Origin: Zootoca vivipara
Lineage: Eukaryota
Assembly: GCF_963506605.1 (NCBI RefSeq)
Contig: NC_083285.1
Span: forward strand, 62,000,001-62,064,000
Direction of reading: 5' to 3'
DNA length: 64,000 nt
Translations under genes and position numbers: made by a program
Part shown: positions 1-64,000 of the stretch, piece by piece
Position numbering within the stretch: position 1 is the first letter of the stretch
Layout of the letters: each line of letters opens with the position of its first letter
Notes under the pieces: generated by a model
Told to the model about the DNA's origin: nothing
Seen by the model: only the letters and a program-made list of their open reading frames with translations
The model's database searches: none

Positions 1-618
1 TGCTCTGGAATAGTATGAAAGGCAGTATATAAGTCCCTTAATTTGTTTTATTTTTCTAGTTTTCGCTCAGGATAGTAAAATTCAGTTAATTTTGGTTTCT
101 CTCAGTTTCACATTTCCCCAATTTTAAGTTCAATTTATCACATTTTCACATCAGTTCTGATTTTTTTAAAAAAATGAAAATTTGCCTGTATTTTAGCATG
201 CCTTTCTTCTAATATATACATTTCCCCCCCCAAGCAATTCCCTCAGAGCAGTTTAAATTATTTGACTAATATATGCATTTTTATTTACATTTTAACCTAT
301 GCTCAATTTTTTAGTTGCATTACAAAATTCAGAGAAGTGCTCACTTTGAAGGATAGCTGCAATTTGATTTCTGCATTGTTTCAGAAGGTGTGAGTTAGCA
401 TGTAAACAAAACTCAGGGTTTTATTCAGCTAAGTTCTCCCTGATATATACCCACTGAAATTAAGGGACTCTAATGTCTATTAATTCCCTGGGCAGGCTCT
501 GAATATGACCAGCCCTGATTTCTCCCCGCTCTCCAACCCCAGACCCTCAGTTATCATAGAATATCTGTTGCTACGGGGCTGTGGGGCTTCACTATTTGAC
601 CCCCCCGGTCGGGATTCT

Positions 619-620
<2 letters not shown>

Positions 621-662
<42 letters not shown>

Positions 663-1041
663 TTATTTATACCCCGCCCATCTGGCCGGGTTCCCCCAGC
701 CACTCTGGGCGGCTTCCAACAAAACATTAAAATACAGAAATCCATCAAACATTAAAAGCTTCCCTAAACAGGGCTGCCTTGAGATGCCTTCTAAAGGTCT
801 GGTAATTGTTGTTCTCTTTGACCTCTGGTGGGAGGGCATTCCACAGGGTGGGTGCCACTACCGAGAAGGCACTCTGCCTGTTTCCCTGTAACTTAGCTTC
901 TCGTAGCGAGGGAACCGCCAGAAGGCCCTTGGCACTGGACCTCAGTGTCCGGGCAGAACGATGGGGGAGGAGACGCTCCTTCAGGTATACTGGTATACCG
1001 AGGCCATTTAGGGCTTTAAAGGTCAGCACCAACACTTTGAA
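621..1041 (-). mobile_element. 5'-truncated L2-clade LINE 3' end with (TTA)n tail, apparently nested in the Helitron
   Basis: Minus-strand ORF FKVLVLTFKALNGLG..YLKERLL..RTLRSS..AFSVVAPTLWNALP..FRRHLKAALF matches the L2 ORF2 C-terminus; (AAT)n tail at 621-662. Confidence 0.85.
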
Positions 1042-1140
1042 TAGTAGTTCTCTTTTAGTAGTTCTCTGGGTCCCAGGGCACATCATCACCCCCGATCCTT
1101 AATCTAAATATATAGAAATGTATGGAGATACAGGGGGGAG

Positions 1141-1545
1141 GGGACAACAGAGGGCTCAGACAAAAGTCAATACTGGGAAATGTAACCCAGAAACTGACAG
1201 CTCCTTCTCCAAGGGTGGGGGCCAATGTAGGAAGATAGGGGTAGGGGCCAACACTCCCCAGGGACAACAGAGGGCTCAGACAAAAGTGCATACTGGGAAA
1301 TAGAACCCAGAGCCTAACAGTTCCTTCTCCAAGGGTGGGGGCCAAGGTATATATATATGGGGGAGGGGCCAAGGTATATATATATGGGGGAGGGGCCAAC
1401 ACTCCCCAGGGACAACAGAAGGCTCAGACAAAAGTGCATACTGGGAAATAGAACCCAGAACCTAACAGTTCCTTCTCCAAGGGTGGGGGCCAATGTATGT
1501 AGATACATGGGGGTGGGGCCAACACCCCCCAGGGACAACAGAGGG
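1141..1545 (+). repeat. Minisatellite, about 120-150 bp unit, 3+ copies, inside the Helitron
   Basis: Unit GGGACAACAGAGGGCTCAGACAAAAGT..CTTCTCCAAGGGTGGGGGCCAA recurs at about 1141, 1261 and 1409, and partially at 1532. Confidence 0.9.
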
Positions 1546-1676
1546 AAGGGTGTCCTACCGAAACACAGGGATGAGCTGGGGTGGAGGGAGGAGGGGCAGG
1601 ATACGTCATGGATCGGGACAGGGTGGGGTGGGGATCACAGGAAAGAATCACAGCAACGCGTGGCCGGGTCAGCTAG

Positions 1677-1748
1677 TAGAATAATAGAATTGTAGAGTTG
1701 GAACAGACACCAATAGTCATCTAGTCCACCCCCTGCAATGCAGGAATA
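1677..1748 (-). mobile_element. CR1-type LINE 3' terminus
   Basis: ATAGAATTGTAGAGTTGGAA..TCATCTAGTCCACCCCCTGCAATGCAGGAAT is the reverse complement of a CR1 3'UTR with an ATTCTA-type tail; a near-identical fragment lies at about 51483-51551. Confidence 0.7.
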
Positions 1749-2260
1749 TCAACACAGAGTTGCCCAAATATTTTGTAACGTATATAACATTTTTTAGGTA
1801 GGCCACAATTTTGTATTCCATACATTACAGGTGAACTCCTGAGACTGAGTGGCTTAGCTAAGGCTGCTTAATGAGTTAATGAAAGACGTGAGTTTCAAAC
1901 TGGGAATTTCCTGACTTATCACTCTGTCTTTTGGCATTAGTTCTTGAACATTAGTTCTTGACATAGCAGAGCCACAAAAATATTCTGTTCCTTTTGTGTT
2001 TTGCTTTTTATGAATGAAAATTGAGCACTTCCAGCTGCAACCCTCTCTTCTCTCATGAAGAGACCCATCTCTGATAAACCCTAGCTTGGGGCAGTAGTTT
2101 CTTCTTTCTTTCAAGAACATTTTATTGAACATTTTACAGTGAATTAAAGTAAATAAGAAAAAAAATACATAAAAACAAAGCAAAGGAAAATGACAATAAT
2201 GAGGTAACAATAAAATGTAATTAGGGTTACATAAGCATATATGTAAGTAGGTAAGGTTAC

Positions 2261-2636
2261 TGTTATGTACTGAGCTGAATCCTAGAACAATAGGATTCAG
2301 AATCAGCGGGAGCTACCCAATCCAACTCCAGGTGGAAGTGAATCCACAACCTGATTGGCCTGCTGGAGCAGCCAATCAGGCGGCTGGCAGAAGTGAATCT
2401 GCTACCTGATTGGCCTGTAGGAACAGCCAATCAGGCTGCAGGCAGAAGTCAATCCACAATATAATTGGCCCACAGGTGTAGCCCTGAAGTAGCCAATCAC
2501 ACAAGGCCCATTGTGTAAATAATGTATATAAGCAGATGGTTTTGGGAAAAGAGCCATTCTTCTTCTCCTCTTCTCCTTGATGACTATGAGCTGAATAAAG
2601 AGCATGAAATTCACTCTCGACTCCGAGTATATTTCA
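2261..2636 (+). mobile_element. Solo LTR (376 bp)
   Basis: TG...CA termini; 5-bp TSD GTTAC (2256-2260 and 2637-2641); repeated ATTGG/CCAAT boxes; TATATAA at 2525-2531; AATAAA at 2594-2599. Confidence 0.85.
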
Positions 2637-2955
2637 GTTACATAAGTATATATGTAAGTAGGTAAACTTACTATTTCTGTCATGTAAATGGCAGTTCATG
2701 TCACTATGGTTTCAATAAATACGTTCCAAATATCATTAAATTTGACCATACATAATCTTTTTCTGAAAGCAATCCATTCATAGATTTGCAAGAGCTGTCA
2801 TGTTGTCAAGAGGAGTTTAGCTTGGCCAGTACTTGTCCAAGAAGCAGTTGTTGTGGCATACCTTGAGAGAGTGACTGCTGTTTCTATGATTTTCACCTGA
2901 GGAACTCCTACGGATTGCATCTTTCTGGATAATCCCTTGAGTGGTTTTTCTGGCA

Positions 2956-2956
2956 G

Positions 2957-3011
<55 letters not shown>

Positions 3012-3018
3012 TGTTGTT
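2956..3018. repeat. Compound microsatellite (GTT)n(GCT)n
   Basis: Read directly from the sequence. Confidence 0.95.
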
Positions 3019-3019
3019 A

Positions 3020-3190
3020 TTTTGTCCAGATAGGGGCTCAGCTGGGCCATCAGCCAAAGCTGTTGGAAGACACTCCACACCACTGAGGCCACCTGACCCT
3101 CAAGTGACAGCCATGGATGCAGACGCACACCCAAGCTGCATACCTGCTCCTTCAGAGGGAGTGTAACCCCATCAACAGCAGGCAACCTCC
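3020..3190 (-). mobile_element. L2 ORF2 internal fragment
   Basis: Translation DGVTLPLKEQVCSLGV..LSLEGQVASV..FQQL..QLSPYLD resembles the post-RT region of L2. Confidence 0.7.
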
Positions 3191-3865
3191 CATCCCACTA
3201 ACAGTCTCTGCAAAGGAATATCAGCTGAACATGGCAGCAAAGCAGAAAATGCCAGTATTTATTCTCTGCATAATTGGTTGAGCACTTGGCTCGCCTTTGA
3301 AGCCGAGTGTGAGGTCAGTGTCGAGCTCCAAGTGTGGGAGGAGGAGATTGGTGAGTGGTTCTCTCCGTCATGGCTGCCCTGTTTAGAAATAGGGCATGAG
3401 AAGGAAGCAGCTCATTCATCTCTCGGTGAGCTTTTGGAGGCGCTTGCCAGAGAGGAAAAGGATGCTTGCCATGGTGAGCAGTGCGAGAATTTGTAGGCTC
3501 CTGTGTGGGAGTCTGATGTTTAGAAAGTGCCAAGTGCCTGTTCACTGATAACTACTTTGGATCCTAGCAGGGGAAGAGAGACTAACTTACCAAATATAGC
3601 TGTGTAATATCGGAAGAATCACAATCTGTATTGATGTAAGTATGTAGTAGAATCAGTGATGAAGGCAACAGATGGTTCAGCATCTAACTTCCTGCTTCCC
3701 AGTAGCATTCTCCCATGTGGTTTTGAACAGAATGAGAGCAATACATTTTTATCTTTTCCAACTATACTATTTCTAACTTGTAAATATCTAAACTTTAAAC
3801 TGAGGCCAATATCCGTCTGTTTGCTCGTGGCATTTGCAATACTAATAAATTAAAATACATAGCAT

Positions 3866-3900
<35 letters not shown>

Positions 3901-5329
3901 GTTTGCACACCTAAACCTATTTCTGATATCCTTTCTTGCTCTAGAGCCTGTGCAGATAATCTTTCACCCTTATTCCCTGTGCACCCATTTGGTTGTGTGA
4001 ATTGGCCTTAAGTCACAAGAGGTTTTTGGAGTTTAGTGGAATAGTATCATCTTTCACTGTGGAGTAAAGGCAGCTGCTGTTTGGAGATTTTTTTTTGATA
4101 CTTTCATGACTTGATGCTGTAGTAGTACTTACCCATCAGTTTACTCTAAATGGTAGCTAATGACAGGTCTACTGTTAAATTGAAAGCAAGATTCTTACAC
4201 CTCTCAAGCAGATAACCTATAAGCAATGTTTTTCTTGCTCATGATGTTTAACCAGTTATCATTGTTGGGGCTTCTTATGTGCTCAATTTCATTATAGGAG
4301 TCTAGTGATAGTACATCATGTGTCTTTGTATAATTTCCTATATGCAAAGTGATACCTGTGAAGGAAAACAGTTGTGTAAAGAGACAATTTAATGAACTGA
4401 ATACCTTTCTTAGTGTGAACTAGAAGGTTGGCTTCTGCCTTAATATATTGCACACGTTTTGCTAGAGATGGGATGTTTGGCCTATTCTCATTTAAGCTGG
4501 CTTTATCCCAAATTGAAAACAGGTGGTGAAGTTCAGTGTTGCATGATGAAATGCCATTGCCCTTCCCTTTTCTTTGTCCCCGTAGATTTGCTCAAAGGGT
4601 CCCCCAACCCTCTGGAGCTGGCAACCCTTGCTTATAAGCATTTGAAATAAACATTGAGTGGTGGGTTTGACTAACAGATTTTTGGCTGTCCTTTGTGCTG
4701 TAAATGTGTTGCCTTCTGGCAAAAGTCCACAAAAGCTGTTTTTCAAAGAACAGCTAATTCTAATTACGTTAATAGAGACATTTTTGATCTTGGTGACAGC
4801 TGAGTAATCAGAACTGAGGTCACCTTTTCATATGCTTCAGGATATGCTTCAAACATAGGAGCGCTTAAAATTGTAAGCTATGCTGGTAGCTTTTTGGCAT
4901 CCCGTGTCTTTTCAGACAGTTATTTTAATTTGCTGTTAATCTCAGGATTTTTCCACTTTTATTTAGGTTTAAGAAATATGTTTATTGCCATCTAACTGAT
5001 CTAAACTGGTGTGAACCTGGCATAAGAATTATGTGACCAGCATGAATGTTGCCATCAAGAGAAATGGTTGTCTTGTGCAGAATTAAAAATCTGCATACAT
5101 ACCTGTGTACAGAGCATAAAATAAGAAGAGAAGCATCAGACGAAGGACCCATCTAGTCCTTCATGCTTTTTCACAGTGGCTAACCCATTGCCTGTGGAAA
5201 GCCTGCAAGCAGCACTTCCCCAACTTGTGTTCCCCCCAATGTCAGTACTGGACTTGTGCTAGTGAATTTCCATAGTTCCTTGAAATTCATTATTTTCACA
5301 GCTGGCTTAGTATTTTCATCTAGCTATCA

Positions 5330-5900
5330 GCTAAGGCCCCAATGTCTTGTTCCGGATCAGTCCCCAGTAGCCCATTGACGTACAGTGGCACCTCAGTCTG
5401 CGAACAGTCCTGTTAACGAACGCTTCAGACAACGAACTCCGCAAAACCGGAAGTAGGTGATCCGGTTAGTGAACTTTGCCCCGGAAGCTGAACGGAAGCT
5501 GAACATTGGCAGTGGGAGGCCTCATTAGGGAAAGTGCGCGCCTCGGTTTATGAACGCTTTGGTGTAAGAACGGACCTCTGGAACAGATTAAGTTCATAAA
5601 CCGAGGTACTACTGTATATGTGAAATCAGGATCCCCCCCCCATTGAATAATTCTTTACACTTAGTTTAATTGAATATCATGTGTCATTTTAATTCCCATT
5701 CCCCCCAAGATCCTCTCAATTCTTTTTTGTTCTTATCACCCTGGTGTCATCAGCAAACTTGAATATCCCACAACTCAGCCCAATCCCAGGCCAGCTATGG
5801 ACAAGGTAAAAAACACTGCTTCCATATTGATCCTTGGGGGCTCCACTCCTTATATTCCTCCACTGGAAAATTTTCATTTATTCTTACTCTCTGCTTCCTG
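5330..5900 (-). mobile_element. Degraded CR1 RT fragment interrupted by a MITE
   Basis: GGTGTCATCAGCAAACTT at about 5743-5760 is the reverse complement of AAGTTTGCTGATGACACC (KFADDT). Boundaries approximate. Confidence 0.6.
5383..5614. mobile_element. Tc1/mariner (pogo/Tigger-like) MITE
   Basis: TA|CAGTGGCACCTC...GAGGTACTACTG|TA: imperfect TIRs with TA target duplication. Confidence 0.85.
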
Positions 5901-7165
5901 TTTTTTTAGCTAGTTACTTATTGATAAGGGTACTAGGCTGCACCACACCCAGCTAAAGAGAGATTTACTTTGGTTTGGCCCTTGGTAATCGTGATTTTTG
6001 TCAAGGGAGTATGCAGTGATGTGGATTGTGGTGGCACTACAAAATGCAGTGGTTCTTATATCTCTAGGGTTCTGGAGGCATGCTCTTTTGGTTTTTGGTA
6101 GGAAGGTTTAAGTTTTTAGCTCTCATGGTTTTTGAGTAAAACTTGCAACCGTACTGATGACTTCTACCAAGACTTTGAAAAGTAGAGTGGCAGTAAGTAG
6201 AAGCTGGAAGTGGTTACTCAGTGGTGAAGACTTAGGCTCACTTAAGATGTAACACCAGACCATGATATGGTGTCACATGAGTGAATCTTTCTTTATCTTG
6301 AACTCTCCTTTCCCCTCTCATTGCGTGCTGCGATTACCTCCCTGCCTGCTTTATGCAAAACATTGCTTGTCATTGCATATGACTGTAAGTTGTTTTAAAC
6401 TATTTTTAACATTATGAATTAATGTTGTAGCCCACCCATGGACCTTAGGGTGAAGGCTGAGTAATAAAAACTAATATATTTTGAAGAAAATGATGAGTGA
6501 CAGAGGACTTTTTACAGTGGAATAGATAACTTGAGCTAGTGCTGTGTTTCATCCTCCTCCCTTTTTGGTTGGTGAGTGAAAGGGGATTGCTTCACTAAAC
6601 GGTTAACATTTCCTCCACAACTTAACTTATTTTAATCACACACAGGCCCTTAATATTGGTTGTGACACAGAGTTCATGGAAAGCAAATACTTCTCTATAT
6701 ATTGTTTTTGTGATCGTGCCCTTTTCCAGCAAGCTAGAGAAACGACCTCCCATAAACCTGTTGTGTGATTCAGGAAAGATTAGGTCTGGGCATGCCTAAA
6801 TTATTCATTACTTTGTTTATTATGAATACTAATGTAGCTTTCCTTTTGTTTCATGCTGGCTCTTTCATTCATTTTTCCTCCATGTTTCTCGCAAGCCGGA
6901 TGTTTAAGAGCATCCTGACAGTTTTCCAAGATTGCTTTAGTACTTAGGATTTCTTGCTCTCCCCTACCCTGCCCCAACTGTGCTAATAAGAACGTAAGAT
7001 GCTGCTGTATATGGAGACAGCCCAGTGGTCCATCTATCTCAGTACTGTCTACTTTGACTGGCAGTGGCTCTCTAGGTTTTCAGGTAGTTTTTTCCATCCC
7101 TACCAGGAGCTGCAAGGAACAGAGATGTCTGAGACCTTTCTGTATGCAGAGCTTGTCTTCTAAGG

Positions 7166-7606
7166 CAGGCATGGCCAACAGGTAGATCGGGATCTACCGG
7201 TAGATCCCCAGGACGTTTCTGGTAGATCCCGGGTAGATTGTGGGTTCCTTAGTGATCGCCAGCCTAAAAGAAAAGAAAGAGCCCCCCCCTAAAAAAAAAC
7301 CCTCAAGAACTCTCTTCTCCCCCCCAAAAAAGCTCAATAACCATGAGCAATTGCAGGGAGAGCTCCTTCCCTCTTCCCAATACTGAGCTTACCAGTATGT
7401 GTGTGAATGTGTTAGTGCATTGCATAGAAGGGCTGGATTGCTCCCTTTCCCTCTTGCCTGCCTAGAGCTCCTCGGCTCCTCCTCCCTCATGCCGGCAGAG
7501 AGGGAGAGGTGTGTGTGAGTTTGCGTGCGTGGGAGGAAAGCAGGAGCCTCGACTCACAGAGGGATTTCCCCCCTGTCCCTGTCTCATTGAGCCACTGGGA
7601 GCCAGC

Positions 7607-7661
<55 letters not shown>

Positions 7662-7728
7662 GGATGGGTGCCCCTAGCTGAGGGGGTGGGGGAGAAAGAG
7701 AGAGGTGGATGGGTGCCCGTAGCTGAGG

Positions 7729-7790
<62 letters not shown>

Positions 7791-8236
7791 AATGTTCAAA
7801 CATGACAGATGAGCACCTTAAGGATTCCTTGAAGCTGGCCCTGACACAGTACTCGTCTGATATTGAACAGTTGGTTACCAAAATGGTGATGCAGGTGTCA
7901 CACTAACAATGGATGAAGGCATGTATTTTTTTAAGAAATCTTGATAGGTAGGTTAATGGAGTGGGTAAAGGAGTTTGTGCAGCGTACAGTTTTGTGAGTG
8001 CTTTTATGCAATTCTCTCCCAAGAAATCTCTAAAAGTTTCTGTTGTCCCCTGTAAGAAAAATATTTGGGCAGTGCTCCCCCCAAAAAGGTTACCAAATCT
8101 GGTTACCCCCCTTTCCTTCTCCCTAAAAAAGCTCAACAACTTTGAGCTGAAACCCCCCCCCCAAAATGGGGGTGGATCACCGCCAGATTTTGATTCTGAA
8201 AGTAGATCATAGTCTCTTGGGAGTTGGCCACCCCTG
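7166..8236 (+). mobile_element. Non-autonomous hAT (Charlie-group) deletion derivative
   Basis: TIRs CAGGCATGGCCAAC / GTTGGCCACCCCTG; perfect 8-bp TSD TTCTAAGG (7158-7165, 8237-8244); internal (GA)n tracts and a transposase remnant. Confidence 0.9.
7790..7906 (+). pseudogene. C-terminal remnant of a hAT-Charlie transposase
   Basis: Hand translation QCSNMTDEHLKDSLKLALTQYSSDIEQLVTKMVMQVSH* fits the RS.LTD.HL...L......P.I..LV...Q.SH* end of Charlie/SPIN/GTF2IRD2-type transposases. Confidence 0.75.
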
Positions 8237-9009
8237 TTCTAAGGAGATTAGATTATGTAGTTGCAATCTTATTTTCTTTCTGTCAGACCAAGACAGAAAT
8301 ATGTACACACAAGGGTTAGCATCTTGCTCCTTTCCACCCACTTTTGTTGCACCAATGTGTTTACTGTTTGGCATGTGAGATGACCCCCCCTCCCCCTCCA
8401 AGGCACTACCTATACAGTACCTGGTCTGCATTTGCAATAAGTCTTATCAGATATAGTGTGGCAGCACCTGCACTTTGGAACTTTGGAAGCCTGGGGTTGC
8501 CTGTTCAGTGCAGAATGAAAGCAGGCTTTTGCCCTCCTCCAGCTAACGAGCTGTTGGTTATTGCTATTTTCACATTGGGCAGAATTGCCTTGCTCAGCTG
8601 CAAGCTTAGAGCTGTAAAGGAAACTGATTTTGTGCAGTGTTTCAGAGGCTGCATGTGACTTCAGCGAGGGGAGTTGTGGCAAAAACAAACCTTCAGTTGG
8701 CCATCCAATATTTGTCAACCTTTGTGTACATGTATAAATGTGATGTGCTAACTGTAGCAGCTGCCTGACATGGCTGCACTCCAAATCCAGTCTTCTAACT
8801 GGAGCAGGTCAGTGTATGTGTGTGCAAAAAAAGGGGCCAAAAGGCCAAAGAAGATTGGTCTTTCTGTGCTCTAAGTTATGGCAGGTGCTTTTATCGTAAT
8901 GAAACTGTCTTCTTCGAATATGATAGACTTTGTAGCAGTTCTGTTTCAGAATTTAAAGCTATACAGTACAGGTTTTGGAAGTATGTAGCTCCAAAGTGCT
9001 TTAAAAACA

Positions 9010-10535
9010 TCTGGCAGGGGAAAAAACCCAGAATAAAATATAAGATTTTAACAGACAAGAAAGAGAGAGGGGGATTCTCCCTGCCAGACTTGAAACTGTA
9101 TTTTGAAGCTGCAGCTTTGTGTTGGATGAAAGAATGGTTTTTGCTGAACAATACAGATATATTAGACTTGGAAGGATTTGACAATGCTTTTGGTTGGCAT
9201 GCATATATTTGGTATGATAAGTTAAAATTACACAAAGGTTTTAAAAATCATATAATTAGGAAATCATTGTTTAATGTATGGATTAGATATAAAGATCTGT
9301 TAGAAAACAAAACACCCAGGTGGGTTTCACCGTTAGAGGCCAAAGCATTTAAAAGGCGAAATATGGAAACCAAATGGCCAAAATATAAAGACATTTTGAT
9401 ACAAGAAGGAGATCAATGTAAAATGAAAACATATGATCAAATGAAGGAAATACTTACTGATTGGCTTCAGTATCATCAGATAAATGAGGCTTTTAAAAAT
9501 GATAAAAAAATAGGTTTTCAATTGGAAGAATCCAAATTGGAAACGCTGCTATTGAATTCGAGTACAAAAAATCTTTCAAAGATGTATAATTTGCTGCTGG
9601 AGTGGCAAACAAAAGATGAGTTAACGAAATCAACAATGATTGAATGGGCCAAAGATGTTGGACATAATATAATGATGGAGGACTGGGAAAGATTGTGGAA
9701 AAAATCTATTAAATTTACTGCATGTAATGTATTGAAAGAAAATGTTATGAAAATGATGTATAGATGGTATTTAACCCCAGTAAAATTAGCCAAAATGTAT
9801 CATACATATGACAATAAGTGTTGGAAATGTAATGCAGTGGAAGGAACTTTTTATCATATGTGGTGGACTTGCCCCAGGATAAAGGACTTCTGGGAGAAAA
9901 TTTATAATGAACTGAAAAAAGTGTTGAAGAACACTTTTATAAAAAAACCAGAAGCCTTTTTATTGGGACTAGTTGGGAGTGAAATACCGAAAAAAGATAC
10001 CACATTTTTCTTATATGCCACAACAGCAGCAAGAATTTTGATAGCGAAATATTGGAAGCTGAAAGAAATACCGACGGTGGAAGAATGGCAGATGAAGATG
10101 ATGGAATACATGGAATTAGCTGACCTGACCGGGAGACTTCGAGACCAGCGAGAAAAAATGGTGGAAGAAGATTGGAAATGTTTTAAAGACTATTTGAAAA
10201 AGAATAAAATAGACATAGAATAATAAGAAAGGGTTTTGATAGAAACAGGGAGCTGTAGCTTATCAAAATAGATTGGTGTTGAAGGAAAAACGTAATATCT
10301 ATCATGGTTAAGGATGATTATGGTATAAATATATGGAATCAAAAGTTAATGAGGAATATGAAGTAGAAATCGCTAAAAGATTAATATAGGATGATGCGCA
10401 GTAAGGAGGAATTGAGGAAGTCAAATATAATGATTAGAGACGAAATTGTGATTATGAAATTCTTGTTTGTGTGTATTTTGTTTTTATTTGTGTTTAATTA
10501 AAAAAATAAAAAAAATTTTTATAAAAAAAAAAAAA
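9010..10535 (+). mobile_element. Young 5'-truncated L1-clade LINE (ORF2 C-terminal part, 3'UTR, poly(A))
   Basis: About 400 uninterrupted codons: IWQGKKPRI..ERGGFSLPDLKLY.., and a CWKC..HMWWTC zinc knuckle, stop at 10221-10223. A-rich tail. TSD TAAAAACA (9002-9009, 10536-10543) at a TT/AAAA site. Confidence 0.92.
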
Positions 10536-11383
10536 TAAAAACAAGCTTAGCTGGCTTTGTTTTGTAGGTTCTTTGACCATTCCTTTCCTTTTTTCAGTTT
10601 TGTGGGTTAGATTGGTAAGCAGGTGTTACGGATGATAAACGTACATTTTGTGTAATGTTCTGGAACATTTAATTGCTGGGCATTCAATTATTAAGATTAC
10701 CTGACAGAAGCAATAGGAAAGCTTCAGACTGAATGTATGTTCTGTGCCCCTGGTGGTAGGATGAAGTGTCGCCTGAAATGCTCATAGGATTTTTCACTTT
10801 GCTGTGTAAGAATTCTGCTTCTGTTCAGGAACGTCAGAGGCAGGTGTGCATAAAATGGTACTGAACTGTTTTTGGGTTGCTTGAAAACCTTCTTGATTTT
10901 CTGCTAAGGGCTTGAAGTTCAGCAAGGTGGAGATTTGGGTTATTCTCCCCCCTCCCCGGCAACTTCACCAGTAGATTTGATGCCTGTCTCATTGCTGAAA
11001 TCTTTGCTCTGTGCTGTTGAAAAGTGCACAAGTTCATGTTTTGAGCAGGTGCAAACATGCTCACCTTCTGTAGTCCTTACCTCTAATTGAAGAAAGGCCA
11101 TGCTTACATCTGACTTGCATTTTAATATGCTTGATGGAGAAAGCGATGAGAGTTGCCTGCCTGGTGTTGCTTTTGCATCCATGTGCTGAAGTCACTTCAA
11201 ATCCATCACCTCTCACTGTACAGTTGTCAGGCACCCTAAGCGTATCCCCGGAAAGGTAACGGAGTTGCTGCTGCGTCGCTCTTGCTCCAGCTGATTTGAA
11301 GGCAGACGTGTAATGATCTGTAGGGATGAAACCTGTTGGCATTCCAGAGGAGCAGCTGGTGGCTTTGATCTTGCTAACTAGCA

Positions 11384-11456
11384 ATGATTCAAGTCTTGCA
11401 GATTGTGAAAGAGCTGGTGTCACCAGCACGACGTAGAACGGACTCTGCAAAGAAAG
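11384..11456 (+). CDS. USP6NL: USP6NL alternative first coding exon (MIQVLQIVKELVSPARRRTDSAKK-G), phase 1
   Basis: ATG in GCAATGA; 24 codons plus 1 nt; donor AAG|GTAGGA; phase compatible with the exon at 55688. Resembles the MIQVLQLVKELV.. N-terminus I recall for a mammalian USP6NL isoform. Confidence 0.85.
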
Positions 11457-12669
11457 GTAGGAACAGGCTTGAAATATTCATCCTTAACTGTTCAAGTAAT
11501 TCTTGCGGAAGCGTAGTCCTGCAGATTGGCACTTGAGCAACTGTCTGAAGCCTATGCCATCTTTATTTCAAGGCTGCATGTTGCACACTGGCATTCAGCT
11601 GCTGCAGCCTTGCTTTGAGTGGTGAGAAATCTGATACGAACAACATTGACAGTGCTAAAGAGAATTCTAATAGCCCTCAATAACTGAAGATGGAATTTAA
11701 GTATATGTAGATACTTTATTGTAAGGATCAGCTATTCTATTGCCTCTCTTCTCTTGTCCCCCCCCCCAATTTTTTTCCCTGTCTGTGTAATTCAGAGTGT
11801 TAAAATAGCAGTAGTATGCTAGAAACTCTGCAGATAATATTTTGTAACTAGTATATTTGAGAAACTAGATGTCAGTGCTGCTTGGGAATAGCGGCTTTAT
11901 AAATCTCATGTGCATTGCCTTTGAAGTGGGTTCTATTTAGTATGTTTAACTTTAAGATTAGATACTCTAAAGCAATTTTACTTAAAAGCACCCCTTTGAT
12001 TCCCTTGCATGTCAGTTATTTTGATGTAATTCCACTTGCTATTTTGTGCTTTAAAAATGCCTTCACAATATATCTGAACTGGTTCCGCCTACACAAGAGG
12101 GTTTAGTGAATTACTCTTGTTTTTACGACTGCAGCCAGCTTTAGAAATGTGCACATGTAGGTAATTATTTTGTAGATTTTTGAAATTAAACATTGTGATC
12201 ACAAGCAATCTTGAAGCCTTTTAAGAAAATTAGGATTTTAGCAGTATTTTACCTGAAATTATGAAGCAAAACTTATACATTCACTCACACACACACACAA
12301 ACACATACAATGTATATATAATGTGTGTGCTTATGGCATGTAGGTTGAGTGCATCTGTACTTTAAGTTCAGATACCCCAATAATAGACACGCTTTCCTTG
12401 AAGAAAGTCCAATTTGTTTAATTAGAACTTAATTTTTAAGCAAATATGCCCAAATCTGGAGACACAAACTACTGTTAATTTAAATGAGCTCATCCACAGA
12501 CACTTAAGTTTCAATTTTTTGGTTCTTGGATATGCTGTGATGTCATAGTGAGGGTACAATTGAACTTAGCTTTACGTTTGTTAGACAGTATGTGCATTGA
12601 CTATATATCAGTGTGAGTATTGGCCATATATAATGATGGGACTCATGTATACATGTTGCAAAGAACTAA

Positions 12670-13210
12670 CTCCGGATGGGGTTGCACTCCACCTGAAGAG
12701 CTAGGGATGCTCGTCCTGGAGATGAGGTGACGTTAGTGGTCCAGGACGACTCACCAGCTGCAGCCTTATTTAGAGATAACAGAACTTGCCTTGGTTACAC
12801 ATCTGGCTATGTCCAATATATTCCAGTATTGATTATTCTAATACACTTTACATGCATTTGAAGTTGGTCCAGAAACTAAAATTGGTGCAGAATGCAGTGA
12901 CTCTAATGCTTATAAGATATAGGCATCTTGTTCATATTCTGTACCAGGTACACTGATTGCCTATTTTTTGCAGGGCCAGATTTAAGTTGCTGGTGTTGAC
13001 CTGGCCTAATTTCCTTTGAACTTTAAAAGTTTAATTGAAATGGGCTTCTGATGCTCTGTTCTCTGATTCACTCTCTTCTCTGATTCACTGGTGAGAATTG
13101 TGAAATTAGTGAGTACCAGGGACCATATTGTTTTCTGGGGTGACCCCACATCTTTGGAATGCCCTCCCATGGAAAGTGTGCCTGGCTCCTGCTTTGCTGG
13201 CTTTATGAGG
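12670..13210 (+). mobile_element. Old degraded L2 fragment
   Basis: Remnants GATGGGGTTGCACTCC, TTGGTGCAGAATGCAG, TTTAAGTTGCTGGTGTTGACC and TGGAATGCCCTCCC are collinear with the other L2 copies in the window. Boundaries approximate. Confidence 0.6.
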
Positions 13211-14148
13211 ATTTAAAAGACTTTTAAAAATTCCGATGTGCATACACTTAATTTTAATGTATTGTGCTTTTAATTGCAGTATTATCTGCTGCTGCGTTAT
13301 TTTAATGCATAAGTCAAATACTGTATTGCTTTTCAGGTTTGGTTATTTGCTCTGCAGTTTAAAGTACCGTATGTTGATGTTATTGAAAAGCGGACTGGAA
13401 ATGTTTAACATATTATTGGCTGTAGATATTATTCTCTCTTCTTGCTTCCACAGTGAATCAAAAATTTAAAAATACACTCTCCTCCCTCCCTTCTCGTGGG
13501 AAGAAATAAGTTTTCAGTCTACTCCACTTTTCATTTTTCTTTTCAAAACTCATATTCTATTTAGCCGGAATTCAGTCAGTCACTGAATGGGTTTAAAGTT
13601 TTATCTGAATTGTGTTTGCTATGTCTTATGGAGGTAGAATATAGGCAGTTCAGCAGTTTGTGTCACCATGGCATTGAATTATTTTTGTGCTGCAATCGTA
13701 GACATGCTGACCTTGAAGTAAGCCCCATTGGACTCAATAGGACTTACTTTTGAGTGTATTTCTGTAGGTTGCACTGGTAAGGCTTTTAATTTTTATCTGT
13801 ATCGTTTTCTGATTTTGTACAGTAGATAACATATGAATGTTTTCTTGATGCTTTGACAGTTTGGGTCCCCTATCCCAATACCCCCCCCCCACTACTTCTT
13901 GTTCATAAGAATCAGCTTCATTTTCTTAAGCTCTGTTTCATGGAGTTGTGTTTGTGTCATACAAACTGTGTGTGTATTAAAAAAATTACCACCACCACCA
14001 CTTAGCATGATGGATCTGCATCTGAGGAAAGTTCTTTTTCAAGAGAATAGCCTCTTCAGGATAATCTCCATTTAGGCATCTCCCTCTAAAACGGAAAGAG
14101 CCACTCTCTCCGCCTCCCACTGTGCCCCCAATGGATGATTTTCAAGTA

Positions 14149-14391
14149 CAGTGGTACCTCTACTTACGAATTTAATGCGTTCCGAACACACATTTGTAAG
14201 TCGAAAAAATTTGTAAGTCGAATCCCATAGGAATGCATTGGGAGAAAAAATTTGTAAGTCAAAGCAACCCTATCTAAAAATTCGTAAGTAGAAAAAATCC
14301 TATCTAAACCGCATCCAAGATGGCGGATGGAGCTCTATTTGTAAGTAGAAAAATTCGTAAGTAGAGTTATTTGTAAGTAGAGGTACCACTG
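14149..14391. mobile_element. Tc1/mariner (pogo/Tigger-like) MITE
   Basis: TA|CAGTGGTACCTCTACTTAC...GTAAGTAGAGGTACCACTG|TA: perfect 19-bp TIR. Confidence 0.92.
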
Positions 14392-14798
14392 TATCCTCTT
14401 GGGTATCTTGAAGGAAGGGGCTCCTGGCTACCATATTACAATCTTGCAAGAAGGGGCCTGGTTCCAAAGTTCTACATAGTTTAAATTATGTGAACTCTGA
14501 CACCTCTTCTCTCTCAATTTTCAGAGGTCTTCTTCAGGGGCCTTCTCAGTGTACCTTTTTGGTAGGTATTATAGTTGAGTGGATCTTTTCTTTTTAGGTG
14601 TGTCCAGACTCCCTAGTCTTCTCCCTAGGAAGATGCATCTGGCCTCTAATTTCAGGTGGTAGTTTTCTATCCTTTTTTTCTGTTGACCCTTTGAGAGAAC
14701 AGGACTCTTGTTCTCCTGCTTCGTGTACTCCTCTTTTTGCTGTGGTCATTGCAATGTTGTCTATTGGTAATGCTATTTGCTGTCATGATTTTATGATA

Positions 14799-15038
14799 CA
14801 GATGTACCTTGGAAGTTGAATGGAATCTGTTCTGGAAGTCCGTTTGTCTTCCAAAATGTTCGACTTACAATGCGTGCTTCCGATGGGCTGCAGGAGCGTC
14901 CTGCAGCCCACCGGAAGCTGCACCAGATGTTCGGCTTCCGAAAATCATTCGAAAACCGGAATAATCACTTGTGGTTTTTGATCGTTCGGGAGCCAAAATG
15001 TCCGAGTTCACAGGCGTTTGGCTACCAAGGTTCCACTG
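14799..15038. mobile_element. Tc1/mariner (pogo/Tigger-like) MITE
   Basis: TA|CAGATGTACCTTGG...CCAAGGTTCCACTG|TA. Confidence 0.8.
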
Positions 15039-15219
15039 TATTTTGCATTAAAAAAAGCATGCGTTGCCTCGACAAGCATTCATTTGATGGGAAACATGCA
15101 TGTAAATATTCCATTTTTTAAAAAAATAATCTAATTATATATTGAAACCCTAACTATGAAAAAGTGAAACAGTCCTTTCCTTGTCCAGTATCTCTGAAAG
15201 GACTCGTTGAGTTTCAAAA

Positions 15220-15860
15220 ATAAAACTGCCAATATGCCATTGTATGAGCCTAGATTAAGACCACATTCGGAATACTGTGTCCATTTCTGGTCACTACCTC
15301 AAGAGGAATATTCTGAAGCTGGAAAAGGTGCAGAAAACAGGAACAGAAATAATATAGGAGATGGAGCAACTCTTCTAACATGACAAATTAGAACATTTGT
15401 GGCTGCTTAGAAAAATGGTGAGGGGCTATTTATAGAAAATGGCACATGTTAGGGACAAAGGAGAGAGAGAGAGAGAAGTATTTCCTCTCTTACAATTCTA
15501 GAACCCAGGGCCAGCTGAACTTTGGAAGATTCAGAGCAGAAAAAAGGAAGTCTTAGCACAGATTATAGTTAAATTACGGCATTCACTTCAAGACGTGGGG
15601 ACGGCCACAAACTTGGATGGCTTTAAAAGATGGTGAGACAAATTCATGAAGACCAGGCTGTCAATGGTTACTAATCATAATAGCTGTATACCACCTCCAG
15701 AATTAGGGGCAGCATGCCTCTGGATACTACTTGATGTGAAACAGTGGGGGGTGGCTATTACTCCTGCATTCTGCTTGTGTGCTTTCAATATGCAATCGTG
15801 TTGGCCACTGTGGGAAATTGGATCCTGGACTATATAATAAAACCTGTGTCCCTGACCACT
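15220..15860 (+). mobile_element. Degraded CR1 ORF2 C-terminus and 3'UTR
   Basis: AGACCACATTCGGAATACTGTGTCCATTTCTGG (RPH.EYCV.FW) and CTGGAAAAGGTGCAG (LEKVQ) are CR1 signatures. Boundaries approximate. Confidence 0.7.
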
Positions 15861-17642
15861 AAGCTTGTTTGTTTGCTTTAACATAGCAAATATTCTTCCA
15901 GAGTCACACAATTAAACAGTGTTCTAAGTTTGTCTCCTGACAGGGCTTTGCTGGTAGAATAGATTGGCGTATTGTGTGGGTAGAGCAATATTTAATTATG
16001 ATATTTAGACAGCTACTTAAACAACTTGGTCATTTGAGAATTAAAATGAATGCCTTAATTTATTGAGGGAGTTGTCTCTTAATTAATCTGTTCTTATTTT
16101 AGGTGATAACCATGGCTGATGTTTAACATTTTTTTTACTGTGAATACCAGATCTCTTGCAGCTGATATAAATTGTTGTGTTACTAAGCAGTCCATTTCCT
16201 TTTTCCTTTTAAAAAAGGGCAGTAAATTTATCTGGGTTGCCCAAGCCAGATAATTTACTGTCCTTAAAAAAGAAAAAGACTGCTTAAACATGTCTCCTGG
16301 TTTCTTATGAGACACTAAACCTTAATATACCAGCATGTGACTCCTTCTCTTGGCTCGTAAGTGAGGAAGGGCCATAGCTTAGTGTTGGAATACATGTGTT
16401 GAATGACACAGGATTGGTTACTGGAATCTTAAATTAAAATAATGTATTGTCAGACTTTGAAGTATTAGACTAGATGCAGTAATGGTCCAACTTTTTGTGA
16501 GCATGTTTATAGCTTGTTGATGCTATATCAACTGTTAAAGCAGCAAATGTCAATTAGGAGACCCAAGTCAGAACACTATAGGTTGGATCAACCATAGCGC
16601 ATTGGACTATGGTGTATTCAGAAAAAGGAACCAAAGGTTTATATCTCTTTGGACACATTAAAGCATTGAGTGACGGCAGGCCAGTTACTAACTCAGGATT
16701 TGTACACCATCTGTAAACTGGAGATGCTAATCGACTTTACTGAGATGGCGATTGGGTTTGTGGAATGAAGATTTCAATGCACTTTTATAACAAGTGCTAA
16801 AGAAACTGTAGGCAACTTGCAATATATATTTAAATGCTAGCTAACTTTTTCTGTACTGTAGTACTGTAACGTAAAGAGGTGGTGAACTTTTCTGTCTCGG
16901 GTCACCTTGACAAGTGTTCAGTAGGCCGCAGCAAAGTATATTGGTGTGCATTCCTGGGTATTCATAACTATGTTTCTATTCATAGTCTTTCATATGTGGT
17001 CTGAAATGTTAGAGAAGACTAAGAAAGGAAGGCCGAAACAGAATAGTTGATATGCTCTTCGGGGGCACACTTTTCGTGACTGTTCAGAAGCTCAGGTATT
17101 TCATAACACAGCTGCAAGGCTGCTAAGACATTTAAGCATCAGCACATCTCAGCACTCGGTAAAGAATTCCACAGGTTAGCAAATTCATTTCCTAGCATGA
17201 TTCAAAATGCTGCTTTCCTTTCCTTTCCTTTGAAATGCCCCCAGCAAATTGTCAGAGGCAACTACAGTATCAAGACAAACAATATAATCAGGAAGAGCAA
17301 CAAAATGAAAATAGTGAAACATTGTGGATATCTCAAACATGTAAGGGAGAAAGTGCTTTTTAAAACCCTAAATCTAGGGTATTTGAAGTACATGCTTCCA
17401 GATAAATCTGCGTGGATGTTAAGCTTGTCATTGGAGTTGTCTAAGGGTGCCCTTGCCATCTCAAGTGAGACAAAGCCTTCACTGTAGTGGCCCCTCAGAT
17501 TTGAAACTTTCCTTCCTGATCTGTTTGCCTGCTGCCAAGATTATGGGTTTTTGGCAGCAACTGGGATGGTCTCATTGGGGGTGGGGGCTTATAAGGGTTT
17601 TAATAGGTAATGTGATTGTAGATCTGCTTGTAATTGTTGGTA

Positions 17643-18388
17643 CAGTGGTACCTCTACTTACTAATGACTCTACTTACAAATGTATCTACTTACGAAGAGA
17701 AAAACATAGTAAAAAATGGCGGCGCGCTTACGAAATTTTCCACATCCAAACGGCCACGCTGCCCTGCGCTCGCCGCCGGATCGAGCCCTTGCCGCCGCCG
17801 CCGTGAGGCTGGCCTCCTGCTGGCCTCGCAGGATCAGGCTCTTGCCGCCGCTGCCGCGACGAGGCCAGCCTTCTGCCAGCCTCGCGGGACTGGAGCCTCG
17901 CCACTGCTGCTGCTGCAGCAAGGCCGGCCTTCTGCGGGCCTCGCAGCAGGGTGATGGGAGTTGCAGTCCTGGCGACGTCGGAGGCCGAGCCAGGGCACCC
18001 GCGGCGGGCCGTGTGGGGCTTGGGCTCGCGCGGACATGGTGCAGGCGGCAGCGATGCGGAGCCTCTCTTGACGGGTCCAGCAGTACCGGGTGGGCGCCTA
18101 GGCTGGAGTGACGGCGAGGGGTGGAGGGCGCTTCCTCCGCATGGCGACTCCAGCTGTGCTCTGAGCAGAGAAGCCGAGGACAGGAGAGACGGGCTCGCGG
18201 CAGCGGCGGCCCGATCCAGCGGTGGCGGTGGCAAGTGCAGGGCAGCGAGGGAGGTGAGGCTCTGGGACGAATTAATCCGTTCCCAATGCATTCGTATGGG
18301 AAACCGTGTTTCGACTTACCGGTACAAATGTTTCTACATACGAATGTGCATCCGGAACGGATTAAATTCGTAAGTAGAGGTTCCACTG
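17643..18388. mobile_element. Tc1/mariner (pogo/Tigger-like) MITE with GC/CpG-rich interior
   Basis: TA|CAGTGGTACCTCTACTTAC...GTAAGTAGAGGTTCCACTG|TA; interior at about 17750-18260 is very GC-rich with internal 55-60 bp repeats. Confidence 0.9.
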
Positions 18389-19180
18389 TATATGCTGCTG
18401 CCTGTCTTTGTGGCTCCTTTTGTATATTGGCAGCTGCCCTGGGAATTTAAAAAGTGGATTCAGAACTAAAAAGGGGGAATGCAGACAGAACAGATGTGGT
18501 GTACTTATTCTTTCATTTTCATTTTCATTTTCATTTTCATTTATACCCTGTCTTTCTCCCAAGTTGGGATTCAAGGTGGGTTACAGCATTATAAACATTA
18601 ATAATAAAATACAGAATAATAAAAACAAACTACCGTAGTTAAAAACAATAATTAAACACATTGCAGCATATTTACAACCTACAATTAAGTTCTGCTGTAC
18701 TACAGCTGTTATTTACGGCTGGGGGGCAACATGACTGTGAATACACTTGAAAATGAGATGTTTTAATGGTATTTGGATCTGAAGGAACTTGGTGTTCTAT
18801 TTTGCTGATAGTCTACGTGACTAGCAGGCTTGTGATACTCTCTGTGGGCTTCAGGATTTCTTCACTGAACTCGGTGTTGACGGATGGATGTATTCACAAT
18901 CTATTTAATCTCTTTGGTTTGCCTTAAAAACAAAAAAGGAAAGCTAGTCCTTGAATGTATGAACCTTCTGGTTTGGGTTGTTTGTGTGTGCTCTTTGTGC
19001 TGGGATTTTGAAGGAGCAAAGTAGAAAATGAGCTGTTTATTTTCATCTTCCTACAAACAGTCACTTGTTTCTCCCTACCCTGGTCTTTACTATCAGGGCT
19101 TGCTAGTCAGGCCTGGATGTTTTTCCCAGACAGTTGTCTGGACGTGTATGTCCGTGCTTTGCTGTTTATGTTCCAGTACA

Positions 19181-19559
19181 AGATAAGATAAATCTTTATT
19201 GTCATTGTCCCCTTGCGGGAACAAAGAAATTGCTCGGTTACCACATCCACTCATATAAAGCATTCCACATAATCAAAAAAAAATTACTACAAAAACCTCA
19301 TTAAAGCAGTGCAATATGGTACAATATAACAAGTAAAATAAGATGACTTCAAAGTCCAGACTTTCCATTTAAGGCCAAAATCGCTCTAGAGAAGAAACTG
19401 TTCCTGAGACAGCTCGTTCTTGCCTGCATTGTTCTATATCTCCGTCCCGATGGCAGGAGCTCGAAGAAACGGTGACCAGGGTGCGTTGGATCTCTTGATA
19501 TGTCTAGGGCTTTTCTATGACACCTGGTGGTATAGATTTGTTCTAAGGTGGAGAGTGAG
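19181..19559 (-). mobile_element. 5'-truncated Rex1/Babar LINE
   Basis: Minus-strand peptide LEQIYTTRCHRKALDISRDPTHPGHRFFELLPSGRRYR..LRNSFF is the Rex1 C-terminus; short (TTATC)n tail; CAGTACA on both flanks (19174-19180, 19560-19566). Confidence 0.85.
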
Positions 19560-19791
19560 CAGTACATAGCTCTGTTGCATTTCAGGGTGGATGTGGCCAG
19601 CTGCACCAATTTTGTTTGTAAGCTCCAGCCATTGGGTCAGGGTCCTCAGATAAGTACACTGACACCCTGACACATCCTAGAGTTAGGAAAGAGCTGGGTT
19701 GTGTTGGGAATAGTGCTTTTCTCTTCAAGCCTGAGTCAGTGTAATAATAGGAGATGGAAGCAACAAAGAAACAGAGTAATTTAGTGCACTA

Positions 19792-20234
19792 CAGTGGTAC
19801 CTCGGTTTAAGTACAATTGGTTCCGGAAGTCTGTACTTAACCTGAAGCGTATTTAACCTGAAGTGAACTTTCCCATTGAAAGTAATGGAAAGAGGATTAA
19901 TCCGTTCCAGACTGTCCACGGCGTATAAGACAATTGGGCATATAAGACGACCCCCAACTTTCCCAGTTAAAATATAGGGTTTGGGATATACTCGCCGTAT
20001 AAGAAATACGACCCGGCATATAAGACGACCCCTGACTTTTGAGAAGATTTTCCTGGGTTAAAAAGTAGTCTTATACACAGGAATATACAGTACATAAACT
20101 GAAGCGTACTTAACCTGAAGTGAACCTTCCCATTGAAAGTAATGGAAAGTGGATTAATCCGTTCCAGACGGGTCCGTGGAGTACTTAAACTAAAAGTACT
20201 CAAACTGAAGCGTACTTAAACCGAGGTATGACTG
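19792..20234. mobile_element. Tc1/mariner MITE (same subfamily as 63419-63844) containing a nested MITE
   Basis: TA|CAGTGGTACCTCGGTTTAAGTAC...GTACTTAAACCGAGGTATGACTG|TA. Confidence 0.88.
19919..20090. mobile_element. Nested Tc2-like MITE with left TIR truncated
   Basis: Right end GTCTTATACACAGGAATATACAG|TA; repeated (G/A)TATAAGAC motifs; left end begins at CGGCGTATAAGAC. Confidence 0.7.
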
Positions 20235-20250
20235 TACTGAAAGTGAGTAA

Positions 20251-20492
20251 ATGGTAAAGGGACCCCTGACCGTTAGGTCCAGCCGCAGATGACTCTGGGG
20301 TTGTGGCGCTCATTTCGCTTTCCTGGCCGAGAGAGCCGGCGTACAGCTTCCGGGTCATGTTGCCAGCATGATTACGGTAAGCCACTTCTGGTCAACCAGA
20401 GCAGCACACGGAAACGCCGTTTACCTTCCCGCCGGAGCAGTACCTATTTATCTACTTGCACTTCGTGCTTTCGAACTGCTAGGCTGGCAGGA
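20251..20492 (-). mobile_element. 5'-truncated Sauria SINE (Podarcis-type)
   Basis: Reverse complement reads CCTAGCAGTTCGAAAGCACG..AGTAGATAAATAGGTAC..CATGACCCGGAAGCTGTACGCCGGCTC..GGTCAGGGGTCCCTTTACC; 12-bp TSD GAAAGTGAGTAA (20239-20250, 20493-20504). Confidence 0.92.
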
Positions 20493-20568
20493 GAAAGTGA
20501 GTAACCCCTGGCCTAAATCTGGTATACTGGGTCAAGCTGCAATGCAGGCTTGGCTCTGAAATGTGGTG

Positions 20569-20570
<2 letters not shown>

Positions 20571-20622
<52 letters not shown>
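20571..20622. repeat. (AT)n microsatellite
   Basis: Read directly. Other simple repeats: (TG)n about 3867-3898, (CA)n about 27660-27702 and 40828-40862, (TG)n(TCTG)n about 45064-45110, (TG)n(GA)n about 51119-51166. Confidence 0.95.
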
Positions 20623-20625
<3 letters not shown>

Positions 20626-23427
20626 AAATGAGTTCACGAATGGTTCTACTATTTATTAAACCTTTCCTATCTTGTTTCTCTGCTCCACCCTGCTCAATCT
20701 TCGCTAGATCTAATATTTCCAGAGATGTTTACTGATTAAATAATTTTTTGACAAATAACATTTTATATTTTCAGAACTTTAATATAGGTGCCTTTTTGAG
20801 AGAGAAGTGTGTAAGAATTTGAAATTCAATAAAACAAATTCAGGCTCATTATTAAAAGGAAAGGTCATTTTTAATATCTTTTCCCTCCCCTTATCAAATT
20901 GCACAGCAGAAGCAAAGTAACTTTAAAATTTGATGTGTACTCCATCAATGAATCGGATTTAATATGTCAGCCACAAAGACTTGCCAAACACTTTAAGGAC
21001 ATATTGTGTGATGGTCTCGAAAAGTGGATAGGTAGGGCCATGTAATAATTTATCTAATTGCTCTTAACATAATATCTCCTCCACAGCTTGACAATGTGTG
21101 ATGCTAATTTGTAAGCACCCTATAGCTTAGGTCTATATGTATTACAGTGCATTTGTGAATAGAGTGCTTTGATATTAATATTCCAATGATTGGATGATTG
21201 GAAACATTCTATGCTCTTCAAAAGGAAGAGCAACCTTGTGATGGGTTTCCCTTGGCAAGGATGAAATAACCTAATCCAATTATGCTTCATCTGCTTTATT
21301 GACCTCTTCGTTCTACCTTCTTGACACATAGTGGCACAGTAAAGGAGCTTACCGGCAAGTGTTTTTGCATTTATTGAATTTGCAAAGCTGCTATTAAAGT
21401 TTTGGAAATGCACGGATGGAGCTTGCAGGCTTTCTGTCCTCATGGAATTGGTTTTGGAAGTGATCTTACTTTCAGGTACTCCCATTATTCAGTCCTAGAG
21501 CAAATATATTGCTCTGAGTAATCAAAATGATTACTTTAGAGAGTCAGAAACGTAACATGTTCAGGTTGACCCTAAACATCGTGGGCAGTGATGGCTTAAG
21601 TGTTGGTGCAACGTTGCCTAGATGCTTTCCGTACACTTCAGACTATAGGAATGCTAGGAAGACTATGGACTTTTGCCATGGAAGCAAGCAGGCGGGGAAT
21701 TTGGGAGGTTGTATGTACATCATAGGATTGTCTAGTTTTAGGTGAATTTTGCCAGTTGTTGCTTCTGCTTTCATTGCAGCACTGTGTGTTAACAATCCTA
21801 AAGGGGCAGCGAGGAACTGACCAAGAAGTGAGGTGAAGGGCTGAACTTTATACATTGACTTGAACTAACATGTTACCTGATTGTGGGTTTTGTTGCCTTA
21901 GCAAGAGGAGTTTGGATATTGCAAGCTCTGCTGTTGTTTCAAAAAGAAATTTAGAGATCATTGTACTTAAGTTACGCTGCCTGACAAGAAAAGATCTTTG
22001 GCATTTAAAGTCCAATTGTCTTCATTTAACGCCATCTTGCAGCAAGTAGAAGCGTTACCCACACATCAGCTTATGTGGGTGAGGGATGACAACACTTGTC
22101 TTCATGTATATGAGCAGGGTTCAACTGCAAGTGAACAAATGCATCCTTCTCTTTCTTTCCCTCCATTGTGGTGGTTGTGTTTAAATTTTGTCTTTCAGAC
22201 AGTTGATTGTAAAAGTGAGAGATGAAAGGAGGTTGTCAGCACAGCTTTCTTGGTGAGGCAGTTGATTTCTCCCGAGCAAAGAGAGCAATTCATTTAATTT
22301 GTTTGCTAGACAAGACTGTCATTGCTGTTGTACGGATGGGTAGCATAGGCTGTAAATTTTGCTGATATGAAACCCCAAGGAAATGAACTGCCTGGACTTT
22401 GAGGAAGTCACAGAAGTCAAGAGGGCAAATCTAGTGTACATAATATTCAAATATTAAACATGGTGCCCAGTTTAGAGGATAGAGGGCAGAGATTGTTTTT
22501 CTAATGTGGGGAATTCACAGCATCAGGTGTTGATCATCCAATGAATAGATACTGCATTTTCCTCTAAGCTCATTTAAATTCTGGCTTAAATCTTTAACTG
22601 GGGACAGTGTTTTCCTCAATCCACAGTTCCATGGTCAATGCTGGAAAGAGAAGGAAAAAGTTAATATAGGAGAGAGAAGGTGGAGAGGACAATGTATAAG
22701 GCAGCTTCCTATGTTCTACCTAGCCTGCAGCTTGGTCATTCATGGGTTAGCCTAATGCATTTGCAGCCTGAAAACCCATGTTTCTGCTGATCTTTGGATA
22801 GAAACCAGAAGGAAAACCTATCTTAAATGTCTTTTTCATAATGCAGAGTGATCAGGATGCTGGTACAGGATGATGGATCCTACATGAGTGGTAGAGTCTC
22901 TGCTTTTAGGTCATTTCCTGCAGTCATACTTGATCAAAGCTAAATCACATGGGTTCAGTATTAAGCTGATCTTCATGCATAAACAATCCTGTTCTGCTAG
23001 CGGAAGAGCCTTTCAACTGCTGAATAGAACACACACACCCCAGGAAATTTTGGGGGCATGCAGGAGGAGTGGAAGAAGGGAACTCCCATTCCCACTTACT
23101 GCTTTCCCCCTTCATATCTGGGAAAGCCTGTCTCTCTGCCTTGTTATATAACATGTAGCTCCAACAGTCTTGTTTCTAGATTCTCTTTTTTGAGCAGCAA
23201 ACTGACAGATTCTAGACAGCACAACAGATGTTAACATCTGTAGTATACTTCGGACATAACAACTGACAGTCAAGCACACTTCTCCAGGGCATTTTTACTG
23301 TTGGGAAAGTTGAGCTTTGTCAGGTATTCTTGCCACAGAAGGAAAAACTTTTTTTAAAGCTTGCCTCAGCTGTGTACATGTGGTTGTGTTTTTTTAAATG
23401 AAGCATGGGTGATTTTCATGGGTGATT

Positions 23428-26400
23428 GATCCCCTTCATGGATCAATGCCTTGTCGTGGCGAAGGGGCTTGAATAACTCGGAGAAGCTATGAGCTATGCC
23501 ATGCAGGGCCACCCAAGATGGACAGGTCATAGTGGAGAGTTTTGACTAAACGTGATCCACCTGGAGAAGGAACTGGCAAGCCACTCCAGTATCCCTGCCA
23601 AGAAAACTCCATGGACAAAGACAACAGGCATATAAAAGTTATGACGCTGGAAGATGAGCCCCTCAGGTCGGAAGGCGTCCAACATGCTACTGAGGAAGAG
23701 CGGAGGACAAGTACAAGTAGATTCAGAGCTGATGAAGCGGCTGGGCCAAAGCCGAAAGGACGCTCAGTTGCGGATATGCCTGGAAGCGAAAGGAAAGTCC
23801 GATGCTGTAAAGAAAAATATTGCATAGGAACCTGGAATGTAAGAACCATGGATGGAGGTAAGCTGGATGTGGTCAAAAATGAGATGACAAGAATAAATAT
23901 CGACATCCTGGGCATCAGTGAACTAAAATGGAAGGGAATGGGCGAATTCAGTTCGGGTGACTATCATATCTACTACTGTGGGCAAGAATCCTGTAGAAGA
24001 AATGGAGTGGCCCTCATAGTCAACAAAAGAGTGGCAAAAGCTGTATTGGGATGCAATCTCAAAAATGACAGAATGATCTCGATACGAATCCAAGGCAGAC
24101 CTTTTAACATCACAGTAATCCAAGTTTATGCACCAACTACCGGTGCTGAAGAAAGTGAAATTGACCAATTCTATGAAGACCTACAACACCTTCTAGAAAT
24201 GACACCAAAGAAGGATGTTCTTCTCATTACAGGGGATTGGAATGCTAAAGTAGGGAATCAAGAGATAAAAGGAATAACTGGCAAGTTTGGCCTTGGAGTT
24301 CAAAATGAAGCAGGGCAAAGGCTAATAGAGTTCTGTCAAGAGAACAAGCTGGTCATCACAAACACTCTCTTCCAACAACACAAGAGACGACTCTACACAT
24401 GGATATCACCAAATGGGCAGCATCGAAATCAGATTGATTATATTCTCTGCAGCCAAAGATGGAGAAGCTCTATACAGTCAGCAAAAACAAGACCTGGAGC
24501 TGACTGTAACTCAGATCATCAGCTTCTTATAGCAAAATTCCAGCTTAAACTGAAGAAAGTAGGAAAAACCACTGGGCCAGTAAGATATAATCTGAATCAA
24601 ATCCCTTATGAATACACAGTGGAAGTGAGGAACAGGTTTAAGGATTTAGATTTGGTGGACAGAGTGCCTGAAGAACTATGGATGGAGGCTCGTAACATTA
24701 TACAGGAGGCAGCAACGAAAACCATCCCAAGGAAAAGGAAATGCAAGAAAGCAAAATGGCTGTCCAACGAGGCCTTACAAATAGCGGAGGAGAGGAGGCA
24801 AGCAAAATGCAAGGGAGATAGGGAAAGATACAGGAAACTGAATGCAGATTTCCAAAAAACAGCAAGGAGAGACAAGAGGGTCTTCTTAAATGATCAATGC
24901 AAAGAAATAGAGGAAAACAATAGAATGGGGAAAACCAGAGATCTGTTCAAGAAAATTGGAGATATGAAAGGAACATTTCGTACAAAGATTACCATAATCA
25001 AGGACAAAAGTGGTAAGGACCTAACAGAAGCAGAAGACATCAAGAAGAGGTGGCAAGAATACACAGAGGAATTATACCAGAAAGATATGGAGGTCTCGTA
25101 CACCCCAGGTAGTGTGGTTGCTGACCTTGAGCCAGACATCTTGGAGAGTGAAGTCAAATGGGCCTTAGAAAGCACTGCTAATAACAAGGCCAGTGGAAGT
25201 GATGATATTCCAGCTGAACTATTTAAAATTTTAAAAGATGATGCTGTTAAGGTGCTACACCCAATATGCCAGCAAGTTTGGAAAACTCAGCAATGGCCAG
25301 AGGATTGGAGAAGATCAGTCTACATCCCAATTCCAAAGAAGGGCAGTGCCAAAGAATGCTCCAACTACCGCACAATTGCGCTCATTTCACACGCTAGCAA
25401 GGTTATGCTCAAAATTCTACAAGGCAGGCTTAGGCAGTATGTGGACCGAGAACTCCCAGAAGTGCAAGCTGGATTTCGAAAGGGCAGAGGAACCAGAGAC
25501 CAAATAGCAAACATGCGCTGGATTATGGAGAAAGCTAGAGAGTTCCAGAAAAACGTCTACTTCTGCTTCATTGACTATGCAAAAGCCTTTGACTGTGTCG
25601 ACCACAGCAAACTATGGCAAGTTCTTAAAGAAATGGGAGTGCCTGATCACCTCATCTGTCTCCTGAGAAATCTCTATGTGGGACAAGAAGCTACAGTTAG
25701 AACTGGATATGGAACAACTGATTGGTTCAAAATTGGGAAAGGAGTACGACAAGGTTGTATATTGTCTCCCTGCTTATTTAACTTATATGCAGAATTCATC
25801 ATGCGAAAGGCTGGACTAGATGAATCCCAAGCCGGAATTAAGATTGCCGGAAGAAATATCAACAACCTCAGATATGCAGATGACACAACCTTGATGGCAG
25901 AAAGCGAGGAGGAATTAAAGAACCTTTTAATGAGGGTGAAAGAGGAGAGCGCAAAATATGGTCTGAAGCTCAACATCAAAAAAACCAAGATCATGGCCAC
26001 TGGTCCCATCACCTCCTGGCAAATAGAAGGGGAAGAAATGGAGGCAGTGAGAGATTTTACTTTCTTGGGCTCCTTGATCACTGCAGATGGTGACAGCAGT
26101 CACGAAATTAAAAGACGCCTGCTTCTTGGGAGAAAAGCAATGACAAACCTAGACAGCATCTTAAAAAGCAGAGACATCACCTTGCCTACAAAGGTCCGTA
26201 TAGTTAAAGCTATGGTTTTCCCAGTAGTGATGTATGGAAGTGAGAGCTGGACCATAAAGAAGGCTGATCGCCGAAGAATTGATGCTTTTGAATTGTGGTG
26301 CTGGAGGAGACTCTTGAGAGTCCCATGGACTGCAAGAAGATCAAACCTATCCATTCTTAAGGAAATCAGCCCTGAGTGCTCCCTGGAAGGACAGATCGTG

Positions 26401-26653
26401 AAGCTGAGGCTCCAATACTTTGGCCACCTCATGAGAAGAGAAGAATCCTTGGAAAAGACCCTGATGTTGGGAAAGATTGAGGGCACTAGGAGAAGGGGAC
26501 GACAGAGGACAAGATGGTTGGACAGTGTTCTCGAAGCTACGAACATGAGTTTGACCAAACTGCGGGAGGCAGTGCAAGACAGGAGTGCCTGGCGTGCTAT
26601 GGTCCATGGGGTCACGAAGAGTCGGACACGACTAAACGACTAAACAACAACAA
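23428..26653 (+). mobile_element. Full-length BovB (RTE-clade) LINE, about 3.2 kb
   Basis: BovB 5' end (GCCTTGTCGTGGCGAAGGGGCTTG), 3' end GGGGTCACGAAGAGTCGGACACGACTAAACGACTAAAC(AAC)n; TSD CATGGGTGATTTT (23404-23416, 26654-26666). Confidence 0.97.
23611..26643 (+). CDS. Intact BovB ORF: APE endonuclease plus reverse transcriptase (1010 aa from the first ATG; frame open from 23542)
   Basis: EN motifs GTWNVRT, LGISE, VYAPT, GDWNA, IDYIL, SDH; RT motifs QAGFR, FIDYAKAFD, GVRQGCILSP, YADD; no stops or frameshifts. Confidence 0.96.
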   Translation: MDKDNRHIKVMTLEDEPLRSEGVQHATEEERRTSTSRFRADEAAGPKPKGRSVADMPGSERKVRCCKEKYCIGTWNVRTMDGGKLDVVKNEMTRINIDILGISELKWKGMGEFSSGDYHIYYCGQESCRRNGVALIVNKRVAKAVLGCNLKNDRMISIRIQGRPFNITVIQVYAPTTGAEESEIDQFYEDLQHLLEMTPKKDVLLITGDWNAKVGNQEIKGITGKFGLGVQNEAGQRLIEFCQENKLVITNTLFQQHKRRLYTWISPNGQHRNQIDYILCSQRWRSSIQSAKTRPGADCNSDHQLLIAKFQLKLKKVGKTTGPVRYNLNQIPYEYTVEVRNRFKDLDLVDRVPEELWMEARNIIQEAATKTIPRKRKCKKAKWLSNEALQIAEERRQAKCKGDRERYRKLNADFQKTARRDKRVFLNDQCKEIEENNRMGKTRDLFKKIGDMKGTFRTKITIIKDKSGKDLTEAEDIKKRWQEYTEELYQKDMEVSYTPGSVVADLEPDILESEVKWALESTANNKASGSDDIPAELFKILKDDAVKVLHPICQQVWKTQQWPEDWRRSVYIPIPKKGSAKECSNYRTIALISHASKVMLKILQGRLRQYVDRELPEVQAGFRKGRGTRDQIANMRWIMEKAREFQKNVYFCFIDYAKAFDCVDHSKLWQVLKEMGVPDHLICLLRNLYVGQEATVRTGYGTTDWFKIGKGVRQGCILSPCLFNLYAEFIMRKAGLDESQAGIKIAGRNINNLRYADDTTLMAESEEELKNLLMRVKEESAKYGLKLNIKKTKIMATGPITSWQIEGEEMEAVRDFTFLGSLITADGDSSHEIKRRLLLGRKAMTNLDSILKSRDITLPTKVRIVKAMVFPVVMYGSESWTIKKADRRRIDAFELWCWRRLLRVPWTARRSNLSILKEISPECSLEGQIVKLRLQYFGHLMRREESLEKTLMLGKIEGTRRRGRQRTRWLDSVLEATNMSLTKLREAVQDRSAWRAMVHGVTKSRTRLND

Positions 26654-27657
26654 CATGGGTGATTTTTGTGCATTTCGCCAATATGTGTTGTCATGTACAG
26701 TTAATTTGCAATACTAACTTTTAATAGACAGGTACAACCCCCTTGAAGCATTTATTGCCTTTACAAACAAATGTGCCATGTTAAAAAAGAATTTAAAGTT
26801 TTGAAGAGGTGACCTAATTTTTAAAATAGTTTATTTTTCTTATAACTCCTAGAGCACTGTTAAACACCCATGAGTATGGGATTTACTATGTTTAAATATG
26901 AATGTTAGCCTCAAGCTTTGGCCATTAAACCTGCAAGCTTCCTCATTAAATTTACAGGTTGTACTAGCGTGTCCAACATGTTGACAGTGCTTATGATATC
27001 TACTTTGTAAGACAGCTATTTATTTACATTTGCCTCACATTGGGCCAGGCTTGTACCTTCTTGGCTTTAATTTAAGAGTTATTCAAAGTGAAATACAAAA
27101 TGTGCCACGACCCCAGTTTACACCATGATTTGTAGCTGTTCATCGGAGCTCATTGTTCCAAGACACATGCTTCTTAAAGACAACTGTGTGGTCCATATTC
27201 TTTTACCTAGAATACTGAAAACCCTAGCTTCTTTGTAGGAGAAATTGGTTTCTAGCCATCAAGGTTGTACGTTGGTTTGAAAATACAAAAGCAATGAATA
27301 AGAAAGAGCGAAATTTTCAGCATGGCTTTTGATTCTTATGTTCCTAAGTCCATGTATCAAAAGGGTGCAAAGACCGGAGCAAGTTCTTTAGGTACAAGAA
27401 TAGCAAACCCCAGGTTTTTTTAAAAGGGGCTGTATAGCCTAGCTTTAGAAATGATTTTTTTTTTTGCTGGGGTGGTGGGAGCTTTTGCTGCTGCTTCTCT
27501 TTTCTATGTTACTTCAGGAGTTAAAGATGCAACTGCATTTTGCCTGCGGGGATGAGGAAATGCAACCAATGTTGGGTTGGTTTTGGTATCAAAGCCCAAA
27601 ATGGTGGTGTCCAGGCCCCCCTTCTTCCCCCTTCTTGGCTTTCTGTATTTTTAGACT

Positions 27658-27705
<48 letters not shown>

Positions 27706-28389
27706 TTTTGTTTTTATGCTGCAAGATGCCCTGAGAATGCTTTGTTTACAGGACAGTCTGGAAATGCTGTAAACAAATTCTGCTGCATGGATACAATTCT
27801 GCTGCTGTGTCCCTTTCTAGCAGGAAAGGAAGACTGAAAATGTGGCTTGCCTGCCGCACAGATGAGCCATGCAGCAGCCAAAGAACCCCCAACCTTTCTT
27901 GCACCTTTGGGGAGGAGACCGAGATTGCCATGCAACTCTCAAGAATGTCCCCACTGACCTCCTTGCTCTTCATGCTCACCAGCGAGTTGATTCTCATGCT
28001 CTTAAGCTGCAACACTCCTGTTGTGACAGGCCAAAATGTGGGTGGTTGTCCCAAAGCATAAATAACCAGCTTGTAGGCCACCACAGGAGTCTTCACAAAG
28101 GAGCTGGTAACACAGGGAGGCAGAGAGCCTCTTTCAGAATGGCTCTCTCTATTGCACAGCATTGTGGGATTGCACCCAATGTTAGACAGCCCATTGAAAT
28201 TAATGGGTATGACTAACTTGGGTCCTTTAATTTAATGGGTCTACTCTGAGTACAACTAGCTTATATATAATCCATGGTTTGGAGGTGTGGGATTGCGTCA
28301 AAAATAGGCATAATACTGCTTGTATTTCCTCTACAACTGCTTCTTATTGGACAGCATATTCAAAAGGGCTGAGTGTTTCTGTGGAGCGA

Positions 28390-28790
28390 AACATAAAAGA
28401 AGAGCCTGTTGGATCAGGTCAGTGGCCCATCTAGCCCAACATCCTGCCATTACAGTGACCAGGCAGTTGTTTATGGGAAACCTGCAATAGGGACACAAGA
28501 GCACTCTTCCTTCCTTTTAAAACTGTCCAGGTTGGCGGCAATCCTTGCCTCCAGGGTTTGACTATGCACTGTCTCGGCTGCATAAAGAAGTGTCTTCTTT
28601 TATCTGTCCTGAACTTTCCAACATCTAGCTTTTCACCAGGTGTCCATGAGTTCCATTGTTATGAGAGAGGGAGAAAAACTTTCCTCTATCCATTTTTCCA
28701 TGCCATGCAAAATGCTGCAGACCCCTGTCATGCCACCTCTTACTTACCTTTTCTGTAAACTTGAAAGCCCAAATGCTACCAACTTTTTCC
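28390..28790 (-). mobile_element. Degraded CR1-type 3' region
   Basis: AACATAAAAGAAGAGCCTGTTGGATCAGG..CCCATCTAGCCCAACATCCTG and TCTGTCCTGAACTTTCCAAC. Similar 3' ends at about 5110-5230, 6985-7140 and 37310-37700. Confidence 0.6.
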
Positions 28791-31700
28791 TCGTAGGAGA
28801 ATCATAATAGAATTGCCTAGCAAGCTCCACCCAAATGTGCAATTTCTATAGCAAAGTATTACCTGTTTATTCATTTTGACATGCATCGTGAATATGAAAA
28901 TTTTATGTGGGTTTTCTTAATGGGTAAGATATGTAGCTTAGCATTCTGGAAAATTTCTGACGTGTTTTGATTCTGCAAAAACGTATTTCCATCTGACTTG
29001 TAGGTGGCCTGTTGCTCCAGTTCCTGGAAATGATAAGAGTGCCCAGTTTGCTAGACAGTGGTCCCTACTGTTTGACTGTTCAGTTTGCAACAGAAATAAA
29101 ACTTGGAATTCAGAGTGGAAGATGTTTTCCTCTTCAGCTACAGAAGGTCCATTCTGCAGATTCGAGAGGAACAAAGGTCCCTTTTCATAAGCTGAGTGTG
29201 TCACCACCCTGCCTTTCTCAGGAATCCAACAAACCAGGGCTAGGTTTACACTAGCCAGAAAAAGGGCAATATTGCAAGGAATGTCTGCTCATCTGTCTCT
29301 GTACTAATTAATTAAACGGTACATAGCAATATGAAAAAGAAGCAAGCTTGTGCATTCATTCATTCATTCAGTATCCCATACGTTGAGAAGCTAGCCATCC
29401 CTTCACAGAAGTAATTCTGCCCTGGAATATTCCTGCACTCTCGTGGCAATATGTGCAGCCCAGGGTACCTTTCCTGCTGCCATTCATCTTTCCTGGAGGC
29501 AATGGCTTTTTACACAGGCAACCCTGCACTGCAAGTACAGTTTTCTGATGTCGAGAACAATTTTGAGTGTTAAAGGGGAAACACATGATACAGTCCTCTC
29601 ACGGAGCTTTCCTCCTTCTGCTGGATTTGGACTTGAAAATCAGTGTGTGGAAAGTATATAATACAAAGTAAAAGTATACTCTTGTCAATGGCACCAAAGT
29701 CAAAAATAAAATTCAAGCTTTTTATGTATGGAAGGACAGAGGATAGCCATCTTCAATTAATAGCAACACTTGGTTTGTATTACTTGACTACTCTTCCCTG
29801 AATTTTTTAATGACTTGTTATAATGGCCATTGGTTAAAAACAGACCTTTCCCCCAGAATGTTTTGAAGATTTAAGTTTGGAAAATGTGTGTGCTTTATAC
29901 TAACATCCTATTATCTACTTGCTCTTCATTATATTTCATGATTTCTGTTAGTTCAATTCACTGAAAACAGATTTTCTAACTAAAAGAATAATAAGTTCAA
30001 CAGACGTTTCAAAAGAGTTTGCTCTTATTGGAAGAACATCCAGAAATTATCCCAGTAAGGGAAGGAATTAAGTTCATTGTTGTTGTTGTCATCGTCCTCT
30101 CTCTTCCCTCCCTCGCAGTGATGTTTCACAATTCCTGATAGTTTCTTTTTCACGGTGCGCTTCCCAGAAAGAGACGAACCTGTTGAAATGTGCTCCAGTC
30201 TTAGATCATGAGTATCGACACACAAGCCTGCACTTGTTGTATTCATAATTTTATATTAGAATGCACAGCTTCAGGGCAAGTGCATAGCATTGCGCCACCC
30301 TGTATTTCAGACCTGCACTGCCGCATTCGAGACATTTGTAGAAGAAGGTGAACCTGTCACAAAATGTTGTTGTGTGCCTTGCTCCTGTTCAGGGATCCTT
30401 CTTTTTGGCATGCTTATCCAGACATGTATAAATTGACATGTGTTTTAATCTGTTTTTAGCTTAACTGTTGATTTTTAATAATTAAATTCTAGTTTTTTTA
30501 AAAAATACTTATTTTTAACTTTGATTTTTAAGGACAATTTCAGTGTTTGCTTTGTATTCATTAAAACTGCTTAGCTGTTTTGTTTACAATCAAGTGGTAT
30601 ATACATTTTTGGTCAAATAAATCAATCTGATATTAAGACAGTCTTCCTCACAAGTAGACTGGGTGCTGCTTTCTAGTTTTCCTATTATAACCTCTTCTGT
30701 AGGTTTGTATCCATTCACGGCTCCCTCTTTCCTGCTGTTGCAGTGGCTACTACTCAAGCCACTTGGAGACCCCGTAAAACAGGAATGGGGAATGTGCGGC
30801 TAGCTAAATTTTGCTGGACTGCAACTCCCATCATTCGTGACAGTTGACCATGCTGACTGGGGCTGATGGAAGTTGGAGTCCAGCAACATCTGGTAGACAA
30901 CAGGTTAGCAACCTCTGCAGCAGACCAGTGTGGGATGCAATTTGGAAAACTGCAGCTGATGGGGTGGGAGAATGAATGGGAACTGGCAACTCCTCCCTTG
31001 CATAAATGGAAGTCTCAGGACTGTGTTGGATTGAAGCCACTGTTGGTAGCTCCCACTTAAGCCTGTTGTCTGCCCCTATAGTGTAAAATTCTGTACCATT
31101 TGAAACATTTAAAATGCTGACAATATTGAGAATGCTGCATGTAAAGTTGTTTTTCCTTTAAAATGAACGTGTAATGAAAGGTTCGATCTCCTTTCCTCTC
31201 AAATGTATCCCCACATTTCATCTGAAATTGGCTGAATTAAAATCCAATATTGATTTTTATCTATATACAGCAAGCCACTTTTTCCACTTCTCAGAGAAAT
31301 CTATATGCTGGATATTCTCCTTTATGATCCTTTTTGGGTGTATTTAACATTCAAAGCCCTGAGGTCTCGTAAAGTTCTTGGCTCCTTGCTGTCCCCCACC
31401 ACTGCCAAATGTTTTCCGGGAACATGAGAAACTACCTTACACCAAATCAGAACAGTTGTCCATTTAGCCTAGCATTCTCTATTCTGACTGGCAGCAGATC
31501 TCCTGGATCTCAGGAAAAAGAAAGTCTTTGCCATCACCTCCTATGTGATTCTTTAAAAAACAACAACACACCTGATGCTTGGGCTCTTTCCTTTGCCACT
31601 TTAGGAGAGCTAAAGTCCCACTTCTAAAGGATTCATAACTTTGGTTGCCACAACATTTGGGGGGTTGGGGAAGGAGCACTTTCCCAATGTGTAAGTCCTT

Positions 31701-32989
31701 GGGCAGAGCACTGTAAGGAAGCCTTTTAGAAAAACACTGCCAAGTTAGCAGAGAAGCACAGAAACCTGATCCTTCTCCAAGATATGAATTGGGCATCTTT
31801 CAGACACTACAGTGGACTTGCAGGCCAAGATCATTGCTCTGGTATGCTGTCTTGGCTTAGCTGAGTTTGCTTTCCAGATGGCTTGGTGTTGGCAGTTCCG
31901 TGTTTCCTTCTTGAGCAGCAAGCCTTTTTATCCCCTTCTCGAAGCATTTGTGGATGTCTTTGTTCAACCCCTTAGACCACACTCCTGTTTCCATTTGAAC
32001 CTTGTTTTGATTAGATGCTTCCCATATTCACAATTATAGAGTACTGTACTACATTCCAAAGAAATGTAGTACATTCCAAAGAAATGAGCTAGAGGCAAGA
32101 CACAGCAGTGAGAAAACTATTCATATATGACAGCCTTTATCCACCTGTTGTCCTCCAGATGTTTTCAACTACTGTTCCCTTGATCTTCAGCCAGCACTGC
32201 TGTTGGTGAATGCTGATATGCAAGAATGAATAAAGTAAACATTGGACTGTGCACTCATGTTAAGGAATGTTCAAGTTTATTGGATGTGGGCAGTAAAATG
32301 GAAACTTGAACTCTGGCCGTAAAGGTTAAATCCTGAAAACTGAATCTACTTAGAGCCCATGTTTGTAACAAGGACATTTGTAGTGGCTTACTCACATATT
32401 ATAAAAAGGTGCATGTTATGGGCTTGTATTAGTCTCTCCTTGCTTTCACAAATTCCCTTATCCCTTTCCTAGTGTTAACAACAGTTCAGTGTTTCATCTG
32501 AATCCTTGGCACTAAGAGTGGTTTGCTTTTAATTTAGAGATTGAAATCAGGATTAAAAACTGGTTTGTCTCCACATCAAAGGCTAACTATGGTTTGTGAT
32601 AACTATTACACTGGTTTAACACTGAACCATGGTTATCTCTTACCTGCTGAGAGGAGGAAGCCCACGAGCCAGCGGTCACAAAACTCAAATTTGTGTCAAA
32701 TTTAGTTTACTATATTGTGTAACTTTTTAGAATTGTTGAAAAGGAGATGGTGAGAGAGGAGATACTGTACAGCCACTGGGTGTAGGTACTACAAGAGAAA
32801 GGACTTTCTGACCATTAAAACCATTAAAACCACCATACCCTCTCACATTTTGAAGTATTCTACAAAATCCTCAAAAACATTATTTCAGTGTTCTTCATAG
32901 GAACTGAAAATCATAGGAGCTCAACAACGAAACATTAGTGTAGTGGTCAGCATTGTAACTAAAACCCACACCTATTGATTTTGCTTATA

Positions 32990-33230
32990 CAGTGGTACCT
33001 CTAGTTACGAACTTAATTCATTCCGGAGGTCCGTTCGTAACCTGAAGCTGTTATTAACTAGAGGCGTGCTTTCACTAATGGGGCCTCTTACTGCCGCTAT
33101 GCCACCGGCACATGATTTCCATTCTCTTCCTGGGGGAAAGTTCTCAACTCAAGATAACTCTTCCAGGTTAGCGGAGTTTGTAACCTGAAGTGTTTGTAAC
33201 CTGAGGCGTTTGTAACTTGAGGTACCACTG
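32990..33230. mobile_element. Tc1/mariner (pogo/Tigger-like) MITE
   Basis: TA|CAGTGGTACCTCTAGTTAC...GTAACTTGAGGTACCACTG|TA; interior related to 55208-55448 in the opposite orientation. Confidence 0.9.
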
Positions 33231-35893
33231 TATAAATGAAAGTTTTTGACATTCCCAGCACGATCTTGGCCGTGCAAATTTTAAGTCCTTAACTCCTGAC
33301 TGTCTGCCATCTTTATTACTTTCAATTACATTTTCAGAATATGCTGTACAGGTGACTGCAAGATGTCTTCAGGGTGCTGCATTTCTTTCAAAAGTATAGG
33401 AGCTGCTTTTATATGGAGAGCCATTAAGTAATAGTGCGGCACAGCTTAGGGCTAGTAAAATGTTCACAGCTCCATTGCTAACAAAATATTGCTAAGCAAC
33501 TTGCAGGTGACAGCTCCTGGAACAGACATAAAATTGAATAGGTTGAATTTCCCCCGTTTGTTTGTAATGGAAAATTATTGTTGCATATAAGTATAGCAAC
33601 CGTGGCACCATATTCAACAGGCACTTAAGGGGAGTGAAAGGCGGGATATCAAGTCCAAACTCTAAATGGGTGGCACTCTGAAAATGCAATGTGTACTATT
33701 GACGTATCTGAGTAGTTCAGTCTGCTATAGCTGGGTCAACAACAAACATCAGGAAGGAGACAAGGGCTTGAAGGCTTCCTCTTAACTCCCACTTTCCTAT
33801 TCTTTAGTTCCTACCCTTAGCTGGTCATCCAAAGTGATAACATTGAACAAGTCTTCTAATTGTTCAGGCTAGTGAGCAGTTTGAACCCTGGAAAGCTCTG
33901 TAATGCAACAGCACCTGGAGGGCCACTGGTTAGCCATCTTTGTTTTATGAGGACACTAGAATATTGCCTGACTCCCTTTGGTCTATTGATACATGGAAAC
34001 TTTCTTGGCTGTGGCATCACTGTATGTTTTGCAGTTCCTTATCAATCTTTAGGCAAAGTTGTGCTGTGCAGGCTGATGTCTTGCTAGCTACCCCTTGTGG
34101 GTTTGTGACCCAACTGTCTTGAGGTGATGTGGGTTTGCCTTGCCATTTATAGGTGAATCTCATATCCTCTTATCCGTTTGAATATTGGTCTTGCTGGAAG
34201 TGTCCACAATTCTCAGATAAAAAATGTTCCCACCTTTATCCAAATTAGAGCCAAGGCAAATAGCACCATCTGAATTAAAAACAAGCCATCTAAATGTTTT
34301 TCAAAACCCATAGTGAGCTGTAAAATTCAGAACTCAAAATGGTGCCAATTGGTTGACTCCAAAGGGCCTCTAACATGCATAGAAGACACTTGTACAAAGG
34401 GAAGTTCTGCCTCGGTTTCCAATAGGAACCCCTTACTCCACACCCTAGCCAATCTCGAAAGCCCCCTAACACTAAGAACTTGCTTCTTGATGGGCTGAGT
34501 AGAGTGATGTGTGGGAAGCATAGGATTTCAAAGCCCCCTTCTAGCAGAGTTCCACTCATGATTATGAGAAGTGAAGACTCTCGGAAGACAGATATTTCCT
34601 TCTAAACTTAATATAATGTAAATAGTGACCTCTGAAGAAAGGGTTCCATGATGTTGCAGAGCTTGTGAGTCTCTCATGCAGAGAGAGGAACAACCACTAA
34701 GACAAATAGTTGCTGTTTATATAGTACCTAAATACCGTACCTGTACAAGAATGAAAGCACAAGGCAGGCCTTGCCCCACAGATTGTGTGTGTTTTAAGGA
34801 GAGCAGTTTGGCTGGAATTTTATAGCAGTTGATTGGAGCTTATTTCCCAATGTGTAAAGCAAAATGAGGAAGCGATACTCGGTTACCTCATAAAGAGCCA
34901 TTCATTTATTTGTACGCTTGGCAGAAAAGAATGAACTTGTAATGTGGGTGAATTCAAACTACGCCCATTTTGGAGGAGAGGTGGGAGTGAAACAGTGAAG
35001 GATGACCTAATCTCCATTGTGGGATAAGTTGTCACACAAGCCGAACTGGTCCAGAGGCAGTGACGAATGCAGTATCACACCTAAGCCAAGTTTTTGTTTC
35101 TGTCTTTGTTGTTGGAGTGTGCTCCAAGAGCTGTATCTGAATTTCTTTTTCCCTTTCTGTATTTTTATATACTGTACATATAGGACTGCTTTTGGCACAT
35201 CAGACTCATCTGCCCTCTGTTACAGCAACTTCTTATAGAATTGTGGCACCTAGGTGATTGTACTTTAGACTTTCCATTCTGTCGCTGGGGTCCTTTACTT
35301 TTATCAATACACTCCTCATGTCGTAGACTAACATGGATACAAGCCAGGAGCTGCAAGGCTGTACATGTTTCTGTCTGGAAGCCTTTCTAGGGTCTGGGAT
35401 GCTTTGTTGGAAGTATGAGAAAGGGTTTGGGTTCTGGTCTACCCTGCAATGAATCTTGGAGACCCTTTCCTTGCTAGGTATTACGCAGGTGTCGAAGGCT
35501 CATCACAGCCAGGACCTGACTTATTTCAGAGTGTGGGAGGAGGTTCTGTTGTGCAGGCACCCCCATAGAAAAGACCCTCTCTCAGGTTTGCTGCATACTG
35601 TGCTTAGCTAACAGTGGCACCACCCAAAGATTCTCCTTGGATGACCTTGGTAAATAAGCTGGTCAGTATTGGAGCAGGCATTCACTCTGATAAAGGGCTT
35701 TATTTGTCAGCACAAACAACTTAAATTTGGATGAGCAGCAAATTGGCAGCAGTCCGGTTCCTGCAGAAGTAGTGAAATATGATTGCAGAAGGCTCCCCCA
35801 CTCAGTCTAGCAGCTGCATTCTGCACTAGTTGCAGCTTCCAAACCAGCTTTGATAAGGGCAGACCCACGTGGAGTATTACACATTATAGTAAT

Positions 35894-36039
35894 CAAAACA
35901 AAAAATAAAAAAATTCCTTCCAGTAGCACCTTAGAGACCAACTAAGTTTGTAACTTAGTTGGTCTCTAAGGTGCTACTGGAAGGAATTTTTTTATTTTTT
36001 GTTTTGACTACATCAGACCAACACTGCTACCTACCTGTA
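35894..36039 (+). mobile_element. Penelope-like element terminal fragment in inverted configuration, inserted in an old L2
   Basis: Perfect 56-bp inverted repeat (35893-35948 / 35952-36007) plus tail; 13-bp TSD ACATTATAGTAAT (35881-35893, 36040-36052); same family as 49797-50032. Confidence 0.8.
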
Positions 36040-36999
36040 ACATTATAGTAATGTAGCCCTGAGGTTACCAACACGTGGGTCACTCACTGTCCTGGAATGG
36101 CTGGTGAAATGTCCTTGTAGGAGTGATACTGTAGGAAAATTAGGGAAATGACTGCTTCTTGATATGTATTGATCCCACATAGCTGTCAGAATTGCAGCAT
36201 CCAAAAAGGGTTGCACAGGAAGTACCACACCTTGATTCTGTTCCTTTCTGCTCAGACGTCATGATAGTGTGCTGCCACTTGAACATGAAAGAACCATAAA
36301 GTTTGCATCTGTTTTCTTCTCCCACCCCACCCCCATGTATGCTTGGAGGCCATTTATTTATTTATTATTCATAACATTTATATACTGCTTGATTGTAAAA
36401 ACCCTCAAAATGGTTTACAAAAAGATAAAACCATAAATTCAGGAAGAAAATATACAAAGCATTATAGCACACAAGAAGCTAAATTTTAAAATGGATTTAA
36501 ATTCACATCAGCTTTTCAAAGCATCTAAACAAAAATGTTTTTCAGCAATGACAACATTGTCAGTGACAATATGCACTGACTGCTTTGGTGACATTTTGCT
36601 ATAACAGCATTATTAAATTTTCCTGCAGACAATGTGTATCTCTCTCGCACCAATCCAATATGCAGAATCTCCCAGGAAATCTTAGAGCTGTCAACTTGCT
36701 GTTCTAGTGAAATTTGATTCTGCATGGAAGTGAGTTTCTTCCCTGCAGGCAGATCTAAATCTCTCGCCTTTCCTTGTTTATATACAGGGCTTCACCTTCC
36801 CTTCACCTACTCCACCCTGCCTGATTATCTTTGACATTCCTACACTATCTTCACACACTTTTATATTTAGCATTGTTTTCAGTTGGGTTAACTTGTAGAC
36901 CCAGCATGTGACTCATAATAATAAGTCATTGATGAAACAGCCTTACAAATAATAATAAAATGTATTGTCCTTCCCACTGCCTTCTCCATGCTAGGTCTA

Positions 37000-37137
37000 G
37001 CACTGTTTGATATTGTTTTATATTCTGCTGGAAGCTGCCCAGAGTGGCTGGGGAAACGCAGCCAGAAAGGGAGGGGTATAAATAACGAAGTTGTTGTTGT
37101 TGTGGGTATAAATAATGAAGTTGTTGTTGTTGTTGTT
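37000..37137 (+). mobile_element. L2 3' terminus with duplicated tail
   Basis: GGAAGCTGCCCAGAGTGGCTGGGGAAAC..GGGGTATAAATAA matches the L2 end at 621-720; the GGGTATAAATAA..GAAG(TTG)n block occurs twice. Confidence 0.75.
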
Positions 37138-38096
37138 ACAAGTCTGTATGACAGCTCTTGAAGCAGAGAGTTGTCAACCTGGGTTTCAATAGCCAGTTCT
37201 AGCTGAAAGTTGAAACTGCAGGAAGACTAGCCAGGAAGGAAACCTCTGACCGACAACAGGTCAGTGTGGATCATGTGATACTACAGGATCCCAATAAAAG
37301 CTTTCCATAATAATAAGAGCTCTGCTGGATGACATCAAAGGTTCATCTAGTCCAGCATCCTATTCCCATAGTGGCCAAACAGTTGCTTATGGGGAGACTG
37401 GTAGCAGAAGCTGAGCCCAGCAGAACTTGTCCTTCCCAGCAAATGGTATTCAGAGGCACACTTTATTCAATACTGCTGGTAGCGCACATCCACCAGGGCT
37501 ATTGATAATCTTACTTTCCGTGAATTTGTCTCCGTTTAAAGACACCCAAGTTAGTGGCCGTCACTGCCTCTTGTGGGAGCGAACTCCATAGTTTAACTGT
37601 GTACTCTGTGTGGGAGTACTTTCTTTTGTCTGTCCTGAATCTTCCAACATCCATCTTCATTGAATGACCCTGATTTCTAGCACTGTGAGTGGTGGAGAAA
37701 AACTCCCAGCTTAGGTTTGCTCTCTCGTCTGCAAGGGGCTTTGAATATGTTCTTTCTGATGACTACCTGTGATCTCTTCCCCCTTCAAGATAAAAGAAGC
37801 CAGGAATAGCTGGTGGGATAAGGAAGTAAGCAAAGTGATACTCTCTACTCAGAACCTCTAAAATGAGGCCTTCAGTTGGGTTGCTGGGTAAGCAAGGAAA
37901 AGGGTCGATGAGGGGCTATCTGGGGTGATGAAGAAGAGGTAACTGTGTTGGAGAAATTGGAGGAGTATGTGATCTTTGTGTGGAGGGTAATGGTCTTATT
38001 CAGATCTAATTTCTTTTTTTTAAAATTAATTTTATTGATTTTGCATATTAACAAAGCAAAGAGATAAACACATAAACAAAAAAAATAACATATTTT

Positions 38097-38820
38097 CCTC
38101 CTTCTTCCAACCCCCCCCCCATGAGATCCCTCCTGCCACCAGGTATTCCCATGGACAGTGCGCAGTCGAAGGTGGTGCATCTTATAGTTGGGCTTGTCCC
38201 CACCCCCCTCCTCTCCCCAGAACCCCCCCTGCCACCGAGAGATCCTAGGGATATAAGAAGAGAGGGGGTGGGTGTTCACCCAACTATTTATCTAAACTTG
38301 ATCAAAAATCACCCAAAAAGAGAAGAAAAAAAAACCCACAGGAATAATTAATAAAAAAAAAAGAAGAAGAGGAAAAAAGAACAGCTGCAAAAAAAAAGAA
38401 AAAAAGAAAAAAAAATGAAAAAACAAAAAGGAACAATTATTAATTATTCCTTTCTTTTCTTTTTTTAAAATCATTGTATTATTATGGGCTTCCCCTACCT
38501 CCCCCTTTTTCTGATTTTCATTTTTGACTCCATTTTAGCAGTTTTCTTCTCATATTCCCCATTCTATTTTCCAAACTCTCTAAACTTACTTCAATAGTAT
38601 CCTTATTTCTATTAAATTTATTTTCTGACATCTTTTCCCATTCCCTCCCTCCCCTCCTCCCCCCCAGCACTCCCTCTGCCACCGAGAGCCCCAGAGGAGA
38701 GAAAGGGAGAGGCAATGGTTCTTTTTCCAATTGGGACTTCCCCCCTCCCCGCCCTCCCCACACCAGGAGCCCCCCCTGCCACCAGGAGCTCCCCGCGCGC
38801 AGAGGGCCGACAAGAGGTCC
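38097..38820 (-). ncRNA. Four long RNA hairpins with an invariant GGUGGCAG loop (function unknown, pri-miRNA-like)
   Basis: Hand-folded stems at 38734-38820, 38638-38718, 38184-38287 and 38097-38175; loop motif (TGCCACC on +) at 38777, 38677, 38230 and 38134; many G-U pairs work only on the minus strand. Confidence 0.65.
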
Positions 38821-39112
38821 AGAACCCCCAACCGTCCCTTCAATCATTCATCTTACCAAATTCTCTTTTTTGATACTTCTAAATAACTCCTAAATCTTAT
38901 TTCTAACTTATCAATTTTCCTCCCCCCCCCAGAACTCCCATAATTTTAAAAACCTTTTTACATTCCCAATTCTAGATTTTGTCTTTATCCTCAATTCTTT
39001 CCTCTCTATCCCCTGATCCCGGCTTTCCCCTTCCAGTCCAGCAAGTCCAAAGTCCGTGATCCAGTTTTCAGTCCTTTTTTATCCATCCTATTAAACAACA
39101 AATATTCCTCCT

Positions 39113-39517
39113 TCATCCCACCCCCTTCCTGACCAATTTTTCAATCCAATCTTCTCCGTTCTCTCCCTCCCATAAGTCCCTTCTTCTTTGCTTGATGCTT
39201 TTCTTGTGAGTTTTTTGTCTCTTCAAAAATTCTTGCTTGTTCCCCTCCTGAGGAGGGTTAATTCCACTCTCAGCTAAGTCTTTATTCATTGGCAAGTCCT
39301 GTATTTCATCGTCATTTACTTCAATTATGTTGTAAATCGGTTCATCTGTCTGTTTATCCTCATGCACCATTTCTTGAAGTATTTCATCCTCCTGTAGATC
39401 TTGATCTTGGTTTGTTCCTTCCAATTGTTGTTGAGTCTTATACATATTAATTCTCATTTCCCACAAGAGTTTCAAAACTTTCTCCTGGAAGCCAGGTGTG
39501 TAATTCTCTGTTGGCAT
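39113..39517 (-). CDS. 134-aa ORF of the non-autonomous L1-like element (unknown function)
   Basis: ATG start (AAAAATGC), uninterrupted, A-rich on the sense strand as L1 ORFs are, located where ORF1 would begin; acidic middle and basic C-terminal stretch. No homology established. Confidence 0.5.
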   Translation of the reverse strand: MPTENYTPGFQEKVLKLLWEMRINMYKTQQQLEGTNQDQDLQEDEILQEMVHEDKQTDEPIYNIIEVNDDEIQDLPMNKDLAESGINPPQEGNKQEFLKRQKTHKKSIKQRRRDLWEGENGEDWIEKLVRKGVG

Positions 39518-39979
39518 TTTTCTAGCTTTTCAAGGGCAGAGCAAGACTTGGAAAACAGGAAGTGGTTACAAGTTGCAGTTCTTCCACATAGCCCAAACTG
39601 GATACAATATATTCTCAAATGTCGAACCAAAAGTTTTAAAATGTCAATTCCTTCCTTTCACTCACCCCATTATATTCCACTCGCTGTTCTGTTCGGGGTG
39701 CCGAATTTCAGGGTACAGAGGGGGGTCTCTTCTTCAGCTAAATATGTTTGCAGGGATTCTTATTGTCTATAACAGTTCTCCCCCCTAACCCTGCCTCAGG
39801 AGGAGAGTCTTTAGTCAGTCCTTGGAGATATTCAAACAATAAAGTTTTTAGCCCCCGGCACTGGGGTTCCTTCTTAAGCTGCTTTCCTTTTTAGATCAGT
39901 AAGGGGGAGATCGGCTTCCTTTTTTTAAATCTCACCCCCATTCCAAATCTCAAGTCCAATTTTAAATCTTTGAGTCCTT

Positions 39980-40318
39980 TTTACTCACGGTCTCTCAATT
40001 TCCTGACTTCTTCTTTGGAAAAATCCAGCGCTCTCCGCCTCCGGCACGGAGCTTCTCCCTGCGAGGGTAGCGATGGCGCTCCAAAATGGCCCCCGCGACT
40101 GCGACCCATCTTGCTCCGGAGCTCTTATTAGAGCCTACCGGAGAGTTGGGGAGTCGGGATTGGGGCGCTGCTTGGCTATTTCTGCCCCCAGAACGCGCGA
40201 TCTGGGGTTCTTTGGGGTGCAGCGGCGCTCCCGCTGCTTCCCCCTCCCTCGCAGAGACGGGTCGCCTCGGAGCTCGAGACGGACCCCGCCGGACGGCGCT
40301 GGCGCTGAACCGGAAGCC
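39980..40318 (-). promoter_or_regulatory. CpG-rich internal Pol II promoter / 5'UTR of the L1-like element
   Basis: CpG-dense 300 bp; ETS-type CTTCCGG at the 5' end; YY1-type GGCCATTTTG (about 40082-40091); splice donor ACC|GTGAGT with GT at 39988-39987. Confidence 0.6.
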
Positions 40319-40825
40319 TATTCAGATCTAATTTCTTCCCCAAAGAAAATGTAGCACATTTTTGGGCAAGAAACTACCATGCATATTCCAACAATTTTAT
40401 TTCTTACCTTGTAAAATTAAACAGTAATTCTAATTTAAATTAATGAGTATTGAGTGTGTAATATAAAGAGTAATCATGTCATGATTATGTCACTGGTATG
40501 ATCTTTGCTGTGTCCTTAAGAGCTATGGAAAATAGCGAAAGAGGAACATAGGTGGGTTTACAAGTTCCTAGCTTGTTTTTTATATAAATGTAGAGGGGGG
40601 GGGAGGAGATGGAGAGAGGTGATCTCATAGATGTTTAAATGTGAACTTGGAAACAGGAAATAAGGAGACAAATGTGCACGGCACTGGAGCCAAGTGAGTT
40701 CTTGTTTGATTTACAGTTAACCCATTTATATGCTGGCAGGAATGTGGGCTGGGTCTGTGCTATCAGTTATAACAGCATAGGAAACTTAATTTTATATTCT
40801 GATATTGTCTTGACCACTTTTAAAA

Positions 40826-40867
<42 letters not shown>

Positions 40868-40901
40868 CTACCTGTCAGTCAGGTGATAGTACTCTGATGG
40901 A

Positions 40902-41151
40902 CATGGGTAGGCAAACTAAGGCCCGGGGCCTGGATCCAGCCCAATCACTTTCTAAATCCGGCCCATGGATGGTCTGGGAATCAGCGTGTTTTTACATTAG
41001 TAGAATGTGTGCTTTAATTTTAAATGCATCTCTGGGTTATTTGTGGGGCATAGGAATCCGTTCATTTTTTCCCTTCAAAATATAGTCCGGCCCCCACAAG
41101 GTCTGAGGGACAGTGGACTGGCCCCCTCCTGAAAAAGTTTGCCGACCCCTG
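40902..41151 (+). mobile_element. hAT MITE related to OposCharlie1 (OC1)
   Basis: Ends CATGGGTAGGCAAACT / AGTTTGCCGACCCCTG; TSD CTGATGGA/CTGATGGG (7 of 8 match); subterminal ATAGTCCGGCCC..GGTCTGAGGGACAGTG.ACTGGCCCCCT as I recall for OC1. Confidence 0.8.
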
Positions 41152-42450
41152 CTGATGGGGGTGATTTTGGCAGATGGATGGTTGGTGGTATGGAGTTTGA
41201 TTCTGTGTTGGCTGCTCATTCCACTTCTCCTGCTGGGAACTGGTGTGGGCAACCAAAACAGCTGGATTTAAACCACCCTGGTATAGTAATCTTAGTTATC
41301 ATTGACATGGGACTTTTTTTTTTTTACTCAGTACTGTATATCTGTGATAAACAGCAGCCTTGCTATTGTTGTTCTTGACTGGTTTAGCGAGCTGTCCTTA
41401 ATTGCTACCTTACTATGACTGACATTATATATACTTCAAAAATGGTCACTTGGTTGACCACCAGAGTTTGAATCCAGACACCCAGCCTATGTTTTATGGA
41501 CCACTTACATAACCACCAAGGACAATGCTACTCTGTTTGGGAAGGCAAGCGAATTGCAGCTCCTACCACTGCTGCTGCATTATGTCACAGCCTCCTGCTT
41601 TTGTTCACTGCTGAATGTCTGGACCATTTTTATTGTCTGCTCCTGTTTGTGTGGTTTTATATGTCTATAAAAACACAGAAAACACAGTGGTTCTTTGCTT
41701 CATTTCTCAGTATTGGCACTCTGATACTATAAGGAAGCCTCGTGGTGCATTGACATGTAATTTAGGTTAACATATAAGGAGGCTAGTGCTTTGCATGTTT
41801 GAAGAGAGACAAATGATTGCAATCCATAGAAATGAAAACCAGGAGGGTATCGCTGTGGAGCAGCGCTCAGTATGGAATGTCTGGAGTCTTCCAGCTAAAA
41901 CACAGCTAGAAAGCGGGGTTGTAATTTCATAGGTTCCTCTTTGCTAAGTTTGTTTCAAACAAACATCACTCTTTGAACAGGAACATTCTGATCTGTGTTG
42001 ATGTTTTAACAATTTCAGCTAAAATACTCTGTAGCCAAGGAAAATGCCAGTTGGTATTCTCTGCTGCAAACACTGCTGTCCTTGATATGCTTCATCTGTC
42101 TTTGTGTGAAACAGTTTATTGACATCTTCTTGTTTCTTCTGGAGTGGAATGCTGGGAGTGTAGGCTGGAGTGGAGAATACTTGCATGTCTCCTGAAAGAC
42201 ACTTTGCTTTCAACAAACAGTACCATTGTTTTGAAAATCTGTAGCCTGTAAAGTTGACTACATTGGGCTTGGTGTTCCAATGTGAAAAGATGAGAATTCA
42301 AACTAGCTGGCTTATCTGAAACCATCATTTGCAGCAAAGCAAAGTAATGTATTCTTCATCCTTCTTGCTTCGGATTTTCAAGTTGCGTGAACGGGACTGG
42401 CTTTGCATTGTTATACTATGTGGTGATCTGAAAGCAAAGGATCTTGCTCA

Positions 42451-42511
42451 ATGAGGACCAAAGCTGTAAGCAACACTCGCAACGGAAGAAGAAAAGCAAA
42501 CTTTAAAAAGG
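42451..42511 (+). CDS. Candidate additional USP6NL first coding exon (MRTKAVSNTRNGRRKANFKK-G), phase 1
   Basis: ATG plus 20 codons plus 1 nt, then AGG|GTAAAC; same phase and same KK-G ending as the 11384 exon; lies in non-repetitive sequence. No transcript evidence. Confidence 0.45.
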
Positions 42512-44638
42512 GTAAACTATCATATCAGAATACAAGTTATGATTTGTTGTTGTTTGTGTGGTGCAATTTTGAAAAAATGGCACCCTGCAATTCAGTCCTT
42601 AAAAGATGTCTGTTTCCAGGTCACTTTCTTTAAAAATAAACAGGACTTCATTCAAGTAAAAGTTGTTAGGATAGATCATAGCACAGGCTCTGTTTCCCAC
42701 TTTTAAGTGAGCCTTCTGATATTTTTTAAAAATTGCGCTCTTGCACTAGAAGACTTACAAAGATAAAGCATGATTTAAAGTGCAATAGCCATTTTAATAA
42801 TTTCTGGGGGTTTTAAGCATGCTTGGTAATATGAATATGCAGCTGTAATAATATATAAACTCATACATCTTTAAAACACTTTAAAATATTTTTTATCTGG
42901 ATGAGATGTCTTCTGTGGCTGGGTTTAAGCAGCTATTGGGCCATTTTTGTTTTGTGCTGAGTACCTTTACCTTTTAGACTTACTGAATTTTGATTTTAAG
43001 GTTGAAACTGAAATAATGTTCATATACATTTGGTTGCTAACATGGATGGTTTTTATTGAGCAATAACACTGTAGAATAGTTAACTTTTGGTTGCACTGCA
43101 GGGCATGGACTTTTGCTCATATTTCATTGTAAAGCTTTTTCTTCCTTAGTGTTTCTGTATAAGTATCACTAAGCTATTGGTGGAGGAATGACAGAAGTAA
43201 CTATAGAAGGAAAAGATCCTCTTCTATGAGTATATTTTATCTTGCCTATATCCATTCTTTCCTCCAGGGCAGGGCAGGCAGAAGGTAGAGCACATGTCGC
43301 TGTTGGATATCAGAACCATTTGCAGTAGATTGTAAAGGTGTCACTTTATTACTCAATAATACAAAGTAAAAAATAAAAATAAATCAGTTTTGTTATGTTA
43401 TTTCTCAGCTTCTGTGTTCCTTACTTGTTATATAGGGTTACTAACTGATTGCGTTTGTCTAGGCCTTTGTGCAGCCCTTCTGGTCAGTTATGAATTCTTG
43501 TAGAATCACCGACCTGTAGCAATTCAACTACAGGTTTCTGCTTGTATCTGCAGTTTATCACAGTGTGTATCTCATAACAGGTAATTAGCCGAACCCTTGC
43601 ACCATTATTTTGCATCCTGCTGCAGTATCTAGCTTTTGCACTCGTCTTCTGGTTGGTGGACCTTCAGTTTTAATAAAAAACAAAATCCTGCAAATCTGAA
43701 GGTGATTCATAGCTGCTCTAAGGAGCTGTCTCCCATTCAATCCCCAGCTTCAGCAAGGATTCTGCATTCTGTGCCTTTGGCCATAGCTGCCAAGTTCTCC
43801 CTTTTTTTAAGGGAAATTCCCTTATGCTGAATAGGCTTCCTCGTGAGAAAAGGGAAAACTTGGCAGCTATGCCTTTGGCAAATGTCCCAAGTTGTTATTT
43901 TAATCACTTGTAAGAACTTTTTCAAAGTGATGTTGCAGAAGACAAACATCTGTTTATAAGGGCCTGCAGTCAGTGGCTTAAGTGTTTGAACTCTGCACAG
44001 TGGAATGTAGAAACAAGAAGGAATTTGAATGATGTGATGGGAAATAAAAAATGATCTTCAATTTCCTGACTGCTAGGTAACCCCTGCAGTCCCAAATGAG
44101 TCACTGGAGGAATATATCTACCCCCCCCCAAACTCCTCCTTTGGCTTGTTCACTAGAACAAGACACTGTTCACTACTTATTACTTCACTTCTCCCTCAGT
44201 AGTTGGAAGTGTCACACAACGTTCGTACTTAAGGAGATTTGACAATTGCACTTGAGACCAGAGTGTGTGAATCATTTCTTTCTCCTCTCTTAGCAAGCAT
44301 TTTGTAATAGTTCAGCTGCTTAAATATCATTTCCCACATCTTGGGTAATTAAGAACAATGTCCTTTACCCTTTTCTTGTATGAGTATTGGTCAACAGCTG
44401 GATGCTTCTGGCTTCCTTGTTGCCTGGTGCCTGAGCTGTGTCCCTGCTCCAGGGTCTTTGCAAAAGTAATTTTGCCCAAGCTAGGGCAAGGCTTGATGTC
44501 TGCAGGCAGGGTTACCCAATTGCAGAATTTTCTGTTCTATATTGGGGAGCTACTTTACATTATACAGCTCTACTAGTGTCTGTGGTAGTTCATAGTAAGA
44601 GTCTGGTGCAAGGGAAAGCAAGGAGCAAAATTGGGAAT

Positions 44639-44767
44639 TCATGCTGGCCACATGACCCGGAAGCTGTCTGCGGACAAACGCCGGTTCCCTTGGCCTATAG
44701 AGTGAGATGAGTGCCGCGATCCCAGAGTCGTGCGCGACTGGACCCAACGGTTAGGGTACCTTTACCT
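44639..44767 (+). mobile_element. Sauria SINE 3' fragment
   Basis: TCATGCTGGCCACATGACCCGGAAGCTGT..CCCAGAGTCG..GACTGGACC..GGTACCTTTACCT. Confidence 0.85.
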
Positions 44768-45529
44768 ATGTTTCTCGTAACCAATTTAAAATAGACTGTG
44801 AGCTACAAAGAGATCCTCTGGCTCGATTCATAACTGTCAGTCCAACCAAACTTGCCCGAGTTTATGTATTGGTTTTAGGAAAAGCTTTGGAGCTTTTGCA
44901 ATAGCTCTCCATCCCAGAGGGCATGGCTTGTGTGGGTGGCTGTGAGATCACTCGTACAGTAGTTACAGGCAGCTGCCAAATTGCAGACTGTGGATCTCTT
45001 GTATGCTGTTTTCAGGATTACAGCTGTGTTGATCTTGGTAGAGCATTTTTGAATTGATTGATATGTGTGTGTGTGTGTGTGTGTGTGTCTGTCTGTCTGT
45101 CTGTCTGTCTATATATAATGACAGAAATAACAAATAACAAGAGGAAAGAGGTTTAAAATAACACAATCCTCAACCTCTTTTCCACCTCCAAGACCTGTAT
45201 TTTAACCTTGCATTCAACATGGGACCCACTTCTCTTTAATACTTTCACTTTATATTGGCCATGTTTCTCCTGCTGCTTCTTGAGTGACTTAGATGTGAAG
45301 GAGGATATGGCTCCTGTGCCTTTTAATAGTTGCATCCAAGAGGGAATTTGGACTGGTGCAACTTGTCACGTAGGAGTAAGAGAAGCTGCATCTGCTTAAA
45401 TCTCCACGTTGGTGCATCTACAAAAAGTAAATAAAATCTGTGCTTTTCTTGTCTCTCTTTTCTTAAGCAGGACCTTCAAACAGAAAACGATGGTGCCATA
45501 GTACTATAACAACTCCTGACTCACCAGTC

Positions 45530-45572
<43 letters not shown>

Positions 45573-46600
45573 TTATACCCCGCCCTTCCCAGTCAAGACC
45601 GGGCTCAGGACGGCTAACAACAAATAATATCAACACAAGTATAAAAGAAACAATTCAGTTAAAATGCAGATTAATACAATTTTAAAATTCAATTTTAAAA
45701 TTAAAAATCTACAAATAGGATAAAACCATTATGAGATAAAACCTTAGGGGAGGGTAACCGTGGGGTCAGACTGCGTCAGTCCAAAGGCCAAACGAAACAT
45801 CTCTGTCTTGCAGGCCCTACAAAAAGATGACAAATCCCGCAGGGCCCTAGTCTTCTGGGACAGAGCGTTCCACCAGGTCGGGGCCAGTACTGATAAGGCC
45901 CTGGTCCTGGTCGAGGCCAGCCTAACCACCTTGTGATTGTGGACCTCCAGTATGTTATTATTTGTGGACCTTAATGTCCTCTGTGGGTCATACCGGGAGA
46001 GGCAGTCTTGTAGGTACGAGGGTCCTAAGCTGCATAAGGCTTTAAAGGTCAAAACCAGCACCTTAATCCTGATCCTGTACTCCACCGGGAGCCAGTGCAG
46101 TTGGTAAAGCACTGGGTGAATGTGATCCCGCGGCCGGGACCCCGTAAGGAGCCTCGCATTCTGCACCCGCTGGAGTTTCTGGGTCAGTTTCAAGGGCAGC
46201 CCCGCGTAGAGCGAGTTACAATAATCAAGCCTAGAGGTGACCACCGCATGGATCACTGTGGCCAGATCAGGTTGAGAAAGGTAGGGGACCAACTGCTTAA
46301 GGCGGTGAAGATGGAAAAATGCCACCTTGGCTGTGGTTGCAACCTGTGCCTCCATGGAAAGGGAGCCATCCAAGGTTACACCCAAGCTCTTGACAGAAGG
46401 GGCTGACACTAATTGAGCCCCAGCAAAAGATGGAAGTTGCCCCCCCCCCCGCCCCATGTCATCCTGCCCCAGCCAGAGGACCTCTGTCTTCGAAGGATTT
46501 AGCTTCAGCCGACTTCCACGTAGCCATCTAGCCACAGCTTCCAAGCACTTGGTCAGTGTGTCTGGGGCCGAGGCAGGACGGCCATCCATCAACAGATAAA
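45530..46600 (-). mobile_element. 5'-truncated L2 LINE with about 285 open ORF2 codons and (TTA)n tail
   Basis: LKLNPSKTEVL, SVKSLGVTLD, TSRLDYCNSL, LHWLPV, APTWWNAL (ORF 45744-46640); (AAT)n at 45530-45572. Confidence 0.92.
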
Positions 46601-47289
46601 AAACACTGCTTTTGCATAAACTTTTAATACTTGACTTCAAGGTCTAGATCTGGCACTTTGAAAACTGATTAATACCAAATTTGAAAACATGTAAATCATT
46701 TTCATATGTTAGAATGGAATTCTTCCCTCCTCCCAACTTCTCTTAATACATACTTTAATTTCTGTCAATTTCTTGTTGCTTTTAATAAGTCTCATGCGAG
46801 GCTGGATTAGCATAAAATTAAACTGTCAAAGTGGCTTGCAAGAAAGCTAGCTTACGTTGATTATTACCAAAAGTAAGGAGGATTATTTCATGTCTCTGAG
46901 TGTGTGATTTTGTGTGTGATAAATGTAGCAAGTTATCAAACGCTATGGGGCATGGCAGATTTTATTACTGTTCTACATGCCGTAGGGAAAAGAAAGCAGA
47001 ATCTTGTTACAAATCTTTCGCTTAAAACAACAATACACTCCTACGAATGGAAGGACTGCATATTCTAAATATTTTTTTACCCCAGATTTTTAAATTAGAC
47101 TTGTAAAACATGAGTATTTTGGGTTTGCTTTGTTGTGATTCTGGTCAGGTCTTTTCCTTCGTGTATGCCTTAGGGTGGGATGATTTTAAATCATCCAGAA
47201 AAGTTACTCATTTAAGTAGTTTCCCAATGTGCAATCTGTGTTTTTTGCAAACATGTATACGACTTAGTTGTACCTCACCAAAGACTCCT

Positions 47290-48430
47290 GTGTAAGCTTA
47301 GCAGTCATTGAATAAGAGGAGATGCCCTCTTGTGGATCAATGATGGGTTAAGTCAGTGGTTTTCAACCAGTGTGGTGGCATCCTGGGGTGCCTTGAACGA
47401 TGGTCAGTGGTGTTGCAGGCAACACTGGCCTCTGTCCTTCTTTCCTTCCCTCCCCCCTTGGATGCCCTCTTGTCTCCTTGCCTTCCAAAGGCTTCCACAG
47501 CTATTTATTGCAGCAGCCCTTGCTATAAGCTCCTCAGGCGAATGGTGCCTCTGAGTGGCATATCTCTTTGGGGGTGCAGCTCAGAGACAATGGATGACAG
47601 CACCAGCTGCCCAGAGGACTCCCAAGGAGAGGGGAGAGGAGGATGAGGGAACACTCCACAAGGGGAGGGTGATAGGCTGCCAGCTCTGCAGGCAAGGGGT
47701 GACATAACTGGGCTCCAGAGCCCCACAGGGGTGGCGGAGAAAGAATGTAGTTGGTTAAGGAAGCCATGGACTCAAAAAGGTTGAAAATCTCTGGGTTAAG
47801 TAACAGGAAACTCAGGGTACAAATTACCATAGTAGGGAGGGATGTCAGAGGTGAAGGGTCTCCCAAGTCTCAGTATTTTACCTTGTTCATAAATGATCTA
47901 GAGTTAGAGGCAAGCAGTGAAGTGGTCAAGTTTGCTGATGATACTAACTTGTTCAGGGTTCCTAAAAGAGCTCCAAAAGGACATCTCCAAACTGAGTGAA
48001 TGGGCAGTAAAAAGGCAAATCAATTCAGTGCAAACAAGTGTAAAGTGATGCATGTTGGAGAAAAAAAATCTTAATTCTCATAACATTAGAATTCATCAAC
48101 ACCTATTGGAAGACTAAGGACAGACATTTTGTCTTCTCACAGTAAACTATGGAATTGACTCCCACAAGAAGCAGTGATAACCATCAACTTGGCTGGTTTC
48201 AAAAGAGGATTAGACAAATTCAATGGCTACTAACTGATATATTCTACCACCACTGTCCAAGGCAGTATGCTTCTGAATACCAGTTGCTTGAAACCCAGGC
48301 GAGAAGAGTGCTGTTGCACTCAGATCCTGCTTGCAGGTTTTCCATAGGCATCTGGTTGGCCACTGAGAACAGGATGCTGGACCAGATGGGACACTGGCCT
48401 GATGCTTCTGGCTCTTACGTTCTCACGTTT
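47290..48430 (+). mobile_element. Degraded CR1 (RT to 3' tail) interrupted by a hAT MITE
   Basis: LWINDGL|SNRKLRV across the MITE; FINDLE..VVKFADDTNLF; AACAAGTGTAAAGTGATGCA; 3' TCTTACGTTCTCACG tail. Boundaries approximate. Confidence 0.75.
47354..47793. mobile_element. hAT-Charlie-type MITE
   Basis: TIRs CAGTGGTTTTCAACC / GGTTGAAAATCTCTG; perfect 8-bp TSD GGTTAAGT (47346-47353, 47794-47801). Confidence 0.88.
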
Positions 48431-48643
48431 GTTGGATTGTATTTGATGTAGCGTTAAGGAGAATGCTTGGTTGGTGTGTAGAGTCAGTGGTGAAGTTCTG
48501 GCAAGTGCTGCTGCATGTACTGGAGTGGTGCCCCACTTGCAAAGCATGAGATGGTACATTTACCCTAAAGGATGTCCACATCTGAAAGAGAGAGAGGAAC
48601 TTCTCTTCTTAGCTGTAAATAAATTTCTCATGCAAATGAACTA

Positions 48644-48865
48644 CAGTGGAACCTCGGGTTACAGCGGGGATCCATTCCGGAGGCCCTGCTGCAACCTGAG
48701 AATTATGCACATTGAAGCACCACATCTGCACATTCGCGATTTAGCACATCTGCGCATGAACGAATGGCGAACCCAGAAGTAACCCGTTCCAGTACTTCCG
48801 GGTTTGCTGCGCACATTCGCCGAAGCGGACGCAAGCGGAGGTGGACGCAGAACGAGGTTTGACTG
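48644..48865. mobile_element. Tc1/mariner (pogo/Tigger-like) MITE
   Basis: TA|CAGTGGAACCTCG...CGAGGTTTGACTG|TA. Confidence 0.8.
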
Positions 48866-49796
48866 TAGTTTGAAAGTGTACCTTGGTGTACCTCCAGTCT
48901 GTTAAACAGAGTTGGCCAGTGGCCTCATACATACAATTTGCCGGCTCACAAGGTGGAGCACAACAGGGGACAGCAGAACTCGGAAGGATTCAATGGATAC
49001 AGATTTGTAACTCTCTTCATGTTCTGCTTCACTTACCAGAGGCAAATCTTTCTTAGCGTTACCTCGTGGGAGGATATGTAGCTACAAAAAGTAGCATGCC
49101 AAGCCTTAACCTCTGCATCCTTTTCTCCAGCAAAGGGCATTTATTATTTCTGTGACACCACCAGTTCTGAATATTTTTATGTACCTGGAAAAAGAATTCC
49201 AGGCCTTGCAGAGTTTATAGTATGAAAATGAATGCAACAACAAATACTTGACTGGAATTTTTTTGGGGGGGGGGGAGAGATGGGGTGTCAACTCCCAAGA
49301 GAGGAGCTAATTTGCTCCTCTGCAGTCCTTTTTATTGTTACACTGCACTGTGCTAAACCAAAGTGTGGCTTAGCATGCTGTCCAAGCTTGTGGTTAAGAT
49401 ATCTCATCACTAACCACAGTTGGAGTGCAAGTTAAAATGACACATTAAGCCAAACCTTGGATTAATTAATGTGACACAGGAGTGAAAAAGAACGGGGAGG
49501 AGCAGAATGGCTGTGGGCTCCTCTCCAAACTCCCACACATTTGTGAAGTATCCCTAAGTCAGAGTTGGGTTTACTGTGTTGTGCGAACCAGCTCATCTCT
49601 GATGCCTGCCTGGGTCCTGCATTACATGGGTGGCTGCTACTGAAAACAACCACCGTCACATTTCTGCCTCTCTTCTCCCAGCAGTATTTAGAAATACCAA
49701 AGAAAGGGACACGGTGTCTGCCCATCATTGTGGGAGTTTGCCGACTCCATGCTACTGGCTGCTAAGGTTGCAGGAACAAGAACACACTTGATAAGA

Positions 49797-50032
49797 TAAA
49801 AAAATTCCTTCAGTAGCACCTTAAAGACCAACTAAGTTTATATTTTGGTATGAGCTTTCGTGTGCATGCACACTTCTTCAGATACCTGAAGAAGTATCAG
49901 GTATCTGAAGAAGTGTGCATGCACACGAAAGCTCATACCAAAATATAAACTTAGTTGGTCTTTAAGGTGCTACTGAAGGAATTTTTTTATTTTGCTTCGA
50001 CTCAGACCAACACGGCTACCTACCTGTAACTG
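49797..50032 (+). mobile_element. Penelope-like element pLTR fragment as a perfect 94-bp inverted repeat
   Basis: Arms 49796-49889 and 49897-49990 are exact reverse complements; 13-bp TSD ACACTTGATAAGA (49784-49796, 50033-50045); contains the hammerhead motif. Confidence 0.88.
49901..49938 (+). ncRNA. Minimal type I hammerhead ribozyme (mirror copy on the minus strand at 49848-49885)
   Basis: GTAT-CTGAAGA-A-GTGTGCATGCACAC-GAAA-GC-TC^ATAC: stem I GTAT/ATAC, CUGANGA and GAAA core, palindromic stem II, vestigial stem III, as known for Penelope-like elements. Confidence 0.8.
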
Positions 50033-53000
50033 ACACTTGATAAGACTTTGTGGTGTCTGTTACATTGTTTGATGTTCCTGAGGTGAGAGGAGAAAGGGAT
50101 CTGGGACTGCTGCTTATTCACTGTGATAAGTGAAATCTTTGATCCATATTCCATATTAAAATCAGGTTAAATGTCTTGAGGCACCCAACAGGGCTTTGTA
50201 TTAATGACACCACTATCTGGAACGTCTTCTCAAATGCAGCTGGTGTCCATTTAACCTGTTTCACCATCAAATAAATACTTTTTTAATCAAGGAAGGCATT
50301 TCTGAGCCGTTGGATCTTATTACTTAATGCTGCTGCTTAAATTTTACTCTCAAAATTACTTTAAGATTTATGTCTTTAGCTATACAGTATCTCTCTTTTT
50401 TTTAGTACGGTTGCTGGCTTGATTAATTGATTACTTTGATGGTGATTTATGTTGTACGTCACCTCAAGTATCTTGAAACTAGAGAATGAGACAAATAGAT
50501 TTTACAAATAAGCAATCTTTTTTGTGGAAACGTGTGTTGGATGGAAGAATAGTCTTCAGTATTGTCCTATACTGTATATCTAAAAATTAATTTTGTAAGT
50601 TTTCCATTCAGTCACCCACAGACATATTCAAATATATACACATCTATGTGAAATAGTACACTTCATTGTAATAGTATTGCTGCAGTTAGAACCAAAATTG
50701 TGAAGCTCCCAACACCCTCCAGGTTAAAATTATCTTGCTTTTATATATCTTGAACAAGGAGCGTTATCCAATCTTGGGTTCCCAGATGTTGCTGGATTGC
50801 AACCTCCTCCTCCACAGCCAGCTTGACCAATGGCTGCCAGGGATGGAGGGAATTGTTCTCCAACAATACCGGTATCTGGGGACTAAAAAGTGGGAAAAAC
50901 CACTTAAGAATCCATTGATTCAGTAGGTCTGTTGGGAATGCACATCTATTTAAATCAGGGGTGGGTATTCACAGACCTGGAAGCCAAATGTTGATCTCCA
51001 GGACTCTCAGGTCACATCCTCTCACTATCCTCACTCTGCACCCCACTTGAGTGCTTTTACCTGCCTGAAATGTGTTCTTGAACTCTGGTGCCGCTGTTTT
51101 CTTTCTTGCCTGGATAAAGTGTGTGTGTGTGTGTGTGAGTGAGAGAGAGAGAGAGAGAGAGAGAGACTTTCGTGTGATTGGAATGCATATTACTGTGCAC
51201 AGAGGTGAGTGTTGCATCCGTTGCTTAACCTACTTTTAATTTGGCTCCACACACCACTGACATGCCCTCTCTTGAAGGTTGTCCACAATGGAATGCCGCC
51301 TTTGGACTGAAAAGGCTTCCCTACTCTGGATTTAAGCCCTACTTGGGAAACAGCCCTATTTATATTTGTTGAGCTGTCGTCGTACTCATTTAATGCAATG
51401 TGTGCAGTTTTTCTCTGAACTTTACAATTAGGACTCTTGTTAAGTTATAGGTCATGTCTACACCATACTTAGAATTGATGGAGTCACAGAATTGTAGAGT
51501 TGGAGGGGACCCCAAGGGTCATCTAGTTCAACCCCCCTGCAATGCAGGAATCATTAGGAGACCGCTCACAAAGCTACAATTCTCAGCACCCGTAGCAAAA
51601 TACAGTTTCCAGGATTCTTTGAGAGAACCCATGACTGTCCAAGTGGCACAGGAGTACTTTAAATATATGGAGTGGATGTGAGCATAGAATAATTTGCTTC
51701 TTTTAAAAGGTCCAGGAGCAGAGCTTAAGTTGATGAGCTCCCTCTTGTCCCACAGTCTCACAGTGCAGAAGCATGTATGCAGGCTTCTGCTAAACTTGTT
51801 GAACTACAGGTAGGATTTCCTACCTGATGACCTATATAGGATGTTGGCAGCATTCAGAATTAGCCAGGTGCCAGGCACATTTTGCACCCGGCTATCGGCC
51901 ACTTGCAACCAAGTGAAGATGCCTGGGTGCCAGGATGGTGCCTGATGTCTCCACCATTTGGCTGGCGGGTGCCTAGCAGCAGGTTTTGTGTTGCTGTGCT
52001 ATGGCATGAGTCAGATTTTAGACGGAGCTGTCATTTTCAGCTTTGTAATGTTGTAAAAGAAGAAGTGGGGGAGCACCTAAACATTTTGTTAGTGTGCCTA
52101 TAACCTAGGTTTAAGGGGCTGTATGCTGAATAGCTTTTAAATTTCAGTTTCTAACACTGGGTGTTTGATATGGGAGAATTTCCGTGGCTGCAACCTCTTG
52201 AGTTTGTCATCTTTGAGATCTACACATGAATTTATTTTTCACAGTACCCCTGGGCTGATATGTACAAGATGGAAAGAGAAACAGAGATGCGGATATTCCA
52301 GAAAAATAGATGCCGGAAAATTTCTCACTGATTCCAATATCCTGGAAAATATATGATTAGACTACTTCTGCCAGGAATATAGTAAGCCTGAGCCCTCAGT
52401 TCTAGGGAGTCCACTAAGCAAAATCCCACCCTGAGACTAGGAGGTTCCTGGTTCATGCTCCCTAGTCCCTGACACTCAGGGTATCCCTGATCCTTCTTTG
52501 GGAAAGGCATTACTTGCATTCCGGTCTTCCCCCTCTCTCTTTCCTTTCCTTCATTTTGAACATAAATGGAAATACTTCACAAAATGAAGCTGACCCCAGA
52601 AAAAGTGCCGTGAGCTTTCCACTTCCTGAAGAACAAGGAGTGAAACTGCTGACTGGCCCTAGGCATGTTTTGTTTCCGCCTCTTTCCCTCACCCCATCAT
52701 TTTCTAAAGCAATTTTCAGCAGGAGTTTTCTCCAGCTGCCTCTAGCTGCAACAATCAACTTGTTTGGCTGTAATCAGTCCAGTTAGCCTTGTGACGCGTT
52801 AAGTAAATAGAGTTTTAGGTGACAAGATGAATAGTTATTACTCTGGAATCAACACTTTGGGCAGCAGCATAACGACAAGTAAGATGCAAGTGAGAACAAG
52901 GCAGGTTGCTATCAACTTTGTTCTCTGAACACAGTCTGCTTTAGCGAAGCATAGTAATGATTTCTTTCTGCATGCTAGAAGGTTATGAAATGAATGGAGA

Positions 53001-54384
53001 GTTTTTGACCTTGAGAAGAATAGAACCTTTGATAAATTTAACGCTTGCCTATTTGATAGCATGTCGGATTGTCAACTTTTTAATCTTAACCATGCACAGG
53101 TTAGCTTTAGCAGTTAATGTAGGATGAATAGGAGATAATTGCCTGATTTTGTTGCTTATTACGTGGTGTGTTCCTTTAACTTTTGGTACATTCTGGAATG
53201 TACCAAGTAATTGTGGTGTAGCTGCTGATGTATTAGGTTTGGCACTGGGAGAGTTCTTGGTCCAAGTCTCCTTTCCAAGGAAGCTCATTGGTTGGGCTTT
53301 GGCAAGTCACTAATGTTCAGTTTAATCTCCTTTGCAAGGCTATTTTGAGGATAAAATGGGACAACTCGCATATGGTGCTCTGAGGTTCCTGGAGGAAAGA
53401 GTAGGATATATATATGGTAATCAGCTCGTTTGTTTAACAGATAGAAGGCTTCTTCACAGCTACACACAACCGGCCCCTAGAACCACAGTGGCCTGCTGCC
53501 AAATCCCATTGCTACAGGGACCATGCTTTTTTGCTTCTAGGGAAATGAGAGCCAAGTGATACTCTTCAGAGAGCCAGGCTTGGCCCAATGGCCTCTAGTT
53601 GCTGTCCGCTGGTGTATAGTTTTCACCTGGGGGGTGGTGTTGGTCAAATCTGATTTCTCTTTTCCTTCACTCTCTTATTAGGATTCATACTGCAATGCTG
53701 TGCCTGATGCCTCGTAATCCCTCTCGACCTCAGGTCACCTCACCTGACATTTCAACTTCCCTGTTGAGTCAAGCCATTATTTCTATTGCTTGCTCTTGCG
53801 TGCTCCTGCTACTTTTTCTTGACGTTACAAGTGTTTTCTCCAGCAGCATGTTCCGTGTTCATTGAGTAATCCTGAGTATTACTCAGCAAAGCAATAGTAA
53901 TATATTTTAGCTGTTCAAATACTTTCCAATCGTCACACTTTCTGAACCTGGACTGGTTTGTGTTGCAGTTCTCAGGAGCAGTAATGTCTCAACATAGGTA
54001 GTACAGTAGTTAAGCTACTATCACAGTAAGCTCACCCTACCAATAACCAGGGGAAAATAAAAGTTAATAAAAGTTAAAACACATGCTTATTTTATGTTTT
54101 TGTGTGTGTGTGTACACAAATAAATGTGAGGATACAGTTGTATATGCATATATCCCCACCCCAGTTTGTGCAGAAGTAAAGTTGGCTAAAATGAGAGAAG
54201 CCAACTGGTCCTTTCAACCCACCTGTATCTGTGCAGTTCCTTCTTTGCATCAGTTGGGTTGAGAGGAATCATTGCATATTAGCCATAGAATTGTTGTCCT
54301 TGCAGAGGATTCTGGGACATGATCTCTGGTCATGCAGAGCACTAACCAGGCTTGCTGGGTCCTACTACAATTCCTGAGGGTTTT

Positions 54385-54486
54385 CTGTTTAGGGTGGCTT
54401 TTAATGTTTAATAGATTATTGTATTTTATTTTTCTGTTGGAAGCCGCCCAGAGTGACTGAGGAAACCCAGCCAGATGGGCGGGGTA

Positions 54487-54521
<35 letters not shown>

Positions 54522-54527
54522 ATTATT
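54385..54527 (+). mobile_element. L2 3' terminus with (AAAT)n tail
   Basis: GTTGGAAGCCGCCCAGAGTG..CCAGATGGGCGGGGTATAAATAAAT matches the reverse complement of 662-720. Confidence 0.85.
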
Positions 54528-55207
54528 ATGTGTTTAGCTGTCATGAATACACACAGGGGAGCTGAGTGTTGGCAAAGGATGGCATGTAATGGAAATGTCT
54601 CTTTGTACAGCTTGCCTATCTTTACCATCTTTTTCGCTGAGGATTTCCGCTGCTTTGCGTTCTGTGCTCTTTCTTACTCTAAGGTGGTCAGTTTGTTCTG
54701 TGTTGTATAATGTATATGTAGCTTTAATGACATGGTTTCCCAGTTTAGGGTTTGCAGGTTGGAAGTTACAAGTGAGGGCCTGGGGAACTTCGGGAGGAAA
54801 AGGAGATTTATTCCTCTTACCCTGCTTCCATTCTTTGTTTTGCATGCTTCAGTATGAGTTTACAAATGGAATATTGACTCTTCCTCCAGTAGTGTATATT
54901 GAACATTAATATTTTCAGTGTGTTGCAGTGATTGCAAATAGTTTTCTGTTCTTCCTTGTGTTTTGAAACGGTTGGGTTCATTAAACTGCAGATACCTTTA
55001 AAACATATTGTACTTTTTAATAGTGAAGTATTTTGACACCCATATATTATCCCTTTATATTTGCAAGACTGTAATATATAAAACACTATCCTGATTGGAG
55101 TCATTATCAAATGCATCTTGTTGAATCCACCCCCCCCCCCGTGACTACAGTATCAAATTTGTAAAAGATACCTCCCTCTTTGAGTCTAGAAAGGCTAGAA
55201 CTGAGTA

Positions 55208-55448
55208 CAGTGGTACCTCGGGTTACAGACGCTTCAGGTTACAGATGCTTCAGGTTACAGACTCCGCTAACCCAGAAATAGTACCTCGGGTTAAGAACTT
55301 TGCTTCAGGATGAGAACAGAAATCGTGCGGCAGCGGCACGGTGGCAGCGGGAGGCCCCATTAGCTAAAGTGGTACATCAGGTTAAGAACAGTTTCAGGTT
55401 AAGAATGGACCTCCAGAACGAATTAAGTTCTTACCCGAGGTACCACTG
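55208..55448. mobile_element. Tc1/mariner (pogo/Tigger-like) MITE
   Basis: TA|CAGTGGTACCTCGGGT...ACCCGAGGTACCACTG|TA: perfect 16-bp TIR. Confidence 0.92.
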
Positions 55449-55687
55449 TAGTTGTTGTTCATGATTTTGTTAGGGTTTTGCCAATAGGGCTAGGAAAATA
55501 TACTTTGAGATGTGATTAGATAAAATTGTCAGTTAGAATACACAGCATTCAAAGCCACCATTTTATTTTTAGCATTGTTATGCTACATTTTTGAAACTTC
55601 ACTTTTTTGCTTTCCAGTAGAACTTGCTTCTTCTGTCGAAAGGATCGCTGTAACCTATTCTTACATGTTTATTTTATCTTTTTCCAG

Positions 55688-55761
55688 GTTCTGATGCTGA
55701 GCAGGATGCTGCTATCAAACTTGCCAGAGAACGAGCTGACATAGTTGCCAAGTATGACAGA
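55688..55761 (+). CDS. USP6NL: USP6NL coding exon (74 nt, phase 1 to 0): (G)SDAEQDAAIKLARERADIVAKYDR
   Basis: Acceptor TTTTATCTTTTTCCAG, donor AGA|GTAAGT; peptide matches USP6NL [22 protein letters not shown]. Confidence 0.95.
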
Positions 55762-56548
55762 GTAAGTTTCTGTACTTGTTAAGGCATCCTTGCAAATTGC
55801 TATTCTTCTGCTCTCCTGAGGCAAAGACCGATTGCCACAGGTGAGCAGATGGCTGGCAAATAAAGATGCCTGCCCCTTTCTTCCTGTCCTCGTGTGCCAT
55901 TCTTGGACAAACATGGTGATGCCACACTATGTTTTTTTTACAAGAAGAGAGGAGGAGCAAAGATTCACTCCAATTCCACATTGGAAACAGTGCCTAAATT
56001 TCATCCTCCTCTTTTCTATGTTGCAAGAGAAATGGCATGGGGAGGGAATATTTAGTACTTCAAAAGAACACAGGAATTGCTTCGCTGGGTACGACAACTA
56101 ATATTATGTCTCCGATCTTGCCCAGGCAAATGCCTTTGGGAAACTCATAAGTGGATAGTCTTATGTTAGTTGCTGACATTGTCTGGTAGTTGGAGATCCA
56201 GTTTCTCTGAACCTGCATGTTCAGCTTAGTTAATATGAGAAACTGGCGCGTTTGCTTTTTAATGTTCTGTTTTTAGCTGAGCATGATAGCCATCGTTATT
56301 ACCGGAGAAATGGTAGGAGCGATTGTAGTAGTGGTAGTTTATGATGCTTAAACATTAGAGCAATTGTAATGCAGACACATGGGAACAGCATAGACATGGC
56401 TGCTATCCAGAGAGCGATGTCACACAAGACTGAATATATGCATGGGGGTTATTTATGTACTCCTCTTATAAAAACAGGAAGCAAAAAAACCCCATTGCCC
56501 ACATGGACCCCTGCCCCACTTCTCTGGATGATAGCTGTGTGTGTAGTA

Positions 56549-56751
56549 CAGGGGTCAGCAAACTTTCAGCAGGGGGCTGGTCCACTGTCCCTCAGATTTT
56601 GTAGGGGGTAGGACTATAGTTTGGAAGAAAAAAGAACAAATTCCTCTGCCCCACAAATAACCCAGAGATGCATTTTAAATAAAACCACGGGCCACATTTA
56701 GAAGGCGATTGGGCCGGATCTGGCCCCCTGGCCTTAGTTTGCCTACCCATG
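56549..56751 (-). mobile_element. hAT MITE related to OC1 (same family as 40902-41151)
   Basis: CAGGGGTCAGCAAACT...AGTTTGCCTACCCATG; perfect 8-bp TSD GTGTAGTA (56541-56548, 56752-56759). Confidence 0.88.
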
Positions 56752-56880
56752 GTGTAGTAGCTTAGAAATAAGGAATTTGCTCCCGGTTGCAAACTTCAAA
56801 TCAGTCCCTTGCCTTCCAACATGTTGTACCGTAAGTAATGAATGAATTCTTGTTTGTCTTTGTTGTGTGTTTTTCTGTAG

Positions 56881-56963
56881 GGCCGTGAAGGTGTGCAGAT
56901 TGAGCCTTGGGAAGATGCAGACTACCACCTTTACAAAGTTACTGACAGATTTGGTTTCCTGCA
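56881..56963 (+). CDS. USP6NL: USP6NL coding exon (83 nt, phase 0 to 2): [27 protein letters not shown](H)
   Basis: Acceptor GTTTTTCTGTAG, donor GCA|GTAAGT; peptide matches USP6NL [28 protein letters not shown]. Confidence 0.97.
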
Positions 56964-58791
56964 GTAAGTTGCATAGCTTGGCAAGGGAATTACATTAAAA
57001 GTTTGTTGCCTGCAATTTTTTTTTTAATGTTTTCCACTTTTATAAGCCTGTTTGGTCAAAGTATTGACTGCTTGAAGTAGAATTGCTTTGTGAATAGTAT
57101 TCCATTTGGTGAATAAAATTTAAATTGTCTTGCACAGTATTCTTCGGTTATTTATATTCTCCACTTTTCTTACTCTGATTTGAAATTGATCCGTACTTGG
57201 TAATGGAAAAGTATGGGCAGTCACCTTTCCTGTGTATAATAGTAGCAGGGAGAAGCTTTGTGCAGCAAAATTCAGGTCATGCTAGATACTTTCTGTAAGA
57301 ACTAAAATAATGTTCTTCAGGGGACTCTACAGAGGATGCTTCTACAGAGTGTGTAACTGATGTTCCTTGTTCTCCAATAGAAAATAGTTTTATTTCTTAA
57401 GATATATGTCACAAACATATAAGAATTTTATGTAGCTAAATTTATTCGCAACGATCATGGGGCACAACAGAGGAACAGTGAAAAACACCATCCCTTTACT
57501 ACCCAACATTAGTTACAGATGTAAATTTCCCAGTTGCCTAACACCTATTAAGAAATTCTGGGGTGCTACAGGCTGACATACTCCCCCATTCTCTTCTCTG
57601 TCTTTGAAGATGTTTTGTGCATTATGATACTTAAAACCATAGTCTGTTTTTCAGACTTCAGTTAAAAAGATACATCCAGCTGAATAAATAAATGAAATTC
57701 AGATAAAAAAACATTGTTTGAATTGAAGGGGAAAGTTAAACTGAAAAGTAAAAGGAGACCAGCATAACACTTGTTCATCTCCATTCAGCAAGGTAAAGCC
57801 AATGCCTGCTGCTGATGTCAATGTATAACAGCTTGCAGATGTGCATTACAGTGCACAGCCAGTCCCTGCTGAACTAGATTGATGCAGTTGATGGATATGC
57901 TTTCCCCCATCCAGGACCAGGACTTGCAAACAATGGAGTGCAACTAGAACTGAGGCTTTTTACCAAAAACAGTTGAATTGGTGATCAGTTCAGGCCTCTG
58001 GTGACCCTTAATCTGACTTTAGTGGTAGCCTGGGCAAGGTTCACAATGGTTTAGGTTAGCACTCGGTTTTAGCTCCCAACAAGAGTACAGGTTTTCCCTT
58101 CACTTCAAGAAGAAGTCATGTTATCTAAAACTTGGACCATCCTTTTTAAATCTAGAAGTTATATGCAGGTGGCAATTCTAGTAAATAAGGAGGCAAGTCT
58201 TCAATCAAACAATTGCTATAAGAAACATAGATGATAGTTTAGACATCAACTTCTGGAAGTTCTCATCCTAATAGCCATTGTTTGAAACATTAACATTGTT
58301 AAATTTTCTTTAATGGTTAAGACAACTTGGAGAGAGGATTTTCTAGCTTGGCCAAGTGTTTATGAATTTACATGAAGATAAGCTGCTGTGTTTATGGTTT
58401 CATTTAGCCCAGATTATGGTTTCATTTAGCCCAGTACTGTCTATTGTACCTGGAAGCAGCTCTTCAAGGTCTCAAGCATGGCTCTCTACTAACCCTGTTA
58501 CCTGCAATCCAGTTCACTACAAACGCCACAGATTGAATCTGGGAGCGGTATCCAGTTAATCGTTATGCTAGCCCAATGACTTCCAGCTGCACAGTGGAGC
58601 TTCTCTGCCCTCTCCTGCCCCTGCACGCATCCTCAGCCTGCATTGGAGGGTTGAAGAAACCCCCAGAGCAGATTTAGGAGACGTGTGGGTTGGACCGCAG
58701 GGAGAAAAGAGATAATGGAATTTGCATTGCACACCTAAAAGCCATTATGCTAGTGTGACCCCTTAGTTGGCTACTTCCCTGAGTTCCTATA

Positions 58792-58960
58792 TAGGGCTGG
58801 GCAATATTTGGTTTTCAATATGGGCTTGTTATGGACCTGAAACCGGTTTTGGATGATATGTCGCCCTAACACATATCATGATTCGTGATATATTGCCAAG
58901 TCAAAAACTATGAAACTGATTATCACGATAAGGACTTCAAACCGGTTTTGGACGATATAG
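58792..58960. mobile_element. Rearranged hAT (Ac-like) MITE remnant
   Basis: Starts TAGGGCTGGGCAATAT; internal duplicated AAACCGGTTTTGGA(T/C)GATAT; no clean right TIR or TSD. Confidence 0.45.
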
Positions 58961-59376
58961 CCTATATGTGCAAAGCATGTGCTCTGCTGCTTAGCTATGT
59001 CCCCTCCCCACTGTGCTTGAATGTATAACTGCCACGCTTGTCTGAACAATGTAATGGTGTACTACTGTGCAGCGGCTTTAATTTACAAGTCAGCGTTGAG
59101 GAGTCCTTTCGTTAACCATTTCCCCAAGGGAAATTCATAAGTAGACCATTTACACAGAATTTCCATAGAGCTACCAATATCGTGCTACTTAGCGTGCATG
59201 AGCCTTGCATTTTTCCAGAAAATCTATTTGCGTGGACACAAAAAGTTCCAAGTGTGTATGTGTGTTTGCTTGTACATCTTTCATCAAGAGACAGTACTGT
59301 AGCTGGAGCACTGGTATTTGATTGAGGGCAGGTAATGCTTATCCAGTTAGCTAGGTTGTATGAGAGTTCACTTTCA

Positions 59377-59445
59377 AAGCTCATACCAATGACAAACTTA
59401 GTTGGTCTCTGAGGTGCTACTGGAAGGATTTTTTGTTTGTTTGTT
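59377..59445 (+). mobile_element. Short Penelope-like fragment
   Basis: AAAGCTCATACCAA..AAACTTAGTTGGTCTCTGAGGTGCTACTGGAAGGA matches the right arm of 49897-49990. Confidence 0.75.
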
Positions 59446-59996
59446 AAAACAGCCAGTCTGCCATAAACATATGGTGACTTGGGATCTCTTACCAAAGCGG
59501 TAAGGAAGGAATTGCTCTGCAGAAACCCATGTAAGCGCTGTGCCTGAGAACCATCAGAGGCGAGATGCACGCATGGGACCTAAATGTGGCAAGAAAAGCT
59601 CAAGGCCCTCTTGCTTCTTCCCACACCACTTCAGTACAACATTCAAAACACCCACACTTAATTAGCACATACATCTAATTAAGCAAGTGTTCAGAGTTGA
59701 AGACCAAGGCTGAAGCACAAGCTCAGTAATTGCATAGTATCGTTTGTATATTTATCTTTAGCTCCTTGGAAACTCATTCGAAACTGCAGGACCTCTGCTT
59801 AGCGATTTGGTTTCTCAAGCATATAACTACTACAGGAACCTTTGCTTATGTCTTGAGGGCATGGCGGCACCAGCTCTACTCAGCTGTTGCTCCCTATACT
59901 GTATTCCCTTTACTGTGTTGATATCTTCCTTTCTGCACCTGCCTCAGCATCCCCCAGGTGTGTTTGTGCTGTCACATCTCTTCTCAAGTAAATACA

Positions 59997-60505
59997 TTAT
60001 TTTTATTTATTAAATTTGTATACCGCCCTTCACCCGAAGATCACAGGGTGGATCACAACGTAAAAATACAAAATGAGAATGCAAAATACCTAATAAACAA
60101 AACAACCCCTCTCCTACCAACACATTTAAATAACCAGAAAATGTCCAGTCAGCCAAAAGCCTGGTTATAGAGACATATTTTTTGCCTGGCACCTAAAGAT
60201 ATGTAACAAAGGCACCAGGCGAGCCTCCCTGGGAAGAGCATTCTACAAATGGGGAGCCACCGCAGAAAAGGCCTGTTCTTGTGCTGCCACCATCCAGACC
60301 TCTTGTGGAGGAGACACCCAAAGAAGAGCCTCAGAAGATGATTGCAGGGTCCATGTTGGTTCATATGGGGAGAGGCGGTCCTTGAGGCATTGCAGTCCTG
60401 AGCCATTTAAGGCTTTATAGGTCAAAACCAGGACTTTGAATTGAGCCTGGAAACTAATTGGCATCCAGTGCAGTTGGGCCAGAATTGGGATCACATGCTC
60501 AAACC
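59997..60505 (-). mobile_element. 5'-truncated L2 LINE
   Basis: EHVIPILAQLHWMPISFQAQFKVLVLTYKALNGSG..LKDRLSPYEP..AFSAVAPHL; (TTTA)n tail at the left end. Confidence 0.85.
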
Positions 60506-60938
60506 ATCTTTGCTGCGTCTTACGATTTGCACACTCAAATGGCATAAGAAATCCAAACAAGTCAGTTGGCACACTATTGTGGCTGTTCTTGAGTAAATAA
60601 ATGCGTTTGAGAAGAAGTAAGACAATATACTGCTTGAAGGTTCGAAGCCGCATATCTTGAAGGATGAGTGCCCTGCTGTTGCTGGGAAGTTAAGGCCTTA
60701 TTAAGGGGGTACTGCATAAGGATTCATGGATTTTCGGCAAATGTACTTATTATGTCTAAAAAGGGTGTGCTGCTTACATGTTATGTGTGGAGGCCCAGCA
60801 GTTGCATATATTGCTGTGATGTACAGTTGTTGGGAAACCACTGTTGCTCATGAGGCCCTGCGTACTGCAACACTTTAATATTGGCTGCTTAGCCCTTTAA
60901 AACATTGTAAGCCCATCATGTTATCTTATTATCCTGTG

Positions 60939-61122
60939 CGGTCTTATCCAATAGGTAGATCGCTGGACATCTGTGGCAGATTGCGTGACACTTAGTGGTT
61001 TCCCCCCTCCCAATAAAGCTTTGGCTCCCCTAAAAAAAAAGCTCAACAACTCAATGGGTGATCACAGTCAGTATTTTTATAATGCGAGTAGATTACAGTC
61101 TCTTGGGAGTGGGACGTGCCTG
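60939..61122 (+). mobile_element. Old short hAT MITE of the 7166-8236 family
   Basis: Shares AGGTAGATCG, AAAAAGCTCAACAACT and GTAGAT.ACAGTCTCTTGGGAGT with the 7166-8236 element. Confidence 0.65.
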
Positions 61123-63418
61123 TCCTATAGCAATCTGGGAAGGTATATCAGGATTGTTATCTCAGTATTGCAGATGGGGGTGGGTGGGGCGGGGGATAGA
61201 GAGAGTAAATGAAGACCAGTCTACTAAGTCTATGGCTTCGGTTGACTAGCCTATCAAATATTTCCAGTTGTTGTTGGAATCCCATCTGTCTCCAGAGACA
61301 ATGAAATGGGCCTCCAGGAGTGAAGTAAAAAACCGCTGGAGAATCACAGCACCTGCTTTCGCTGCAGAGACCAGTAGCTTGTACCTGCTGCCTTCCGCAT
61401 TGTTTTTCATGTGTTTGCAGCACCAAAGTGACCTCTCCAGGACACAAACCTGGCTAGTGTGTATGGAGGTCCTGGCTGCCCAGACGACAAGGCCTCAATG
61501 GTGTGGTCCAAAGGAAAGGAAAGCAATACATTTGGCACCAGCTTGGCTGCTTATCATTTGATCCTAGTGAAATATTGCCCAATATTCCCACAGTATCACA
61601 GCATCTTATTCCATGATGTCAGGACTGGGCAAACATTTGTGTGCTGAATTTGGTAGGGGTGTAGGTGGAGCCACAGCAGCCGAAGGGTGGAGCCAGAGGC
61701 AAAATTGTTTTGCATTTAACTAATATGCATTAAAGAACTCCTGCTTCAGTTTTCACCATGGAAACCACAGAATTCCCAGTCCCACGCAGATGTACTCAGA
61801 AGTGTCAGTGGAATTGATTAAGTGGTCAACATTTTTCTTTTCTTTTTAGTTCAACAGGCAAAAGCAGCTATTCTGGAAATCAAGTGAAAGTAGTTAAATT
61901 CTGACTTTAGTTGTAATTGTCTATCTGGGTGAGAGCAAACACTAATACTCAGGGAAGACCCACTGGTTATCAGTGGTCTTAAAACTTAAAACTCTGATCT
62001 GAAGGAGCCAGGAATCAGTAACTGCATATCTCAGAACATATTTGTATGTCCGGCACAAAGTTTGGGGGATGCAGACTGCAGTGGGAAAGACTTGTTTTAG
62101 TCCTTTTCAATGGAGCTAACTTAAACACTGTGGAACTCCACTTCCAAAGATGGTTATAGCCATCTATTCTGTGTGAACATTTTTACTTGCAAAGTTTTAG
62201 AATCTAATATGCTTCATTGCCACTAGTTGTTGTAACTAACTGGCCTCTGGAATATTATCAATTATTAAAATTCAATTTTATGGTAATGCTGAATTTGAGC
62301 GTGTTGGTTGGGGACTGGCAAAAGAACAAAATTTACTCGTGTTCTAATTTTAAAATGAACCTGTGGAATATATTGCTACAAATAGGGCTCTTAAGTGAAT
62401 CAGATGTATTTGCTATAAAAATGCAGAAATCCATTATGTTAATAGTATGTCATAGTTGCAAAGTTAAGCACCCGTAAGTAAAACAAAAACACCCCCCCCA
62501 AAAGGTGTGTAATATGTAATACTCCGTTTAATGGTCTTTCCACTAGCATTTTGCATTACTCAAATTATTTTATGCTCAAATTAGTTGAATTCTCAGGGCA
62601 GCTACCGGTAGTAGAAAACAGATCCCAGCTTTCAAAGGAAACTACATGGGCTGCATTTTCCCATGCTATGAGATTTGGCTGATGTTGCTTCTTTAAAACC
62701 TGTGTGCGGTCCAAGAATAGAGATGCGTGCATGGGCAAATGTATTGTGGAGAAGGCTTGTGGCTTACCCAAATGCAGCGGATATATGATGCACAAGTTGT
62801 ATTTCCGTCACGTCCTTCAGAAGCTTCTATATTTTCAGCAGCTGAATGTTTAGTGGGTGACTAGTTCTCTATTGCTACTGCCGTACTTAGGAGGTTTCAG
62901 GGCATGTCTAAAAGGCCGTGGTACCCTGTGGTGCTTCTGCCCTGAGAATGAACCAATTAAATGGGGGGGGGGTTTGATTTCTCCCATCTCCCAAGTTGGC
63001 TGCCTATAACTTGCAAAGTGGAGATTTCTGTGCTCTCTAGGACTGACCAGAAAGGATGGGGTTGGGTGTGAGCCAGCATCGTGCCATTCCAAACTGAATA
63101 GGTTGTGTGCCAGATAATTCATTTCTCCTTCAGACTTGGACCTGCAACACTCAGCAGTACAGAACTGGCCCTGGACCTCATTATCTAGACCTCTTACTGT
63201 CCCAGGAACAGCCGGGCACATGGAAATTGAAGCTTCTGAAACAAATAGAGATTGTAAAAGAGAAACATTGGCAAATTTACACTCAAAAGCACCAGGGCAA
63301 CCTAATAGAGACCGCGGAGCTGGATTGGGATAATTTGTGGGGTAAACAAACCCACTAAAATCAGTATCAACTCATATACAAGAAAATACATAAAAAAAGA
63401 AAATACATTAAATTATTA

Positions 63419-63844
63419 CAGTGGTACCTCGGTTTATGAACACAATTGGTTCCAGAAGTCTGTTCATAAACTGAAGCATTCATAAACTGAAGTGAACTTT
63501 CCCATTGAAAGTAATGGAAAGTGGATTAATCTGTTCCAGACGGTCCGCGGAGTACTCAGTCTGAAGCGTACTTAACCCGAAGCATGGGTGTAATTGGTTC
63601 CGGAAGTCTGTTCATAAACTGAAGCGTTCATAAACTGAAGCAAACTTTCCCATTGAAAGTAATGGAAAGTGGATTAATCTGTTTCAGACGGTCCGCGGAG
63701 TACTTAAACTGAAGCGTTCATAAACTGAAGCGAACTTTCCCATTGAAAGTAATGGAAAGTGAATTAATCCGTTCCAGATGGGTCCGCGGCGTTTGTAAAC
63801 CGAAACTTCGTAAACCGAGGTGTTCAGAAACCGAGGTTCCACTG
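63419..63844. mobile_element. Tc1/mariner MITE with internal tandem repeats
   Basis: TA|CAGTGGTACCTCGGTTT...AAACCGAGGTTCCACTG|TA; three copies of AACTTTCCCATTGAAAGTAATGGAAAGTG.ATTAATC. Confidence 0.92.
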
Positions 63845-64000
63845 TACACTGATGGCATTTGACACCGTTACGATGTAGCTATATTAATGAAACAATCTTG
63901 CCATTATGCTGGAGAGGCTGCAATAGTATACAGTATAGGCACAGCATTTCACATGTGGTGGATGTGGGAACATATAAAACCCTTCTGGCAGAGGTTATGT

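What the first reader, a model, noticed from the sequence alone, without database searches (positions are those of the whole stretch)
38016..40318. Full-length 2.3-kb non-autonomous L1-like element lacking ORF2 and a normal ORF1
Seen: a perfect 19-bp TSD brackets the whole unit, so it inserted in one event by target-primed reverse transcription. It keeps a CpG-rich 5' end (GGCTTCCGGTT), one 134-aa ORF, a long 3' region with two GGGGAAG(T/C)CC motifs (a similar GAGGAAGTC lies in the 3'UTR of the L1 at about 10414-10422), the hairpin cassette, a UG-rich tract, AATAAA and an A tail. No EN or RT remnant is visible. Established: HAL1 (half-L1) elements encode ORF1 only and rely on L1 ORF2 in trans. 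Inference: an L1-parasitic family with its own Pol II promoter, small protein and structured RNA cargo, rather than a deleted L1 copy. Retained CpGs and the intact TSD suggest it is young.
Basis: partly seen in the sequence, partly recalled or inferred. Interest (0 to 1): 0.8.

Follow-up and report, generated by a model that had tools for sequence, protein, structure and literature searches.

The report
Young RT-less lizard retroposon copy
This 2.3-kb insert is a real, recent copy of a multi-copy "hitch-hiker" jumping element in a lizard genome: it has no copying enzyme of its own, carries one orphan reading frame and a block of strong RNA hairpins, and is absent from the same site in a related species.

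Summary
A 2,303-bp unit (38016-40318, sense on the minus strand) lies between an exact 19-bp target-site duplication. It starts GGCTTCCGGTT in a about 330-400-nt CpG island and ends in AATAAA plus a 6-nt A tail. It has one 134-aa ORF and no EN or RT remnant.

Laying public contigs on it added three facts:
- In the source species the whole body is at multi-copy depth, tens of times the single-copy flanks. Variant contigs are 86-99% alike.
- The first about 300 nt are 5-10 times more abundant still.
- A related species, with flanks about 3.6% diverged, has the precise empty site with one copy of the 19-mer, and almost none of the body.

So this is a young member of a lineage-restricted, non-autonomous poly(A) retroposon family. 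It was most likely inserted by L1 machinery in trans.

The "L1-like/HAL1" label is not shown. The ORF is an orphan: no Pfam, PDB or HMMER relative among 1.84 billion representatives. The 3' end is not significantly like the L1 3'UTR in the window. Only the 5'-terminal motif resembles published L1 5' termini.

The scan has flagged at least 8 similar 1.3-2.1-kb RT-less elements on other DNA of this genome. I could not check whether they are the same family.

The parts
38016..40318 (-). Whole retroposed unit, 2,303 bp, apparently full length
   Evidence: It is bracketed by the exact 19-bp TSD. This interval plus one TSD copy is precisely absent from the related species' contig (X14 record 13). 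Depth falls to single copy just outside both ends.
37997..38015 (.). Target-site duplication, copy next to the A tail (TATTCAGATCTAATTTCTT)
   Evidence: Exact 19/19 match to 40319-40337.
40319..40337 (.). Target-site duplication, copy next to the 5' end
   Evidence: Exact 19/19 match to 37997-38015. The empty site in organism B carries one copy.
39990..40318 (-). 5' CpG-island module, the presumed internal Pol II promoter. It starts GGCTTCCGGTT, contains GCCATTTT and AAGATGG (YY1-like) motifs, and ends at a GTGAGT donor-like site
   Evidence: GC is 0.51-0.68 and CpG observed/expected 0.92-1.05. The terminus resembles the published L1 5' termini GACTTCCGGTG and GGACTTCCGGTT. The bins 40024-40311 have 5-10 times the depth of the rest of the element in organism A. 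The YY1-like and donor-like motifs were read from the sequence. Promoter function is inferred.
39518..39989 (-). Leader between the CpG island and the ORF, about 470 nt. The whole 801-nt region upstream of the ORF has four ATGs
   Evidence: Sequence and ATG count. Multi-copy depth.
39113..39517 (-). Orphan 134-aa ORF: A-rich, with a predicted long N-terminal helix, an acidic disordered middle and a basic C-terminal part
   Evidence: ORF list. No Pfam match, no word-index homologue, no hit among 1.84e9 representatives, no PDB hit and low atlas recognition. The AF2 model has pLDDT 58.6. P is about 0.015 in shuffles.
39093..39125 (-). 33-nt direct repeat, copy 1, overlapping the ORF stop. With its partner at 38083-38115 it brackets the 1-kb structured 3' segment
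   Evidence: Family D7 in the repeat finder, 85% identity.
38085..38833 (-). Structured 3' region with four hairpins, each topped by GGUGGCAG (loops at 38783-76, 38683-76, 38236-29, 38140-33). An A-rich/T-rich inverted-repeat block lies between the two hairpin pairs
   Evidence: The 741-nt fold has z = -13.2. Per-hairpin MFE is -71, -56, -69 and -35 kcal/mol, about double the antisense values. Cognate arms pair better than non-cognate arms for hairpins 1-3. Hairpins 2 and 3 share a 38-nt block. Rfam gives only sub-threshold miRNA-like hits.
38300..38440 (-). T-rich (polypyrimidine) repetitive tract in the sense RNA, ending in a TTTGCAG acceptor-like site
   Evidence: Sequence and repeats D1, D4 and I1-I12. 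Lizard L1 3'UTRs are reported to carry T-rich or C-rich tracts (PMC5381506).
38083..38115 (-). 33-nt direct repeat, copy 2, just upstream of the UG-rich tract
   Evidence: Family D7 in the repeat finder.
38040..38095 (-). UG-rich tract before the poly(A) signal
   Evidence: Sequence. It is compositionally like the L1 3' end at 10460-10500 but not significantly similar.
38031..38036 (-). AATAAA polyadenylation signal, 9 nt before the A tail
   Evidence: Sequence.
38016..38021 (-). A tail, 6 nt (8 if the first two A's of the TSD are counted)
   Evidence: Sequence.

Best explanation
This is a young, apparently full-length copy of a multi-copy, lineage-restricted, non-autonomous poly(A) retroposon family of a lizard.

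**Proposed mechanism**
1. A master copy is transcribed by RNA polymerase II from the CpG-island promoter carried inside its own 5' end. The start lies at or near GGCTTCCGG, the kind of terminus that lizard and fish L1s use.
2. The RNA is cleaved and polyadenylated at its own AATAAA.
3. The poly(A) RNA is then copied into the genome by the endonuclease and reverse transcriptase of an autonomous L1 acting in trans (target-primed reverse transcription). The nick falls at a T-rich site (5'-TTTCTT|CC on the bottom strand), and the staggered second cut gives the 19-bp TSD.

**Shown here**
- The insertion signature and the empty site in a related species.
- Multi-copy status, with diverged variants.
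- Absence of EN and RT.
- Presence of L1 in the same genome.
- The hairpins, as predicted folds.

**Inferred**
- Pol II transcription.
- L1 as the driver.
- That copies are themselves transcription-competent.

The 134-aa ORF and the hairpin cassette are carried by the family. Their role is not shown. My guess is that the ORF keeps the RNA on ribosomes or makes a small RNA-binding protein, and that the hairpins stabilise the RNA or bind a factor.
For: - **Insertion signature.** Exact 19-bp TSD, plus AATAAA, an A tail and a T-rich nick site.
- **Empty site.** In related organism B a single-copy contig joins 37996 directly to 40319 (X14 record 13). Its flanks differ at 23 of 643 letters.
- **Copy number in organism A.** Flank depth is about 30 in X1 and about 58 in X4. 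Summed depth over every 144-nt bin of the body is 165-1,764 in X1 and 268-7,719 in X4, with no 3' to 5' gradient.
- **Diverged variants.** Variant contigs sit at multi-copy depth and are 86-99% like this copy (records 3-6 and 18-21). At several sites the family's majority letter differs from this copy.
- **Presence in two studies.** Junction contigs are at single-copy depth in both, which fits a fixed or homozygous insertion.
- **Expression.** A few RNA reads cover the 5' end and the ORF start, all with the first mate on +.
- **No EN or RT**.
- **A possible driver.** An L1 with an open ORF2 C-terminal frame lies in the same window (E 1e-19 to human ORF2p).
- **5' terminus.** It matches the published conserved L1 5' termini.
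- **No host-gene relative of the ORF**.
- **Scan notes.** They list at least 8 similar RT-less elements in this genome. These are unverified.
Against: - **No second copy read.** I could not read any other full-length copy, so a shared architecture with independent TSDs is not directly shown. Summed contig depth is only a rough proxy for copy number.
- **Short A tail.** Six nucleotides is short for a young L1-mediated insertion.
- **Atypical nick site.** It is T|C rather than the T|A preferred by human L1 EN.
- **No shared 3' sequence.** Nothing significant is shared with the one L1 3' end available.
- **A puzzle over organism B.** Variants 6-14% diverged coexist in A, yet the ORF region is absent from B at 85% likeness or more. 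This is hard to reconcile with a simple post-split origin. The reads tool itself warns that a dip in depth is no finding.
- **Thin RNA evidence.** It rests on a handful of reads, and library strandedness is not verified.
Confidence: 0.8

Rival explanations
1. It belongs to a HAL1-type family proper. On this reading the family arose from an autonomous L1 by loss of ORF2 and most of ORF1. The 134-aa ORF would be the diverged N-terminal (coiled-coil) part of ORF1p, and the 5' and 3' regions would be L1 UTRs. This is a special case of the best explanation and concerns origin only.
For: - The 5' terminus GGCTTCCGGTT is close to the conserved termini of Anolis clade-1 L1 (GACTTCCGGTG) and zebrafish L1 (GGACTTCCGGTT).
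- The long leader with a CpG island at the 5' extremity resembles lizard clade-1 L1 5'UTRs.
- The 3' region has a T-rich tract, AATAAA and an A tail, as described for lizard L1 3'UTRs.
- The ORF is 42% A on the sense strand. L1 coding sequence is A-rich on its sense strand.
- The predicted long N-terminal helix, residues 8-51, could be a short coiled coil.
- The 5' module is far more abundant than the body, as if shared with other, possibly autonomous, families.
Against: - Nothing matches ORF1p: no Pfam Transposase_22 family, no PDB ORF1p, and no hit in 1.84e9 representatives. Yet the coiled-coil domain of lizard L1s is reported to be well conserved and alignable.
- There is no RRM or CTD remnant in any frame.
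- The 3' end is not significantly like the window's L1 3'UTR.
- CTTCCGG is also a common ETS-type promoter motif. This point rests on my own knowledge.
Confidence: 0.2
2. It is a processed pseudogene: a retrocopy of a host mRNA or lncRNA made once, or many times, from a single expressed parent gene, and not a self-propagating family.
For: - It has an mRNA-like layout: a CpG-island 5' end, an ORF, a long 3'UTR, AATAAA, an A tail and a TSD.
- The motifs at the 5' end are typical of housekeeping promoters. This rests on my own knowledge.
Against: - The ORF has no relative in any protein collection searched.
- The ORF region has zero depth in a species whose flanks differ by only about 3.6%, so no conserved parent gene is seen there.
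- Several diverged variants are each at multi-copy depth, which points to more than one source copy.
- A consensus GTGAGT donor and a polypyrimidine-CAG acceptor remain unspliced inside the element.
- The promoter-like CpG island is carried within the copy.
Confidence: 0.07
3. It is a one-off internally deleted copy of an autonomous L1. On this reading the multi-copy depth comes from full-length L1s that share its 5'UTR, ORF1 start and 3'UTR.
For: - Depth alone cannot see a unique deletion junction inside a 144-nt bin.
- The 5' terminus is L1-type.
Against: - There is no ORF1p or ORF2p homology anywhere in the element.
- The step in depth between the first about 300 nt and the rest argues for modules of different copy number, not one parental element.
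- The scan's notes list at least 8 other 1.3-2.1-kb RT-less elements with an orphan ORF in this genome (unverified).
Confidence: 0.05

Closest known systems
HAL1 (half-L1) elements of mammals
   Same: Both are non-autonomous and lack ORF2. Both carry a single ORF and have L1-type ends (poly(A), TSD). Both are multi-copy and are presumed to use L1 ORF2p in trans.
   Different: The HAL1 ORF is a recognisable ORF1p. Here the ORF has no detectable ORF1p homology and is only 134 aa long. The host is a lizard, not a mammal. The long hairpin-rich 3' region has no HAL1 counterpart that I know of.
SVA / LAVA-type composite retroposons of hominoids
   Same: Both are 1-3 kb, Pol II-type and polyadenylated at their own AATAAA. 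Both are mobilised by L1 in trans with L1-type TSDs, and copies are mostly full length. Both have G-rich repetitive internal parts, and both are lineage-restricted and young.
   Different: No homology is expected and none was tested. SVA is non-coding and built from Alu-like, VNTR and SINE-R parts. This element has a CpG-island 5' module with an L1-like terminus, an orphan ORF and discrete GGUGGCAG hairpins.
Lizard L1 families, Anolis clade 1 (PMC5381506)
   Same: Both share the 5'-terminal CTTCCGGT motif, a CpG island at the 5' extremity of a long leader, an A-rich ORF, a T-rich tract in the 3' region, and AATAAA plus an A tail.
   Different: This element has no ORF1p and no ORF2p, and is 2.3 kb instead of about 6 kb. 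It has one CpG island, not two. G-rich hairpins are not described for lizard L1s, although two Anolis families do have G-rich tracts. There is no significant similarity to the one L1 3' end in this window.
Processed pseudogenes (L1-made retrocopies of mRNAs)
   Same: The insertion signature is the same, and so is the mRNA-like layout.
   Different: No parent gene or conserved protein is found. Diverged variants are multi-copy. The promoter is carried along, and splice-site-like signals are left unspliced.

Membership tests
HAL1 (ORF1-only L1 derivative) | The single ORF is homologous to L1 ORF1p (coiled coil, RRM, CTD; Pfam Transposase_22 group) | tested here: not met
   No Pfam match at E<=1 apart from a chance SIR3_C hit. 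There are 0 hits in PDB at E<=10 and 0 hits in 1.84e9 representatives. No RRM or CTD remnant shows in the three sense frames.
HAL1 (ORF1-only L1 derivative) | No ORF2 (endonuclease / reverse transcriptase) | tested here: met
   Pfam finds nothing on the ORFs. tblastn with the window's L1 ORF2 C-terminal part and BovB EN-RT gives only chance hits. At 2.3 kb the element is too short for ORF2.
HAL1 (ORF1-only L1 derivative) | L1-type insertion signature: poly(A) end, TSD, T-rich nick site | tested here: met
   19-bp exact TSD, AATAAA plus A6, and a TTTCTT| nick site. The related species has the empty site.
HAL1 (ORF1-only L1 derivative) | UTRs homologous to those of a contemporaneous autonomous L1 | tested here: inconclusive
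   Only the 5'-terminal motif matches published L1 termini. The 3' end is not above shuffles against the window's L1 3'UTR. No full-length L1 of this genome was available for comparison.
Non-autonomous L1-dependent Pol II retroposon (SVA-like way of working) | Repeated family with variants, not a single copy | tested here: met
   Body depth is tens of times the single-copy flanks in two studies. Variant contigs are 86-99% alike at multi-copy depth. This is a proxy: no second full copy was read.
Non-autonomous L1-dependent Pol II retroposon (SVA-like way of working) | Own Pol II promoter and own polyadenylation signal | tested here: inconclusive
   The CpG island sits at the 5' end and AATAAA lies 9 nt before the tail. 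A few RNA reads cover the 5' end. Neither the TSS nor the poly(A) site has been mapped.
Non-autonomous L1-dependent Pol II retroposon (SVA-like way of working) | Mobilised in trans by L1 ORF2p | not testable with these tools
   This is inferred from the signature and from the presence of L1 in the genome. It needs a retrotransposition assay.
Processed pseudogene | A parent, intron-containing host gene with the same exonic sequence | tested here: not met
   The ORF has no protein relative. The ORF region is not seen in the related species' contigs. The source genome itself could not be searched.
SINE (Pol III) | Small-RNA-derived head (tRNA, 7SL, 5S) with an internal Pol III promoter, and a length under about 600 bp | tested here: not met
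   No Rfam family at E<=1 other than sub-threshold miRNA-like hits on the hairpins. The length is 2.3 kb.

The most novel reading that the evidence does not exclude
The family is a new kind of L1 parasite that brings its own parts. The orphan 134-aa protein (helix, acidic linker, basic tail) would act in cis as a minimal substitute for ORF1p, or as a ribosome-docking device. The sense-specific GGUGGCAG hairpins would be a selected RNA module that recruits ORF2p or shields the RNA. On this reading the family, including its diverged subfamilies, entered or arose in this species' lineage after it split from a relative only about 3.6% diverged, by introgression, horizontal arrival or very fast turnover.
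Probability: 0.12. Interest if true: 0.8.

Novelty: new variant of a known kind. Interest (0 to 1): 0.55.

Why it matters
Non-autonomous, Pol II-transcribed retroposons that live off L1 are well studied only in mammals (SVA, HAL1, processed pseudogenes). A young, still largely full-length family in a lizard would give an independent case for asking what an RNA needs in order to capture L1 ORF2p.

Several features make it useful for that:
- It has an L1-style 5' terminus.
- It carries an orphan ORF.
- It carries a block of strand-specific hairpins.
- An empty site is at hand in a close relative.

It would also supply presence/absence markers for closely related lizards. It is a likely source of mis-annotated 'genes' and of splice or poly(A) signals inside host introns.

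Tried and rejected
**Searches that found nothing or were blocked**
- **Other copies in the window.** blastn of the element against the 64-kb window found only weak internal self-matches, so no second copy could be read.
- **Rfam.** Only sub-threshold miRNA-like hits on the hairpins.
- **ORF relatives.** Pfam, the word-index protein search, the full HMMER scan, PDB and the ESM atlas (recognition 1522, below the level of known families) all came back empty.
- **AF2 model.** The single-sequence model is low-confidence (pLDDT 58.6), so I made no fold search.
- **3' end against L1.** The alignment to the window's L1 3'UTR is not above block shuffles. A shared-tail (SINE-like) relation is therefore not supported.
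- **Other CTTCCGGT sites.** The sites at 5446 and 14910 are unrelated repeats.
- **The window's L1.** It is 5'-truncated, with no ORF1 or 5'UTR to compare, and no clear TSD was found for it.
- **CTCF-like reading of the GGTGGCAG motif.** I considered this by eye and dropped it, because only the first half of the motif fits.
- **The search of earlier findings.** Look-ups by sequence and by relatives were blank.
- **Literature.** Searches found no description of such a family in lizards. Repbase and Dfam could not be consulted.

**Not tested**

Full report
**1. What is there**

The unit runs from 38016 to 40318, and its sense strand is the minus strand. An exact 19-mer, TATTCAGATCTAATTTCTT, lies at 37997-38015 and again at 40319-40337.

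Read in the sense direction, the element has these parts:
- It starts GGCTTCCGGTT.
- A CpG island follows for about 330-400 nt, with GC 0.51-0.68 and CpG observed/expected 0.92-1.05. The rest of the element is CpG-depleted, at 0.0-0.64.
- The island ends at a consensus-like splice donor (ACC|GTGAGTAA).
- An 801-nt leader with four ATGs precedes the single long ORF, 134 aa at 39517-39113.
- The remaining 1.1 kb holds two pairs of long hairpins separated by an A-rich/T-rich block, then a UG-rich tract, AATAAA (38036-38031) and a tail of only six A's.

No EN or RT remnant exists. Pfam finds nothing on the ORFs. tblastn with the two LINE proteins of this window gives only chance hits. The window has no N.

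**2. It is a real insertion, and a young one**

I laid public contigs on 37000-41300.

Two runs of the source species come from different studies, X1 and X4. In both, single-copy-depth contigs with no differences cover the two junctions (records 2 and 17 over 37624-38059, records 7 and 22 over 40290-40814). Their depth equals that of the flanks, about 30 in X1 and about 58 in X4. The insertion is therefore present, apparently on both chromosomes, and is not an assembly artefact.

In a related species (organism B, run X14) one 773-nt contig at single-copy depth (48.5) runs from 40808 down to 40319 and continues without a break at 37996 down to 37844. That skips exactly the element plus one copy of the 19-mer, so this is the empty site. 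The aligned flanks differ at 23 of 643 letters, about 3.6%. The insertion is therefore younger than the split of these two species. This fits the perfect TSD and the retained CpGs.

**3. It is one of many**

In the source species every 144-nt bin of the element has a summed contig depth far above the flanks. The range is 165-1,764 in X1 against about 30, and 268-7,719 in X4 against about 58. The lowest values fall in the low-complexity bin, which the tool partly skipped.

The tool warns that summed depth is not a copy number, so I read it only as 'tens of copies'. Depth does not fall from the 3' end towards the 5' end, so most copies are not 5'-truncated.

Individual contigs at multi-copy depth are 86-99% like this copy:
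- X1 record 5: 1 difference in 137 nt, depth 187.
- X4 record 19: 5 differences in 167 nt, depth 1,354.
- X4 record 20: 12 differences in 192 nt, depth 974.
- X1 record 4: 20 differences in 147 nt, depth 219.

At 39157, 39168, 39192, 39389 and 39514 nearly all of the depth carries a letter other than this copy's. So there is a family with subfamilies, which a single-source retrocopy would not give. Four of those five differences change the amino acid, which gives no hint of purifying selection on the ORF.

The scan's own notes list at least eight other 1.3-2.1-kb 'RT-less L1-type elements with an orphan ORF' on other pieces of this genome. One follow-up calls such an element a young multi-copy family that is absent from its site in another animal. 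I could not read those sequences, so I treat the notes as leads that agree with my reading, not as support.

**4. Two things I cannot explain**

First, the first about 300 nt (40024-40311) have 5-10 times the depth of the rest: 6,144-13,054 in X1 and 15,692-42,177 in X4. Truncation during reverse transcription would give the opposite pattern. The simplest reading is that this CpG-island module is shared with other, more numerous elements, either sister RT-less families or autonomous L1s.

Second, organism B shows zero depth over the ORF (39160-39591) and most of the body at 85% likeness or more. It has only about one to four copies' worth of a few segments, including the 5' module. Yet organism A holds variants 6-14% diverged. 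A family that old should predate a 3.6% split. Possible explanations are fast turnover of master copies, introgression or horizontal arrival, or an artefact. The tool itself says that a dip in depth is no finding.

**5. What drives it**

The signature points to L1-type target-primed reverse transcription: AATAAA, an A tail, a 19-bp TSD, and a nick after TTTCTT on the bottom strand.

L1 is present in this genome. Window 8820-10223 is an open 467-aa frame homologous to human ORF2p residues 836-1225 (E 1e-19), and it is followed by a UG-rich tract and an A-rich tail.

The other LINE in the window (23542-26643) has EN and RT domains and ends in the ...GACTAAACAACAACAACA tail. From my own knowledge of that tail I read it as a BovB/RTE element. 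The retroposon has no such tail.

Two quirks stand against a textbook L1 event. The tail is only 6 nt, and the nick is T|C rather than T|A.

**6. Is it L1-derived or HAL1-like?**

For:
- The terminus GGCTTCCGGTT is close to the conserved 5' termini reported for Anolis clade-1 L1 (GACTTCCGGTG...) and zebrafish L1 (GGACTTCCGGTT).
- Lizard clade-1 L1s have long leaders with a CpG island at the 5' extremity.
- Their 3'UTRs carry T-rich or C-rich tracts, then AATAAA and an A tail (PMC5381506).
- The ORF is 42% A on the sense strand, and L1 coding sequence is A-rich on its sense strand.

Against:
- The ORF matches nothing. It has no Pfam family, no candidate in the word-index search, no hit at E<=0.001 among 1.84 billion representatives, and no PDB chain even at E<=10. 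Its recognition in the protein atlas is low.
- The same paper says the coiled-coil domain of lizard ORF1p is well conserved and alignable, so a recent ORF1 remnant should have been detectable.
- The last 400 nt align to the window's L1 3'UTR no better than block-shuffled controls: score 38 against 29.7 +/- 4.4, maximum 51.

I therefore do not file the element under HAL1. It works like a HAL1 or SVA-type L1 parasite, but its origin remains open.

**7. The ORF and the hairpins**

An ATG ORF of 134 codons or more appears in 1.4-1.6% of dinucleotide shuffles of the element. That is mildly unexpected and proves nothing. A single-sequence AF2 model (pLDDT 58.6) gives a long helix (residues 8-51), a disordered acidic middle and basic C-terminal helices. 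This is compatible with a small nucleic-acid-binding protein, and equally with no fold at all.

The four hairpins are better supported as a feature:
- The 741-nt region folds with z = -13.2 against shuffles.
- Each unit centred on GGUGGCAG folds at -71, -56, -69 and -35 kcal/mol. That is about twice the antisense strand's value, because many pairs are G-U.
- For hairpins 1-3 the cognate arms pair much better than arms swapped between hairpins: -56 to -66 against -38 to -49 kcal/mol.
- GGTGGCAG occurs four times on the element's sense strand and twice elsewhere in the window, counting both strands.
- Hairpins 2 and 3 share a 38-nt loop-plus-3'-arm block.
- A 33-nt direct repeat (39125-39093 and 38115-38083, 85%) brackets the whole 1-kb structured segment. 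This suggests the segment was acquired or expanded as a block.

The function of the hairpins is unknown.

**8. Expression**

About 6% of one RNA run (X21) was read. A handful of reads cover the 5' module (mean depth 5.6 and 1.9) and the ORF start (2.6), all with the first mate on the + strand. In a usual stranded library that means RNA from the minus strand, which is the element's sense. A few reads over the 3' hairpins lie the other way. This is weak evidence that some copy of the family is transcribed.

**9. Verdict**

The 'L1-like/HAL1' ancestry and a functional small protein are not shown. I found no published description, but Repbase and Dfam could not be checked. The scan had already flagged similar elements elsewhere in this genome.

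The USP6NL context was not tested.

Noticed in passing
window 23542-26643 (+): An open 1,033-aa frame with endonuclease and reverse-transcriptase Pfam domains. Its 3' end reads ...GAGTCGGACACGACTAAACGACTAAACAACAACAACA, so it is a BovB/RTE-type LINE copy with an apparently intact ORF.
   Followed up: partly
window 8820-10545 (+): A 5'-truncated L1. Its open 467-aa frame is homologous to human ORF2p residues 836-1225 (E 1e-19). A UG-rich tract and an interrupted A-rich tail follow. No TSD was found.
   Followed up: partly
window 37000-37143, 37288-37719, 40888-41175: Extremely abundant repeats flank the insertion site. Summed contig depth is 1e4-4e6 in both species, and RNA reads are plentiful. 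They look SINE-like, and many contigs show internal deletions of 56-164 nt.
   Followed up: no
window 40024-40311 (-): The CpG-island 5' module of the element is 5-10 times more abundant in the source species than the rest of the element. It is present at about single-copy level in the related species.
   Followed up: partly
window 39983-39990 and 38383-38430 (-): A consensus-like splice donor (GTGAGTAA) sits right after the CpG island. A polypyrimidine tract plus CAG, which looks like an acceptor, lies in the 3' region. Spliced shorter family members or host-exon trapping are conceivable. Untested.
   Followed up: no
window 7490-7800: A long (GA/CT)n-rich microsatellite block gives spurious SLSLSL and RERERE ORFs on both strands.
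   Followed up: no
window 27655-27705: A (CA)n microsatellite of about 25 units.
   Followed up: no

Follow-up and report, generated by a model that had tools for sequence, protein, structure and literature searches.

Four strand-specific RNA hairpins with an invariant apex in the 3' half of a putative L1-derived retroposon of Zootoca vivipara

The carrier retroposon and the layout of its 3' half

The 64,000-nt stretch of DNA analyzed here (the window; Zootoca vivipara, NC_083285.1, positions 62,000,001 to 62,064,000) carries on its minus strand a 2,303-bp element (38016-40318) that is bounded by a target-site duplication (TSD) and has a poly(A) signal and an A-run at its 3' end. The two copies of the TSD, AAGAAATTAGATCTGAATA, are located at 40319-40337 (the 5' copy in the orientation of the element) and 37997-38015 (the 3' copy), and make a perfect 19/19 direct repeat, a length within the roughly 7-20 bp expected of an L1-mobilized insertion. 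The AATAAA polyadenylation signal (38031-38036, minus strand) and the short A-tail (38016-38021, minus strand; 6 A, or 8 with the first two TSD bases) were read directly. At the opposite end, the element begins with GGCTTCCGGTT right after the TSD, in agreement with the L1 5' extremity at 9 of 11 positions, with GGCTTCCGG as its terminus; the conserved L1 5' start is GACTTCCGGTG in the Anolis clade-1 consensus and GGACTTCCGGTT in zebrafish (PMC5381506). The first 319 bp (40000-40318, minus strand) form a CpG-island head with a GC content of 0.65 and a CpG o/e of 0.95, compared with only 0.19-0.31 elsewhere in the element and its flanks. The nick site of the insertion on the bottom strand, TTTCTT/CC, is T-rich and non-canonical (canonical, TTTT/AA).

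ORF and Pfam scans of the element revealed no reverse transcriptase (RT) or endonuclease ORF, and the window encodes a single RT, in an unrelated BovB/RTE-like ORF2 (23542-26643) that has no sequence in common with the element. From the TSD, the AATAAA signal with its A-tail, the CpG head, the L1-like 5' terminus and the lack of an RT, we therefore conclude that the carrier is, as judged from its sequence, an L1-derived non-autonomous retroposon. A preliminary description of this locus had proposed a retroelement as carrier, and the 19-bp TSD and the AATAAA signal with A-tail bear this out. No second copy was found within the window by blastn; the element is known here from one copy, and conservation is seen only among its own four hairpins.

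The sole sizeable sense ORF (39113-39517, minus strand; 134 aa) starts 801 nt from the 5' end of the element and is an orphan. Pfam gave nothing significant for it (lowest E 0.1, at 13 bits where the cutoff is 27), it had no match in a 5.8-billion word search, a 1.84-billion phmmer search or the PDB, and it is absent from a 15-billion collection by exact look-up. Homology to L1 ORF1p (coiled coil, RRM and CTD; Pfam Transposase_22) in particular was not found by Pfam, phmmer or PDB searches, and the ORF might conceivably be a truncated, lineage-specific coiled-coil remnant of ORF1. Like HAL1, SVA and processed retrocopies, the element combines the lack of an RT with a poly(A) end and a long TSD, as expected of an RNA mobilized in trans, and it shares a promoter-like 5' head and internal G-rich repeats (compare the SVA VNTR) with non-autonomous L1-dependent retroposons. 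It differs from HAL1, which retains a recognizable ORF1 where the 134-aa ORF has no detectable ORF1 homology, and from SVA, a composite known from hominids whose Alu, VNTR and SINE-R parts are all missing here.

Seen along the element, the hairpin cassette follows the ORF and ends 61 nt before AATAAA, with the hairpins 75-800 nt from the 3' end of the element. The earlier placement of the cassette in a 5' UTR is thus wrong for this copy, in which it is 3' of the sole ORF. The cassette is accompanied by other repeated tracts, all on the minus strand. Directly after the ORF stop, a solo G-rich unit with a 'GGAGGAAtATtTGTT' tail (39093-39125) is 85% identical over 33 nt to 38083-38115 and is a paralogue of the end of H4. 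A second solo unit (38919-38939) resembles the 3' arm of H3 (86% identity to 38207-38227) and lacks both a 5' arm and the GGTGGCAG apex; its tail (38896-38919) is similar to 38602-38625. The hairpin pairs are parted by an A-rich/T-rich inverted repeat with a long T-rich tract (38326-38465), the 29-nt arms of which are 83% complementary, and a sequence resembling the 3' end of the element occurs internally at 38455-38471. In total, six or more related G-rich units were counted in the 3' region, of which two have neither 5' arm nor apex. Purines, and G in particular, prevail on the sense strand throughout the 3' half (plus-strand GC skew, -0.3 to -0.6), and this G-richness reaches beyond the stems.

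Four hairpins on the sense strand

All four hairpins fold on the minus strand of the window. H2 (38638-38718) has 33 pairs in 35-nt arms and a 9-nt loop, and its minimum free energy (MFE) structure makes up 29% of the ensemble. H3 (38184-38287) has 40 pairs and an 8-nt loop, with the MFE structure at 46% of the ensemble; the details described for it earlier are reproduced, with 15 contiguous apical pairs including G.U pairs and a basal 10-bp Watson-Crick helix. H4 (38097-38175) retains 26 pairs and is the most decayed of the four. The boundaries first proposed for these three hairpins stand, but H1, delimited at 38734-38820 in the preliminary description, is longer and extends to about 38726-38834 with a basal GGUUGGG/CCCAAUU helix, similar to the basal helix of H3. 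The hairpin in its extended form, delimited at 38722-38836, has 42 pairs with five G.G 1x1 mismatches, a loop at 38775-38783 and a folding energy of -73.8 kcal/mol.

Folded on the minus strand (with H1 as first delimited), H1, H2, H3 and H4 reach -59.0, -54.6, -69.8 and -32.7 kcal/mol, respectively. The corresponding z-scores are -5.5, -5.1, -7.2 and -3.0 against dinucleotide shuffles and -5.2, -4.0, -7.6 and -2.7 against shuffles that preserve the arms and the loop, and folds as good as the real ones occurred in 0, 0, 0 and 2 of 300 arm-preserving shuffles each. The hairpins are thus real by the control that the preliminary description had itself named as able to refute them, and its view of H4 as the more weakly paired hairpin is upheld by the 26 pairs and the z-scores of -3.0 and -2.7. 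The real arms lie 8-28 kcal/mol below the arm-preserving shuffles, which themselves reach about -41 kcal/mol. In a fold of the complete 1.1-kb 3' region, the four hairpins are each retained as a separate stem-loop.

The folds are specific to the strand of the element's own RNA, as had been proposed. On the plus strand, the z-scores of H1-H4 are -2.6, -2.6, -3.2 and -0.7, far weaker than on the minus strand. G.U pairs constitute 22% of the hairpin pairs, and opposed positions include 31 G.U against 2 A.C (binomial p = 1.3e-7); by contrast, two palindromes of the DNA itself in this window contain only Watson-Crick pairs, and their scores do not differ between strands. With a covariance model trained on H1-H4, the four hairpins reach 77-87 bits on the minus strand but only 10-11 bits on the plus strand. 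A search of the window with this model recovered only the four hairpins, the next hits (22.9 and 18 bits) being perfect, strand-symmetric DNA palindromes. Template switching is a known source of hairpins in which complementary arms arise in one step and seemingly compensatory changes appear without selection (PMC8794818, PMC10710096), a likeness to the present array. Unlike the hairpins here, with their 22% G.U pairs and strand specificity, template-switch hairpins are predicted to have strand-symmetric Watson-Crick arms and no invariant loop.

ADAR disfavors a 5' G neighbor, which is relevant to another possible origin of the wobble pairs, a fossil of hyper-editing. A-to-I conversion before reverse transcription would have left G.U in place of A-U pairs and G-C in place of A.C, enriching G, in line with the 31 G.U against 2 A.C and with G-rich arms on the sense strand only. 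However, since the frequency of a 5' G neighbor is alike for the G of G.U pairs (0.65) and of G-C pairs (0.67), the neighbor signature of ADAR is missing and the test of neighbor preference is negative. The G-richness is, moreover, not confined to the stems, and we regard an editing fossil as highly improbable.

A duplicated module with a constant apex

The 8-mer GGTGGCAG occurs four times in the cassette, at 38133-38140, 38229-38236, 38676-38683 and 38776-38783 on the minus strand, with start-to-start distances of 100, 447 and 96 nt in the order of the element; these coordinates agree with the two pairs, spaced 100 and 96 nt, of the preliminary description. Two further copies in the window (55340, plus strand; 60284, minus strand) are unrelated and have no hairpin beneath them. 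Each cassette copy sits in a constant apex with the consensus YY-GGUGGCAG-RRGGR, between a pyrimidine-rich arm and the next G-rich arm. In the alignment of the four units, 19 of 86 ungapped columns are invariant, including one run of eight columns at the apex (permutation P ~1e-4), and conservation declines with distance from the loop, the 26-nt apical core being 65-85% identical across all four units and the arms only 50-78%. The proposal of an invariant apex on variable stems is thereby borne out. A pattern scan of metagenomes matched the apex in one unrelated contig only, a chance hit, and a literature look-up of the 8-mer gave only primers and unrelated sequences. A kissing or pseudoknot partner of the loop was rejected because no other 8-mer of the element pairs with it, beyond a wobble match made of U and G only.

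The four units are, by sequence comparison, diverged duplicates rather than independent inventions, and are arranged as two two-hairpin modules. Module A aligns with module B at a score of 56, whereas block shuffles gave 11 +/- 6 and never more than 35. The earlier statement that the cassette is "not simple tandem duplication" holds only in part, since the arms have diverged but the two pairs are colinear well above the block-shuffled controls. The arms are related in a reticulate manner: by their 5' arms, H2 clusters with H3 and H1 with H4, but by their 3' arms H1 clusters with H3. Counts of covariation are fragile (n = 4 paralogues, low-complexity arms, and an alignment anchored on the loop itself), with 83.6% of cells paired among the four paralogues against 75.2% after shuffling (0/500 reach the real value) and 60-72% for slid controls, and double changes at 13 pairs against 5-8 in the slid controls. 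We consider it very probable that the hairpins are sense RNA stem-loops that form a two-hairpin module present in two diverged copies, located in the 3' half of a young retroposon of the L1 type, 2.3 kb long and without an RT, that was inserted by L1-type target-primed reverse transcription.

The array might instead be a neutral, minisatellite-like succession of low-complexity G-rich and pyrimidine-rich units that grows by duplication, in which hairpins arose and were renewed by template switching (fold-back copying) or compositional complementarity and serve neither element nor host. The G-rich units that lack a 5' arm and apex, the reticulate arm relationships and the low energy of the shuffled arms would all fit such an origin, as would the reports of template switching making and keeping hairpins without selection (PMC8794818, PMC10710096). 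Repeated regions that are poly-pyrimidine or T-rich are reported from every L1 3' UTR of lizards, and G-rich tracts from some of them (PMC5381506). The pyrimidine- or T-rich tracts are found in the lizard families, and the G-rich ones mostly in mammals and two anole families (PMC5381506). The array shares with the vertebrate tracts its location upstream of AATAAA and poly(A), its G-rich, C/T-rich and long T-rich composition and its internal repetition; it differs in being paired into four hairpins with an invariant 8-nt apex and a duplicated module, an arrangement not in PMC5381506. A neutral origin leaves three features poorly explained. First, the real arms surpass arm-preserving shuffles by 8-28 kcal/mol. 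Second, the 8-nt apex is invariant despite arms that are 50-78% identical. Third, a 31:2 ratio of G.U to A.C is unexpected under strand-symmetric decay of DNA palindromes. A neutral by-product is therefore somewhat unlikely in our view, though a serious contender. If the array is neutral, it is a clean example of how the purine/pyrimidine tracts of LINE 3' UTRs yield miRNA-like hairpins, relevant to miRNA annotation in squamate genomes.

Candidate roles of the array

The hairpins could be cut by Microprocessor and/or Dicer, as a source of element-borne miRNA- or siRNA-like RNAs or as targets of host restriction of the kind described for mammalian L1, Alu and SVA. Structured RNAs of retrotransposons have been reported to be bound and cleaved by Microprocessor (PMC4203495), and the hairpins resemble pri-miRNAs and the bound L1, Alu and SVA hairpins in being long, imperfect, G.U-containing stems with a GUG in the loop, carried on a retrotransposon transcript. 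H2, with its 35-nt arms, 33 pairs (~35 bp) and single-stranded A-rich flanks, has the appropriate geometry, and nearly all sub-threshold Rfam matches are miRNA precursor models. These scores are far under the gathering thresholds, however (best miRNA models 17-25 bits against 63-230; top sub-threshold match 24.5 against 70), and Rfam at gathering threshold gave nothing in the whole window. The preliminary description had pointed to stems of about 35 bp with an apical UGU/GUG motif; GUG is present in four of four loops as part of the constant loop, but a stem near the canonical 35 +/- 1 bp with single-stranded flanks is found only in H2. Internal loops interrupt the longer stems of H1 (42 pairs) and H3 (40 pairs), and H4 is poorly paired with 26. 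A basal UG is present in none of the four hairpins, and CNNC at 5-10 nt beyond the basal junction, as read off the folded sequences, in H3 only. The loops are only 8-9 nt, and the loop is the most conserved part and the arms the least, the reverse of miRNA genes. The 3p arms are G-rich and of low complexity, and the antisense search of the arms proposed earlier gave, within the window, only 14-17-nt low-complexity matches and hence no target. With no family match, most auxiliary motifs absent and an inverted pattern of conservation, the mobile small-RNA cassette with guide arms gains no positive support, and we judge small-RNA precursors quite unlikely.

The functional part might also be the G-rich 3' arm with the apex, as an analogue of the polypurine tract of the mammalian L1 3' UTR, with the pyrimidine arm competing for it in a hairpin/G-quadruplex (G4) switch. 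Three-tier G4 motifs match the sense strand at 38740-38759, 38637-38674 and 38198-38229, in the 3' arms of H1, H2 and H3 (motif matches only), the apex sequence GGUGGCAGG(G/A)GG of H1, H3 and H4 would suit a two-tier G4, and a G-rich polypurine tract is conserved in the L1 3' UTR of mammals and two anole families (PMC5381506). When G4 energies were allowed in ViennaRNA, H1 received G4s at its apex and in its 3' arm and H3 and H4 at their apexes, the tip G4 gaining 4.5-6.8 kcal/mol, with most stem pairs kept. However, the long stems are still predicted as the ground state and H2 is unchanged, without any gain; two-tier G4s are weak, the G4 parameters are rough, and the specific complementarity of the 5' arms is left unexplained. 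We regard such a switch as improbable.

We tentatively favor the reading that the array is a cis-acting, apex-recognized structure of the retroposon RNA, which appears to have maintained the hairpins. The module is very probably built from the tract types reported for vertebrate L1 3' UTRs, with each pyrimidine arm pairing with the following G-rich arm, and the array may have been retained as a cis-acting structure in the master lineage. The stems would need only to pair, with no demand for specific letters; the G-rich 3' arms would therefore tolerate C/U changes in the 5' arms as G.U pairs, and the variable 5' arms under a constant tip could have arisen for this reason. The repeated apexes could be docking sites for an RNA-binding protein, encoded by a LINE or by the host, and the array could also, or instead, serve as a stable scaffold in the 3' UTR, by which an RT-less RNA competes better for the L1 machinery. 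We infer selection, protein binding and any role in mobilization. The repeated sites for a loop-recognizing protein suggested in the preliminary description fit the invariant apex, the loop-centered conservation and the covarying stems, but neither a partner protein nor a known motif was identified. Since the sense strand of the element is purine- and G-rich throughout, the G.U excess could reflect compositional or mutational bias and not selection for pairing. H4 is decaying, which counts against a maintained array. L1-type retroposition is thought to require only a poly(A) tail, and this counts against the array reading as well.

Structured RNA near the 3' end is also a feature of stringent LINEs and SINEs and has been proposed for human L1 and Alu (PMC5135761), as stem-loops in which the loop is recognized and the stem is free to vary, a proposed handle for the LINE RT. 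Those are single stem-loops with an 8-10-bp stem, a 5-7-nt loop and a bulge right at the 3' end, whereas the four hairpins here have 26-42 pairs each and occupy 740 nt of a carrier that ends in poly(A). Stringent-type LINEs and SINEs have a short 3'-terminal stem-loop common to the SINE and its partner LINE, followed by a short tandem-repeat tail and not by poly(A). An assignment to this type was rejected, the element having an AATAAA signal with an A-run, long hairpins and no sequence in common with the LINE of the window. In 'relaxed' LINEs, the poly(A) tail is the sole accepted signal for the choice of RNA, and the RT-less RNAs of Alu, SVA and HAL1-like elements are nonetheless far better parasites than ordinary mRNAs. 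For the choice of foreign RNAs by an L1-type RT, a young, 5'-intact, RT-less L1 derivative whose tail half is a duplicated, strand-specific array with an invariant tip would be a natural candidate to carry a cis-acting mobilization or stability element outside mammals. It is unlikely, in our estimation, that the array is a portable set of fixed-tip hairpins, possibly with a two-tier G4 cap, that the RT-less element uses to recruit the L1 RNP or an RNA-binding protein of the host, or else a mobile multi-hairpin small-RNA locus with diversifying arms. If either were true, it would represent an undescribed class of cis-element for poly(A)-type non-LTR retroposons.

Possible resemblances, on which we make no claim, are to the tRNA A-box, to the Jeffreys minisatellite core/Chi-like GGTGG(G)CAGG, and to the FUS GGUG motif. 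On the plus strand of H1 and H4, CCACCAGG resembles a CTCF half-site, a resemblance from which we likewise draw no claim.

Hairpins capped by an invariant octamer

Six copies of the 8-mer GGTGGCAG were counted across the window, of which four lie on the minus strand inside 650 bp (38133, 38229, 38676 and 38776). The remaining two copies (55340 on the plus strand and 60284 on the minus strand) have unrelated surroundings and cap no hairpin. We folded the four intervals drawn in the preliminary description, H1 (38734-38820), H2 (38638-38718), H3 (38184-38287) and H4 (38097-38175), on both strands with ViennaRNA, and compared them with 300 shuffles, either dinucleotide shuffles or arm-preserving ones in which the arms were permuted one by one with the loop kept in place. 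The minus-strand minimum free energies (MFE) were -59.0 (H1), -54.6 (H2), -69.8 (H3) and -32.7 kcal/mol (H4), with z-scores of -5.5, -5.1, -7.2 and -3.0 against the dinucleotide shuffles and -5.2, -4.0, -7.6 and -2.7 against the arm-preserving ones. Shuffles as good as the real sequence numbered 0/300 for H1, H2 and H3 and 2/300 for H4, and the plus-strand z-scores were -2.6, -2.6, -3.2 and -0.7, respectively. These folds confirm the earlier claim of four minus-strand hairpins capped by GGTGGCAG, and the hairpins also withstood the block-preserving shuffle that the preliminary description had named as a refutation test (arm-preserving z -2.7 to -7.6). The hairpin structure is real and strand-specific.

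When the 1.1 kb from the ORF stop to the poly(A) site was folded whole, H1-H4 stayed separate stem-loops with the tips GGUGGCAG(G/A). A basal GGUUGGG/CCCAAUU helix, akin to the basal helix of H3, lengthens H1 to ~38726-38834, a longer span than first drawn. In the H1 stem (38722-38836, minus strand), all five 1x1 mismatches are G.G, 2-7 pairs apart, and both 1x1 mismatches of H2 are likewise G.G.

Pairing and kinship of the four units

In the four-way alignment, 19 of 86 columns are invariant and the 8-nt loop is the only long invariant run; a run of eight or more invariant columns has a permutation P of ~1e-4, with the alignment anchored on that same run. Co-variation was scored on the RNAalifold consensus helix (29 pairs, four paralogues). 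The paired cells amounted to 83.6%; shuffling of partners among the paralogues lowered this to 75.2 +/- 1.9% (0/500), and sliding the partner by 1-3 columns lowered it to 60-72%. In all, 13 pairs had changed on both sides versus 5-8 in the slid controls, this evidence coming from n=4 sequences with low-complexity arms. The four MFE structures contain 141 pairs, 31 of them G.U, with two A.C and nine G.G at symmetric-loop positions; the imbalance of G.U over A.C departs from the equal numbers expected from strand-symmetric decay of a DNA palindrome (binomial p = 1.3e-7). A covariance model gave H1-H4 77-87 bits on the minus strand versus 10-11 bits on the plus strand. For two true DNA palindromes elsewhere in the window (49844-49942 and 35908-35992), whose pairs are all Watson-Crick, this model gave equal scores on the two strands. 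Taken together, these results speak for a pairing that is kept up at the level of the RNA.

The sense strand is G-rich over the whole 3' half of the element, including the non-hairpin parts; a bias of composition or mutation acting on the entire element could thus account for the surplus of G.U even if pairing were not under selection. A serious rival, which we consider rather unlikely, is that the hairpins are a neutral by-product refreshed by template switching, a process described as a source of hairpin renewal (PMC8794818, PMC10710096). A fossil of ADAR hyper-editing was rejected, as there was no neighbour signal (5' G fraction 0.65 for the G of G.U versus 0.67 for the G of G-C).

The palindrome at 49844-49942 is perfect (46 bp, -86.5 kcal/mol, z -19.5), and each arm carries CUGAAGA...CGAAA, resembling minimal hammerhead cores as arranged head to head in Penelope-like elements; it had no Rfam match at the gathering threshold. 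The other, at 35908-35992, is also perfect (41 bp, 3-nt loop, -68.8 kcal/mol, z -16.7) with A6/T6 flanks, and suggests an insertion of the fold-back or MITE-like type.

H1-H4 share a 26-nt apical core, Y-Y-GGTGGCAG-R-R-GGR with flanks, at 65-85% identity. The stretch holding H1 and H2 (38850-38590) is colinear with that holding H3 and H4 (38300-38040), with a score of 56; controls shuffled locally scored 11 +/- 6 and at most 35. This corrects the earlier view that the units are not duplications; H1-H4 are diverged duplicates. Compared arm by arm, the relationships are reticulate: the closest 5' arms are those of H2/H3 (z 4.1) and H1/H4 (z 2.8), and the closest 3' arms those of H1/H3 (z 3.4). 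Two extra G-rich units stand without 5' arm and apex, one directly after the ORF stop (39093-39125) and one at 38919-38939, and a long A-rich/T-rich inverted repeat and a T-tract lie between the hairpin pairs. From these unit relationships, the solo G-rich units and the T-tract, the 3' half is a repeat array of G-rich, pyrimidine-rich and T-rich tracts. Its poly-pyrimidine and T-rich ingredients are like those of lizard L1 3' UTRs, in which such repeats occur; G-rich tracts are known from L1 3' UTRs of mammals and of only two anole families (PMC5381506). An internal ATTTTAAAAAAAGAAAA (38455-38471, minus strand) resembles the 3' end of the element plus the first bases of its target-site duplication (38010-38026). 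It lies 445-446 nt upstream of that 3' end, identical to the H3-to-H2 spacing, and may be what is left of a 3'-end tandem duplication, or mark the former end of an older and shorter version of the element.

The carrier retroposon

An insert of 2,303 bp (38016-40318, minus strand) is enclosed by a perfect direct repeat of 19 bp at 40319-40337 and 37997-38015, which reads AAGAAATTAGATCTGAATA in the orientation of the element. The insert starts with GGCTTCCGGTT (40300-40318) directly after the repeat. At its 3' end, AATAAA (38031-38036) is followed, after nine further bases, by a short A-run (38016-38021). Its first 319 bp have a GC content of 0.65 and a CpG o/e of 0.95, compared with 0.19-0.31 for the remainder and both flanks. 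According to Boissinot and Sookdeo (PMC5381506), Anolis clade-1 L1 families have in common a 5' extremity, GACTTCCGGTG, with CpG islands behind it, zebrafish L1s begin with GGACTTCCGGTT, and AATAAA plus poly(A) forms the 3' end of all vertebrate L1s. The carrier start agrees with the conserved extremity of the anole clade-1 and zebrafish families (PMC5381506). The insert thus has an L1-like start and an L1-like end, and it carries an L1-type target-site duplication.

The insert has one third of the L1 length, without endonuclease or reverse transcriptase (RT). Its sole sizeable sense ORF (39517-39113, 134 aa) begins 801 nt from the 5' end; it had no significant Pfam match and no match in a word-indexed search, in phmmer (exhaustive, 1.84 billion representatives) or in PDB, and its exact sequence was absent from a 15-billion collection. 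We conclude that the carrier is probably a 5'-intact, L1-derived non-autonomous retroposon, and a young one, since the duplication is perfect and the CpG island undecayed. Since it follows the ORF and stops 61 nt ahead of AATAAA, the cassette of this copy occupies the 3' UTR and not, as first described, the 5' UTR.

The only RT in the window is a 1,033-aa plus-strand ORF with endonuclease and RT domains (23542-26643), whose C-terminal motif we take to be BovB/RTE-like. This ORF is apparently an intact LINE ORF2; it has no sequence in common with the insert and is unrelated to it. Two further long ORFs without a Pfam family, 8820-10223 (plus, 467 aa) and 45744-46640 (minus, 298 aa), have non-ATG starts.

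The carrier head also contains a YY1-like CAAGATGGG ~190 nt inside its start and a 44-codon ATG ORF, and its CpG island ends in a splice donor look-alike, GAGACC|GTGAGT (39985-39995, minus strand). Beyond its match at the 5' terminus, the head may be either an L1 promoter or a captured first exon.

Readings of the hairpin module

The description that fits the structure best is that of a two-hairpin module, duplicated and since diverged, whose apex is invariant and which sits in the 3' UTR of a young L1-derived RT-less retroposon. Its known kin are the purine/pyrimidine tracts of L1 3' UTRs and the 3' stem-loops found in non-LTR elements, and it is not demonstrated to be a new class. A metagenome pattern scan for the apex gave one match, a chance one on an unrelated contig. 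As the best reading, held tentatively and at somewhat under even chances, the hairpins would be an apex-recognised cis-element of the retroposon RNA. The tip is invariant, identity drops away from it along the stem and co-variation occurs in the stems, a gradient like that of protein-binding stem-loops and of stringent LINE/SINE 3' stem-loops; a stem-loop of this sort has been suggested for human L1/Alu (PMC5135761). With G-rich 3' arms, a C/U change on the 5' side leaves the pairing intact, which accounts for the variable 5' arm and constant tip.

In a less likely variant, the 3' arms or the apex would form G-quadruplexes. Three-tier motifs occur in the 3' arms of H1-H3, and the apex GGUGGCAGG(G/A)GG of H1, H3 and H4 suits a two-tier quadruplex, the loop and next four bases (38772-38783, 38225-38236 and 38129-38140, minus strand) matching GG-N-GG-NN-GG-N-GG. 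With quadruplex energies, ViennaRNA placed a two-tier quadruplex at these three tips with a gain of 4.5-6.8 kcal/mol, but most stem pairs were retained and H2 was not capped.

The proposal of a mobile small-RNA cassette holds for carriage by a retroelement, whereas processing of the hairpins as miRNA-type precursors is unsupported and unlikely. H2 has canonical dimensions and every loop contains GUG, but the loops are 8-9 nt, a basal UG is found in 0/4, CNNC is rightly placed after H3 only, and conservation is higher in the loop than in the arms, where miRNA genes show the opposite. Rfam miRNA matches were sub-threshold (17-25 bits; none at gathering thresholds), and no antisense target was found in the window. 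An alternative version of the small-RNA reading is Microprocessor restriction, which is documented for retrotransposon RNAs (PMC4203495).
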